Part shown: piece after piece, positions 1 through 64,000 of the stretch
Layout of the letters: each line of letters begins with the position of its first letter
Position numbering within the stretch: position 1 is the first letter of the stretch
DNA from: Sporopachydermia quercuum
Taxonomy: Eukaryota
Reading direction: 5' to 3'
Length of the DNA: 64,000 nt
Assembly: GCA_001599295.1 (NCBI GenBank)
Contig: BCGN01000001.1
Coordinates: forward strand, 2,108,001 to 2,172,000
Notes under the pieces: model-generated
What the model was told of the DNA's origin: nothing
What the model saw: only the letters and a program-made list of their open reading frames with translations
The model's database searches: none
Position numbers and translations under genes: made by a program

Positions 1-3000
1 TTGTCTTCAGTTTATCCAGTGTCTAAAGATACACCAGAAGGAACTAAATCATGGATCCCTCTCAGGTGCTTTGCTCGTGGGAAAGTTCTTCGATCATGGA
101 ACTGTCCTGAAAGTGCGAAGCAGAAACTAAATGACAGAAATTCGAACCATACAGCATTCAAATTAAATCCATTTATTGATATTACTCTTGGTGATGAAGC
201 CTACGTATTTGAAATCCATAAATCGGGAAAATGGGGAAGAGCTTACATATTCACATTACCTGATGAACTATCTTATTTACATGGAGCGATTTTGTCGGAG
301 AAAAATGTTGCAATCAACTCAAAAATAAATTCCGAGCTTGAGAAAGCGAAACTGGATAAGCTCTATCGAACAATTGATCACTCAAATGTGAAGGTTGGGG
401 TAATTCCATTAGGAAATCTTCATGTTTATGAACAAATTGAATTTGATGATAACACTTCAATGCCCAACAAAAAACACTCGAAAGAAAGTTTTATATCCCT
501 AGAAACTCTTCAGCCAGCATTAAGTGTTACCAACGGGAAAACAAAGCCACCCCTACCTTATATTCACCAAAGGAAGTATGATTTGACATCATCTACACCT
601 AGTGCAAATAAAAATATCCTTGATGATATTAGGCTTACTTTGCATAAATGGTATCGAAACTATTTTCTACGGTTCTATGTTGACAGCGACTATACTGTTT
701 TCACGAAGCTTGCTAATATTATCGACGAATTGAATAGCCTGTACATCAAATTAGAGTATGATTTGCTAACTAAGGGTGAATTGGTAATTGCTTATAACAG
801 GACAATTTATCTACTGAATGCTGGATCAAAACTGTTGAACTACAGTCATATTTCTTTCACATCAACTGCAGGATCAATTGCTGAACCAATTGTTGTTAGA
901 AGGCCAGCTATTGCATCCAATAACACAAACTCAGGCGAAGACACTGATAATTCGTTATTTGGTCGGTTATGCGAACAAGGCGTTGATTATCCTGTTGAAA
1001 CAGCTAAACAACAAGTCCAAATGTCTTTGGCGCAAAATTACCCTACTATAGCCAATACAGAAGAAATAGAAGAAAAAGCCGGTGGAATGATGCCAAGTGA
1101 TGTTCTAGTTGATTTTAAAGCTGTTGCTGGTGATGAGTCTCTAACCAATGGTAAATTCACTGCTTATTTATATCTTCGCAATAAATCAAGAAGGATCTCC
1201 CAATCTTTTGCTATTCATATTAGCAAACGTGATGATTTTTCTTTATCTCAATTATCTGCTGCTTTGTTTAAAAATGTTCCTGCTTCTGAATATCTTAAAA
1301 GTAAGATTTACTTAGTAGCTGTATTAACAGAAGAAGTAACTATTGAGAAATCTACTACTATGAACACTAATGGCATTACTAGTACTAATGAAGCACCTGT
1401 TGGGCATACTGCTAATAACTCAAAATATGAATCAAACAATAGTAGGAAATTTAGAAGAGGAATTGCTGGGGGTGCTACCGATATTTCCAGAATCTTCCGC
1501 ATGCACGAAGGTGTTGAGAATGAGTTTATAATTCGTCTTTATTCTTCTTTCTTTACTCATAAAGATCCTAGTATTGATAATAAAGGATGGGGTCACTTGA
1601 TCGATAGAATTATTACTGGTAATAAAAAGGGAGTTGCTACAAATCCTCAAGCAAGTCAAATCGTTGTTACAGTGAAAGAATTTCGTGGTAGAATTAACAA
1701 TAATGTTAAGAGTTCCAATAATAGTGGTAGTGAATCTACTATTATTAGTACCAAAAAATCCATAGTTGGGAACAACTCAATTGCTGTTATCCCAAGTTTA
1801 TTTTATTCTCCAACTCTTGAATCGTCTTTAGCTCTTGATTCGGATACTTCTTATGTTCATATAGGAGAAGTGAATATTTTACCTTACGGTCAGACTCAGC
1901 TTAGAATCAATAAAAATGATTTAATAACGGTTCAGTTGGCTTTCTCAAATACTCATTTACAATTTCGAAAAGCAGCAAATGATGTTCTCATGAAAAAATG
2001 GAACGCAATTTCAGTTGTTTCAGGAGAAATTATTGGTGAAACGATAAGAGTTCACGGTTTGAAAGATGTATTACTGAAGGAGAGAGAAATGGGTAAAACT
2101 GAAGAGAAACGGTCTCAAGATTTTATTATTGTTCGTGGATTCGTTAATGGTGAATTTATTGGGCAAGGGAAGCTATTATTACGTGATGGCGATAAGATTA
2201 ATGATACATTCAATAACAGTAATGGTGGTGAGATTGTTAGAATATTTGGACCTGGAGGATATTCTAACGAGCAAGGATTGTTTTCTGTTGAATTAAAAGT
2301 AGAGTATATTGGTAAACTGTTCAATATGGATGATAATATAAAGAACTTAACTCAATGGAGGAAGTTGTTCCATAACGGTAACGATACTACTGATCGTAGT
2401 ATTGATATTTCTAACAATCATGATGCCATCAATTTGCTAGTCAAATCATTACAGAAAACCAAATTCATAGAATTACAACAATTCCTTAGAAACTACTCAG
2501 AACTACTTATCTGTCAGCTAGAAATCATTTCAGAATTCTCTGAAATGAATCAGCCGGATGTTGCGTTCCAAGCATTTGCTGCCATGATTCATTTATTAGA
2601 TGTTGTTATTTCTCGTCAGCCATATTATATATATTTGATAGATGAGTTCCTGGATAAATATCGCGAGAAAATATGGGAGATTCGGAACTGTGGACAGTGG
2701 TTACTCCGAATAATGATTCGGGTGTATGAAAACGGAACATCCGAACGAGATCGGGTTTTGAGGGCTTTAAGTAAAGCTTCTCATTGTGTGTTAAAAATAG
2801 CAGTTGTGCCTGAATTGGAACTACAAGAGATTATTAATAGTGGGACCAATGATGATTCTAATATTGATAGCTTTTGGGAAGAATCATCGGAATTCTCGGA
2901 ATTATTTAAGGAATTGTGCCAAACAATCAGAAAGTTCTTGTCTTTTCCGAAAGATGATTTGATCTTGGATAAAACGTCGATAACTGAATCTTTGTTTTCC

Positions 3001-6000
3001 TGTATGATTGCAGTTGAAAGAATTGTTCCAAGATCTTTCATTACAACGGAAATGATAGAATTGGTTAATAGTATAGTTATAACATCTGGGCGTAATTCAA
3101 TTCCGGCTAATGTGACTGATACGATATCTATCCGATCGGGATCTGACGAAGACTTTCGCGCTCCAAGTAGAGAGAAAAAACTTCGGATAGCTCGGCTGCT
3201 ATTAATTCAGAAGCTCCCATCATGGGGAATTTATTCCGATGGAGAATCTCGGAAGATTCTATCTTCAGAGGTAGTTAGATGGGCCAATGAAATATTTTCC
3301 TCCCCACAGGGGTTGGAATTGGATGATGTTCGGATAATCTGCAGTTGTATTTCCCAGATGGTGAAACCTTATTTGGTATCTGAAAGCTCTTCCAAGATTT
3401 CTTCTGATATTTTGCCTGCTATCTCTTCCGCTTCGCTGTTGCCTATCATTGCTCAAACAATTACAAAACTCAACAGTTATTTATCATCGAAACCAAAGTT
3501 GAAAAGAAGAACATTCACTTATCTTTTCCCTACTAGTTTCCCATTTGCTCAAATTCCTTTTGCTTCTGCTGTGCCTTTTGAATTCTTCAGTGAAGCTATC
3601 ATTGAATTATCAACAGTATTAACAATCCTGTTACAGCTTTATAAGAAATATGGAATACAAGCAGATTTCACCCAAACTCAACTAAAAACCATCATTTCTG
3701 CTTGTAAAATGTTGCTAGATTGTAATTGGTATCCAAGAACTTGGTTATCATTATATGTTATACATGTCAGAGCAGTATGCAATGCTATGGAGCTTATAAA
3801 GCCATTAATGCTTGAATTGATTCCTAGCAGAGTAGAAGATTTTGAGAAGTTTGATAGTGATATCTGGTATGAGTATTTGGTGGTATTATTTGGCATTGCT
3901 TGTAATAGACAAGTGAGCTGCTATGAAGGAATGAATGTGATAGAAAGGATTGCTAGTTTTAAACTTGCTGGGAACCTTCGCGAAGAAGCTTCGGAAGTAC
4001 TCGGAGAGGTTTGGGAAAAACTGGGATGGGCAGCCTTAGAGGAGGATTTGCAATTGTTCGGAATTTCTCGATTCGGAGGATTTCAAGTTGAATTCATGGA
4101 AACTGAAACTGAAGAGAATGTTGGAAGCGGAAAGGATAAGGATAAAGATGATACCTTGGATGAATTCGGAAATTATAATAGAAATAGTGACATGCATGTT
4201 CTAGCACCAACGCATAACATTTTAAAATATGTACTTAATGGATGTCTCCAGAATTCGATCCCCTTGCAGGAAACATGCGTCGATATTTTATGGNCAACGA
4301 TTGTTTCGGAGTCCACCTTAAACGGAGATCTTGCCGAATTTCGGACATATTGTTTAGGAAAGATTGCGGAATTGTATGAGGAGCGAGATTATTCTTTATC
4401 CGAAGAAGTAGGAACTAGGTTCATCCGGTTCTTATCGGAAACAGTTATGATCCGGGTCGAGGAAAGGTCGGAACAGAAGTCAGAACAAAGATTACATGTA
4501 ATTTCAGAAGTCTTGGGAAACATCGGGAGTAAATCAGAATTAATTCATCCGCAAGCAAAGAACTTTGCTTTGAGTGTTGAGTCTCTNGTCATGTGTATTA
4601 GTGAATTCATATCTGTTATTCATGACATGCACTCAATTCCTCCAACAAATTCATATAAAGAAGATTTAATTTTCCATAAGCTGAATATGCTTGGTTTCTT
4701 CCTTTATAGCAATCAACCAGAGTTATTCGAGCAATACATGGCTGATCTNTTACTAGCTAACAAAGATAACTCTGATTATATTCAGGCTGGGCTTGTCCTA
4801 GAGTTATTGTCATCTATTTACGATTGGGACATGCAAACGATAGTTTCCGAGATTCGGATAGACTCGGCAACCACCGGAAAAACGATTATGTACTCCGATT
4901 CAAACGTTAATTCCAACGTTAATTCCAGTGTACTGTTCGCGAGACAAACCGCTTTCCAACGGAAAGAAACCTTGTATCTCAAAATGATTGAATATTTCTC
5001 TGCAAGCAAATTATACTCAAAGGCTATTGAATTATGCAAAGAATTAGCTGCTGTGTATGAAAAAATATCGTTTGATTTATTGAAAACAGCTGGAATGCAT
5101 ATGCAAATTTGCAAGCTTTTTAACAAGCTTGAGACAGATTCAACTGCTCCGGTTCCATCCTTTTTCCGAGTTTCATATTTCGGTAATGGATTCCCGAAAT
5201 GGCTTCAAAACAGGCAATTCATCTTTGAAGGTCTTCCGTTTGAGAAATTGAGTTCTATCTATGATAGATTACTCCGACTTCATCCTGGAGCTAATATTGT
5301 AAATACAGAAAAGGATGCTAAACCATTCGGAAGATATCTTCATGTATCCGTTGTTTCTCCGTTGATTGATGTTCTAAGCCCTGTTTATCTTATCAAAAAT
5401 ACTACGACATCGGCCCGAGATTATGCTCAACATCAAGATTTACGTTATTTCTCACTGTTGAGACCAATTCCCGGTAGCAAGTCTGTTCTAGATCTTCAAG
5501 TAGAAGAAACAGTGTATGAAACGTATTTCCCCTTTCCAGCTTTAATGAAAAGAGCTGAGATCAAATCAGTTAATACGGTGACTCGTTCACCATTGGAAAA
5601 TGCTATATATACTATGATTCAAAAGATCAACGAATTGACGGCGTTAGAAAGTGCTTTCAATGTTACATTTAAGAAGAATTCTGGTAGATTTGTTAGACAA
5701 GGGAATGAAAGCTTGGCATTAGAATTAAGCAGGAATCTGACAGGAACTATTGATGCACCAGTTAATGGTGGTGTTCAACAGTATAGGGAATTCTTTACTG
5801 ATGAACGATTAGTTGATAATGAGAAATCAAGGATTCAGCTGCAATATTTACTCAATACATTCAGGGGCCTTGCTACATCTTTGAGTAATTGTTTGGATAT
5901 TCATGAGAAGGTTATTACAGAGCAATTGAAACCGGCACATAATAGTTTAGTTGGCTTGTTTAAACAAAACTTTGCACAGGAGATTGCATGGATTAATGAA

Positions 6001-6468
6001 GAAAAGAGAAAATCCAGTAACACTAATCTGAATGGAATTGGTATTAGAAATAACGAAAGAGATTCTACTGACGCTGAGTCCATTAATTCATCATTCAGTA
6101 CAATGAGCATAAGTGAAAGAATCCCTTCTCGTGTTAATAGTAGTAGCAGTAGCATTAGAAGTATTAAAACTTTCGAGATAAGAGATAGAGATAGAGATAA
6201 TGTGAAAGGATTGAGTTCTCCAATAAGCCCTAGGAGTCCTCATACACATGTCAGAAGAGGTTCAAGCTTAAGTGGACCTAGTTTCAATGCTACCGACATT
6301 ATTGAAGCTATGTCATCAAACTCACAAGCTAAACGAAGTATGCAAAATGATCTTCAAGGAAGTGAAAATGGAAGTCCGAAAGGTCTCCGAAGAGGAAGCC
6401 AGATTGATAAGCAGAGGAAAACTAATATTAGTGTGAACAACAAGCATAAGTACTCTTCAATGATTTGA
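1..6468 (+). CDS. DCK1: DOCK-family (Dock180-like) Rac/Rho5 guanine nucleotide exchange factor, 5'-truncated (ATG lies just upstream of the window)
   Basis: Open frame of 2155 codons. It has the fungal DOCK N-terminus (SWIPLRCFARGKV), a C2/DHR1 region (FAIHISKRDDF...AALFKNV...KIYLVAVLTE...FRRGIAGGATDISRIF) and DHR2 motifs (FFRVSYFGNGFP...FIFEGLPFEK; LTGTIDAPVNGGVQQYREFF). Confidence 0.93.
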   Translation: MSSVYPVSKDTPEGTKSWIPLRCFARGKVLRSWNCPESAKQKLNDRNSNHTAFKLNPFIDITLGDEAYVFEIHKSGKWGRAYIFTLPDELSYLHGAILSEKNVAINSKINSELEKAKLDKLYRTIDHSNVKVGVIPLGNLHVYEQIEFDDNTSMPNKKHSKESFISLETLQPALSVTNGKTKPPLPYIHQRKYDLTSSTPSANKNILDDIRLTLHKWYRNYFLRFYVDSDYTVFTKLANIIDELNSLYIKLEYDLLTKGELVIAYNRTIYLLNAGSKLLNYSHISFTSTAGSIAEPIVVRRPAIASNNTNSGEDTDNSLFGRLCEQGVDYPVETAKQQVQMSLAQNYPTIANTEEIEEKAGGMMPSDVLVDFKAVAGDESLTNGKFTAYLYLRNKSRRISQSFAIHISKRDDFSLSQLSAALFKNVPASEYLKSKIYLVAVLTEEVTIEKSTTMNTNGITSTNEAPVGHTANNSKYESNNSRKFRRGIAGGATDISRIFRMHEGVENEFIIRLYSSFFTHKDPSIDNKGWGHLIDRIITGNKKGVATNPQASQIVVTVKEFRGRINNNVKSSNNSGSESTIISTKKSIVGNNSIAVIPSLFYSPTLESSLALDSDTSYVHIGEVNILPYGQTQLRINKNDLITVQLAFSNTHLQFRKAANDVLMKKWNAISVVSGEIIGETIRVHGLKDVLLKEREMGKTEEKRSQDFIIVRGFVNGEFIGQGKLLLRDGDKINDTFNNSNGGEIVRIFGPGGYSNEQGLFSVELKVEYIGKLFNMDDNIKNLTQWRKLFHNGNDTTDRSIDISNNHDAINLLVKSLQKTKFIELQQFLRNYSELLICQLEIISEFSEMNQPDVAFQAFAAMIHLLDVVISRQPYYIYLIDEFLDKYREKIWEIRNCGQWLLRIMIRVYENGTSERDRVLRALSKASHCVLKIAVVPELELQEIINSGTNDDSNIDSFWEESSEFSELFKELCQTIRKFLSFPKDDLILDKTSITESLFSCMIAVERIVPRSFITTEMIELVNSIVITSGRNSIPANVTDTISIRSGSDEDFRAPSREKKLRIARLLLIQKLPSWGIYSDGESRKILSSEVVRWANEIFSSPQGLELDDVRIICSCISQMVKPYLVSESSSKISSDILPAISSASLLPIIAQTITKLNSYLSSKPKLKRRTFTYLFPTSFPFAQIPFASAVPFEFFSEAIIELSTVLTILLQLYKKYGIQADFTQTQLKTIISACKMLLDCNWYPRTWLSLYVIHVRAVCNAMELIKPLMLELIPSRVEDFEKFDSDIWYEYLVVLFGIACNRQVSCYEGMNVIERIASFKLAGNLREEASEVLGEVWEKLGWAALEEDLQLFGISRFGGFQVEFMETETEENVGSGKDKDKDDTLDEFGNYNRNSDMHVLAPTHNILKYVLNGCLQNSIPLQETCVDILWXTIVSESTLNGDLAEFRTYCLGKIAELYEERDYSLSEEVGTRFIRFLSETVMIRVEERSEQKSEQRLHVISEVLGNIGSKSELIHPQAKNFALSVESXVMCISEFISVIHDMHSIPPTNSYKEDLIFHKLNMLGFFLYSNQPELFEQYMADXLLANKDNSDYIQAGLVLELLSSIYDWDMQTIVSEIRIDSATTGKTIMYSDSNVNSNVNSSVLFARQTAFQRKETLYLKMIEYFSASKLYSKAIELCKELAAVYEKISFDLLKTAGMHMQICKLFNKLETDSTAPVPSFFRVSYFGNGFPKWLQNRQFIFEGLPFEKLSSIYDRLLRLHPGANIVNTEKDAKPFGRYLHVSVVSPLIDVLSPVYLIKNTTTSARDYAQHQDLRYFSLLRPIPGSKSVLDLQVEETVYETYFPFPALMKRAEIKSVNTVTRSPLENAIYTMIQKINELTALESAFNVTFKKNSGRFVRQGNESLALELSRNLTGTIDAPVNGGVQQYREFFTDERLVDNEKSRIQLQYLLNTFRGLATSLSNCLDIHEKVITEQLKPAHNSLVGLFKQNFAQEIAWINEEKRKSSNTNLNGIGIRNNERDSTDAESINSSFSTMSISERIPSRVNSSSSSIRSIKTFEIRDRDRDNVKGLSSPISPRSPHTHVRRGSSLSGPSFNATDIIEAMSSNSQAKRSMQNDLQGSENGSPKGLRRGSQIDKQRKTNISVNNKHKYSSMI

Positions 6469-6981
6469 GGATGATTTGATTGTTTTACTGCACTTAAACA
6501 GATAGCTCTCTTCTGACTTTTTTGGGAACATCTATCCGTTTTAGAGTACGTACAATAGGAACATTATCAATATATATAAGTTGATAAACAAATATATTGG
6601 TTATCTTCTCACTTCGTTCTACTTGTAAGAAGTATTACATAATCATAAATAATTGATTGGAGATTGATGTCTCATAAAAGGGGTATGTTTTTGCTGCTTG
6701 TAAACTGAATAAGCAAAGTTTGATTCGCTCACAAAACACAGGAAAACTGTAAAACCCGGGTAACCCTATCCAGCGAACAATTCCAAAAACCAGTTTGGAG
6801 CATTTCCANTAGTTTCTAACACAAACTCTCAGCATCGGCATAATTCAACTCTCCACTTGAACGTCAAAAACAAGAGGTATGGTATTGTATCAATNATATT
6901 TGATTACTTTTTATTATCTTCGAGGCTTAGTTTAAAAGGTTGTGAGTACTTCAACAAACATATCATTATAGTCATACAAAA

Positions 6982-7326
6982 ATGTTTTGCAGAAGTTTGA
7001 GTCACGCAGCCCGAACTGTGGCTAGAGCTGGAGCTACCCCTTTCAGTCTCACTAATGTTAGATTTGCTTCAACTTTACCAAGAAGTGACGTNGAAAGTAG
7101 AGTTATTAATACTATCAAGGCATTTGGTAAAACTGCTGAAGGAGTTGAGATTACTCCAGAATCAAATTTGACTACTGATTTGAAGTTAGACTCTTTGGAC
7201 ACTGTGGAAGCACTTGTTGCCATCGAAGAAGAATTCGACATTGAAATTCCTGACAAGGTTTCTGACGAAATCAAGACTGTCAAGCAAGCTGTTGACTATA
7301 TTGTCAGCTGCGATGACGCTCATTAA
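6982..7326 (+). CDS. ACP1: mitochondrial acyl carrier protein
   Basis: Arg-rich presequence and the phosphopantetheine motif [26 protein letters not shown]; start context CAAAAATG. Confidence 0.95.
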
Positions 7327-7942
7327 GCATGAAAGATGTAAAAAGGAGTTTCGCAGAAGAATCATTGAATAGGTGAATCAAGGATAAGATGTTCTACCTT
7401 TATAGTACATATACTCTAATCAAATAATCTATATTGGGAGAAGAGGATAGGATTTTGCGAAGTCTGAATAGTGGGTTAAGCAAAGATTATAAAACAGTTG
7501 GATCTGGCCAGTGGGTTGACATGTTATACAACTATTTCTTGATGAATGATTTGCTTGCTCCGTAATGTACTGTAAGAAAGCTTACCTGATTGTTCTTTCA
7601 ACTGTTGACTCTAATAGCATCATCTTACTAGTATATATTATTATCATTGACATTAACATGAATATTTATTGCACTATAGTTTGTTCATATTTGATGTATG
7701 ACTTGTTGGTATCATAAACCGATATATCTAATGCCAAATAATGAAGACTCCGGAGATAAGATTATATAAATTCTGAAACGCTAGACTTCCGACTTCCGAT
7801 ATTTGAGTATAGTTTCCGCTTTCTCTTTCCATTATCTCCATGTTTCCCTCATCTCTTCTATTTCATTTCCTTACTTATCACATCATCCTTTAATGTGCGA
7901 ATAACCTCTTTCTCCTTTCTTGCACTTTACATCTTCATTCAT

Positions 7943-7971
7943 TAGTAGTAGTAGTAGTAGTAGTAGTAGTA
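7943..7971. repeat. (TAG)9 microsatellite upstream of SDS22
   Basis: tagtagtagtagtagtagtagtagtagta, read directly. Confidence 0.95.
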
Positions 7972-8185
7972 CTAGCGTTGATTGTTATTTTTCAGAGATA
8001 ACTAACTTTACAAGCCGTTGAAAAATAGCTGACATATCAACCAAGAAGCAGACAACTTCTAGTCTATCATCAGTTTGGCACCATTGATATTGCCCTATCT
8101 TATGTAACATTAATTAAACCAAAGATAACGATAGTTGAAAATCATTCGGATAATTATTTCTATTTCCCATAACTGAAATTTAAGA

Positions 8186-9380
8186 ATGTCAGATATAGGA
8201 GAAAAGTATGTAGTGCCCAAATCTCCTAACTCTGAAAACGAGCTCTCGCAGGATGACAGTGATGATGAAGCATTGAAAGAGCCCGCTGATTCTACACGAG
8301 AATTTTCTAATGGTGTGGTGACAATGCCAGACAGAGGAGATCAAGAACCAATTGACGCTGATGAAGGTAAGTGAATTTGATTAACTATTGACCACGTTGC
8401 TTGTTAGAATTATATGAATGAGTATTCATCCGGTCATAATTCCTATATGTATCCTGTAAATTACTAACATTTCTCAAGAACTCTTGAAAGATTATGAAGA
8501 TAATACAGATTACATTGAACTTATCCACCTGAAAATCCAAGACTTCGAAGATCTAGGATTAAGCAGATTTCATTCGTTGAAAAGCCTTTGTCTACGACAA
8601 AATTTAATCGAATCCCTGCATGCTGTTAAAGACGTCTCTTCAACAATTGAAGAGTTAGACTTGTATGACAACAGAATCAAACATATTTCCAGTCAAATAT
8701 TACGACTAACAAATCTGACGATTCTGGATTTGAGTTTCAACAATATAAAACATATCAAAAACTTGGAGACATTGAAAAAGCTGAAGACGTTGTTTTTCGT
8801 TCAGAACAAAATCTCAGAAATTGAAAATCTAGATGAACTAGTTAACATAACTAGCTTAGAGCTTGGTGGTAATAGAATTAAGAAGATTGATAATCTAGGT
8901 AAACTAGAATTGCTAAACGATCTTTGGCTAGGGAAGAATAAGATTGTTAAGCTCGAAAACTTGTCAAGCCTACATAATCTGAGAGTCTTATCAATACAAT
9001 CCAATCGTATTACAAAGATTGAAGGATTAGAAGCTTTAGTTAATTTGGAAGAGTTGTACTTATCATATAATGGAATTACTAAGATTGAAGGGTTGGCAAA
9101 TAATGTTAGTCTAACTGTAATTGATGTCTCTGGTAATCAAATTGAGAAAATTGAAAATCTTTCTCATTTAAAGAAATTAACAGACTTTTGGGCTTCTTAT
9201 AATAAAATTTCTAGCTTCAATGAGATTGCTAAAGAGTTGGGATCCCTACCAGAAATTGATACAGTTTATTTTGAAGGTAATCCAATCCAGAGGGCGAATC
9301 CTGTCTTGTATCGAAATAAACTTAGATTATGTTTTGGAGAATCATTAAAGAAGATTGATGCAACTTATATTCGATTGTGA
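8186..9380 (+). CDS. SDS22: protein phosphatase 1 regulatory subunit (LRR); exons 8186-8366 and 8479-9380, about 360 aa
   Basis: Splicing joins ...IDADE|ELLKDYEDNTDYIELIHLKIQ in frame. SDS22-type LRRs (LCLRQNLIE, LDLYDNRIKHI, LSIQSNRITKIEGLE) and the LRR cap (TVYFEGNPIQ...YRNKL...LKKIDAT) follow. Confidence 0.95.
8367..8478 (+). other. spliceosomal intron of SDS22 (112 nt)
   Basis: GTAAGT donor, TACTAAC at 8462-8468 and AAG acceptor; removal restores the frame. Confidence 0.9.
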
Positions 9381-9626
9381 GATTGACCATAGTATGCTGG
9401 ATGTGTGCTTCCTGGGTGGTTATTGCTAATATTTTTACTAATAATACTACTGCTATATATTCGTGCTCCAGAACTAATCTAAACTAAATTATTAAAAAAT
9501 ACATTGGCATTTTTAATACAAATCACTCTATATACTGTAATTTCATAAAATGCTACCATTGATTAACGTTGAATATAAACTGAAAAACCAAAATCCACAT
9601 AATCCACATCATTGTATATTCTATTC

Positions 9627-11861
9627 CTATATCCAAATACTATCGTCATCACCATCCACATTAATCCATCTTCCATTTCTATCTATTACTTTAGCAGGAT
9701 TCAAATTNATACCATTAACACTTTTGATTTCATTATCATGACCATCATGACCATCTATCGATATGGAAAACAATTCATCGCTTCCTGACCCTCCAGAAAC
9801 TGGACTTTTATCTTCTGAACCCATATCTGCCAATGTCATACCGAATTCTGAGACATCCAAATCTCTATCCATTCCATTCTCCATTCCTCTTTCAAGATTA
9901 CTATCTTTATCTTTATCTCTAGAGAATAACGATTTCACTTCAACAGTACTGCTTCTCTTGCGTGCACCTAAGCCTTTGGTAGCTTCTAATGCTGGTGATT
10001 CTGGTACTATGAACTGCTGTAGTGAGCTGCTTGAATGCAGATGTGTATGAGAATGTGAATGCGAATGCGAATGGTGTAATTTATGGATTCCATGATTAGA
10101 ATCTGATCTTCTTAAAGCCAGTGAACTTATAGAACCAGGTGAGTATGATCTTGATAATGATGAGGACCTTCCAAGTTTACTTGACGATAAACCTGTAGAA
10201 TTTGAAGTGTTGTTATTGATATTTGTATTGATGCTAGTAGGATCAATAGTGGCATTGGGAGATACTTTGCTACCGCCTGATCCGTTCTCTAGAAATTTAT
10301 TACTGGAAATAGTCTCAGGGGTGAAAAATGTCTCGTTATAAACACTTTGAGGCTTAGTTAGATCTTCTGATGAAAGATTGTATAGACTGTTACTGAGAGT
10401 ATTGCTGGAATTTTTGTTGTTGCTATTGCTATTGTGATTATGCATACTATTGTTACCTGTTGATGACAACGAGATCGAATTAGATCTCAACCATTCAGAA
10501 TCACTGAATGGTGAAGTACCTTGAGCAGGTGAGTACAAGCCGTCGGATTCAAAATCTGACATTACGAGATTACCATTCATAGCTGCAGTTGCAATAGCAG
10601 CTCCTGATGTGAAAGGACCTAAATCTAAATCGTATGATGGCACGTCAACAATGGTCGAAGCTGAAAGGGTCTGAGACAAAGGAGATGAGAAACCTTCAGG
10701 ATGATGAGATGTGCCAATACAAGATTCGGATCTGTTTAGCATTAAGGGAGCGTTCAATTTTTCATTCACGGGTGAAATCGGAACTGTAGCTGGAGCTGGA
10801 TTTGAATTGGATTTGGCATTTGGGTTTGAATTCATGTCCATGCTGAGCTTCGGGTCGGATGATGAATAATTGCGCTTCATAGTAATTGGACCCGAATCAT
10901 AGTTTTTTCTTGGTCTGCCCGGTCGTCTTGCACGTTTTGGAGCAGTAGAATTAGGGTCATTTGGTTTGTTTGTCATTGCTACACTATTCGGACTGGTTTT
11001 ACTGTTGTTAGATATGTTTATAGAATTGCTTGAACTTGTACCCGGTGCAATATTCACAAGTGGTTNTACATCAGGAGCCAAAATACTGTTATTTTTTGAT
11101 AGTNCATTATTCTTCCTATTCTTCTCCATTGTTGTTGTAGTGTTGTTCTTTGACTTGTCCGTTATTTTACTCTCCCCAGAAGCGGTAATAGGTTTCCCTG
11201 TTACAAGGCTGTTGTTATTTTCCTCCCTAAAGCTGTTTGACGTTCCCAATACAGTACCAAGATCTTGTTGCTTCCCATATAGCGATAAAGAGCCAACAGA
11301 TCCTACAGGAATTAGATTGAGAGCCAAATCGGTCTCCTGTTTGACAGTAGAAAATATTTCATCGTCTGGACTAGCAATATCACCATTTCTAATATTATTT
11401 TTACCAGTTTCGCTATTACCATTCAGATCATCAACTAACGTATATTTTATTAATTCATCATTATCATGAATAGCTTCCAGAGCTTCTAGTTTTCTCAAAT
11501 CGTCTAAATCATCAAAATCGTATTCCTGCACTAATTTTTCAATTACTTTNTTGATACCAAACTTAGCATACACGTTTTTCAAAGGAGAGATGTCATGACC
11601 GTTGCAAGCCAGTTCTAACACTTTTTCAAATCCACGAGTGATCAAATCAAGCCTTGTTTCTATTAATTCAACATAACCAGCGGGATATACTTTATCCTTT
11701 GGTTTCTTCTTATCGGAGTATGTGCAGAGTTTATTATCCAGAAGACATTTACTGCAAGGTTTTCGACCATCACATTTTGTCTTTTTAATTCTACAAGAAT
11801 CGCAAGCTTTTCCTACTCTTCTTTTCCTGTTTTCTTGTTCATAAACTAGATGTTCAGACAT
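9627..11861 (-). CDS. FCR1: Zn(II)2Cys6 transcription factor, Fcr1-like, with a long Asn/Ser low-complexity tail
   Basis: RRVGKACDSCRIKKTKCDGRKPCSKCLLDNKLC...YPAGYVELIETRLDLITRGFEKV matches the Candida Fcr1 N-terminus as I recall it. Confidence 0.8.
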   Translation of the reverse strand: MSEHLVYEQENRKRRVGKACDSCRIKKTKCDGRKPCSKCLLDNKLCTYSDKKKPKDKVYPAGYVELIETRLDLITRGFEKVLELACNGHDISPLKNVYAKFGIXKVIEKLVQEYDFDDLDDLRKLEALEAIHDNDELIKYTLVDDLNGNSETGKNNIRNGDIASPDDEIFSTVKQETDLALNLIPVGSVGSLSLYGKQQDLGTVLGTSNSFREENNNSLVTGKPITASGESKITDKSKNNTTTTMEKNRKNNXLSKNNSILAPDVXPLVNIAPGTSSSNSINISNNSKTSPNSVAMTNKPNDPNSTAPKRARRPGRPRKNYDSGPITMKRNYSSSDPKLSMDMNSNPNAKSNSNPAPATVPISPVNEKLNAPLMLNRSESCIGTSHHPEGFSSPLSQTLSASTIVDVPSYDLDLGPFTSGAAIATAAMNGNLVMSDFESDGLYSPAQGTSPFSDSEWLRSNSISLSSTGNNSMHNHNSNSNNKNSSNTLSNSLYNLSSEDLTKPQSVYNETFFTPETISSNKFLENGSGGSKVSPNATIDPTSINTNINNNTSNSTGLSSSKLGRSSSLSRSYSPGSISSLALRRSDSNHGIHKLHHSHSHSHSHTHLHSSSSLQQFIVPESPALEATKGLGARKRSSTVEVKSLFSRDKDKDSNLERGMENGMDRDLDVSEFGMTLADMGSEDKSPVSGGSGSDELFSISIDGHDGHDNEIKSVNGXNLNPAKVIDRNGRWINVDGDDDSIWI

Positions 11862-14764
11862 TGTGTGGGATATGGTTTGTGAAATGTTGATAGATTAATT
11901 TGTGGTACTGCTGATGTGTTCGTATAGATAGATAATTCGTTCTATTCAGTTTCTTGACCAAATGACTAAAGCCATGAAAGTTTTTCAATTTACTTTCTTA
12001 ATTTAGTTGATGATGACTATCAGTAGGGTTGCAATTCGTTGTTGCAATTTACTAGTTTTGACGTGAAACAAATAGTCTAAGTTGATTTAATTCTCAATGA
12101 TTGATGGACATATCGGGGGGTACTTTGTGAACTCTTTGACTGTGATAGAATATATATATGACTGGATGTGCAATGCAAATATTGCTTATATGTTGATTGA
12201 ATACATGAGAGCTGTTCAAACTAAAGAGTAACAAAAAGAAGATAGCAGATACTAATAGTCAAACGTACCTATGTGCATAAATGAATGACCAATTAATGGA
12301 GACTCATTAGCTGATCAAGTAAAGAGACTAGAGAGATTGTTGTGAATGTCATGAGATCTAAAAAGCATTAGAGATTGATTGAGCTTTAATATTAGATACT
12401 ATGACGAGTGTAAATTAGCATTGGAGTGAACTATCTACACACGTTTGTTTATCATGGGATTATGTCTAATTGGTGAGTTGCTACTGTGAGACGAAGATAA
12501 AAAGAAGAATTGCATGAAATAAGCGAAACTGGAAGGTTTGGGAGAAAAATAGAGTTGAACATATTACATTGAGTTTGGTTACATGTCAGTTGTCCCTTTT
12601 AAGTTTTATTTTAGTGTAAGCTTCACAGAGAGATAATAGGAACAGAACAAGGTATTTATTGGTTTTCAAAGATTATCAAGAACTATCGGGTTTCGTATTC
12701 GATTACAAACGTTGTTTTCTATCAGTCAATTTGATAGGGTTCAATTTTTCAGTGGTTCCTTCCTAGCTAAATCAACTTATACGACACAACTCTTAGATTC
12801 AATTGCAGGCTCCACATTATGTGTATGCATAAATACGAGGATATGCAGGATTTCNTAGTAAATTTTATTAGTCTTAATTATTGGTGAATCTTCAACGGGA
12901 GGATGAGACGGCAATAAGCCGTGACGGCATTTGAAGGAGGCTGCTTGAAAGAAGTAAGAAATCTCTGAGTAGTAAAACTACCTACCTCAACCGAGTATAA
13001 TGTATAGAAATTGGAGGTGTCCAGGACCGTAGCATGTATCATTAAAGGAAGGAATATCCACCAGGATAGCTGATATTAGTGATACGCTCCCATCGAAGTT
13101 AATCAAATGTGAATACTTTCACCAGAACTCTTCTGTCCGAGAGGAAGAGAGGCCTGTTCGGTTTTACCATGCAGCCAATATTGGAGCCCGAACAGTAAGA
13201 AATGATAATTCACGAACGTCAAAATTTTTACTAATGAGCGGGTTACTTGAAATATGCACATCATTGATGCATAATACCTGCTTCACTTTAAAATGCAAAA
13301 GGAAAAGAAAGAAATTCAGATATGAATTTCAATTCACTTTTCAAACTTTTTTCATCACAGAATAACTCCAGACAACAGATACCAATAGATCTTTAACTCG
13401 CAAACATTTTTCTGAGTACTGTGAAATCAACTCAAAAGTACTCTTCTATTTTTTGAAAGATTTAAATGTGTTTTCTTCAAGTTTAAATCTTTCGAAGAAT
13501 ACGAATTGGTTACAATGTCAAATATATGGTTTTTAGATTCAGCATTATCCAATTTAAGTACATTGATCATGCGTTACTGAAAGCTTAAATAAAAACCCTC
13601 AGATTACATTCTGAGTTGCGAATTGTGGAGTAGAATATTGACTATTTGTAAGTTGCAAAAACTTGAAAAGAAACAGCAATTTGTGTCCAAAATAATCTAC
13701 ATTTCACACTATTCGTATTTAGAGCCGGGTCTCCAATAAAATCTAACCTGTTCATTCAAAACTGCTTACGCGGAATGTTCATTTTCATGTAGTAACTGGG
13801 TTAAGTTTGGCTAAATTCTTAGAAAACACATATTCCCATCAAATGTTAACCTAAAAAGAACATGCTTTTCGACAGACGGTTGTCCTTGAAAAGAATGTGT
13901 TAGAGAGTGTTACATATATAATAATGCCTTCGTTTGAAGGTTATAAAGAAGACATTTGAGTATCGTTGAGATTTGCAAGCAAAATGTAATTGTTATATTT
14001 AAGGATAGATATTGAAATGTGTATCATGTTGAGGGCGAAAGAGTAATAATCGGGTTAACTCAAAAGATTTAAAAGTTTATCTTCTCATATTGCTATATGA
14101 AGAGATAAAAGAAGTTATTCATATTTATGTTGTAGATGATACTAATAAACATTATTATTGTGCTGTGCAAGATCTTTTTACTATTGTTATATTAGCGGCG
14201 TTATTTGACTGAAATTCTGAGATCAAATCTTGTTACTGGAATCCTTGCCTATAATGAGTTATTTCCATAATTATGCGAGTAAATGCTTCGAATAACATAC
14301 ACCAAAACATTTAATATACGTTACGACGGTGAACTGTCAATAAAAGTAGCTCAATTCTTCCTTCGATACGGCTGGCTGCAAACAATTTACGTAAGAAAAT
14401 ACTTAAATGTTTACTATCGTAAACATNAATTTCAATTCAGCTTTCAAAAGTGCTCCGTTTATTAAATTTAGTTCCTATATATAACAATAGCAGAAAAAAG
14501 GCATACAAAATTATATATAATCAATTATATATCTTTCTTTCTGTTTAGGTTCAATACCATTTTGTTTTCTTTAACATAACCAGATGTCACTAAACGGTTC
14601 GATGCAATTCATTCATCATGTATTGTATCAACACCCAACACGATGATAAATTCATCAATATAATACAAAACATTCCGAACGGCAATGTTTAATCGTTTGA
14701 TACCCCATTTCCTACACTTTACAGACTCTATCATTATAACTTGAAAGGGTACTTCCCATTTGAT

Positions 14765-15226
14765 TTAAATTCTCTCCGATGAGGTATTAAAATCTTCCTC
14801 CCATATCCTAGATATGATATATCTAAAGTTAGGATCATTTTCAAGACCTCTACCAAACGAGCTCTCAACCATATTTGGAGGATTATCAAAGGTACGAATT
14901 CTGGGTATGTTATCATCCTCTTCATCACTAGTATTAGAAGCTCTCCGTAAGGAAAGTGAACTTCGTCTATGTCCATATCTTGGTATCTCATCTCTGTTGA
15001 GAATGGATTCATCTTTAAACTGAATCACTCGTGGGACGGCACCCCTTGATTCATTTGCTTGTCCTATGGTTGGAATTGATTGTTCCTTCTCATCTTGATC
15101 ATATGATGGTTCATAATTAGGATCTGTAATTGGAACATGTTTCCAGTGGATTGTTTGACAGCTTGAGCAGTACTCCTTAGCTCTCGTTTTGTGAGGGTAA
15201 ATGTTGAAATCGACAGGAATACCCAT
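14765..15226 (-). CDS. hypothetical protein (153 aa)
   Basis: ATG in an AAAAATGG context and protein-like composition, with CSSCxxxHxxH and RRSS/RRAS motifs; no family recognised. Confidence 0.55.
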   Translation of the reverse strand: MGIPVDFNIYPHKTRAKEYCSSCQTIHWKHVPITDPNYEPSYDQDEKEQSIPTIGQANESRGAVPRVIQFKDESILNRDEIPRYGHRRSSLSLRRASNTSDEEDDNIPRIRTFDNPPNMVESSFGRGLENDPNFRYIISRIWEEDFNTSSERI

Positions 15227-16878
15227 TTTTGCAGACTTATTTTCTTCTATCGGATTCTTTTGGTCTAATTATTTCTTGACGGTCCTAGAAACTTTTTGAT
15301 CGATGTATTGTGATAAATTTCTTCAGTTGTCGTTCAGACTATATTAGATGATGATAATAATAAAGGTTTATCTTGACTATCATTATCCTCTTATTTTCTA
15401 CTCTTATCTTATCTTCCTAATATTTGCAAATATTTGTCTTGTTTCATCATTCGTAGGGTATATATCTTTTGTACTGTTTGATCTCTTCGTTGTAATCAAA
15501 ACTAATCTTGTATTGGGAGATATAAATGGGAAACAGATAAAAACATGCTGTTATATTGGGCAATATCAGCAATATATACAGGAAACAATAATAACGAAGA
15601 AGAAGCTCATTAATAATATAGATAAGATGTGAAATTACAGGTCACAGGTATTTAAAGTTTAATGATTTTATGAAAAAGAACTGTCCGATATTACTATCAA
15701 GTTAGAGTTTCACCTTTATTTTGATTTTGTTAAGGCTTTTACAAATAAAGTTCAAGGCCGACGTATAGTTTATGTAATATTAGATCATAAAACCTATTCT
15801 TGGAATGTTTAGGTTCAGTAGACCCTTCACCAGAAGAATGAAGGGGATGGGTCTGAGAAGACACACTAAAACTTCTATAGTAAAAGCAAGATATAAAAAT
15901 GAATAGAAAGGGCGAAAAGTTGGATATAGTTTAAGGTATTGGAATTTGACAGCTTTATGTATCCTTTCCTACTGGGTGCTTCGAAAATCAGAAGGTGTGT
16001 GATATAATATTCAGTTTTTTAAACAATGAAGTCTTTCTTACTCTTTATTTTTGGTTAAGTAAGTTAGNTGAAATTTGGTGACGCACAATGAGACAAATGA
16101 GACAAAAGAGTCTACGTTACCATTTCCCCTCTTTCTAATCTCAACTCGAACGACTCAAATAACTCTACATCAGACCCTTTATCACTTTATTAGTTGTTCC
16201 TGGTTCCCGGTCCCCATTAAATTCCGAATATGTAAAGGGAGCACCTACTTAAAGAAATATGTTCCTGAGTGCTCGATCTCCCGATAAGATAAGATGAGAT
16301 GAGCCTGAAGACCATCGTTCTCTTTTAGATTTCTTTTCCTTTCAAGTCTCTTTTTTTTGCTTTTCACTGTTCTCTTTAATATCTTATTTATTATATCAAC
16401 TTTCTTATTTTAATTACCTGAGAACTTAGGGTAAAAAAAAACAGTCTTGGACAAGAAAACTTTTCTCACGAAGTAAACTTTAAACTTCAATCCAAACCTT
16501 CCTGAAACTTTATGATGTCCAATGAGTAGGGCTAGGGCTATCGCCCCTGTCCTGTGCTGTCCTATTCTGTCCTAATATATTCAGCATGACCTAATAAAAT
16601 AATCACATAATCTTTAACCATCACTGAAAAAGGAGTAAACAATAAGGAACCAAACTTCTGGGGATCTGGGGTAAGCAATTACGCTTGAGGCTTAACTACA
16701 TATGAAATAAAAATAAGAGAACAGTTTAACTGGCATATTGTGACTTTATAGAACTTAATTACTAGAGGTTCAGAAAGTAATAGTATCTTGCTTACTATTT
16801 TGATGTCTGGTGTTCTCATTTCTTATCAAACCTATATCTCTTAATTTGCTAGACTTTTCCATACCACAATATCATAGT

Positions 16879-18582
16879 ATGACTAACGTTTTTTCTGTCT
16901 CTGAAAAGGACAGTCAAGGCAATGTGGTTAATACTTACTTAAATCAGCACCATGGGCTGCATGGCTTAGAATTATATAACAACCCCAGGCGTCGAAATTC
17001 TCGAAGCTTTAAAATCAAAAGTCGGAGGATGAGAATTCCATTCTTCTCTCGAGTGCTGAAAATACCCAGTGTGCAGCTTTTTCACAATGTATCAACACCT
17101 ATTGGAGAGCCAGGTTCATATTCAGTTCTTCATATAGCTAAACAATTGTTTATCTCTGTGTTTCTTCCTTCTGGATATCCAAATTCAGTTACCCCGGATT
17201 ATAAATGGTACCAAATCTACGATACAATTCAAGCCTTTAGTTCTTCAATAGCTACACTCTTTGCTAATAGGGCAGTTTTATCCTCTGTTGGTGTTGGAGA
17301 TATGAACTCTTCGTCTACAACAGCAATATACATCACGGTACTACAAGAAACTGTTGGTAGACTTTCTACGATTATATTTGCTTGGAGAGTTGGTCAATGG
17401 ATTGAACCAGAATGTAAGAAATGGAGATTTGCTGCTGACCTAGTAAATGACGGTGCGATTATATCTGATTGTCTTTCTCCATTAATGTTAGGCGTATTAG
17501 GTGAAACAAGAGAAGGTTCTGCATATGTGAGTAAGATATGTCTTTTATGTGCATCGGGAATTCTGAGATCCATATGTGGGGTTATTGGTAATGGTAGCAG
17601 AGCGGCACTAACACAGCACTTTACAAATGAGTCAAACGGTGGTAGTATAGCTGATGTTAACGCCAAAGATGCTTCACAGGAGACAATAATATCTTTGTTA
17701 GGAATGCTGAGTGGGACATGGATTATCAGTAAAGTGCCAGAAGGCCATGATAGTATTGGACAAGTGTTTACTATATTATTAATACTACTAGTGATCCATC
17801 TATCAACTAATTATAGGGCAGTGAGAAATGTCGTGTTGACTAATTTAAATCGACAAAGAGCATTTTTATTGTTCTGTTATTTGGATGGTAAACATTTGAT
17901 GGAGCATGCTCCATTACCGGTTCAAATTGAAGCAGTAGAGCTTGAGAATGCTATAATTCCAACACCGTATACAATCAATCGCCAGGAGAAGATCTTGCAG
18001 TATAATGAGCATAGTATCAAAATAGCAGAAGTACAGAATGGTAATTTCAATATCTCAAATGTCAGAGAAGTGGGTAATTTCAGGTATATAGCTACTGTGA
18101 GTGAGTTTCTAAAATTTGTACCCCAAGATGTTTCAATAGAGCAATTGATGGAAAGTCAACAAACAGCTGCAAAGTTGTATGATCATGAAAATGGTACAGA
18201 ATATTCAATCGGATACTTCATGTGGGTAGTAAAGGGATATTCTTACACTGATTTTACTGTTATTGCTGCGCTGTACCATAAGGGATCGTATCAAGGTAAC
18301 GATAAAGACAGAACTGAGTTTGAGCATTACATTGAATTGAAGGCTCTGTTTCAAGCACAGTTGATAGCAAATAGAATGGCCAGCGATAGCTTTTCAAATG
18401 AAAAATCTATAGATGTGATGGAATTGATTTCATTTACATCAATTTTGGCAAATGATGTTTTTCTCACTGGGATTTCTGAGGACAATAGAAACTCAGTGCT
18501 CTATAATAAATTAAAGTCTGCTGGTTGGGATATTGCGAGGACCATGGTTAATCCGAACGGAATTAAGAATGAGATTATATGA
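16879..18582 (+). CDS. RUS1/DUF647 (root-UVB-sensitive, C16orf58-like) family protein; first ATG at 16879
   Basis: VFLPSGYPNSVTPDYKWYQIYDTIQAFSSSI, EPECKKWRFAADLVND, ADVNAKDASQET and HLSTNYRAVR...LNRQRA are DUF647 motifs. Confidence 0.9.
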   Translation: MTNVFSVSEKDSQGNVVNTYLNQHHGLHGLELYNNPRRRNSRSFKIKSRRMRIPFFSRVLKIPSVQLFHNVSTPIGEPGSYSVLHIAKQLFISVFLPSGYPNSVTPDYKWYQIYDTIQAFSSSIATLFANRAVLSSVGVGDMNSSSTTAIYITVLQETVGRLSTIIFAWRVGQWIEPECKKWRFAADLVNDGAIISDCLSPLMLGVLGETREGSAYVSKICLLCASGILRSICGVIGNGSRAALTQHFTNESNGGSIADVNAKDASQETIISLLGMLSGTWIISKVPEGHDSIGQVFTILLILLVIHLSTNYRAVRNVVLTNLNRQRAFLLFCYLDGKHLMEHAPLPVQIEAVELENAIIPTPYTINRQEKILQYNEHSIKIAEVQNGNFNISNVREVGNFRYIATVSEFLKFVPQDVSIEQLMESQQTAAKLYDHENGTEYSIGYFMWVVKGYSYTDFTVIAALYHKGSYQGNDKDRTEFEHYIELKALFQAQLIANRMASDSFSNEKSIDVMELISFTSILANDVFLTGISEDNRNSVLYNKLKSAGWDIARTMVNPNGIKNEII

Positions 18583-20852
18583 GCATTTGTGGGAAATTTG
18601 AAGTAATAAAAATAGAATAGTTGAGTGTTTGTCATTCAAATAGAGAATCTAGAAGTAAATAAATGATTGAGTAAATAGAAGCATGGTTATAATGAGGATN
18701 TAAAGGCTAGTTAGCTCAAATAATGCATTAGTATGTAATGTATACACAGTATTTGTATCTACTATCTGTTGAAACTCAACTGCTGCTGAGGGACTAGTCA
18801 GTTGGCTAGACTTTCCAAGTATTCCATCACATAAGAAAATACTAGTTATTGCGTTGAAATAAACCGGGGAGATCCATTATTCCTTTTCAATCAGTATTCT
18901 GACAATTCCTGCGCTGAATAATATTGTTGCTTCACTGTATCAAAAGTATTTTCGTACTCTGTTTCTGTTCATGGGAATACATGTGCTAATAAGAATTTGA
19001 GAAGCACATCCTTGCTTCAACAATCAAATATTTCCTCCGGAACTGAATATTTTTCATTGACAAAGCCTGGAATCAAAACGACCTTCTGATAGCAAACCTT
19101 TGAGAATTATCAAAAGAATCATTACTGTCCTTACTCATAATTGATAATGGATATGCAACCTATTTAATTGCTGTCCAGTTCAATTGATGAGAGTTTCTAA
19201 GAATTCGGTAATATGAGACATTTTATANAACAACNNNGTTGTTCTTTTCTGAGCGTTCTCGGGTAACCGGACACAATTTCAACTCTCCATGACTTGGTCT
19301 ATTCAAAAGTCTTGAGAATCTTTTTTCTCTCATCAATTAAACTCCTATCATTAATTTAATTAATGTACTTNCAACTGCAGAGCTATATTGTACTTCTTGC
19401 CAAATATTCGCTATATGTTACGTCGGACGGGAAGTGTATGCCCAGGTAGTACTACCACCGTCAAAAATTAGAAGCCTCTTTCTCCTAGTGTATCCACTTT
19501 GTTTAATCACACTGTCAAGAGGTTTAAATACCTCTTATATGACGTATACTAGAGCCGGTTAAAATTAAACCTGTCAAATGTTGATTCATCCATATGTGTA
19601 CAAAAGTAATAGCAAGCATGGTTCAATTCCCTCATAAATATCGGATCATTAGGAAGTCTGTATATTAATTGCTTACTCACTCAATTCAGTCTCAATATTC
19701 AATCAGTAAGACACTCTCTCATTGCTACAATGCATCAACTCAGTGTTACGTAAATTATTACTTAAGAATACATTATCAATATGCTCTATCTTTATTTTAT
19801 GCTTATATTTTTCAGCTTGGCCGTACTATCGTACTGCTATATCAAATACACTATAGAGGCTGTATTCCTATTCCCTTTACTTCAATTGACTACTAACTAC
19901 AAGCACTATCAATATATTATCTTTCTATACCAACACACAATCCATAGTTTAACTGGATCTTTCAATTGAAACATAAGTAAAAATGAGCTAATACCAAAGT
20001 GAATTTGTAAATAATCAATCCATACGTTCATCCTATCATCATTAACAATTCACCCACTGCCTTCGCACAGTATCCACAATATCAAGCGCTGACTTTGCTT
20101 CATCATTCTATTCGGAAAATTAATTCTATTTTAAACCAATTAAAGAATTATCTTATAGTTCATTCCCCGGTTCAATTAACGCATTCTACGTTTTTTCACA
20201 TAGTCAACAGCTTCTTAATATATCGAACGATCCCCAGACTTTTTAATCCGATCACATCATAATTCTCAAATAGGAAACCTGTCCAGTGAAATAAATGAAT
20301 GAAGCGTGTCTGAACGGCATTTTCCTGTAAGAAAATAATAAAATAAAAAAATAGCACGGGAATAAATATTTGAATTCAAATAATACTAATTAATCCAATA
20401 ATAGAAGATTTTATTTATTCTTAGAATCATCTGTTGTTTATATGGAGAAACATGGGGATTATCATTGCTACAGCCATTATCACCTAATCATATTGTATTG
20501 ATCTGATTTTCACTTTCTATCGAGAATCATCTTTTTTTTAATTTTTAAATGACAGTTTCTTTATAGGGGAACACTAATTTAGATATCAGCAAACAGTTAT
20601 TTCCCCTCTTGATATTTTAGTTTATTACTTAGCACTTACCAAATTCAATTACATCGTAATACACTATGATTTTCAACAGTATTTCATTCATTCTCAGCTA
20701 ATTAACAGGCTCCAAAGCTTGAACGGTTTTAACCTTAGGTACAATATTAAGGTTTTGCATAGAAACAAGGGATGATCATGTGTGTCCTCATCCGTTAGTA
20801 GTGGAAAAACACCGTTTACTGTTGAGCTTTAAAAATATTTAGTCTCAACCTT

Positions 20853-20885
20853 AACCCTAATTCAAAAATTTAAGCCCAGCCCTAA
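20853..20885 (+). promoter_or_regulatory. two Tbf1-like ARCCCTAA sites upstream of the RGS gene
   Basis: AACCCTAA at 20853-20860 and AGCCCTAA at 20878-20885; motif match only. Confidence 0.35.
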
Positions 20886-21290
20886 TTTCCGTTATAAGAA
20901 ATGATCAAATGAGGGCTGCGCATNGTGTAGTAAGTAACGTCAGGCAAGTATTTATTCAATCTAATGAAGTAGGGTTTTATATATATAATAATCCATGTCT
21001 TCAACGTAATATTTTCCTGTTCCTTATAACTACCGCAAAAAAATGGAGGTTATGAAGAAGCTTNGTATTATTGGAATATACTAGTAATTGTTAGTAGAAT
21101 TTATCACCAAACAAATCAAACTGCTACAGTTTAATTTTACAAAATATTTTATTCATATATTAAATCAACCAACGTTTCGTCATTTCAACTAATAATACTG
21201 TTCAACTTCACACTTCAGATAAAATGCTAGAGCGTTAACTCTTCTCCTATCAACTCGAAAGACCGTCTTAATACAATCACATATCCAGTA

Positions 21291-22505
21291 ATGACGACAT
21301 CTCCACCACCAGTCAATTCCTCAATCGACTTCAGCTCATCATCTTCCCTNACATTGAATACCAGTAAATCATGCTCGTCGAGCGATAACTTATCAAANAC
21401 TTCAAGTAGAAGAGCTCCTTCAGCATCAGAAGAATTAAATCCATCAAATAGTTCAGGCGAAGTAACATTGAGTGATATATTAGGTCAAAAGACCAATCCC
21501 CCTTTCACACTAAACAATCTTGCATCTTTCCTCCAATCAAGACACTCATTGGAGAATCTTTTCTTCCTAATAGATGTTGAAGAATATACTTTTCTTTATA
21601 CGCATTACAAAGCAAATCCTTGTCAAGGAACTCAGAATTTATTGTTTTCTCTATGGTTCAAAATAATCAATAATTATATGTTACCAGATTCTGATAANGA
21701 GATCAATTTACCTGGAGATATGAAGCATAGGCTTTTGAAGCATAATTTGCATTTAATAGAAGAATTGGATCAACACTCAGAAGACAATTTAAAACCAAAT
21801 TTTCATTTCAAATTCAACGATGGCACAACTATCACCACAAATAGTAAAGATGAACCATTAGCATTAAAGAATTCACAACGATTTCCGTCTCGAGAAAGGA
21901 AACAACACCCACCCATAAAACCACCGCATGCATCAATTCTTATGAAACCATATAAAACCATTCATGATTTAATTGAATCTTCAATACTACAAGATTTTAT
22001 TATTCACGTCACTTCCTCAGAATACAGACCGCCTATATTACCGATACCTCTATCGCCAATAACCAGCCCTAGTGTGAATGAAGGTTCANGGCCATCAATT
22101 ACCTCTCAGTTGCATCATGCAAATTCTGTGGTTGCCCCTTTCTCATATACTACAGAAACTCAAGTTCAATTACCACCTGACTCAAAATGTTGTGAACATT
22201 TTGAAGATTTCTCCTATGATTTCAAATCTTCTGGTTGTATACTCAATCAACGATCCCTATCTTCATCAGGTATCAATACTAAAAGGCCTGGGTCGACATC
22301 TTCAGCTTCGTCCAATAGACCCAAGATCGAACAGTGGAACAGTGATGATAAACCAAAAAAGAGCTGGTGGAATGTTTCTAAGTATGTGAAGAAACTAGCA
22401 AACAAAGATAGGTCAGCTGATTTGCATCAGTGTCAGTATTATTACTTAAGAGAGTTTGAGAATCGCCGACGAATAGTTAATGAAATGCATCGTGATAAAA
22501 ATTAA
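21291..22505 (+). CDS. RGS-domain regulator of G-protein signalling (Rgs2/RgsA-like)
   Basis: TLSDIL...PPFTLNNLASFLQSRHSLENLFFLIDVEEY...WFKIINNYM...EINLP...IHDLIESSILQDFI. Confidence 0.85.
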   Translation: MTTSPPPVNSSIDFSSSSSXTLNTSKSCSSSDNLSXTSSRRAPSASEELNPSNSSGEVTLSDILGQKTNPPFTLNNLASFLQSRHSLENLFFLIDVEEYTFLYTHYKANPCQGTQNLLFSLWFKIINNYMLPDSDXEINLPGDMKHRLLKHNLHLIEELDQHSEDNLKPNFHFKFNDGTTITTNSKDEPLALKNSQRFPSRERKQHPPIKPPHASILMKPYKTIHDLIESSILQDFIIHVTSSEYRPPILPIPLSPITSPSVNEGSXPSITSQLHHANSVVAPFSYTTETQVQLPPDSKCCEHFEDFSYDFKSSGCILNQRSLSSSGINTKRPGSTSSASSNRPKIEQWNSDDKPKKSWWNVSKYVKKLANKDRSADLHQCQYYYLREFENRRRIVNEMHRDKN

Positions 22506-23239
22506 GAGAGGATACCAGGGATTCGTCGTTTAATGGGAAAATATTTTAATTGTTCATACAAAAGATAATAATGAATATTTTTTAATATTACATTTAATGA
22601 AAGAGCTCAATATGATTCATCATAATTTATCAAAAGAAGAAAAATGTATACATAGAATAGTAATAAAAGTAAAGGAATTATTATTATAAGCAAGAATAGT
22701 ATAAAAGTGGAACTAAGATGAAGTTGTGGTTCAGCATAGTATTGAGCACCAAACCAAGTTACATTTTTAGAGATTTTCTAATTTCTAATTTCCTTTGTTT
22801 CTCTGATCAGACAAATACTGCTACAATGCAAGAACACCAAGTTATGAATGGGATATGAAGCAATTTCCATTGAACTCGAAGAATGATCTTTCAATAAGAA
22901 GAATATCCCAAGAACTGGTCTAGAACGCATGTTGTCAAGGTCTGTGTTGGGTGGGATACTTGTACAATTAATATTACACTCCAGTTCAACAGCAATTACT
23001 ACAATATTTTAGTAAGGAGAGGTTCCTAATGCATGGAAAGCTCATTTACGCCAATTTCCAAACCAGTCCCCTAAGATCCTCTAAGAAGAGAAAAGGAGAA
23101 AAACTTAAAATAGTTGTATGAAAGATGAAAAAATAATTAGTGAAAAAGTAACCGGTATTGACAATTCAACGGCAAACCAAGTATTTGATGGACCTTTTCC
23201 AACTATTCAGTTGGAATTACGAAAAATTTCTTAAAGGAC

Positions 23240-24900
23240 AGAACAACTTGAACACCTTAATGGTTCAGGCTTATACTTTGCTGAGAACTCAGTAGAAAAG
23301 TATTAGATATAAACACTATTTTAAACCAACAGTTAACAACATTTGTACCAAAAGAGAACATTCCAACCATTTCAACGTCTTTAACGTTTTCAACGGTTTT
23401 CATATTAAGGTTTTTAGTCATGCCGGTTAGTCAAATAAGGTTCAGAAGAATGAATAATTTTGTTGAAATGAAATGACACTACCGCAAAATATTCCATTTA
23501 TGTATAAACTTTAAACTCTCAAATGGCTTCACTTGCAGACAATTTCACTTGGCAAACTCTGTTATCCGAACATTACCCAAGTAAGACTTCATACACTGTT
23601 TCAGGGGAGCCTAACAAGACACTATCTCATCAACTCCTATTTATATGAATTTTATTACCCTATTCATGTCCAATATAAGAGGTGTAATATAAGCAATGCA
23701 ATTCCTTTTTGAATCCCTTACAAAGCTGGTACTAATCTATAATGTTCCATATATGGAAAGCAGTANAAAACAATGGGCGGAATTGTAGTGGTGATCCGAT
23801 ATCTTCTCAGATTATTCAGTTTTCTCGTTGCTGTTTGTTCATTCTCTAACAAGGAACACCCAAATTTTTTACCTTTGTATAACAATGTAGCAAAAGATCT
23901 CATAAATACCATAGAAACGTAACTATTTTTTTTCCAGGATTTCCGTCATGAGTATTTATTAGTTATCTCATTTTCTCTCGACCTTCCAGTTCCAGTTTAC
24001 ACTGTTCGTATATATATGACACATACGAACATGTAAGTAATCTCAAGAGTCATACATGTCTCATGTTGACTGAATTTCTGAAAAAAAGACCTTAAATCAA
24101 CAATTTTGTCCATCAAGTTATCTCAACGTCTAAAGCGAACTGCTGATTCGTGCAGTATACGTTAACTGATTTGCGCGCAATCTTCAGCTAACTGTTGATG
24201 AGTCGATCTGAATCATGTTTTATGCATGTACTCTCGCATTGTTTTCTAATTTCACATGATGGATGTCTCTTGTTGACAACGGATAGATCATAGAGATACG
24301 TAGGCAGTTATATGATCACCTGATTTTCTCAACCTGGGACACTTTACTTTCTTGTTGAAGCAAATTTTTTTCAAGCAAAACACTTGCTAATTTAATAATA
24401 TTATTTTCGAGAATATAGTGAGCGAATACGCGCTATGTTTGAAATATCCATAACTCGGTCTCTCGTTACGTAATTGGGGTTCTCTCAAAGTTGACTGATT
24501 CTGGTTCCTGCGACACTTATTTTTACAGTAGTTAGACCAGTCTTTCTGTATAACTAACACACAGTCCAAAAGCTGAACCATTTGTAAAACAGCTGAAAAA
24601 AGCTCAAATCATTCAATATTTCTTTCCATAGATATCATCAAAGTTGCTTATAATGGCAGAATTTCGGAGAAGATAGCTCCTACAACTTATCCATCTTTTT
24701 GCTCCTGCATAATCGTACATCCATATGCAAATGTCTGCTCTATCATTTTTAAGTGTCTGCGTGTTTATGCACAATAATGCAACTTNACCGTCGCTCACCA
24801 TAACAAAACAAATTCAATCGTGTTTAAATATTCGCATTTTCAAACCACTATTTGACTGTAATGATGGTATACTTTACCTGCCAATCTGTAAANACACTCT
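23240..24900 (-). pseudogene. possible heavily decayed ORF relic with faint hAT-transposase-like motifs
   Basis: Two consecutive minus-strand frames of about 150-160 codons carry only 4-5 internal stops each and read as protein-like text (HQQLAEDCAQIS*RILHESAVRFRR*DNLMDKIVDLRSFFQKFS). No TIR or TSD was found. Confidence 0.3.
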
Positions 24901-25486
24901 CAGCTTCTACAATATATATTCCATCAATCTATTCTCAGTTTAACTGTAACTGCAGCTCCGCTTTATTTCTTCAACCGTGACTATCCTAACAAACTTTAAT
25001 CACCAAGCATAAACCCAATTGGCACAATACTCTCTTCTTTTTTTTTTTTCTTTTTCTGTTTGAGCCTCTTTGAACTATTCTCTTTTTTTATTCTCTCTAG
25101 TTTGTTGGAGTGTTCATTCGTAATGTATTACTGATCAACTGGCAAACAGATGAAACAACATGTAGCGATCAGAATCTATTCTCCAGACAGTTATTTGGGT
25201 TCCGACGATCATCTTTTTCAGACCGTTGAAATGTTTCTAGAATAGGAAGCCAAGCACAACACAACAGAAGGAACGAAGTAAGGGAAGTTAACAGATAGAA
25301 CTGTCAGTAGGATATAGGGAAGAGGGGAACTAGTAGCTGGGACTAATAGCAGTTGCAGTGGGTCTCTCGCAACGTAAACCTCGGTTCTCTGTTGCTATTC
25401 CCCATTTTCCCCTTTGTCCCTTGAGCCAACAGAATGGCCTAGTCCCTTGAACTCATTCCAAACCTTTGCAACTGTATAAAAATAAA

Positions 25487-28030
25487 ATGGCTGATCAGTC
25501 TTATCAGGCTACACTGTTTTTGCCGCAACAATCTTTTTACGAATATTCAAGCTCTCTTGGAAATAAACTCTGTTTCGACTCTTCTTCCGACATCTCGGAA
25601 CTTGTCTCCGGAAAGAGAAATCCAATTCTCGAGTCGAATAGGATCTGATGAGGTAATTAGCGCCATTGAAGCCTATATGCTTTTGAGAAATATAGATCAG
25701 AAAGCGGAGCAGATGGGAGAGATCTGTCGAATATTACTGGATGTGTTTGATATAGATTCTGAGGGCAGGAGTTTAGAACCGGAAAGAAGAATTTCTACTG
25801 ATCACTGATGTTGATACCACCGATACTGTTAACAGTAGGATGGAACTTCCTAGAAGTAGCAATTATATAGGACCTGAAGTTACTGTGTGTGATGATGATG
25901 ACGATGATATGTCAATTCATTTGCTTAGGAGTTCCCTTCTGACTTGCTACTGAAAACTGGACTGACCTCAATTTNGACGGTAATGGGACCATTGGGAATG
26001 ACATCAACAATGGTTATTTGGNTGCTCTATACAATCATGTAAATAGTAGTATTAACTATATAGATGACTCTATCAATACGATAATAGATAATGACCTACC
26101 TGCAAATAGGAAAAGACCAAGGGATTATACGCATAATATCGATAAGGATCATCCGAAAGCATTATAAGCACTAAAAAGTGCTTAATGAAACCAAAGTTCA
26201 ATACGAATATCGGCGACTACAATAGTGGCCAATAACTTTTCCAATAATCTTTTCGTGAACCCTGTTGATATTATATCGAAGATTAATTATGACTCTTCAG
26301 TCAGAGCTTTCAACCCTTCATTGCCTGAAAGTAACTCCAGTAGTAGTCAACGGAGATTTGATGATTGATCACATAAAAATCCATCTAATGACAGAAATGG
26401 TGTTCTAAATACTATTGGGATTCCCCCTAATGGTTCCATTGACAAGACTAACAATGCTGATTATACTAATAACACTACAACCAAGTTTGATGTCAAGGAC
26501 AGTGTTCTACGGTTTGGTGATTTCTCGCAGCTATATATGACCACCCAAAGCATAGAATAAGATGAAAGACTTTACCATGAAAATACTTTGAAAGTAGTAT
26601 CTGAGCTATTTTCAATGTGCCGTCCATTGAATATCTCGTTTCACGACCTGTATATTGGGAGGTTTGATTCAGTTGATTCAGTAGTTGTAAGAGAAGTATT
26701 GGGACCGGAGGTGATTTGATGTGTGGTAAAGTCACCAGTGGTATAATAAGTATTTATCAATATTATAAAGCGTTTCACTGTCCATTCTGTGGCTAGTATG
26801 GACAAACCTGTCAATATAAGCATCGACAGCATTGAGGTAGNCAATCAGAGAGAGAGAGAGGATTAGCCAATCTGAGTGCAGTTTTGGTGATAAAAATAGA
26901 AATATCTGTAATAATAATACTTATGGTNCTTATAGTTATGGTGATAGTGAAAGTGATAGTACTACCAGGAAGAAAAATCCTGTTGTTAGAAATACGCAAA
27001 GAAGAGACCCAGCATCGTATTAGTGTTACCATTACCAATAACATTCACATTACCACTCCTTTTGACTCTTCAGTTCTGAATACTGGTGCACGGAATACAA
27101 ATAGAAACATTGGTAGCATCTGATTTTTCCCTAATGGAAAGAAGGGTAGACTCCAGCCCATCGCTTCTTCCAGAAAAACATTCTCTTAGCGGGGTTGCTA
27201 GAAACACTTACTTCACCTTTACTAAGACTTCTAACAGTCGACCATCCCCTGGTCTTCATGCCTCAATTCCTTGTGATCACCAAGAAGATTCTCCAGAGGA
27301 AACTTCCAGCTTCTCCTTCACCTTCTCTCTTTACACCATGAACATTCCATTCAGTGAAATGGTCTACAAAGGCTTCTCTCTTCCTATCAGCTTCGGCTCT
27401 GCCCCGGTCATCACAGAATATCTCGGAAGTGCCTTCCTACTAAGCTATATCCTAGTAACTCCCCACCGTCNACTAGAGAACGACAGAGACTTTGATAAAT
27501 TCTTCTCCTTTTATCGAGAAATCTTCTTAAACTGATTAAAAGCTTTGAGGGAATCAACCGTTGTGGTATATCTTGCCCCGCTATCAACTCTTTTGACAGC
27601 GACCCTGCATCATTGATTGCGGAATTTGTCGAATTCCTTTCCGTTTTCATCTTAGATATGTCGAAATGGGAACCTATGTATAAGCTATACGTTCCAGTTG
27701 ACATTCAGGTGACTTACGAATCTTACGTCGAAATGTATTGTTAAATTATCAATGAGGTTGTGGAGGATAGAATGTCTATTGGCTATGCATTTGAACCTTA
27801 GCTTCTGTTCTTACTTCGGTTTAAAAACCAAANAGACTCTCAATTTGATGACAGGATGATTAGAATCCATACTGCTAATTGGCGGGGTAATCGGAACGAA
27901 TACGAGGTATACAGAATGTATGATAAATGTATGGAATGTCATGAATCAGTTAGACAAAACTTTAGCGAATACGTTTATGAGGGAGGGGCCATTTGTGGGC
28001 AAGTGGTGTAACTCGAAAAAGATACGTAGT
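25487..28030 (+). pseudogene. decayed orphan gene (about 850 codons) with nonsense and frameshift lesions
   Basis: ATG at 25487. One frame runs 25982-26860 through isolated stops (26366, 26558, 26717, 26744/26747). Another runs about 27520-28030 with three stops (27742, 27799, 28009). Asn/Asp/Ser-rich codon style matches the neighbouring genes. Confidence 0.65.
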
Positions 28031-29042
28031 GGTGAAACGGCAAANATGAAGTTCAGAAAGCTGATGAAGCTATTGCTGAAAGATTACGAGTAATAGTAGT
28101 GAAAGTAACCGTCAGGAAACTACGGATAGTATCTTGACGGTAAGGATAGATGGATGGACAAACTAAGTTATTATCATAACACACTGNAAATATTACTCTC
28201 ACTCACTATTTATCATCTAACCAATTATAGTACCTAATTACTATAATACAGCCAAATCACCTTCCTACGACAACGACAAGAAAAGCTTCTATAATCTTTT
28301 TATATTCTTTAGTTGANATCGATCCATAGATAAGACGAAAGCACATAAGATTCCAACACTTTGTGAAAAACAGAACAAAGAAAACAAGAATGAAAATAGA
28401 AAAGCATAAAACCTTTTGATAAAATTCAAAACGAACATTTCCCAATAGACAGGACATTGATAATGTTGATTCTATTGTGATNAAAAAGATAATGCAATTG
28501 CATGCGATTGNTGTCGTTTTCGTATGCTTGCTGAGAAATTTGTAATTGATTAGACAACCGAGTACTGGATTGAATAACAAAAGCGAATGACAGCTAAGCA
28601 AAAACCAATGATTGCTGGTCACCAACAACGTCCATATCATTTTCCATTAAATCCTTATCTATCTTCGTACAACAAACAAAATACAACAATATATCAATAC
28701 GCTCACACTCATAACCACTTCAAACTAATCATCTAAATGTTTTCCCCATCTCGTTAAAGCCCATACTACCGAGTATGCGATTATAGAATAAAAAATCAAA
28801 CTAATAGTGAAGTGTATATGCATGGCACCATCTTCAACTATTACTTCAGATCCCAATTCTACTATCAACATCTGAGTTAGCTTCTTACTAATCTGTATAA
28901 CACTTTTGACCTNTTTTTTTTGTTCACTCAATTCCCAATTTCCTTGACACTATTTCTCTCTCATTACTCCAGCATATAACCATCCATCCAACCGTGACAC
29001 ATCTCCAATCTTTATCAAGTACATTATACAATTACACCAACT

Positions 29043-29774
29043 TCAATCATCACTACTGATCAACCTCGAGTTATCGGACTTGGCTTCCAAAATACGATTT
29101 CTAATTCCTTGTAGGATTTCGTTATCCTTTTGTTCATTCTTTTCAATTATCAAAGTTCTCAACCATTTATTCTCCATTTCCAACTTCATGATCTTAGTTT
29201 CCAAAGCTTGAACTTTGTCACTCAATTCACGAGCAGTTCTTTCCATTTCTTGTTCCCTTTGCTTCTTCTTGATGCGGAATCTAGCTGATGCTGCAGTGTT
29301 TCTTCTTCTCTTATCTTCTTCAGCAGCGACAGAAGGGGTTGAGACATCAGATTTACTGATATCTTCTCCGGCTTTCCTCTTTCGGCTAGTTGTTGTAATG
29401 CTGCTAGGGGTTGAAAAATCAATTGGGCTTCCTATCAAAGGAGAAGCTTTCATAATTGCTGGAGAGATTCCAACATTGGCTACAACAGGAACTTGAGCTT
29501 GAATTTGAGTTGAACCAGTTGGTTGAACTTCGATATTCTGAATATTCTGTTGTTGCTGTTGTAAAACTGGTTTCTTTTGCTCAGTGGGGAAACTGAACAA
29601 ATCAATTTCTCCATTGGCATCAACATCTAAGTTGAAGAAATCCGCATTAGTAAATAAAGCTAATTCATCTTGTTGTAACTGTTGTTCAGGCAATGAGTTC
29701 AAGGCCACTTCAGGGTCCAAGTTCAAAGTCTCAATATACTTAGAAACTGTCATATTGAACGATTCAAATGACAT
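29043..29774 (-). CDS. MET4: bZIP sulfur-regulon activator of the MetR/Cys-3/Met4 type
   Basis: DELALFTNADFFNLD activation motif and EEDKRRRNTAASARFRIKKKQREQEMER...LEMENKWLRTLIIEK. Confidence 0.8.
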   Translation of the reverse strand: MSFESFNMTVSKYIETLNLDPEVALNSLPEQQLQQDELALFTNADFFNLDVDANGEIDLFSFPTEQKKPVLQQQQQNIQNIEVQPTGSTQIQAQVPVVANVGISPAIMKASPLIGSPIDFSTPSSITTTSRKRKAGEDISKSDVSTPSVAAEEDKRRRNTAASARFRIKKKQREQEMERTARELSDKVQALETKIMKLEMENKWLRTLIIEKNEQKDNEILQGIRNRILEAKSDNSRLISSDD

Positions 29775-30391
29775 CTTTGTTATATTATCCGTAGAGATAA
29801 TTCATCGACTACTTTATAACAATGAGTCCCAAGGTATCTCCTTTCCGTTATCAGTTCTTTTCTTCCGTCTAATATAATTTGATAGCCAAACTCACAAATC
29901 AATTAATCCTTAACTGTTGGTGATGTTGAATATACTGGGAATATTTATATTTAGAAGAGTAGTGAACGTACCCGAGAATATCCTAACTGCAGTTGAAAAT
30001 GGTTATTCTGACACTACAAGTTATTATGACCTTGTGGCAAGATTCTCAATAGGTCTTTTGCAGTTGACGAGCAAAAAAAACTAATCAATAACTTCTTTCA
30101 CTTCAGGAGAAAAGAATGATAAAATGAACGTGAAGAACTCATAANAATAGTATTGNCTTGACAGAGCATATAGGGAAGGGATAAGAAGGATGGAAAAAAG
30201 TGTTGATGTGAATGTAAAGGAACAAAAACCCCTTTGCTTATTAATTTTGCATTGAGTGATTGAAAAGTTTTATGTTTGTAATTAGCGCCGAATTAAGTTA
30301 ATATTTCCCGACTACAATTTGAAGTAAAGGGTCTTAAAAGAAAACGGGGAGAAAAAATACTATTTTGGGAAACTCTGCGGGGTCTGAACAA

Positions 30392-30399
30392 GTCACGTG
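30392..30399. promoter_or_regulatory. GTCACGTG E-box (Cbf1-type) upstream of the bZIP gene
   Basis: Exact RTCACGTG match about 620 bp upstream of the ATG. Confidence 0.45.
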
Positions 30400-31220
30400 T
30401 TGTTAGGAAATAANGAAAAAGGTGATGTAAGAATGAAATGAGACGTCATGTTGCATTCTTGAGACAGTTTAAGTGTAAAAGAATGGGAATGCATGCTCAT
30501 TGATAACCATTGAGAGCAAAAGTTTTCAAGCTTTTGGATCTTAACTTGAGGAGTCAGTTGTATTGATATATATTCACCTGGTTGGTTGTTCTTAAATTTG
30601 GTGGAATGCTTACCAATTGACACTACCCCGATTCATATTCTAATCTAGTTAACCTTGCGTCTCATTCCGTCAATTGTCATAGAAAGCAATAGAGCGAATT
30701 TCAGACCCTTCAGGTTAATAAGAAGAAAAAAAATTACTCGCTTCTCCGCTGATCCTTCATTTTTGTGAACTACTTACTAACTAGTTGCACNTCTGTTGCT
30801 CCCTACAATTTTATAGAGTTGGAAGAGGTTCGACAGTTATTGGTTGTTTTAAGAGGAGCCAAGCCTGCGTTTTGCTCTAAACCATCTAGATAGATGAGTC
30901 TTACCTTAGATTAAAGTTTCACCCATTCTAGACCCTTATGATTACGCCATTTCACTACAGAAAATGCAAATGTTAAACAACACGACGCATACATTTCCAG
31001 TTGATGTGCGAGACATAAGACTGATAGGGACTTGATTGCTATTCAGGCGCTTGAAACTTTGATGATCATTAGCAAGAGATGTCTTATAACTTATGGGTGG
31101 TACTTATTGGTTCCTCAGTCATTGATTGTCCAGTGATTCTTTATNTTAACCAGAAAGAGAGTTTCTTAGAACTTCGTGTGCTAAATTAGGGATTGTGAAA
31201 CCTTCTTTTAGCATAACATT

Positions 31221-31240
31221 TCACGTGTCTAAATCACGTG
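31221..31240. promoter_or_regulatory. tandem TCACGTG E-boxes in the bZIP/thioesterase divergent intergenic region
   Basis: tcacgtgtctaaatcacgtg contains two sites 13 bp apart. Confidence 0.45.
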
Positions 31241-32453
31241 CAAGCTCTGGATGTCNGAAATTATATCCAATGATATTTAAGTTTAATGTTTGATCCTGAA
31301 ATGAGATGTAAGGTCTAAAACACTCTCTTTTCCGAATTCTCCGACTTCGGATTTGCAGCAGGGAACTTTCCACTTAATTATTGTCTTATATTGCAACTTT
31401 TTACTTATGATCCGAATACCGAGATACGTTGAAATGGTAAGCTAGCAAAGGTACTACCGATATGGCTCAGCCTAGTTGTGCTTATTAACCAGATAACAGG
31501 TATCGCCAGTCAATTGAGTAAAGTATTTGATTGAAATGTATGTTTTCAAATTGGACTTTATTTGGAGAAAAAGTCTGTTGACATTTTTTCATCGATACAT
31601 ACTAAAAATTGGCACAATGTAGAGACATATAGCCCGTATTCTTGGCTCGCTCTAGTAAAGATAAACATCCAACTCATCGTGTAACCGAATGGATACGAAG
31701 TACGTACGAAAGGACCTGNCTTTCCTGTTACACCGCTTTTGCATCAAATCATACAACCGCACTCTTTGACATACCAAGTCTAATTACCCAAGCCTATCTA
31801 TCTTATTCCTTTTAGTGTCTCTATATATTCATCCCACAGTCTATCTGCAACCAGCAATCTATCCAGCTCCGTCTTTCCGAACCGTTTCCGATTATCTCAT
31901 CAATAACTCCCTTCCTCAGCTTTAAGGTTTGCCAAAACTCTATCTTTCGTTTATTGAGGAGCCACAAAAATTTATACTGTATGCAAGGAGGTGGTCATTG
32001 NACTTTCAGNTTTCAGCCTTCTTCTAGCTTCTTATTATGGTTACTATATCGTTTATATAGTTAATAAAAATCAATAGTTGAAGAAAGCTCAATTAGATGA
32101 AAACTTAGAGNCTTCTGAAGCGAGCGTAGTTGGTGATCTGGGCAGATTGTATATAGTTATTCTGAGGTCTAAGGTCTAGTTATTCTTGATCGGTTCTCAG
32201 TTTTCAGGTACTTGATAGGCCAGCAATAGGACACCAATCGCTGTATATACTTGTATTTATCAAATAATTTTACTCTGAAAGGACAAATGGGAATAAATTT
32301 GTCGCTGAAAGAAGCTTCTGCTTAGACAATCAACATAAATTATAGCATCAATAAGCTAGGATATCAATANCGTTGTTGCATCTTCCAAGTAACATGCAAC
32401 CATAAACCGCATAATTTTGATCCAATAGCTTAATCACATAAAGTATCAATATA

Positions 32454-34019
32454 ATGACGAAACTGACACATTTGAATGCTACTCATATACTCAGAAGAGC
32501 AGCCTTCTTATCGAACAAACGATTTTTCAGCTCATCTTATAGTCTATTCAACTCTGACTCTAAATCTAACCATGGCATACATCTCTTTCAACCATTGGCA
32601 GCTAGAATGCCATTGTCACCAATGGCAAGATCGTCAACATGGATTCAAGCATTAGAAGCGCGGAAAGAACAACTTAGAAAAGGAGAAGTTCCTTCTGATT
32701 CTTATAGAACGACAACTCCAGAAAGTTTGACCCCCATCACTGAAGTAAGGGTGCGTGATGACAGTTTCTCTTATGTCGTACTACCATTTGCTCAAGACGA
32801 GTGGTTGCTTGATGCTTATATCAATTCTGCTGGTAGATTACGTATAGGTCAAATTTTCCAAGATCTTGACGCTTTAGCAGCAGTAATTGCTTATAAGCAT
32901 TGTGCTCCAGCAGAACCAATGTTAGTCACGGCTTCTGTTGATAGAGTTTATATGCTCAAACGATTAGACAATATTGATAAAGCCAATGTCATCTTAGCTG
33001 GTTATGTCACTTGGACTGGTAGAACAAGTATGGAGATTAGCATCAAAGCATTGCTTACTGATAAGAAGTTCAACATGAATAATAGGTTTGAATTAGCAAA
33101 AGAAAAAAGAATGCTTGTAGAGGAAGATATCAAAGATGATGAGTTGTTCCTTACTTGCAACATGACATTTGTTGCCAGAAACCCTGTTACTAAGAAAGGT
33201 TTCCCTATTAATAAGTTAGTACCTCAAAATGAGAACCAATGGTTAGATTTCCGCCATGCTGAGTCTTATAATGCTAAGAAAAAACTTGATGCTTCTAAAA
33301 CAGCATTATCTATTCTCCCACCGTCAGAAGAGGAAAGTCAATTGATCCATAACTTATGGCTTCAAGATAAACATTTCCTTGCCAATCCTGGCTCTAGGCC
33401 GCCCAATGTTGTGCCAATGAAATACACCCGGGTTGATTCTACAGCTATTATGCAACCTCAGTATAGGAACCTACACTCCTATATGATTTTTGGTGGTTAT
33501 TTATTAAGGCAAACGTTTGAACTTGCTTACAGTTGTGCAGCAGCATTCAGTAAACGAGTTCCTAGGTTTGTTTCATTGGACTCTACTACTTTCAGAGCTC
33601 CAGTTCCTGTTGGTAGTGTAATGTATTTAAAAGCTACAGTGGCTTACACAGAACATGTTCATCGAAAACTTATATCTGGGAATGGAGCAGACGAAGGCAT
33701 CGCTGGCCAAATTGACTTTATCACCAAACCAGGAACTCTTATTTTGGTGCGAGTTGATTCTACTGTTAGAGATTTGGACCATGGACATATGAGAGACACT
33801 GGCAGCTTTACCTATTCATATTTTGTTGCCTCTGAAGTCGATCCTGAAAAGCCTGATCAGTATGCTAATGAGAGTCCTACACCATTTGATGAAGAAGGAT
33901 TCTATAGTGTATTGCCTCAGACATATAATGAAATGATGATGTTTATTGATGCAAGAAGACAAGCACAAGATAGTGTGAGGTTCTCTAAAACAGCAATTGG
34001 TAATATTATTACTGAGTAG
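32454..34019 (+). CDS. mitochondrial double-hotdog acyl-CoA thioesterase (ACOT9-like)
   Basis: Presequence, then YINSAGRLRIGQIFQDLDALAAVIAYKH, VTASVD, VTWTGRTSME and MQPQYRNLHSYMIFGGYLLRQTFELA. Confidence 0.9.
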   Translation: MTKLTHLNATHILRRAAFLSNKRFFSSSYSLFNSDSKSNHGIHLFQPLAARMPLSPMARSSTWIQALEARKEQLRKGEVPSDSYRTTTPESLTPITEVRVRDDSFSYVVLPFAQDEWLLDAYINSAGRLRIGQIFQDLDALAAVIAYKHCAPAEPMLVTASVDRVYMLKRLDNIDKANVILAGYVTWTGRTSMEISIKALLTDKKFNMNNRFELAKEKRMLVEEDIKDDELFLTCNMTFVARNPVTKKGFPINKLVPQNENQWLDFRHAESYNAKKKLDASKTALSILPPSEEESQLIHNLWLQDKHFLANPGSRPPNVVPMKYTRVDSTAIMQPQYRNLHSYMIFGGYLLRQTFELAYSCAAAFSKRVPRFVSLDSTTFRAPVPVGSVMYLKATVAYTEHVHRKLISGNGADEGIAGQIDFITKPGTLILVRVDSTVRDLDHGHMRDTGSFTYSYFVASEVDPEKPDQYANESPTPFDEEGFYSVLPQTYNEMMMFIDARRQAQDSVRFSKTAIGNIITE

Positions 34020-34990
34020 AGTCGTTAGCTTATTTGTGGGTTGGTTTTAGAATGAGCTAAGGATGAATAGCATTGAATGAGAAGAAGGTTTACTAATTTC
34101 TGGTATTTTCTTTGGAAATAGAGAGAATAAAGAAAATATTTTACTTAGTGATGGTGATGATCGACTTATTGCACGCTGTAATTGTGTTTGTACCCACCAT
34201 CATTACATTCACTTTGTTTTCATTTGTCACAACATGCTAACTCCATTTCTCCCTTGCAGCAATTACACATGATTNGAGTTAATTTCTTCTAAATTTCCCT
34301 TAAAATTCTCACACTCAATAATTTTTTCACTCTTTCTACATAACGTATTTATAGATATAGACTAATACACTTATTTATATTCATTATCAATAGGTTCTGT
34401 CATTATCTCGATTAATCCAAACTCCCTATTTTTAGATTACACAATCCATTATTCCCATTCTATTTTAAATCACGTAATCAATAAATAAACATACTTTTTG
34501 ATCACATAATTCTTATTCTCATCATATCTTTCTCTCACAATCACACCAAAGCCCCTTGACCTTCCACGCTATCTTTAGTGCACGGGATTGTACCAGAACA
34601 GCTNATTTCCTCGTGATAATTGATCCGCCAATTATACAACTCGAGCTTCCTGCATCTTCTCGCTTATCAAAAACCCAGAATCCCAGGCTAATGCAAACTG
34701 TACGGTCACCGTTTTCTTACCAGCATTCTCCATTGCACAATTAGTGATTGCACTTGGCTCAACTTAATCTCGGGCTCACCTATGGCTTCCATACATCTAT
34801 TCATAGACGGTTTGAGTCCAGTTTTGCTATAACCAAAGCTTTTTAGCATCTAGAAACACAAGTGTTGGCTTGAAGTATACATACAAAAATAATCACTTCA
34901 CAGGAGAATACGACGGGTCTAAGAACCCGGTGGTAAAACAGCTTGACAGCTCACTCCTGAACTCTCACATGGGATTACTATTTATTCATC

Positions 34991-37900
34991 ATGGATCTTC
35001 TAAGTAGCACTATGTGTGAGGTCAATGGTTTCTCAGAATCCATTGATATAAAAGATAAGCTTTCCACTAACTACGAAAACAATAACATGAGGTTATCAAG
35101 GAAAAGTGAGAATAGCCTTATAGGTGATAATATGAATCAGGAAGACGATGAGACATTGTCTAAATATGTTGATACTGAAAAACAGTATAAACTGGTGAAA
35201 ATGACTGTGAAGGATCCTGAAATTAGCAATAATAAAAATTCAACTTCTAATAGTAAAAAAGAATCATTATCGTATTTAATAAGCCAGATAAGCAAAATTA
35301 AAACCTACTGTAAAGCTTCCTTTGCTGATCAAGAAAAGGCTATCAGATTGCTGTCTCTACATTCTAAAGAAACAAACATTAAACTGTCAGAGATACCAGA
35401 ATTAATAAACAATAGTAAGAACAAGAGCGAGCGCGAAGATAATGTCAATAATTCCAATAATATGAATAATTCGAATAACGCAAACAATGCTTTAAATTGC
35501 GAGGAACTAGTGAACAAAGTGAAAGCTCAACAGCAGGAAGCGTTTGATAAAGAACGAGAGACTTTATATGAGCTAATTGGCCAATGAAAAGAAGACATTG
35601 CAGCTTTACAACGATCTAGTAGTAATCAACAGAGTAGTAATCGGAAAAAAGTTTCCAGTAGCAATAGCATTAGCAATGAAGACAGCGATAATGACAATAG
35701 CGAGAGTATTGTTACGACTACTAATAATATTAATGCATAGATAATTCAAAAGTCGGTGGAGAAGGCATTGAAAAACTACTATACCAAACAGGAAATTGAA
35801 TCCTTTTTACGAGACTCGGTTATCGCAAACAGTAATCGGACACCTATGCCTAATGGGGAAACAACTTCGGCTTCCAATCCTATTTCTCTTGAGTCGATTA
35901 AGCCGATTGTGGGGAAGTTATTGCCGAATCAAGAAATGAGTTCAAAACCATCATTACTTTTATCCAATAGAAACTTAAAGCAATTTCCAGCGATTTCCGC
36001 TCTTTCGAGCTAAGAATGCTCACTTTCGAAACAGCACCATCATGTGTTGGTTCTTCCACCTATAGCGGTAACAGTTCCGCTTCTGATGGGCTCGGAACCT
36101 CCTCGGTCATGGAACTTGAAATGGAACTCCGGCCTATTCTTCTTGACACGTTTCCTACAGTAACCGAGTTTCAACAATTCAACGACGAAGTTCGCCAGTA
36201 TTTAAACTTCAATAATGACAGCAATAGCAATAACCAGGCACTCTTTACTGAGCAAATCAAGGCTGTTGCTGATAAGATAGACGCTATGCAGGCCTAATTC
36301 CAAAGCTTGAAAAAGCGGGTGCAATCAACTTCCACCTCCGCTCCTGGTTCCGCTCATACTTCCGTTTCTGCTTCCGACTCGACCAAAGAAGCTTCAACTT
36401 CACTGTTCGCACTCCGAGAACAGATTATCCTGCTGGTGCGCAGAGAAGCCGACCTCCGCGCGGAGCTGAATGACCTGAGACAACAATCCGTCGATATCCG
36501 ACAAATCTCAACCCTCCAAGCGAAAATCCAAACAATCCAAGACTCAATTCTACCAAAAAACAACTGCATCAAATAAAANCCCAACTTGCTGCTCTTCGGG
36601 CTGAAACTTCTTAGAATGGAGATTCCTCGACCCAAAAACCTGACTTGCAGCTAGCAAAAGAACTCCAAGGCATTAAATCACAGATAAATCACAGATAAAT
36701 TCATTAAATCAGCTTCATAATTCATCTCAAGCAGGTCTTGATGGATTGGCAAGAGAGCTGAACACTCTTGCTAAAGAGAGCAAGAAGATGAAAGCTGATT
36801 TGACTGATAAGTATGAAGCGTTGGCTAAGGAATTCAACTATATTAACTCACTTCGGGGAAAGGTGATTGGTACTATGATTAACAAGGTGCATACTGTGTA
36901 TGATCGGTTGTTTGAAGAAGATNGTACGCCAAAGGAGGTTCTGGGGGCTATTGGGGGCACCTTCGGAGTCACGGGTGCAGGCGCAGCCGGGGGAAAGGAG
37001 CCACTGGTGGAAGGCGGATTGCGAATGTGATACAGCAGTCCCAACAAGGGAGAAGAGCGGCCCAACCACGTTTTTTCAAGCCTGAGCCACCAGCTGTTCC
37101 TCTTTCAACGTCATTGAAACGCAGCGACCGGGGAAACCCGATTCTGGAGAAGGTGCAAGAGAGAAAAATCGGCGCGGAGGAAGATTTGTCCAGCGGAAAT
37201 GGATATAAGCTCTTTCTTCCTGGATCTCTACCACATCCCACCGGGTTTCCTGCGCCACATAGTAACAGTACCAATTCAGTAAACTCCGGGGGCACCGGAG
37301 TCACAGGGGAGAGAAACACAGATCAATCAAAAGTACCAGTTACATGATGGCGGAAGCTCTATATCTTCAAGAGGAGAAGATAAGCCGTGGAATTCGGATG
37401 ATTCAGATTCAGATTCAGATTCAGAAGCGGAAGCGGAACGGAAACAATCTCCCATTGGGAAATCCCCTAAGAAACTATCTAAAATAGTCGAACTTTCGGA
37501 CATGGAAGAACATTCGGAACATTCGGAAACGGAAGAAAACTTGGACGAGAAATCAGAAGCAGATTTGAAATCGGAATCAGAATCGGAAGAAGATGAAGAC
37601 ACTAGCTCTAATTTCAAAATCACATCGGAGAAAAAGCGGAAATGGTCGGTAAACAACCGAGTACAATCCTCCAAAAGTGTTTCAATTCCAGAACCTGATT
37701 CCGATNCCGATCCCGATTCTTAACCTGAACCCAGAAGCACCATTAAACCTGAAAGAACCGGTAATATCTATGATCCGGTGTCTTTCAATTCCGGTTCTGT
37801 CTCAGAACCTAAACTCAAATCCTCACTTAACTCCAAATCTAAGAACGCCTTCTTATCTTCTCCGATATCAAAATCTACCCAAGCAAAGCCTATTACTTCC

Positions 37901-38487
37901 TCTACTTGCAATACTAACCTTAAAAAGCGGAAGTCATTCGTCTCATCAACTACAAAACAACCTCCAAGTAAAAAGCAGTCGCAGACATCCATTTTATCAT
38001 CGAAACCTACAAAGGCAACCGATTCTCTTATTAATTTGGTTAACGTCGGAGCAAAACTGGCTTTAGTTGATTTGCATGTTGCAGGAGGAACTGAGAGAAC
38101 GGAAATAATAGAAACTTCCGGCACTGGATTGAATGATCCAATCACTGGTTCAGGTTTAGCGACAGGATACACGTTACTTGAAAGGTTGAAAGGTTGAAAG
38201 GTAACATCAACAGGAATAGAAGTAGCTTGAGTATTAGAGATAGCGTTGATAGTAGAAATGTAGGAATCAGTACTATATTAGATACTACAACAGCTAGTTT
38301 ACTCTCAAATAGTATTAGTGATGAAGAAGGGGACGATATTAGTGATAGTAATGGAAGTAGTAGAAACCTCGATGACAAGAGAAATAGGAATAAAGGTGAT
38401 AGTATTGATAGGAATATCGGTACAGGAAATACACTGGCAGGTATTGATTTGATGTTTTCCAATTCATTATTAGCAGGGATGATTTGA
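34991..38487 (+). pseudogene. decayed gene for a large (about 1150 aa) coiled-coil plus Ser/acidic low-complexity protein
   Basis: Nine ORF fragments join into one reading through in-frame stops (35585, 35738, 35968, 36295, 36574, 36612, 37721) and about six frameshifts. Two frameshifts are explained exactly by tandem duplications (11 bp at 36674-36695; 8 bp at 38178-38201). Confidence 0.8.
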
Positions 38488-39349
38488 TTTGGCCAAATTA
38501 GAATTTAACTGGGATTTAATGGGGATTGCCAACTGAAAAGAAAGCGGAGCTTGATTCTTGTTGCTGAGATTGGTAATCCTTCCAATTCTTTTAACTCAAA
38601 CTCAAAGCACTCCAAAGCAGTAATAATTCGTCTTAATTCCAGATAGTAAATTTAATTGATCAACCACAAGGAACTGCTAAGTTCATGACTTACAAGAAGG
38701 ATTTGAGATCAATTGAGTTTTTTGAAGTCTTTTGATATGATCANTTAAAAGGTAGAACTGTCCTGACTTGTTTCTTTATCTTATACACTTGGTTGCTTAT
38801 ACATTTCCAAAATATCGCCGACTATTACTTACAGGGAATTCAGATGANTAATCTAGAATATCCACAAAATTTTTACTTATCAGAAACATCTCGTTTCCTA
38901 CTGGGCGCTGGTAATTGTCAATATACTTCTCTAGTTAGATTTGTTTCCTATTTCTTAGACAAATGGAGTTTTCAAGTAGAATCGTTATTATCCATACCAG
39001 ACAGAAGTAGTTTATCTTTGTTTGATATAAATCCATCATAGAGGAGAGCGGCTGTTAGTTTGCTAATAAAAAAAAAACAGTGCTTATTTCTGATGAAGTA
39101 TATTTTATATGTTATTCATGGTAACTATATCCAATGAAGTTTACAGTTTGTCCAAAGAAAGAGATAACATGAGAAAAGGTTTCATTGTAGCGTTTGTTAG
39201 TTGTTTTGTTGATTGCAGTATTTTATATTGGATGGAATTTGACAAACAAGCTTGAGAATCATTACCAGTTATATTTTCCAAGTTTCCCAAGCTTCTCAAG
39301 TACTTCCTGAATACGATTCATAGAACAGTATGCAGAGCTTTTACTTGTT

Positions 39350-39458
39350 TTCCATTTACTCAACCATATATCACCAATTATTCAATCCAATAATATTCTA
39401 TTCCATTTACTCAACCATATATCACCAATTATTCAATCCAATAATATTCTATTCCATT
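39350..39458. repeat. perfect 51-bp tandem duplication in the KEX1 3' region
   Basis: ttccatttactcaaccatatatcaccaattattcaatccaataatattcta at 39350-39400 and 39401-39451, plus 7 bp of a third copy. Confidence 0.95.
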
Positions 39459-39501
39459 ATATCATTATACAATAAACTCATTCATTAGCTTTTCTATGTT
39501 C

Positions 39502-41493
39502 TTAAATCCTATTATCACTATCTTTATCATTATCACTATCATCACTGAACTCATCGTCTATAAAAACACTTCGATTCAATGAATCAGTCGATACACTTTC
39601 ACTCAAATCATCCATAGCGTAAGTTCCTGNTGTTCCTCTTGAAGCAGTTGAAGTTGCAGATAACTTATTCCGAGCACTCAGTTTCAATGGCCTTTGAGGA
39701 ACAGCTTCTTCATCAACAGGCACGTGAGAGTATCTGGCGCTAAAAGTGTCGCTATTGATGTAATCAACATCGGGGTCCATTAATGATTTGAACCACGCGA
39801 TGATTTTGTTTGGTCTTGAAGAGCGTTTCGTTCGGAAACAGCAGAAGTAGACAAAGAACAACATGAGCAGAATTACCAGTAAGCAGCCGGCAATGAATAG
39901 TTTTTGGGGAACATCGGAAGAGATTTCGGAGGTTTCAGATGTTTCAGATGAGCTCTCAGAAGTAGAATTACCACTATTTCCGTCAGTTAAGATTTTTTCC
40001 GAATCATTGTAGTCTTCTTTCTGTTCGGGGTCGTCGAAGACTACCGCAGTTTCATTTAACCCTATAAACCGTTCTACCATTCCTTTACTTCTGCCTGAAT
40101 AATCAAACGGAACCATATGAGATGCATCCGCTACTAGAACGTAAGTCAAATTCCGTTCTTCCCGCCAGAATCCCGCTTCTGTATANTTGTAGTCATCTTC
40201 AATATCAGAAACCCACCATCGGAGTTTTTCGGATTCGTTAGAAAACCCGGTTGCTCCGTTCCAAGTTAAGTACTTAATTAGTTCTTCGTTACCATAATGA
40301 TTACATATTATATCTTTATCTCCGTTGAACATTAAGATAGGCAATTGCTCTAACAAATCGGGCAATAAATAAACGGCTGGTTCGGAATGATGTGCGGTGA
40401 AAGAGGAGGAAACTTTACCAGAACACTCGGACCATCCGCCTTGAAACTCGTGATTAAGGTTCAATGCGAGCTGAACCTTCTTTTGCCCTAAATACGGTGT
40501 CACGTGGGTCAAATCTGGCGGCCAATTCATCCCGCACGACGGATAAGAATCATTTAACCGAATATCGTACATATTCAAGCACGATTCTTCCGGAGGAGCA
40601 TGTTTCTTGAGCGAATATCGAAGAACTAAATCTAGGATGTTATCGCATTCCGGAAACGATACTCTTTGCTGTCTATGAGTTTCATCATCGCGGGTAGATT
40701 CAATGTTTTTTTCACATTTCTTTTGCTGTTCCATAAGTGAAGCTGCATAATCGGCATTAGGGTCCAATATGTTGTTATCATATGCAAATGGTAGATAGGA
40801 TAAGGATTGTCTGCTTGGATCGGTCCACCCGTTTCCGATAATTAACCCGGATAAGTTTATTTCCAGAGTTTCAGAACTCTTCGAATTGCGTTTTAGAATA
40901 GCATCAGCAAAGTACGGAATGTATTGTCCTGCATATGATTCGCCTCCAAGATAAAGCTCATATGATTGATCCTCAGGAAACACTTCGTAGTACTTATCTA
41001 AAAACAAGATAAAATCCTGCACCGCTTGGTCCAACTCTTTCAAATAAGAGTNGGAATCTGTGTAGCTAAAACCAGTGCCTGCCGGTTGGTCAACAAACAG
41101 CAAATGTGCGTTTTCGTGCCATGACCCAATATTGGCTCTAAGCTTCTTGTCACTCAGGGTACGGAAGGGTCCCAGTTCCATCATAGCACCATCAAGAGAA
41201 GAACATCCGGGTCCACCATTAAGCCATAGAATCAGCTTGTCTTTTGGCTCAGTATTGGATTTATTGACCCGCCAGAAGAATAGATTAGTATGGTTATTGG
41301 TATGAAGAGTCAAATGACCCGCATGCATTACAGGGATCAAACTTGGGTCAATATTTTCCGTTCCAGGAAGCGACTTCACTAGAAATTTCTCCTTTGAGAT
41401 CGGACCCGTCTTATCCGCCGTCGGATAAGCTGAAGTAGCCGAGATGGCTATAATCAAGGTAGCTATTTGCCGAAATAACACTGATAACAGCAT
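39502..41493 (-). CDS. KEX1: pheromone-processing serine carboxypeptidase (S10 family, type I membrane protein)
   Basis: Signal peptide, WLNGGPGCSSLDG, GESYAGQYIP, YDIRLNDSYPSCGMNWPPDL, NGDKDIICN and ASHMVPFD, then a TM helix and an acidic tail. Confidence 0.95.
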   Translation of the reverse strand: MLLSVLFRQIATLIIAISATSAYPTADKTGPISKEKFLVKSLPGTENIDPSLIPVMHAGHLTLHTNNHTNLFFWRVNKSNTEPKDKLILWLNGGPGCSSLDGAMMELGPFRTLSDKKLRANIGSWHENAHLLFVDQPAGTGFSYTDSXSYLKELDQAVQDFILFLDKYYEVFPEDQSYELYLGGESYAGQYIPYFADAILKRNSKSSETLEINLSGLIIGNGWTDPSRQSLSYLPFAYDNNILDPNADYAASLMEQQKKCEKNIESTRDDETHRQQRVSFPECDNILDLVLRYSLKKHAPPEESCLNMYDIRLNDSYPSCGMNWPPDLTHVTPYLGQKKVQLALNLNHEFQGGWSECSGKVSSSFTAHHSEPAVYLLPDLLEQLPILMFNGDKDIICNHYGNEELIKYLTWNGATGFSNESEKLRWWVSDIEDDYXYTEAGFWREERNLTYVLVADASHMVPFDYSGRSKGMVERFIGLNETAVVFDDPEQKEDYNDSEKILTDGNSGNSTSESSSETSETSEISSDVPQKLFIAGCLLVILLMLFFVYFCCFRTKRSSRPNKIIAWFKSLMDPDVDYINSDTFSARYSHVPVDEEAVPQRPLKLSARNKLSATSTASRGTXGTYAMDDLSESVSTDSLNRSVFIDDEFSDDSDNDKDSDNRI

Positions 41494-41763
41494 TGTGGAC
41501 AGGTTAGGGGGTTGGACCGAGTCGAGAACAAGAGGATGTATTTATGTGGGAAGGAAATGCTCGAGAACGGAAAAAATATCTAATTGGGATAAATTCGCCA
41601 CGGAAAACAAAATAAGGTTGAAAACGGAGCTTGATAAAAAGAGTAGAAATAATCCGGCCGATATACCGTAAAACAGCAGAAGAGAAGACAGATGAGAATT
41701 GATCCGAGGATATACAACAAATAGAGAGAAATAAATGATGATGTAATCTAAATGGGTTCAACT

Positions 41764-41771
41764 GTCACGTG
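41764..41771. promoter_or_regulatory. GTCACGTG E-box in the KEX1/SEF1 divergent promoter
   Basis: Exact motif 271 bp from the KEX1 ATG. Confidence 0.45.
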
Positions 41772-43250
41772 CATAATTTGTAGTAAATGATTACGCCATT
41801 GTCAATCGTCTCATTATAGGTGGGTGTCATTAGGTACTTCCGTGAGGAAGTGTTCAACCCAATTCGAGATCGCGGAAGAAATGACAAAGGAATATAAATA
41901 GAGTAGTTAAAATTGAAGATTCGAGCGGCTAATTTAGCTATTTGAAAATATTCTGTTGCTGTGAAACACATAAATGACTGGTAGACTCAATTTTGAATTC
42001 AGTCCACCAAAAATCTTATCAACCGACACCTAATCCAGTTTCACTACGGTCCACGACCAACTCTCACATTTATTTTTTTCCTGATACAGATCACCCTAAA
42101 TTCCTTTTTATATACACCCTTCTTCTATCCGAGTATTACATAAATATTTTCGTCTTCATAGCTCTTCTCTTCGTATCTCGCTTCACCTTCTTCTTACTCT
42201 CCTCCGATTCGGCTCATCGATTTGAACCCTAACTCAAAATCTAATTTCACATCTCTCTTCGTATCCTCCGACTCGGATCCTCTTACCTTCGAAACAACTT
42301 CGCATCTCCTCTTCCTCCCCACTTTTTCCCTTATGTGGAGAATAACCTAACAAACTTTCATAACCATTGATTGAATTACCATTTCCTTCCTTCCTTAACT
42401 TTGATTGTTNTGGTAAATGATAATAGCATGCTGACAAATGCTATGAATGATGAGATATGTATTGAGAAGCTAATAGAAAACAAGCAGATACTAATTGGTG
42501 AAATTTTGTCATCTTGACTGGTTTTTGTGTGGTAATTCAGCTATAGAAATAGAACTTCAGATTTAGGATTGCAGGTGGTAACATATCGGTAACTTATTTT
42601 ACATACCTACCACTTGATACTTTGCATCTATACTCTAAGCGCTAGAGCGTGCGACTAGCTCGAGACGAAAACCTGGAGCAAGATTTGTGTGCTTTAACTG
42701 CTTTACTGATTAGTCCGATAGACAAGTTGGAAGACCTGTAAGCGTAGCATTGAATAAGCACAGAAGATCAGGCTTTGACCATACATGAAGGACAGTGATA
42801 GAGTACGCTAGATTACGGTATGTTCTATCAATCGAACAGTGAAGACAGATTGGCAGTTATATTGGTGAGCAATAAGAAGCTTGTATCAATGATAAGGGAT
42901 TTGTTTATTTGCTGTTATAAAAGAGATCACTGGTTGATTCGCAAAATAGATAATTGAATCAGCGAATGAGAGATCGGCAAATAAGCAAATGAGCGAGTAA
43001 GCAGATAAGCAAATAGGAATTAAACAAATCTAACAATCAAAAGAACAACAGAACAAAAGAAAAAAACAGCTCAACAGTTGAATAATCCAGAAAAATAGAA
43101 TGAGCGTACAAGCACTGTTAGAGCAATATTATTAACAGTTCATCGTCATCTTTATTATTATATTATATTACATTTACATTTACATCTACATCTACTTCTA
43201 AACCAACATTGAAAAACATTTGAAGAAATATCACTTGCATTATAATCACA

Positions 43251-46200
43251 ATGAACATAATAGACTCCTCAGAAGGATGCAATTCGTCGTCTTCACCTCC
43301 TCCAATCAATTCAAGCTACAACGGCTTACCAGCAAACTTTCCTCAATTATCTACATCGACAGTGAAGCAACGCACTGTTCGTTCTTGCACTAACTGCAGA
43401 CAACAGAAAATCAAGTGTAATGCTACTGATACATTTCCAAAACCTTGTGCCACGTGTGAGAAAAGAGGGAAGCTGTGTGAAGTTGATCCTTTATTTAAAC
43501 CTGTTCGAACAGGTCATAGCCAGCTATTGAAAGAAGATATGGTGAAGCTGCGGAAAGTGATCGATAAGCTGATTACACGCGAGAACGTTCTTTTCAGCTT
43601 TTTAGAAGCCGAGATATCAGATGATGGTTTAAAAAGCAAGATTTGGTGCTTATTTGAAGCTGAGGATGATATGAAAAATGACAAGAAAAGTAAAACGAGA
43701 AAGGAAGTAGAGAATATGAATTTGACACCAGATGAAATAAGGGTGATCTTAGATGAAAGGGAAGGAGAGAAGGAAAAGGAAAAGGATAGAGAAAGGACAA
43801 CAGACTTGAAAGAATGTAAACATGAAAACGAAGGATACACTCGAATTGAGATACTGAAAGATAAAGTAAACAAATTTCTCTCTCATAGTAAGAAAAGGAG
43901 TTATGGTGATAGTAAGAGTATCAATATCAACAGTAACAGTAGTGTTTGTGATAGAAACAGAAATGCATTGAATACAACAAATGGACCGGTCATTACAAGT
44001 ATAGCAAACACGTTAACCAGCCACAATAATGCTAAATCTACCTCTGATATCGCCGACTCTACTACAGGTACTACCAATAGCTCTACTTCTACTGCTACTT
44101 CCACCACTAATAGCACTATGAATACTAAGACATCTCCTCATACCAACAATTCCATGAGCTCATCGCTAAAACAACAGAATCCTCAGTATGCTCAACTACG
44201 AAACAACCCTTCAACTATATTAAACAGTCCTAATGAATCTTTCCCGTCTAAAAATCCTCTCTACTCTTTGCAAAGCACTATTGATTCTAGAAAGAATACT
44301 GAAAACCTATCACAGACTCAGCTTCAGCCACCGCAACAGTCTCATAGTTCAGCTCTTCTGTTCTCCTCCTCTTTGGCTGCCACATCCTTTAAACTTGGAA
44401 ACATTGTCTTAGACTGGAACCAGGCAGCTCTGCTTCATAAACGATTCATGTCAGAATACTGTCCTCTTTTTCCTATTCTTACTTCAAACTCGGCTTCGGA
44501 GCTTTTCGCCCAATCGCCTTTGTTGTTCTGGACAGTTATGCTCACTGCTTCTTTATCAGAGCCTGATCCTTCTTTATACATATCATTATCGCTGCTTATT
44601 AAACAGCTAGCTATTGAAACTTGTTGGATCAATACTCCAAGATCAACACATATAGTGCAGGCATTACTAATTCTCTCCATGTGGCCTTTGCCTAACCAGA
44701 AGGTATTGGACGATTGTTCCTATCGTTTCACAGGCTTGGCAAAATGCTTAGCTTTACAGTTAGGTCTTCACCGGGGAGAGTTTATGGAAGAGTTTTCTCG
44801 GAAGCAAGCTACGTTCCCTGAAGCTGAAAAATGGCGCACGCGGTCTTGGACAGGCGTCTTCTTTTCGGAACAATTCTGGAGCTCTATACTTGGCCTCCCA
44901 CCTAGTATCCATATCGACAATCTTGTCGAAGCAGCTCAGTTTGATGANACGCTGCCAGGAAACTTCCGGGCGCTGCTCCAGCTTGCAGGGTTTAATTCTA
45001 AGGTATTTGCAGTGATGGGATCGAATATTGACAGTGCTACAGGGCTCATTGATGCTAAGACACGGTGCAGCTCTTTAAAAGTAATGGAAACCCAGCTTGA
45101 CCAGTTGAAACACGATATAGACTTAGGAGGAAAGAGTGTGAAGCTTTACTATAACTATGTCCGCTTGACACTGTGTTGTTTTGCCTTTTTCCCTGAAACT
45201 CCAGTAGAAGACCAACTGCAGTTTGTCCATGTAGCATTTGATGCAGCATTGAACATCGTAAGATGTTTTATAGCATTGTATGGTGAGCATGAAGGTAGAA
45301 AACAAGTAATAGAGTATCCTATTTATGTCCGACAGTCAGTATCGTTTGCAGCTCTGGTATTATTCAGGCTCTANGCTTCCAGCTTCTATGTATATAATGA
45401 TGAAGCCAGGAGTAATGCTATGGGTGCTCTAATCAAAGTTTACAAGATATTTAAAGCTCAGATTGTATTATGGAGCATTCCAGACAATGGGACTAATGTT
45501 GGTAACATAGGAAATAGTGCTGGAAATGATGGTAATAGCTTAAATACTTCTTTGATATTAAACGATATTACTAGACAAACAAAATTATGGGAAAAGGTGA
45601 ATTTAGCATATGCCAGACATCCTGAGATCTTCGTTGATACTGGAGGAATAGTTATCAAGATGGCTTCGCATCTGACGGCGTCTTTGTTCTATGAGCTGAT
45701 ATGGTACTATCACGAGGCTCGGAAGCGGGATGAGCCGAGTCGAGCTATTCCGACACCGTCTCCGTGTTCTTCTGAATGTTCGGCATCTCATATTTCAAGC
45801 CCGTTGATTACTGGGAACAATAATAACAGTAGTGGTGTCAATAATAGTCGTAATAACAATATAGGAGCTCGGAAGAGAAGAAGACTGATACATCCGAAAC
45901 TACCAGGGAAGCGGATGCACGAAAGTTACCCCTCGCCGCTTCCGATGGATGGAATTCAAGGATATATTCAGCCTATTGTCNAAAAACATATGCCATTAGA
46001 CGGAGGATTAAACAGTCTTGCATGGGATAACACAGCAGCAGCCCATAGTATTATGGCATTAGCCAATTCCCGAGGCGGATCTAGTAATAACATAGCAGGA
46101 ATGTTAACGGATGACCTTTTAGTTGTCAATTCAGCATATGCTCCTTTTATGACTATGGGAAATGAAACAAGTGCTAGCTTGGATAATGGGTATGGGAAGA

Positions 46201-46604
46201 GTCGAAGTAGCATGAATAATAGGAGTAGCAGGAAGACTGGTGAGAATAATGGTGATGATAACAAGAATAGTATCGATGACAATACTACTACCACTGGTGA
46301 TAGTACTTTCACTGCTAATGTTCCTAACTCTGCTAATATTTCCAATACTGCCAACATCACAACGACCCATCTTGCAAGTATTCCTATCATAAGAACAGCT
46401 AGTTCACTCAATAGCACAAGGCCAGCATCTCCAGGCGTTGGAAACGTGAATGGTGTTGATTTCATGAGCGCAGAAGAAGCTAATCTTCAGAAACTGATCT
46501 CTGGAAATGATTTCTTTGGTAATGGTATAATAGTAGGACAAGAGGAGTATGGTATTGACGATTTTCTTGGTTGGTATGATATGGACATGATAAGGAATTT
46601 CTAG
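43251..46604 (+). CDS. SEF1: Zn(II)2Cys6 transcription factor Sef1
   Basis: SCTNCRQQKIKCNATDTFPKPCATCEKRGKLCEVDPLFKP and AIETCWINTPRSTHIVQALLILSMWPLPNQKVLDDCSYRF...LGLHRGEF...EKWRTRSW. Confidence 0.9.
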   Translation: MNIIDSSEGCNSSSSPPPINSSYNGLPANFPQLSTSTVKQRTVRSCTNCRQQKIKCNATDTFPKPCATCEKRGKLCEVDPLFKPVRTGHSQLLKEDMVKLRKVIDKLITRENVLFSFLEAEISDDGLKSKIWCLFEAEDDMKNDKKSKTRKEVENMNLTPDEIRVILDEREGEKEKEKDRERTTDLKECKHENEGYTRIEILKDKVNKFLSHSKKRSYGDSKSININSNSSVCDRNRNALNTTNGPVITSIANTLTSHNNAKSTSDIADSTTGTTNSSTSTATSTTNSTMNTKTSPHTNNSMSSSLKQQNPQYAQLRNNPSTILNSPNESFPSKNPLYSLQSTIDSRKNTENLSQTQLQPPQQSHSSALLFSSSLAATSFKLGNIVLDWNQAALLHKRFMSEYCPLFPILTSNSASELFAQSPLLFWTVMLTASLSEPDPSLYISLSLLIKQLAIETCWINTPRSTHIVQALLILSMWPLPNQKVLDDCSYRFTGLAKCLALQLGLHRGEFMEEFSRKQATFPEAEKWRTRSWTGVFFSEQFWSSILGLPPSIHIDNLVEAAQFDXTLPGNFRALLQLAGFNSKVFAVMGSNIDSATGLIDAKTRCSSLKVMETQLDQLKHDIDLGGKSVKLYYNYVRLTLCCFAFFPETPVEDQLQFVHVAFDAALNIVRCFIALYGEHEGRKQVIEYPIYVRQSVSFAALVLFRLXASSFYVYNDEARSNAMGALIKVYKIFKAQIVLWSIPDNGTNVGNIGNSAGNDGNSLNTSLILNDITRQTKLWEKVNLAYARHPEIFVDTGGIVIKMASHLTASLFYELIWYYHEARKRDEPSRAIPTPSPCSSECSASHISSPLITGNNNNSSGVNNSRNNNIGARKRRRLIHPKLPGKRMHESYPSPLPMDGIQGYIQPIVXKHMPLDGGLNSLAWDNTAAAHSIMALANSRGGSSNNIAGMLTDDLLVVNSAYAPFMTMGNETSASLDNGYGKSRSSMNNRSSRKTGENNGDDNKNSIDDNTTTTGDSTFTANVPNSANISNTANITTTHLASIPIIRTASSLNSTRPASPGVGNVNGVDFMSAEEANLQKLISGNDFFGNGIIVGQEEYGIDDFLGWYDMDMIRNF

Positions 46605-46679
46605 AGGATAAGGAATGGTTAGATGCAGATAGAGAGGTGATATTATAGACTATTATCCTTGTTATTATTAATATTAATA

Positions 46680-46727
46680 TCATCATCATCACCGTCATCA
46701 TCATATCATCATCGTCATCATCATCAT
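46680..46727. repeat. imperfect (CAT)n microsatellite downstream of SEF1
   Basis: catcatcatcaccgtcatcatcatatcatcatcgtcatcatcatcat. Confidence 0.85.
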
Positions 46728-47628
46728 AATTGTTTAGTTCGTTGCTCTATCTTCTCTATAATTCTGTTTGGTCCTTCCTCTTCCTGCATGGCACTGTTAT
46801 TATCCTGTTCTTATCATTAATACAATGATAGCCTGAGATGAAGGGAAGCTCTCTTCTAAAATAACAAATGTTTTGATGTAGATATTTATGTATGCATGTA
46901 CGAATGTATGTATGTTTATATATATAATGAGGCCTGTTGATAAAGTTTAAGAACTTTTACTTCATTGTTCTCAGCTATCAGCTATTAATTACTAAGATTG
47001 TAACAAGTGCTCATATCTTATCTTCACTTGTTGCATCTTCTTGTAGGATTTACACCAGAGATATATTTGTCGTTATCAGATCCTGACAAGTCATTGATTG
47101 CGTATTGGGAACGAACGCCATTTAGTATATACTAGTTGATCAACTTAAACGTCTCACATGAACATTATCTCCTGTTCGTGCCTCTTTTTTGGTAAGTAGT
47201 ATTGAATTGCGGGTGCTAGTGAAGAAAGAAGCGGAGTAGTTAATTTGTTGAAGATGCTATCTATACCACAATATCTGAAGTTGAAATCAGAGTCTGAGTT
47301 GTATTGAACAGCTCAAAACTTACCATTATTGCGTTACTCTTGTACCTTTGTTTAATCTCTATTCCTCTGTATCTTTATCCTCCCCAGTCTGTTCATTTTA
47401 TGTCTTGAAGATGATTAAAACAACAGTGGCTCAACACATCTTAAAGATGTGATACAATTGCTATCTTTTATGCGTAGTCTTTATCAACCGGAGCCTGTTG
47501 AATTGCCAGTATTAGTACTATTGCCAAAACCAATGTATTATACAATTTATTAGCATTATAGTGTTATTGTATTATAATCGCCACACTATCAACCTAGCCA
47601 AAAATCCACTTTTTCACAAAATTTTCCT

Positions 47629-49032
47629 TCAATTAATCCTGACTGAACCTGATCGAGTTCTCTTGCCCCCATTCAATGCATAAAACTGTTCTAAAGTTTC
47701 TGTAGGTGTTTTATCCGAAACTGACGACATAGCAGATAGCACATGAGGTAGACTTGTCTCATTCACTTTATCAGACCATATTATATCCAAATGTTCGTAA
47801 CCATTGATACCAATAGCAATAGTATCTTGTGGCAATTTATTGAGCATGGCATCGATATCTACCAATGAATCTGCTTTCCCATATATCAGTAGAATAGGTG
47901 AGATAATGTTTTCTGTAGGGAACGGGGCTACTCTATAATGTCTAGAGTCAAGAGAGCCTATTCCAGCGTTTAAAGAATCATCAAATAACTGGAAGTTTTG
48001 ATTTCTCATTATTTGGAACCAATGGACAACTGATTTCACCGAAGTGTAAGAATATAAATGCTCATAGGACACCATTTTCTGATAGAAAGAGATATTGTCC
48101 CCGTGCCAGTTGAATAAGAAAATCAACATCCAATCGATCACCTTCACAAACAATGGGGGATACATAATACTTTGCCAGAACACCGTTGAGTCCAGAATTG
48201 CCTTTCTGCCAAAGAAAAGGTACAACAAAGAAGGGGAAGCTTTCATCAGAGAGTCAACTATTTTGTTTCGAAGTCCTGGTGGTGCCATAGCAGGTGCCAA
48301 AGCAATGAACAACTTCACTTTGGCTGCTAATGCTGGATTTATAGACAATGCGGCAAATGATTGAGCAGATCCTTGCGAGAAGCCAATACACGTGATGTCT
48401 TTTTGCTTGGTGAGACCAAGGATATAATCAATAGAATCAGGAATATCGTATAAAGCAAAATCATCAATGGAAAAGTTCCAGAAAGCCTGTTCACTTGGGG
48501 TTTTGTTGATATGTTTCCGTGAATACTTATTTCCTCGATTATTTCCAAGCCAAACATCATAGCCAAGCTCAGTGAGAGCAAATGGCAAGTTGTTCTTTTC
48601 TTCCAATTGGCATACCCAGATTTCGCTGTTCATGAGTAGACCATGATGGAGGTATACTACAGGCTTACCGGTAGCCCCAGCGGATGCTCTTTTCCTCCAA
48701 TGGGAGTTTTTCCCACCGCCAATTCTATGCAGACACAGTAGATAACCATCTTTTGTCTGCACTACATGTTCTTCTGCTTCATATCCAAAAGTAGAGCACA
48801 TTTCAACGAAGCCTGATGCGTCAATGAGCTTATCGACTTTTTCCCTTAATTCAGGGGAAACATTGGTGTCAATATTGTCGTCGGTGAAGATTGTAAAAAG
48901 TCTTCTCGTGAGTCTTGTAAAAAAGTTGATGACTATATCGGGAAGAAGAGATGTTATTTGGGTGATGAACCATTCCACCAATAGAAGGAAAGAAGAAAGT
49001 AGAAGAGATAGGTAGAATATCAGTGCGTTCAT
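47629..49032 (-). CDS. TGL1: steryl ester hydrolase / acid-lipase-family alpha/beta hydrolase; first in-frame ATG at 49032
   Basis: PVVYLHHGLLMNSEIWV, GYDVWLGNNRGNKYS, CIGFSQGSAQ (GxSxG), TSVKSVVHWFQI and YEHLD, with an N-terminal TM segment. Confidence 0.9.
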   Translation of the reverse strand: MNALIFYLSLLLSSFLLLVEWFITQITSLLPDIVINFFTRLTRRLFTIFTDDNIDTNVSPELREKVDKLIDASGFVEMCSTFGYEAEEHVVQTKDGYLLCLHRIGGGKNSHWRKRASAGATGKPVVYLHHGLLMNSEIWVCQLEEKNNLPFALTELGYDVWLGNNRGNKYSRKHINKTPSEQAFWNFSIDDFALYDIPDSIDYILGLTKQKDITCIGFSQGSAQSFAALSINPALAAKVKLFIALAPAMAPPGLRNKIVDSLMKASPSLLYLFFGRKAILDSTVFWQSIMYPPLFVKVIDWMLIFLFNWHGDNISFYQKMVSYEHLYSYTSVKSVVHWFQIMRNQNFQLFDDSLNAGIGSLDSRHYRVAPFPTENIISPILLIYGKADSLVDIDAMLNKLPQDTIAIGINGYEHLDIIWSDKVNETSLPHVLSAMSSVSDKTPTETLEQFYALNGGKRTRSGSVRIN

Positions 49033-49303
49033 TCTGCTTATAGTAAAACCATACGCAACGCGAAGAATGTGCTTACTATGTAAAATATGGTAATCTGTAA
49101 TGTCTACCAATCTACTTTGCTGGGCATCTAATAATCAATATTCAACGGTAGAATTGTTAATCTTATATAAGAGGAGTCTTGATGGTTCCCAATGATCAAT
49201 GATAGAAGAAAAAGGAGCAAACAGGAAGGTTTTGCGATATGAAAATGGAAGGCTCATGGAACTCTTCTGTAAATGGAAGCGGCCTAACTAAACTTTAATA
49301 TAT

Positions 49304-49311
49304 GTCACGTG
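49304..49311. promoter_or_regulatory. GTCACGTG E-box upstream of TGL1
   Basis: Exact motif 272 bp from the ATG at 49032. Confidence 0.45.
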
Positions 49312-51295
49312 GTTAGAATATATTATTTGCATGTGATAATAGAAATGAATGATTATGTGATCTTATATTAGAGATATAAAGAGTGTAATTATTGAATACG
49401 TAATCTCACAAATATCAGTTCTTAGATCGGATTTACAAGGCTTAGCAAAGTTAAACTCAGGGTGGAGATGAACGGCCAGGGCGAAAGTCAATTTTCAATA
49501 CGAGTATGAAATACTAAAGTTTGAAATAAAAGGAAGAACAAGAAATCGGCAAAAACAATCAACATCATCCTTTCTTCATTCACATTGTAGTATAAAACTA
49601 TTTCTAGAACATGGAGCTGCATGGACTCTAATTTCAAAGATGAGGCTAATGCGAGCGCTAGAAAATTAAAATTAATTAGCAAAAATTATTCAGTCATAAT
49701 TCTTTGACGTCAGAGCTTAATCTTCTTTGCGAAAGGCTGCCAAAGGTCTCAAGACTCATTTATGTCTTACATTCTTAGATCTATTCATCTTCAACTCTCT
49801 GATCGACTGGTTGGTGCACACATTTATTAGTACAATCAAGTGAAGTAAGTTGTCAGATCGTTGGAATCTTTCTTGAGATAGCCCCTTAACCTACCAGTAT
49901 GCAAATGAAATCACATTTATCAATAACGCGACAAGCAGTAGTACATCAAATTCCTTGCGGACGTCTATTCTATCAAGTCAAGTGACTTTCCAATACGTCT
50001 ATAATCACCAGCTAAAAGCACTCCAAATCAATATGACAAAATAAAACAAATAGGACGCCAAGACATTAATTTGACTTTTTTTATCTTATTGACGTTTCTC
50101 TGACATATAATTATTTATATTGTGTTGAATTTTCGAAATAATAATAAAATAATATCCACAGTAATATAATAATAAATCCGATCAATATTAATCAAAATAT
50201 CATACCTGAAATTTCATCAAAAGAAACGGATTACGTAATCGATTTGAACATGAAACTACATGTCAAAACAAATCGATTGATCTGAGAAATATATACTAAT
50301 ACATACCGGTTCAATGAAACTAGAAGACCTGTTAAGAATACAGAGAGAAATTGAGATATTAGTTATTTTTTGAATTAAGCTGGAATAACTTGAAAATAGC
50401 GTTGGAATCTGCTGCTAAGGAGCAAAATTTCCATGTCGCAATCCAGTTCCGAGGAGATTAAGTTTGACGTAAGCTCAAATAAAGCTATAGTGAACCCCCA
50501 ATTGGGCAAATCTTAGTGCAAATAATTATATTAAAGTTTTAGTTTGGGCACCTTTCCAATCTTCCATATTAATCCAATATTTGTCATCCCTGTTCTGACA
50601 AACGGCCTTTCTACCCTTAATGTCAGATCAACGGTTTCTACTCTTCCTAATAATATTTTATCAAGTTTTATTTTCAATAAAGAAAAATACTTTTTTACCT
50701 GTCCTTTATCCAATTTTTTACCTATAGAGCTCTTATTTACGACATATATTCACTCTTTCCATCTTTGCCTCCACTTTATTCAGATGCAATGCCTGGACCT
50801 TTACTGTATGTCTCATATTCTTGTCCTATACCTCTCGCTCCTGTATCTTCTTCATCACACATCTTTAGTGTTTTCCAGTCTCTCCTGTTACCCCCTTGTC
50901 ATGACATTTTCACTTATTCTGCATTTCCTTTGTAACTCTTAACTCTTCATTTCACCTCCTTCGTTGCTTAATACAATAATAGAATCACCAGACCAATTGA
51001 TAGAGAGATGAAACAAGAATAAACAAGAGGAAACGGCGGCTGACTTCATCGGAATAAGAGTAAGAAATCCGAGAATTGTACCCAAGATTTCTGACAGAAC
51101 TGTCATTGTGTGACAAGGTTTGCATCTGCTCTGATTTGGATTTGCAGTGATCTGTGGAGATAAACAAAAGAACATCACAAACTGTGGAATCGGAACAAAG
51201 GGAAGGAGAAATCTCAATTTGTGTCACATTTAGGTTCGCTAGAGCATTGGAAACTATAAATTTCTGCATCAGTAGCTGCGCCACTATCAGAAACC

Positions 51296-54200
51296 ATGTC
51301 TGACATGTCCCGGCCGTTCAAATGCACCCATGAAGGGTGCAATAAGACATTCACAAGACGGGATTATTTAGAACGTCATGCTGTAAATCGTATGTCAAAA
51401 TTTGATCCGAAGTGTGGGATATCCCACACTTCGGAATAATAATTCTTATTTTTGGGTAATTTTTAGTACATTTGAACTAACATTGTAACATTTAGATCTT
51501 AGTGTATTACCATTTCCATGTAAAGGATGTCCTTTGTCCTTTGCGCGGGAAGATTTATTAGAGAAGTAAGTAAACTATTTGTGGGGTAGCGTCGGAGTAT
51601 AAGGATAGCGGGGTGAAATTTTGCTACTACAAGCGGATTAGGCTTTGCGGTTCATATTGTAAGACATTTGAACTGAAAATACCCCGCATATCACATTGCT
51701 TCTGGTCATTTCGGAACGCAAAGCTAACAAATACCCGGCAGACACTTGAAATCCAACTCACATGAAAGGCGGAGACTCCGGGAGCAGAAAAAACGTCAAG
51801 ATGCGGAACGGGAGCGGCAAAAACAGCTTAAACGGCAACACAAACTAGAAGAACAGGCCATGAAAAAACACAAAAAAAACAAAGACGGACTAGGTCAGCG
51901 CGAGATAAATGATGTGGAAAAGCGGGGTTCGGGACTCGGATTAGGCGGAGTACAAACAAACTTCAATCACAATAATGCCCCACCAGTGCAAGTGCAGGGA
52001 TCTGTGCCCCAGGTATCTGCGCCACAGTATCATATTCAGCCACAGATGTCACAGATGCCCCAAATGTCTCAGATGGCGGGAGTTTATCCTATTCCGGCAA
52101 ATGTACAAAGCACAAATCAAAGTCAAAATCAAAATCAGAATCAAAACTCAAACCCAACGGCAACTTTGCCTAATCCGTCATTATTACTCCCTAATCCGGC
52201 TTATCAACCACAAACACAAGTTCCATTTGACCCCAATCTGAATTCCGACCATACAAATACTTCAAACAATCCGCATCAGCTGCCGACTCCCCATTTTAAC
52301 CCCCTGATCAATAAATCCCGCATCCCACCTACGTCGTCCTTATTTCCTGGCATTAGTAGCACATTACCCCTCCGTCCCTCATTCCGAGCTCCTGGAACAC
52401 AGTTACAAACCTTAAATCAGCAACCGATACCAGCCAATGCTCCACATTCAGCCCCGCACACTGCCCCGCATTCTATTCCTAATGCATACAATCCATCAAC
52501 TACTAAGTCTCCTTCGGGAAGGTCCCCTTTAAATGATCATCCCGGCCATAGATTCAATAGACCCGATTCAGGCCCTTCAACACAAACATCCGCGGTCACC
52601 CCCCATGCCCCAAGCCAGCACCCTGTAATCTCGGATCAAATCCCTGCCTTAGACACTGGGCCAATCGATTCCGTCACTTTGCAAGCGTTAGTGGCTTATG
52701 ATCAATCCACATTAGGCAAAGTAACTGGCTCTACTTCTCAATCTGGTAACGATGACTCTCAATCTGGTGACTCCCCAAACGGAAATACTAATGGCTCTAC
52801 TTCCCAATCAGGCAACTCTGGCTCCGGCTCGGGTTTAGATCAATTCTATACATCTATTCCCAATCCGTACTCTAAATTAACCGAACAGGAGTCGATGCGG
52901 GTCTATACCGGTTCGGATTTGAACAATTCCATGTCGGCATTTCCTAAGACCGCAACTGCAGATAATTATAATTATCTGTTTGGAACACAAATATTTGATG
53001 GAACCGGAAATGCCGAGGAAATGTTTGACGGACCTTTCACAGCAGGCCTCGGAACAGGTGACTCGGATTTGCTGATTTCGGAACAAGTAGCAGCAGCAAT
53101 AGGAGGAGTTCGAAACACAATACCCCAAACGGGAATCTCAACACTATCTCCGGAATTGATAGTCCCCGTTTCATCGGGATTGATCCCCACATTAGACAGT
53201 TTTAATGCCTTTAATGCAAACTCTATTCGCACCAGTTCAGTAGTCTTTGGAGACCGGGGTGACTACTTCTCATTAAAACCTCCTGGCACGGCCCGAAATT
53301 CGGCTGTTTTACCTCCGTTGGGTTGGCCCGGGAGTACAGGAATGCTATCCGGGACGGAGTCGCCTGCCATTTTCGGAACTTTAGCAGGGTTCTCCGGTGC
53401 CGGACCCAGTAGTGTCTCAAACCGTGTATTAGGGCCAGGATCCGGCTCCAATTTAGTACTAGGATCCGGGTCAAGTGTCGGTGCAGATATGAAACCGGAA
53501 GAACGGTTTCAGAAGTACCGGGAGCGGCTAATTATGGTGCACAAACATTCTGCCGATGTCCCCCTGGTTTCTCCCGATATCTCGACTATTTCGGGTGTTC
53601 CGAACCTAAATGCCAATTCAAATGTGAATACAAACGCTGGCAGTGGGCCTGCGTTAGCTTCCGGTCCGATAGCGGCTTCTACTTCTGGTTCTGGGTCCGG
53701 TTCTGGTTCTGTCGGTTCTGCAGCTCTTGGACCACAAATTCCACCCGTTCCTGCTGTTCTTAATACAACAGGAGCGTCCAGCGGAAGTGTGGCTCAGCAA
53801 GGAACAACCCAAACCCCAAATTTAAATCCAACGGGAACCTCGGTCAATTCTATAGGGGGTTTCTCTTCAAATCTCCGTAGAAACCCTTCTTTTGGCCCTG
53901 GTATCAGCGCCGGATTCGGCATAGGAGCCGGATTCGGATCACTGTCTCAGTCCCAGTCCCAAATAGGCACTGGATTTTCCAGTTCGGTTTTTTTCAACCC
54001 GTTTTCTTCCGGTCATATATCCACAGTGTCCCAAATAAGCGGGAATGTGACCGGAATAAGCAGTTTCATCACGGGAAACTCAATAGGCTCCCAAACCGGC
54101 ATCTCCAGCACCAGCAGCTCTAATGGGGCCACCACTAATTCCCTAGCCGACACTGTTTTCTCGTCCCACAGATGGAAAAACCAATTCCCCACCCTTCGAA

Positions 54201-56644
54201 CCACTGATCGCAAAGCCTTATTCGAGAAGACCCAAACGGACCATTTTCTAATCAATAAAACTACCCGGAAAAACATTCTCGAAGTGCTGAAAAACATTCC
54301 CAATGTGGATACTAACAGTCCCCTTTTGTCCACCGAAGCCATCTCTTCCTACATTCTTCGGTATTGGGTCATTACGGATCAGGTATTCTCTTTGCTACAT
54401 ATGCCAACGTTTCTTCCGAATAAATCGCCCTCGGTATTAGTCATAGCAATCATGACATTGGGCATGACATCTATGTATCACGTGAATCCGCAAATATACG
54501 AGTTAGCGGTTAATATTCATCGGAAGTTCAGAAATATCTTACTGCTCATGATAGACGACCAGCCGAAAGTCCCTCTTTGGGTGCATCAATCGCTTATTTT
54601 AACGGCGCAATTTGTTTCCTATTACGGCAATCCTATCCAGTTTGAGATGTCCCAGTTAATTCATACTTCGGCGATCTCGATTTTGCGGCTTTCGGGATAT
54701 TTGACGGATTTAACCGAGCCGAATCCTCCGCAGGAAAGCTTAACCTTGATTGATGGGAAATGGCAGCCTGACGAAAATAAAGTTCCCGACAATGACCGGT
54801 TTTGGCACGACTGGGCATTGTACGAAAGCCGAAAGAGAGTGGTGTTTGTAGCGTTTGTGAATGACACACATCGGTCTTTTTTATTGGGACTGGACACTCT
54901 TTTGTCCGCTTTTGAAGTAGACATTCCACTTCCGTGTCCCGATGCTGTGTTTGATGCGGAAACTCGGACCGAGTTCTGGCGGCTGTATTGCAGAATGGTT
55001 CAATCGCCTCCGCCCACAGTTCTGGACGCCACGCGGATCTTGCTTGCGCCACAATTAGACACAAATTTCTTAGCCCATCCCGATAATCTATGCATGCCAA
55101 GCCGAATGGTACTTTTAATGGCGCTAATGAACGTGTACAATAACATTCGTGACAATGGTTGGGTGGACATGGGCATTTCTACGTCACGGAAGATGACAAA
55201 CTTCAGACAAAGAATTCTAACTGGGCTTTTAACGTGGAAGCTTTGCATCGAAGGACATATGTCTTATGCTGGCGATATCATGCGATTGCAACAAATTTTG
55301 TATGACAAAGGAGAGATTGACACTAACAAGGACAAAATGATTGGAATTGTGGTTGAAAAGCCTAAATACAATATAAATACAATGACAAACGTGACACATG
55401 ATGAATACTTGTACAAGCAGTACCAGGAGCATGGTTTACCAACCTTATTAAACTGCATGACTAACGAAGCTTACTTGCATATGGCGTTTTTCAGTTTCCA
55501 GTACTTTAAGCTCACTTTGTACGTCGATTTGTCCATTACGCGAGCATTTGCAACCTTATTTGTCCAGAAAAGAGCACAGAATATGACGAATGGCTCGGAT
55601 TCTTCCACGGGAAGCGCAAATCCTAAGTCCAACCTTAACTCTAACTCTGCCACCATGTCAAACGGACCCCACAATACAAACAGCCACAGAAAAGGCATAG
55701 AAGGTGTTCTTTTGTGGTCCCGAAGCTCGGATGCCATTTTAGCCGTCTGGAACGCCGCGGAAATGCTAGACGGCCTATTGGACCATCCCGATGCTTTCTA
55801 TAAATCTTTTTTCACTCCTTGGGCCATTTGTATGGCAGGATTAGTTCTATGGACCTACGAACAGGCTGTGGCTATGAATGAGGCTGCGGCAGAAGCTGCA
55901 ACCGCTGCTACGGCTGCAAACGGCAGTTCTGGCGGCTCGGCTTCGGAGCCGACTTTGGAATCGGAAACCAAAGGTGCCGGGAAAAAGCCAGAAAGAGTAA
56001 AAGAGTCGAAACTTAAAGAAACGGGTACAGATAAAGTATCTGCGGAGTCTATCTCGTCGGCCGAAACCGAGAAAGCGGGGAATTCTGATACTTCGGGTCC
56101 TGCCGGGTTAAATCTTTCTGGGATATTTAACACAGAGCTGTTGGAAAGTAAGGTTTTCTTCTCCTCAAAACGATACGTAAAAGGGGAACCGGATAGTAAC
56201 AAACTGACCCGGTTTTGGGACGCCGAGGAAGTTGCAAAAGACGCGAAAGAGTATACACAGTTGGTACGGAAGAGTCTTTCCTTAGGATTTGCGTGTACGG
56301 TAGACGAAATCGGACTAAGNACCCTTGCGGGATTTCCAGTGACAAATAGCGGGGGACCCTCGGGTTCGGTAAACGTCGGAACCGCCAGCGGAGGTGGAGT
56401 TGGGGCCACTGGAGCATCGTTCCGAAGTATTTCCACATCAAGCTCATCTTTAGGAAGCGGAGCCCAAATTGGAAAGATTGCTCAGGCACAAAAGGAATTT
56501 GAGAAAGTTAAAGAAGAAAGACGGAAGAAAATTATAAGTTTAATGGCTGCAGTATGCGATTTGAGTGTATATTCTAATTTTGGGTTAGTGTATTTCGGCA
56601 AGAGACTTTTGTATGACTTATTTGTGACATCGGTTGATAGATAA
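51296..56644 (+). CDS. transcription factor with two N-terminal C2H2 fingers and a fungal-specific TF domain (Sdd4/Zas1-like architecture); exons 51296-51389, 51496-51565 and 51742-56644, about 1688 aa
   Basis: Splicing gives MSDMSRPFKCTHEGCNKTFTRRDYLERHAVN|HLSVLPFPCKGCPLSFAREDLLE|KHLKSNSH in frame with the long ORF. The Fungal_trans region reads YILRYW...LLHMPTF...WHDWALYESRKRVVFVAF...LPCPDAVFDA. Confidence 0.9.
51390..51495 (+). other. intron 1 of the C2H2 TF gene (106 nt)
   Basis: GTATGT donor, AACTAAC at 51475-51481 and TAG acceptor. Confidence 0.88.
51406..51435. repeat. perfect 30-bp palindrome within intron 1
   Basis: tccgaagtgtgggat followed by atcccacacttcgga, with no spacer and no mismatch. 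Confidence 0.97.
51566..51741 (+). other. intron 2 of the C2H2 TF gene (176 nt)
   Basis: GTAAGT donor, GCTAAC at 51723-51728 and CAG acceptor; removal restores the second zinc finger. Confidence 0.88.
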
Positions 56645-59166
56645 GGTTTGAGAGAANGCATGAGAGAAAAAGAGTTCCAAAAATAGGGAATTAATTCTTA
56701 AAAGAGGAGAAAATGAGAGCTTTTGGAGTTTAAATGTTAGATAATCGTTTATTATTTCGAGGAAGAAAATAATAATGATTGTTCAATGGGTTGAGGAGAA
56801 GTAATAGAGTAAAAACAGAGATGTCGAGTGATTATATGACAGTTGCAGGCGAATCAACTACTAACTGTGGTATAATGAATGAATTCGTGAGCATTTTTCA
56901 TGATATCTCCGATCACTATGGTAATGCTGACTGCTTTCAGAGTTAGCTGACACTGAAATGTCATGTTTAAGACACATAAGAATAGAAAAGCATCACATAG
57001 AAGTAGCCAACGACAGACATACAGACAACTTGTCTAGTCAATGATAATGTATATAAATAGGAAATGATGTTCGAACCAGGTTGAAAAAGGAATATTTAGA
57101 CAGATTTAGTATGTAGAACGGAGCGAATAAGAATGTATTATAATTATTGATTATGTAATATTAAATAACTCCCCCACTACTTGTTATACTCATACTGGAT
57201 ATGGGACGAGATGTTGAGAGGAAACTTGATGATATCGGGATAGTAGGACAAAACACTGAGAATACTAATGAGGATCATGATTCATAAACGAGTTATAATA
57301 GTATAGAAGGGGAGAGTAGTTCGAAATTTAGACTGAGCTAAAAAGAGTCAAACTTTTGGTTCTGACATTGTTTGTTCTATCATTCATTTAGCACAGTTTG
57401 GCGATTACAATGAAGTTAAATGCCAAGTGAAACAATAGGATAAGCCAATTGAGTTTGTGTTCGGACGCATAAAAATGCACTGTTGGATAATATATTTGAA
57501 TAAAGCAAACCTTATATGATTGTCATAAGTTAATATGAAAAATCAAGTGACTAAAATGATAACTCAATGTTTCCTGTTATGAAAAGTACAAAATATCTTT
57601 ACTTGTATAAAGTTGATACAAGTCCTTGTTTTGAAATAATAACCATATAAAATTATATGTTGTTCTTCTTTGTAAATAATACAAGACCCCATCGCATGTA
57701 ACCTTATAGTCTATCTATCACCCTAACTTCATTGTTCTGGTTGTATGACAACCTGACAACATTATCATTGTTGCAAATATTATTCTTCAGTAGAACATTC
57801 CACAAATTCTCCATTAAACTAAATATTATCGATTAGAACTGCAAAACAAAGTATATTACGCAACGATTATTCTATTGTTACGTTGATATCAACAATTTAC
57901 ATATGACCAATGTTAATTAGATGTGAGTTCACACAGTTAACCCTTCCGCTCCTTCTATGAGACCCAACAATACATATAACCTACAATGACATATTACCCT
58001 ACAGTCATGTCACACATGGTCGATGACATCCGCCAACCTTCCCATAGTGAAATGTCCATTTACTTTCCTCATATATCATCCAGAATACATTGCTCTTTAT
58101 TATGTCAATCAATTACTTGATCGAGAATTTGCTTTTTGAGCGTCATATTGAGGACAATACAAATCACCATATCACCAGGTCACTAATGGTGATCGTGTGC
58201 AGCACATGGCATCTAACAGCAGCCTGCATAAGATAACGCATTATAAGCAAAGTATCGCATCAATTGAGTTTCTCCTGAAATAATCTAAGGACGATCTACC
58301 TACCTCATTGAAACTAGTGGAAATGAGTCCGAAGTGTCACTTAAGATTAGCAATGAATACATNAAATATAAGCCAAAAAATAAAATAAAATAGTAAAAAG
58401 AATGTTTATAAATATGAATTATAAATGTTTCAAGCTTGGAAAAGAGGAAAGTTAATAGGAAACAACTGAGAGTTCTGTAGTTCCGACTTTTTTTCATTTT
58501 GCCGGATCACTGCGGAATCTAATAAGCTTTGAAATTGAGTTTGAAATGGTTATTAAAGTTTGCTTTGATCAGACTTTTGCCAATTAATTGTGTGACACTA
58601 CAGAATAGTGCATTTAAATGCATATGCATCAAAACCTCATCCTGATGAGCTCTATATATATCAATAAGAGTAGTATGTACAATGAGTTCCGCTTCGAATA
58701 TTCAAACAGAAATAAAATGGGCAATAATATTTACCCTTAAGTATCAATATAAATCATTATGAATTGACCTCCAAATCACCCATACATCACAGTTTTACCA
58801 CCAAATATCTTGCTCCACTATCTCTAGAAACAGCCCCCAAATACTACTTTCTTCCAACTTTAATCCCCTTATTCTCATTAACTTTAAGTCTTATGCTGTA
58901 CGTTTATGCCGTCCTTGTTCATCTCACTGAAACTTTATTTCTATCACATTTCTACCATTTAAAACCACCTCATTCTCCTCTTGATGATTACTTCTCCTTG
59001 TTCCATAGACATTCAAAAAAATGTGAATTATAACAATTGATCTATTGAACTACAGTAAGAATTGATCAATTGAATTGTTCGTTCATAACATTGTAAAACT
59101 TGCAACGTTGAAAAAGAATATTGTTATTCACAACATAGCCATAACCATTTACCATAACCATTGAAA

Positions 59167-60414
59167 ATGTCTCTCGCCAATAAATTATCAGTTAAAGATT
59201 TAGACGTCAAGGACAAGAAAGTCTTCATTAGAGTTGACTTCAACGTTCCTTTAGATGGTAAAACTATCACCAACAACCAAAGAATTGTTGCTGCCTTACC
59301 AACTATTAAATACGTATTAGAACAAAAGCCAAAGGTTGTTATCTTGGCTTCACATTTAGGTAGACCAAATGGAGAAGTTAATGAGAAGTATTCTTTGAAG
59401 CCTGTTGCTGATGAGTTGAGTAAATTGCTGTCAAAACCTGTCACTTTCTTACCTGATGCTGTTGGAGAAGCAACTGAGAAGTACGTCGCTAATGCTAAAG
59501 ATGGTGAACTTATCTTATTAGAAAATCTCCGTTTCCATATCGAAGAAGAAGGATCTCAAAAGAAGGATGGTGTTAAAGTGAAAGCTGACAAACAAGCCGT
59601 TGCTAAATTCAGAGCTTCTTTAACATCCTTAGCTGACGTCTATATTAATGATGCCTTTGGAACTGCTCATAGAGCTCACTCTTCTATGGTTGGTTTTGAT
59701 CTTCCTCAAAGAGCTGCTGGTTTCCTTATGGCCAAAGAATTAGAATATTTCTCTAAGGCTTTAGAAAATCCTGTTAGACCTTTCTTAGCTATTTTGGGTG
59801 GTGCAAAAGTCTCTGATAAGATTCAATTGATTGATAACTTGTTAACTAAGGTTGATTCTTTGATCATAGGCGGTGGTATGGCTTTCACTTTCAAGAAGAC
59901 ATTAGATAATGTTGCTATCGGTAACTCATTATTTGATGAAGAAGGAGCTAAGATTGTTGGCAGTTTGATTGAAAAGGCAAAGGCTAATAACGTCAAGGTT
60001 GTTCTACCTGTTGATTATGTTATTGCTGATTCTTTCTCCAAGGATGCTGCTTTCAAGACTGTTACTGATGCTGAAGGAATTCCTGATGGATGGTCAGGTT
60101 TGGATATTGGACCAAAATCAATTGAATTATTTAAAGCAGCTATTGCTGAAGCTAAAACTACTGTGTGGAATGGACCACCAGGTGTTTTTGAATTTGATAA
60201 TTTTGCTACTGGAACTAAGGCTGTCTTAGATGCTGTTGTTGATAACGCCTCTAAAGGTGGTGTTGTTATCATTGGTGGTGGTGATACTGCTACTGTCGCT
60301 AAAAAATATGGTGCTACTGACAAAGTTTCTCATGTTTCCACTGGTGGTGGTGCCTCTTTGGAATTGTTAGAAGGTAAGGCTCTTCCTGGTGTTGTTTACC
60401 TCTCTGATAAATAG
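59167..60414 (+). CDS. PGK1: 3-phosphoglycerate kinase
   Basis: [12 protein letters not shown]...[10 protein letters not shown]...[15 protein letters not shown]...[18 protein letters not shown], with strong codon bias. Confidence 0.99.
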
Positions 60415-61925
60415 ATTTCATTCTGAGTAACGAGGCAGGATGACACAAGATGAATTGCTGAGTTGATTTCAATAGCAAAGGTGTTGAATTAATAATAATA
60501 GTAATAAGAGTGATACTTTATTTGAGCTATATTAAATAGGGCGTATTGTAGAGAAATTGTATGATAAGTTATCGTGATCTTTTTTTTTCTTTGGTTTGCT
60601 AATTACAGTTCCGCATTCAGATACAGATAATATAAGATATGTGAATGTCGGAAGCAACATAAGAAACAGCGCAAGAAGCGATGTAATAGTGCGTAAGCTG
60701 TAATACATATAAGGAGTTTTGGATCTCTTCAATTTTNGTGAATGAGTTATTTCTTTTATTTTTGTTGTATTTTGCGTTTAATGATTGTTTTTTTTCTTTT
60801 GTTTTTTTCTCTGGAACCTTTTACTACAAGCTGGCTGTTTATTAATAATTACCTATTTACGTAATTTGTACTATTTACTTACATATTTCGTTATTTCTAC
60901 ATATTGACTGACAAAGCNCGATGTTCAAAATAATAATCTTTCACTTAATAGGATGCCATGACTAGTTTGCAATGAATAGAGTAGCTCCTAAGTTCACTTA
61001 GATTCATTCTTGTTCCCACTGATAAATCAATTTGTTTAGTTTAGCTAAGAGTTATCTATCACTGGTTAATTGCTGTCTTCTTTGCTTTTCAATGAGTGGG
61101 GTTCTATTACCAGTACGAACAGTTTTACTTTGGTTATCTTCTGTACAGATAATTGACAATTTGATGATGAAAGAATCAAAGGAATGGAACAGATATGTTG
61201 AATTACTATAGTCCGAATGTTAAGCGATAATTATCGGTTGCAAATGGATACACTTCAATAGCTGACCCTCGTCTCCGATATACTTTGATTGGTCGATCAG
61301 AATTTGGATAAACGAAGAAAAAGAATGGGATACAACGCAATGAAAAAACGGGTCATATTATTTGTTGATCGATGAGCTCATAGTGAAACAATAGCAAATG
61401 AAAATAATCGATTTTCTTCAGAAAATTGAACAAAGCTAGAATGATAGTAATGTTACTTCAATGGCAGGGCATAATGATTGAAAAGGATTGAATGAGTAGT
61501 ATGTTCATCATGCTGTTGATGAGCTATCTCTGAAAGAACAACTTGTTATAGCAACACGCTAACCGTTGTATGAAATGCTGATAAAAAAGGTTGTGTGTTT
61601 TTGAGTATCTGTGTGGTTGTGCAGCACGCAATATTTAGATACCCAGAATGAAACACCTCGAGTATATTGATGTCATAATGGAAGCAAAACCTCATCGACT
61701 GAAAGGAATATTATAGTAAATATTGAAATCAATTGATTGTTTTTATGCATTCACATCATTTTCATTTTATCCAATCCCATCCAGTCTCATATTTCATTTG
61801 CCCATTCGCACTCTCTCAATATCTACAATCCAAAGACCATAAACCAATATATGACTATATTCATTATGCTATTCTTAAACAAAACATGACTTTAAACCCC
61901 CTTAATGTGAACCAAAAGAAACAAT

Positions 61926-62349
61926 TTATTTAGTGATATCATTACGTTGATAAAATAAGTAACCTTGAATTCTGTGGTCTGGTAACATATCTAGATACTT
62001 CTCAGCTAGATCTTTGCACTTCTCTTGTTGATTGGCACCATGATGTTTGAAGCATTTGCCTAAAGCTCTTCTACAAGTTTTCAATGCTTGGATTCTGATG
62101 AATTGTTCTCTTAATAAAGCCTGCTGAGCTTTTCGTACCTGTGCAGGATCCTCGTAGTCGATTTCAGTGAATGACACAAGGTCAGATGCTTTGGTTTCGG
62201 CAGCTATAAAATGAATGTTAGCACTGGAGAACATATCGACACTACATTCACAGATATTCATATAATATCAGGCTTGAGGATCAAAATCAACTATTGGTCT
62301 ATTTTTATACCCCAACTACTAATGGCCAAGCTCAGTAATACTTACCCAT
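61926..62349 (-). CDS. NDUFB10: complex I accessory subunit NDUFB10/PDSW (fungal 12-kDa, NIDM-like); exons 62349-62346 and 62203-61926, 93 aa
   Basis: ATGG|gtaagt...tgctaac...tag|CT gives MAAETKASDLVSFTEIDYEDP...LLREQFIRIQALKTCRRALGKCFKHHGANQQEKCKDLAEKYLDML. Confidence 0.88.
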
Positions 62350-62987
62350 GGTTGTTATGGATATCAAACGAAATGTAGTGCAGTCAAAGAGATGCTTGTG
62401 TTGATAGCACGTTGATATGTCCCGGTTTTGTTTATAATGGTGGTCAATGCTGGTAGTGAAATGATAACATTGTTTGTGATAATTAAACTATTAACTTCTG
62501 TGATAGTATACTGTGGTTTGGTTAGTTATGGTGGAAATTTTATTGGTTAAGCGAAGAGGATGAACACCCGAACATCGTAGAAACTTCGAATGCAGATACT
62601 GCATACTTATGCATGAAAGTGAGTCAAAGCTTGTTTGAAAATATGCATACTGCGTCAAGTAGGAGATCATTGCTAAGCTAAAGGTAGTTCACTGATTCTA
62701 TTTGTAAATTACAACTAAATGACAGTATAGGTACGAAAATCAAGAGGTAGATGGTTTCTTGGTCTATAGAATTGAGTAATAGTAAAAAATATGGCGATAC
62801 ATTAGAAAAAACCTGCATCTATCTGTAAGTTATCCATAATTACACATAACTGTTTAACCTTATTTGTAAAGGTTGAACATAAACTTACTGGTGTATGAAG
62901 AAGTGCTATTCATCAGTATGATAAGCAAAAGCATACTAAGTCAAAGCATTCACCATGTTATTTCCAAGTAATAGAAGAATTTTTCAA

Positions 62988-64000
62988 TCACCATCGAACC
63001 GTAACCGCATGACTTCCCAACAATTGACTGATCTGCTTGCTATCTATGTAGTCCTCCTTCCTTACGGTTTCGGCTAGAATTAACTTTATGTCTTTCTCAA
63101 TGGTATCCTTCTCTTCATCACTTCTGTTTGTTATGTAGCTTCTTGATTGCCAGTAAGGATAAACCCTATCGTAATTCATTGCATCTCTTCTTACTGAAAA
63201 TACCTCCTTCACTTTACCACCACTGGCATCAAGTACACCTCTCCATTTGGCATCTCTATATTGTGGAACCCCTCTATCTAATTGATAAGCATACTTCGTA
63301 ACATCTCTACACCAAGGAACCAATTCAAACATTTCTTTGATAGTCAAGTATGGCAATCGACCTAATTGAGCAGTCAACTCATGGTTACTATTCACATTCT
63401 CAATCACATCATCAGTTAGATTATTGATTTGTGTACCAACTATCTTTTCAAATTCTCGCGACAGTATGTCGGATCCTTGTTTGTCCAATTGCAAAACAAC
63501 ATCAACAAAATAATCACTTTCAAACTCCCTGTCGCTGAGTTTCTTCAGCTTGAGTTCTTTTCTCAGTTGCGAGCCACTAACATAATCAAAATTCCATATA
63601 AAACCTATAGTGCCATTGGGTTTCAACACTTTCTTCATTTCTTCGATCGATTTCGCTTCAGCAAACCAATGAAATGCTTGTGCTATCACAATAGCATCAA
63701 ATAATCCTAAGTTCATACTTGACAGTTTATCACAGGATCCCAGTATAGCCGGGATTTCTGGAAATCGCTTTTGAAAAGATTCTATCATTCCTCCTGATGG
63801 ATCGACCACAGTTATGTTTTTCAACCCTCGAGAAGCAAGTACCTTAGTAAATTTACCAGTTCCAGAACCTATTTCCAGTACTCTTGATTCAACTCCTATG
63901 TTCAATTGATTGAAAAATGTTTCAATCAAAGGACCTGAAAACTCAGGTCTGACTTGATCATATAAATTATGGTTCTCATTGAATGCTGATACAGCATAGG
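62988..64000 (-). CDS. class I SAM-dependent methyltransferase (Methyltransf_11-like), 5'-truncated
   Basis: The frame stays open to the window edge (YAVSAFNENHNLYDQVRPEF) and carries VLEIGSGTGKFT, AQAFHWF, VLKPNGTIGFIWN and VPQYR...W. Confidence 0.88.
   Translation of the reverse strand, partial: YAVSAFNENHNLYDQVRPEFSGPLIETFFNQLNIGVESRVLEIGSGTGKFTKVLASRGLKNITVVDPSGGMIESFQKRFPEIPAILGSCDKLSSMNLGLFDAIVIAQAFHWFAEAKSIEEMKKVLKPNGTIGFIWNFDYVSGSQLRKELKLKKLSDREFESDYFVDVVLQLDKQGSDILSREFEKIVGTQINNLTDDVIENVNSNHELTAQLGRLPYLTIKEMFELVPWCRDVTKYAYQLDRGVPQYRDAKWRGVLDASGGKVKEVFSVRRDAMNYDRVYPYWQSRSYITNRSDEEKDTIEKDIKLILAETVRKEDYIDSKQISQLLGSHAVTVRW

What the first reader, a model, noticed from the sequence alone, without database searches (positions are those of the whole stretch)
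2640..5480. CGGA/TCCG islands alternating with CpG deserts inside one ORF, recurring across the window
Seen: within DCK1, 3490-3978 (about 490 bp) has no CpG. The next 580 bp (3979-4560) have about 28 CpG by hand count, about 18 in CGG/CCG and about 12 in CGGA, many at synonymous positions such as TCG-GAA. Similar islands occur in FCR1 (10720-11000), KEX1, SEF1 (45720-45950), the C2H2 gene, both pseudogenes, and intergenic DNA (7745-7820, 31330-31460, 31865-31895, 42120-42300). At 37390-37600 TCAGA and TCGGA alternate in equivalent repeat positions, suggesting CAG/CGG interconversion. Inference: because the pattern ignores gene boundaries and gene orientation, codon bias does not explain it. 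It could be a regional, context-specific mutation or repair process (modification-linked CCG loss, or CCG gain through biased conversion) or a dispersed binding-site system. I know of no such system described in budding yeasts.
Basis: partly seen in the sequence, partly recalled or inferred. Interest (0 to 1): 0.7.

Follow-up and report, generated by a model that had tools for sequence, protein, structure and literature searches.

The report
CGG/CCG-rich patches in yeast DNA
In this budding-yeast chromosome piece the three-letter words CGG and CCG are packed into patches of a few hundred to a few thousand bases that ignore genes, reading frame and strand, which points to a local, neighbour-dependent bias in how the DNA mutates or is repaired, not to codon choice.

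Summary
Positions 3490-3978 have no CpG. Positions 3979-4560 have 28 CpG, 18 of them in CGG/CCG, and 12 CGGA.

The signal is narrower than "CpG islands and deserts". CGG/CCG is the most clustered trinucleotide in the window. CpGs outside CGG/CCG are spread almost at random.

A two-state model places 440 of 815 CGG/CCG in ten segments covering 17% of the window. The clustering survives synonymous-codon shuffles, shuffles that keep GC3, and removal of local GC. It occurs in all three frames and on both strands. It extends into non-coding flanks and a decayed gene.

At synonymous sites, classed only by their flanks, G/C replaces A/T eightfold more often between a 5' C and a 3' G. There is no change between A/T neighbours. 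That excludes plain codon bias, a methylation-free-island model and a uniform GC-biased drift.

There is no extended motif and no preferred spacing, so a binding-site system is unlikely.

The best reading (about 45%) is a regional, non-adaptive, neighbour-dependent mutation, repair or conversion bias. It shows most strongly in the CCG/CGG context, which is hypermutable in other yeasts. Direction and mechanism could not be determined because no outgroup, variants or whole genome were available.

The parts
2701..3300 (.). CGG/CCG-rich segment inside the DCK1-like ORF (17 CGG/CCG, 12 CGGA/TCCG, GC 0.38)
   Evidence: Two-state Poisson model
3488..3978 (.). CpG-free stretch inside the DCK1-like ORF, the longest in the window (491 bases)
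   Evidence: Random placement P=0.0055. Codon shuffles P<0.001 and P=0.003
3979..4560 (.). The model calls its core, 4301-4600, as rich
4801..5500 (.). CGG/CCG-rich segment in the conserved C-terminal half of the DCK1-like ORF (22 CGG/CCG)
   Evidence: Protein windows 1561-1680 are among the best conserved yet hold 7 CGG/CCG each
460..6468 (+). DOCK-family (DCK1-like) ORF that hosts the finding
   Evidence: Pfam DOCK_N, C2_DCK_4th and DHR-2. Homologues are 26-29% identical by local alignment and 29-32% in the multiple alignment
10701..11200 (.). Rich segment in the Zn-cluster (FCR1-like) gene, which lies on the minus strand
   Evidence: Clustering within this gene alone is not significant
35801..37800 (.). 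Two rich segments (35801-36500 and 36901-37800; 68 CGG/CCG) in a decayed gene with in-frame stops and frame shifts. Includes the TCAGA/TCGGA repeat at 37390-37600
39801..41700 (.). Rich segment covering most of KEX1 (minus strand, 39502-41493) and running 200 bases into its upstream DNA
   Evidence: The non-coding flank 41494-42118 lies in the high class
45701..46100 (.). Rich segment in the SEF1-like Zn-cluster gene
   Evidence: CGG/CCG dispersion 3.11 against 1.10 (P<0.001) and 2.07 (P=0.022)
51301..56600 (.). Two rich segments (51301-55200 and 55601-56600; 222 CGG/CCG). They start about 560 bases upstream of the 1594-residue Fungal_trans ORF and cover it. 35% of its Arg codons are CGG
31869..31890 (.). 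Tight intergenic array of four direct CCG words about 560 bases upstream of the 32454 ORF. Five similar mini-clusters lie at 12896, 25587, 27394, 51034 and 58483
   Evidence: 6 observed against 0.92 expected

Best explanation
The patches are domains of 0.3 to 3.9 kb in which a non-adaptive, neighbour-dependent nucleotide bias operates. At a site with a C on its 5' side and a G on its 3' side, G or C is found instead of A or T far more often than elsewhere, so CAG/CTG is exchanged for CGG/CCG. Sites next to one G or C are shifted less. Sites between A/T are not shifted.

I read this as the fine-scale, context-resolved form of the GC-rich domains already known in budding yeasts. A regional shift in the balance of weak-to-strong and strong-to-weak changes would cause it. 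That shift could come from biased gene conversion around recombination-prone spots or from regional differences in mutation or repair. It shows first and most strongly at CCG/CGG because that is the fastest-mutating context in yeasts that lack methylation.

Shown: the statistical anatomy, namely word specificity, independence of frame, strand and gene borders, presence in non-coding DNA, and neighbour dependence.

Inferred: neutrality, the link to recombination or repair, and the direction of change.
For: 1. Word specificity. CGG/CCG has an excess pair density of 0.84 within 500 bases, against 0.27-0.36 for the other all-G/C trinucleotides and 0.11 or less for the remaining 28. With the two GC-rich blocks masked the values are 0.25 against 0.10 or less.

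2. Non-circular classes (each site classed only by CGG/CCG density 150-1000 bases away). The ratio CSG:CWG is 197:187 in the high class and 106:358 in the low class, a ratio of ratios of 3.55 (z 8.4). All other centre substitutions give 1.05-2.28. GC-corrected, the most enriched words are CGGA/TCCG (174 against 76, 3.3-fold, z 8.6) and CGGAA/TTCCG (4.7-fold, z 7.0).

3. Synonymous third positions, standard code, same classes:
- Between A/T neighbours the odds ratio is 0.98 (326/827 against 502/1259 G/C).
- One G/C neighbour, not CpG-forming: 1.58.
- One G/C neighbour, CpG-forming: 2.39.
- Two G/C neighbours other than C_G: 2.43.
- C_G: 8.06 (139/269 against 29/251, z 9.0). This is similar for CCG against CTG (7.2) and CGG against CAG (9.2).

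4. Non-coding DNA. C_G odds ratio 2.42 (z 5.4) against 1.18-1.43 for the other five context groups. Without the decayed gene it is 2.27 (z 3.6) against 0.77-1.23.

5. Not codon-bound. TCGGA/TCCGA occur in all three frames of DCK1 (12, 10 and 8 copies by frame). There is no consistent strand preference.

6. Not amino-acid composition or relaxed protein constraint. Within DCK1 the Gly+Ala+Arg+Pro share is 0.178 in rich segments and 0.184 elsewhere. CGG/CCG density against identity to 11 homologues gives rho -0.20, P=0.26, over 33 windows.

7. Within DCK1 alone (flanks 40-350 bases), the C_G odds ratio is 3.59 (20/56 against 6/47, z 2.5).

8. Literature.
- Gene clusters with different non-adaptive nucleotide biases are described in Saccharomycotina, with the cause left open between gene conversion and other forces (PMC9246145, passages read).
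- In S. cerevisiae mutation-accumulation lines C:G is most mutable in CCG and TCG, and in S. pombe in CCG and GCG, without methylation. This is as summarised in PMC4704713 (passages read). The original S. cerevisiae paper was not read.
Against: - No direction. No outgroup or polymorphism could be obtained, so gain of CGG in patches and loss elsewhere are not distinguished.
- A uniform GC-biased conversion at equilibrium predicts the same odds ratio in every context. The observed range is 0.98 to 8.06. The model therefore needs unequal context rates and limited age, or a truly context-specific process.
- In the high class CGG/CCG is over-represented (1.59 of the mononucleotide expectation and 1.58 of the first-order Markov expectation), not merely undepleted.
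- Arg CGG replaces AGG through a transversion: 28 CGG and 4 AGG of 95 Arg codons in the high class, against 6 and 37 of 194 in the low class. This looks like a preference for the word, not for one mutation type.
- The high class is dominated by two genes. Dropping the Fungal_trans gene leaves a C_G odds ratio of 4.91 (z 5.5). Dropping KEX1 as well leaves 2.23 (8/35 against 29/241, z 1.8) (table 12).
- Within-gene tests are not significant in the SEF1-like gene (1.44), KEX1 (1.38), the Fungal_trans gene (0.83) or the FCR1-like gene (4.05, z 1.8).
- Only 64 kb were available.
Confidence: 0.45

Rival explanations
1. There is no single process. The pattern is the sum of ordinary causes: weakly expressed, GC-richer genes with little selection for preferred codons; Gly/Ser/Pro/Arg/Glu-rich low-complexity protein segments that offer many C|G junctions; and true regulatory CGG sites in promoters.
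For: - More than half of all CGG/CCG in rich segments lie in three loci: KEX1, the Fungal_trans gene and the decayed gene.
- The highly expressed PGK1 has 15 CpG and no NCG codons.
- Given each gene's own codon usage, CGG/CCG counts exceed the shuffle mean by only 12-18%: DCK1 84 against 75, KEX1 62 against 53, Fungal_trans 202 against 171.
- Dropping the two richest genes weakens the synonymous-site signal to z 1.8.
- Promoter mini-clusters exist.
Against: - The same C_G-specific shift is present in non-coding flanks (odds ratio 2.27-2.42, other contexts 0.77-1.43).
- The effect depends equally on the next codon's first base and on the codon's own second base. Codon preference alone does not predict that.
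- Words occur in all frames and both strands.
- Sub-genic clustering in DCK1 and the SEF1-like gene survives shuffles that keep amino acids and GC3.
- Amino-acid make-up does not differ between rich and other parts of DCK1.
Confidence: 0.2
2. CGG(A) words are selected, or driven, as binding sites for an abundant CGG-reading protein. That protein could be a zinc-cluster factor or a chromatin protein that marks domains.
For: - The word is favoured over AGG, CAG and CGA alike and is over-represented in the patches (1.59).
- Tight intergenic arrays exist, such as four direct CCG at 31869-31890 and CCG-N3-CGG pairs near 42200-42290.
- That CGG triplets are the half-sites of fungal zinc-cluster factors is recalled, not tested here.
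Against: - Flanking positions carry 0.11 bit or less; A after CGG is only 1.62-fold enriched.
- There is no preferred spacing or orientation among neighbouring triplets, apart from the overlapping CCGG.
- The 6-mers fit their Markov expectation (0.9-1.34).
- About one word per 25 bases across kilobases of ORF is not how known site arrays look.
Confidence: 0.08
3. The rich segments are DNA of different origin, either introgressed or transferred from a genome with another composition, and have not yet been worn down to the host's word usage.
For: - Some borders are sharp, for example 0 CpG up to 3978 followed by 28 in the next 582 bases.
- Segments include flanking non-coding DNA.
- In the high class the share of G/C at synonymous sites is nearly flat across neighbour contexts (0.33-0.52), unlike the rest of the window (0.12-0.40).
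Against: - Synonymous sites between A/T neighbours do not differ at all (odds ratio 0.98). A foreign composition should show there too.
- KEX1 is equally distant (36-49% identity) from all fungal groups found, with no close donor.
- Several sub-kilobase segments inside one conserved ORF would need many separate events.
Confidence: 0.07
4. Cytosine methylation erodes CpG in most of the DNA, and the patches are unmethylated islands.
For: - CpG is at 0.72 of expectation overall.
- In 500-base windows, high CpG tends to go with low TG+CA. This is read by eye from the table; no coefficient was computed.
- CAG/CTG is 1.23 of expectation in the low class and 1.11 in the high class.
Against: - CpGs outside CGG/CCG are spread at random: dispersion 1.11, lag-1 autocorrelation -0.05.
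- ACG/CGT is 0.57, 0.59 and 0.58 of expectation in the three classes.
- In the low class CCG/CGG is no more depleted than the other CpG words (0.67 against 0.51-0.68).
- Two reviews state that Saccharomycotina have lost the cytosine methyltransferases (PMC13297926 and PMC7862722, passages read).
- This genome could not be searched.
Confidence: 0.04

Closest known systems
Physically clustered gene sets with different non-adaptive nucleotide bias (GC3-rich and GC3-poor) in Saccharomycotina genomes (Cope and Shah 2022, PMC9246145; passages read)
   Same: The composition shift is regional, crosses genes, is not tied to expression-linked codon selection, and has an unresolved cause (gene conversion, nucleotide pools or deamination feedback are discussed).
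   Different: That work describes gene-level GC3 over windows of about 20 genes. Here the scale is 0.3-3.9 kb, inside single ORFs. The shift is absent at sites between A/T neighbours and eightfold at C_G. One trinucleotide pair carries the clustering.
Methylation-independent hypermutability of C:G in CCG/TCG (S. cerevisiae) and CCG/GCG (S. pombe) in mutation-accumulation lines (as summarised in PMC4704713; passages read)
   Same: The same trinucleotide, CCG/CGG, is singled out in yeasts without methylation.
   Different: Those are genome-wide rates with no regional structure reported in the passages read. Here the word is over-represented in patches, and direction is unknown.
Vertebrate CpG islands
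   Same: Kilobase-scale patches rich in CpG lie in a CpG-depleted background.
   Different: Only CpGs in CGG/CCG cluster and other CpG contexts do not. The patches lie mostly inside ORFs, not at promoters. No methylation system is expected in this subphylum.
Word-frequency shaping by sequence-specific mismatch correction, such as very-short-patch repair acting on CTWGG/CCWGG in E. coli (recalled; no call)
   Same: A repair activity that restores one word from its transition product enriches that word and depletes its neighbour. This is the kind of mechanism that could exchange CWG for CSG.
   Different: It is bacterial, tied to a methylase, and genome-wide instead of patchy. No homologue was sought because no genome is held.
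CGG half-sites of fungal Zn2Cys6 transcription factors (recalled; no call)
   Same: The triplet is the same, and small promoter arrays occur in this window.
   Different: The bulk of the signal has no spacing rule and almost no flank information, and it lies in coding DNA.

Membership tests
Methylation-type CpG islands and deserts | All CpG contexts are spared in islands and eroded outside | tested here: not met
   CpG outside CGG/CCG: dispersion 1.11, lag-1 autocorrelation -0.05, pair density about 0. ACG/CGT is 0.57, 0.59 and 0.58 of expectation across classes.
Methylation-type CpG islands and deserts | The decay products TpG/CpA are in excess where CpG is low | tested here: inconclusive
   In the 500-base windows, high CpG tends to go with low TG+CA (read by eye; no coefficient computed). 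CAG/CTG is 1.23 (low class) against 1.11 (high class). The effect is small and is also expected under any CWG/CSG exchange.
Methylation-type CpG islands and deserts | A cytosine-5 DNA methyltransferase and 5-methylcytosine are present in the organism | not testable with these tools
   No whole genome is held. The runs are kept as contigs only. Reviews say the subphylum lacks these enzymes.
GC-rich domains from GC-biased gene conversion or a regional mutation bias | The GC rise is regional and crosses gene borders into non-coding DNA | tested here: met
   In non-coding DNA of the high class, G/C is raised in five of six context groups with z 2.8-5.6 (odds ratios 1.34-2.42). G_C is not significant (1.18, z 0.8). 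The rich segments have GC 0.38-0.48.
GC-rich domains from GC-biased gene conversion or a regional mutation bias | The same weak-to-strong shift appears at all neutral sites whatever their neighbours | tested here: not met
   Synonymous sites: odds ratio 0.98 between A/T neighbours against 8.06 at C_G.
GC-rich domains from GC-biased gene conversion or a regional mutation bias | Coincidence with recombination hot spots, and an excess of weak-to-strong derived alleles | not testable with these tools
   There is no map. Three runs gave no single-letter differences over the 20 kb laid; the only difference was one 11-base indel.
Codon-usage bias (translational selection) | The effect is locked to reading frame and coding strand and confined to coding DNA | tested here: not met
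   All three frames and both orientations are used. The effect is present in non-coding DNA.
Codon-usage bias (translational selection) | The effect is reproduced by shuffling synonymous codons within the gene | tested here: not met
   DCK1 and the SEF1-like gene exceed 1000 shuffles for clustering, with P from below 0.001 to 0.022. The FCR1-like gene does not (P 0.09 and 0.23).
Arrays of zinc-cluster (CGG) binding sites | Neighbouring triplets have a preferred spacing and orientation | tested here: not met
   The spacing tables for gaps of 0-20 bases are flat in all four orientation classes. Only the overlapping CCGG (91) stands out.
Arrays of zinc-cluster (CGG) binding sites | Sequence information extends beyond the triplet | tested here: not met
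   0.11 bit or less per flanking position over 440 sites in rich segments.
Arrays of zinc-cluster (CGG) binding sites | The sites lie in promoters | tested here: inconclusive
   Six tight mini-clusters lie outside the rich segments, against 0.92 expected. Some sit upstream of ORFs. The large segments lie in ORFs.

The most novel reading that the evidence does not exclude
An isolated budding-yeast lineage carries a domain-wise process that reads the symmetric trinucleotide CNG. This could be a context-specific mismatch correction or conversion bias, or a modification of CNG sites. It turns CAG/CTG into CGG/CCG (or protects the latter) in patches of chromatin and leaves all other contexts, including other CpGs, nearly untouched. 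Such a process would be a new kind of molecular drive on word content in fungi.
Probability: 0.12. Interest if true: 0.75.

Novelty: new variant of a known kind. Interest (0 to 1): 0.42.

Why it matters
Regional differences in base composition in yeasts are known, but their cause is disputed. The candidates are biased gene conversion, replication-linked nucleotide supply and context-dependent damage.

This window shows that, at least here, the difference is not a general GC drift. It is nil at sites between A/T and eightfold at C_G, and it is visible in non-coding DNA. That gives a sharp, testable signature. Any proposed mechanism must explain why CWG/CSG is the most responsive context and why other CpGs do not cluster.

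If the signature holds genome-wide, CGG/CCG density would be a cheap, sequence-only marker of these domains. It could be laid against recombination, replication-timing or repair maps.

It also warns that codon-usage models assuming one mutation bias per genome, or per gene, will misread such genes.

Tried and rejected
- Whole genome of the window: not held, so there are no genome-wide statistics and no search for methyltransferase or glycosylase genes.
- Public runs: three runs of one organism hold the stretch. Laid on 32011-52010 they matched without a single other letter and did not resolve the N positions. The only difference was an 11-base indel at 36674, so there is no polymorphism spectrum and no polarisation.
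- Metagenome scan with the DCK1-like protein: 79 pattern matches, none a relative. The second scan, which is allowed after an empty first one, was not used.
- Periodicity of CpG positions, as for linker-targeted methylation: none seen up to 3 kb.
- Polarity of CGGA against TCCG along the window: none.
- Relaxed protein constraint: rho -0.20, P=0.26. Lineage-specific insertions: rho 0.18 with gap fraction.
- tRNA genes and Rfam families that might explain patches: 0 and 0.
- Pfam scan of 44 of the 67 stop-to-stop frames of 70 or more residues outside the annotated ORFs. The 23 dropped were overlapping frames on the other strand or in another frame. Only an acyl-carrier protein and an LRR (SDS22-like) gene were added.
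- UV-dimer deamination as the source. The paper read stresses TCG as the fast context (PMC12887450, passages). In this window TCG/CGA is barely clustered (0.11) and CCG is (0.84), so this idea was given little weight.
- Classes defined by a site's own CpG or CGG density are circular for CpG words. They were replaced by flank-defined classes.
- Shuffles and site tests first run with table 12 were repeated with the standard code after CTG proved to be leucine. The results did not change in substance.
- Literature. Four searches gave no paper describing CGG/CCG-specific patches in a budding yeast. The library lacks most subscription journals, so this is not proof that none exists.

Full report
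**What the window is.** It has 64,000 bases, GC 0.369, CpG at 0.72 of expectation, and 70 isolated N.

ORFs with Pfam support are:
- a Zn-cluster factor (9627-11861, minus strand),
- a UVB_sens protein,
- an RGS protein,
- a bZIP protein,
- a thioesterase-like protein,
- KEX1 (39502-41493, minus strand),
- a Zn-cluster/Fungal_trans factor (43251-46604),
- a lipase,
- a 1594-residue Fungal_trans protein (51860-56644),
- PGK1,
- a methyltransferase,
- an acyl-carrier protein and an LRR protein.

PGK1 is 74-80% identical to nearly every fungal (mostly budding-yeast) entry listed. One 62% row is a nematode entry. The DOCK protein is only 26-29% identical to its best relatives. KEX1 is 36-49% identical to yeasts and filamentous ascomycetes alike. 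The organism is therefore an isolated budding-yeast lineage.

CTG codons sit at invariant leucine columns: five fully invariant columns of the DOCK protein (a sixth has 9 of 11 Leu), 36 of 36 homologues at PGK1 residue 88, and 41 of 46 at KEX1 residue 132. The standard code applies, and the Candida gene names are analogies.

**The observation.** Positions 3490-3978 have no CpG. Positions 3979-4560 have 28 CpG, 15 CGG, 5 CCG, 12 CGGA and 4 TCCG. 18 of the 28 CpG are in CGG/CCG, and their cytosines fall at all three codon positions (6, 9 and 13). The 491-base CpG-free gap is the longest in the window. Random placement gives P=0.0055.

Against 1000 synonymous shuffles of the ORF, the clustering of CpG, the length of the gap, the clustering of CGG/CCG and the numbers of CGGA/TCCG and TCGGA/TCCGA all exceed the controls. 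This holds with or without keeping G/C against A/T at each third position, with P from below 0.001 to 0.013. CpGs outside CGG/CCG are not clustered (P=0.09 and 0.48).

The SEF1-like gene shows the same CGG/CCG clustering (3.11 against 1.10 and 2.07). The FCR1-like gene does not reach significance.

**What the signal really is.** Over the whole window CCG/CGG stands at 1.02 of its mononucleotide expectation. The other CpG trinucleotides stand at 0.59-0.78.

CGG/CCG is by far the most clustered of the 32 strand-symmetric trinucleotides. Its excess pair density within 500 bases is 0.84. The values are 0.36 for CCC/GGG, 0.27 for GCC/GGC and CGC/GCG, and 0.11 or less for the rest. With the two GC-rich blocks masked it is 0.25 against 0.10 or less.

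CpGs outside CGG/CCG show no excess at any distance. In 250-base blocks they are nearly Poisson (dispersion 1.11, lag-1 autocorrelation -0.05). CGG/CCG has dispersion 4.06 and autocorrelation 0.66, and 0.34 after each block's own GC is removed (P<0.0005).

The most clustered 5-mers with 40 or more copies are CCGGA, CGGAA, an AT word, poly-A, then TCGGA.

A two-state Poisson model (0.68 against 3.86 words per 100 bases; log-likelihood -919 against -1137) calls ten rich segments of 300-3900 bases. These cover 17% of the window and hold 440 of 815 CGG/CCG.

The finding is therefore better described as CGG/CCG patches than as CpG islands and deserts.

**Controls that avoid circularity.** I classed every site only by the CGG/CCG density 150-1000 bases away on either side.

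- CSG:CWG is 197:187 in the top fifth and 106:358 in the bottom two fifths, a ratio of ratios of 3.55 (z 8.4). The other centre substitutions give 1.05-2.28.
- CCG/CGG is 1.59, 0.82 and 0.67 of expectation in the three classes. ACG/CGT is flat at 0.57-0.59.
- Corrected for GC, the most enriched words are CGGA/TCCG (3.3-fold, z 8.6), CCGA/TCGG (2.6-fold) and CGGAA/TTCCG (4.7-fold, z 7.0).

At synonymous third positions under the standard code (9198 sites), the odds ratios for G/C in the high against the low class are:

| Context of the site | Odds ratio |
|---|---|
| Between A/T neighbours | 0.98 |
| One G/C neighbour, not CpG-forming | 1.58 |
| One G/C neighbour, CpG-forming | 2.39 |
| Two G/C neighbours other than C_G | 2.43 |
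| C_G (139/269 against 29/251) | 8.06 |

Arg codons shift from AGG to CGG: 4 and 28 of 95 in the high class, against 37 and 6 of 194 in the low class.

In non-coding DNA the C_G odds ratio is 2.42 (z 5.4) against 1.18-1.43 for the other groups. Without the decayed gene it is 2.27 against 0.77-1.23.

**Limits of these tests.** The high class is dominated by KEX1 and the Fungal_trans gene. Without the latter the C_G odds ratio is 4.91 (z 5.5). Without both it is 2.23 (z 1.8).

With shorter flanks (40-350 bases), DCK1 alone gives 3.59 (z 2.5), and the eleven genes other than those two give 2.75 (z 3.7). The SEF1-like gene, KEX1 and the Fungal_trans gene taken singly are not significant.

**What it is not.**
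- Not codon bias. The words occur in all frames and both orientations, the effect is present in non-coding DNA, and shuffles do not reproduce it.
- Not amino-acid composition or relaxed protein constraint. Gly+Ala+Arg+Pro is 0.178 against 0.184 inside DCK1. Correlation with conservation is rho -0.20, P=0.26, over 33 windows, and two of the best conserved windows are rich.
- Not local GC.
- Not methylation-free islands. Other CpG contexts neither cluster nor recover, and reviews report that the subphylum has lost the cytosine methyltransferases (passages read).
- Not a uniform GC-biased drift. Sites between A/T neighbours do not move.
- Not an obvious binding-site system. There is 0.11 bit or less per flanking position (A after CGG is 1.62-fold enriched) and no preferred spacing or orientation.
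- Not recognisably foreign DNA. KEX1 has no close donor, and the A/T-flanked sites match the rest of the window.

**Most likely mechanism.** The anatomy is short context, strand symmetry, indifference to genes, and presence in a decayed gene with in-frame stops and frame shifts. That anatomy is what a mutation, repair or conversion bias leaves behind.

Budding yeasts are known to hold physically clustered genes with different non-adaptive nucleotide biases, whose cause is open (PMC9246145). CCG is the most mutable context in two yeasts without methylation (PMC4704713).

A regional weak-to-strong pressure of limited age would move the fastest-evolving context first. In non-coding DNA the numbers fit this roughly: G/C between A/T neighbours goes from 0.37 to 0.44, and at C_G from 0.26 to 0.45. 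This is my own reasoning, not a fitted model.

Three observations speak against a simple version:
- the complete lack of movement at A/T-flanked synonymous sites,
- over-representation of CGG/CCG beyond the Markov expectation (1.58),
- the AGG-to-CGG exchange through a transversion.

These keep open a truly CNG-specific process. I put the regional neighbour-dependent bias at about 45% and a composite of ordinary causes at 20%. Word-level selection or binding is at 8%, foreign origin at 7% and methylation at 4%. The remaining 16% or so is left for causes not listed.

**What could not be done.** No genome, outgroup or variant data were available. The direction of change, the genome-wide extent and any link to recombination or chromatin are therefore untested. 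Four literature searches found no description of CGG/CCG-specific patches in a budding yeast, but the library is incomplete.

**Verdict.** The feature is a new, context-resolved variant of a known kind of regional compositional heterogeneity. It is of moderate interest until it is shown genome-wide and polarised.

Noticed in passing
window-wide; DCK1-like residues 119, 913, 1188, 1408, 1760; PGK1 residue 88; KEX1 residue 132: CTG codons align with invariant leucine in homologues, so the organism uses the standard code and is not a CTG-clade (Candida-type) yeast. Its proteins are about equally distant from all budding-yeast groups found.
   Followed up: yes
34991-38200, + strand: A decayed gene. 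An intact 198-residue N-terminal frame is followed by about 2.6 kb of frame fragments separated by in-frame TGA, TAG and TAA stops and by frame shifts. There is no Pfam match. Its AT-rich head (34991-35500) has no CGG/CCG, while the remainder is among the richest DNA in the window.
   Followed up: partly
36674-36700: An 11-base unit (TAAATCACAGA, 2.5 copies) differs in copy number between public runs: two runs of one sample lack 11 bases that the third run and the window have. This was the only difference seen over the 20 kb laid.
   Followed up: no
39350-39458: A perfect 51-base tandem duplication (2.1 copies, 100% match) lies just beyond the 3' end of KEX1. The contigs of all three runs break there.
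   Followed up: no
22506-29042, and generally: Gene density is low for a yeast. The fifteen supported ORFs cover about 46% of the window. The 6.5 kb from 22.5 to 29 kb gave no Pfam match in any of the long frames scanned (14 of the 16 listed there).
   Followed up: partly
45982-56319: The isolated N positions (70 in all, about one per 900 bases) are absent from this 10-kb stretch. Only 3 lie in the first 6.5 kb. If they mark heterozygous sites, this would be a tract without heterozygosity. What the N stand for could not be found out.
   Followed up: no
42200-42290; 31332-31360; 7795-7815: Promoter-like DNA holds paired words such as TCCGATTCGG, TCCGACTCGG and TCCGACTTCGGA, and direct TTCCG repeats. 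They look like zinc-cluster factor sites and may be a separate, regulatory phenomenon from the large patches.
   Followed up: partly
45831-45860 and 46560-46582; 37555-37588: Short pieces of other contigs of the same genome match these low-complexity coding stretches at 90% likeness or more, so similar Ser/Glu/Asn-rich repeats exist elsewhere in the genome.
   Followed up: no
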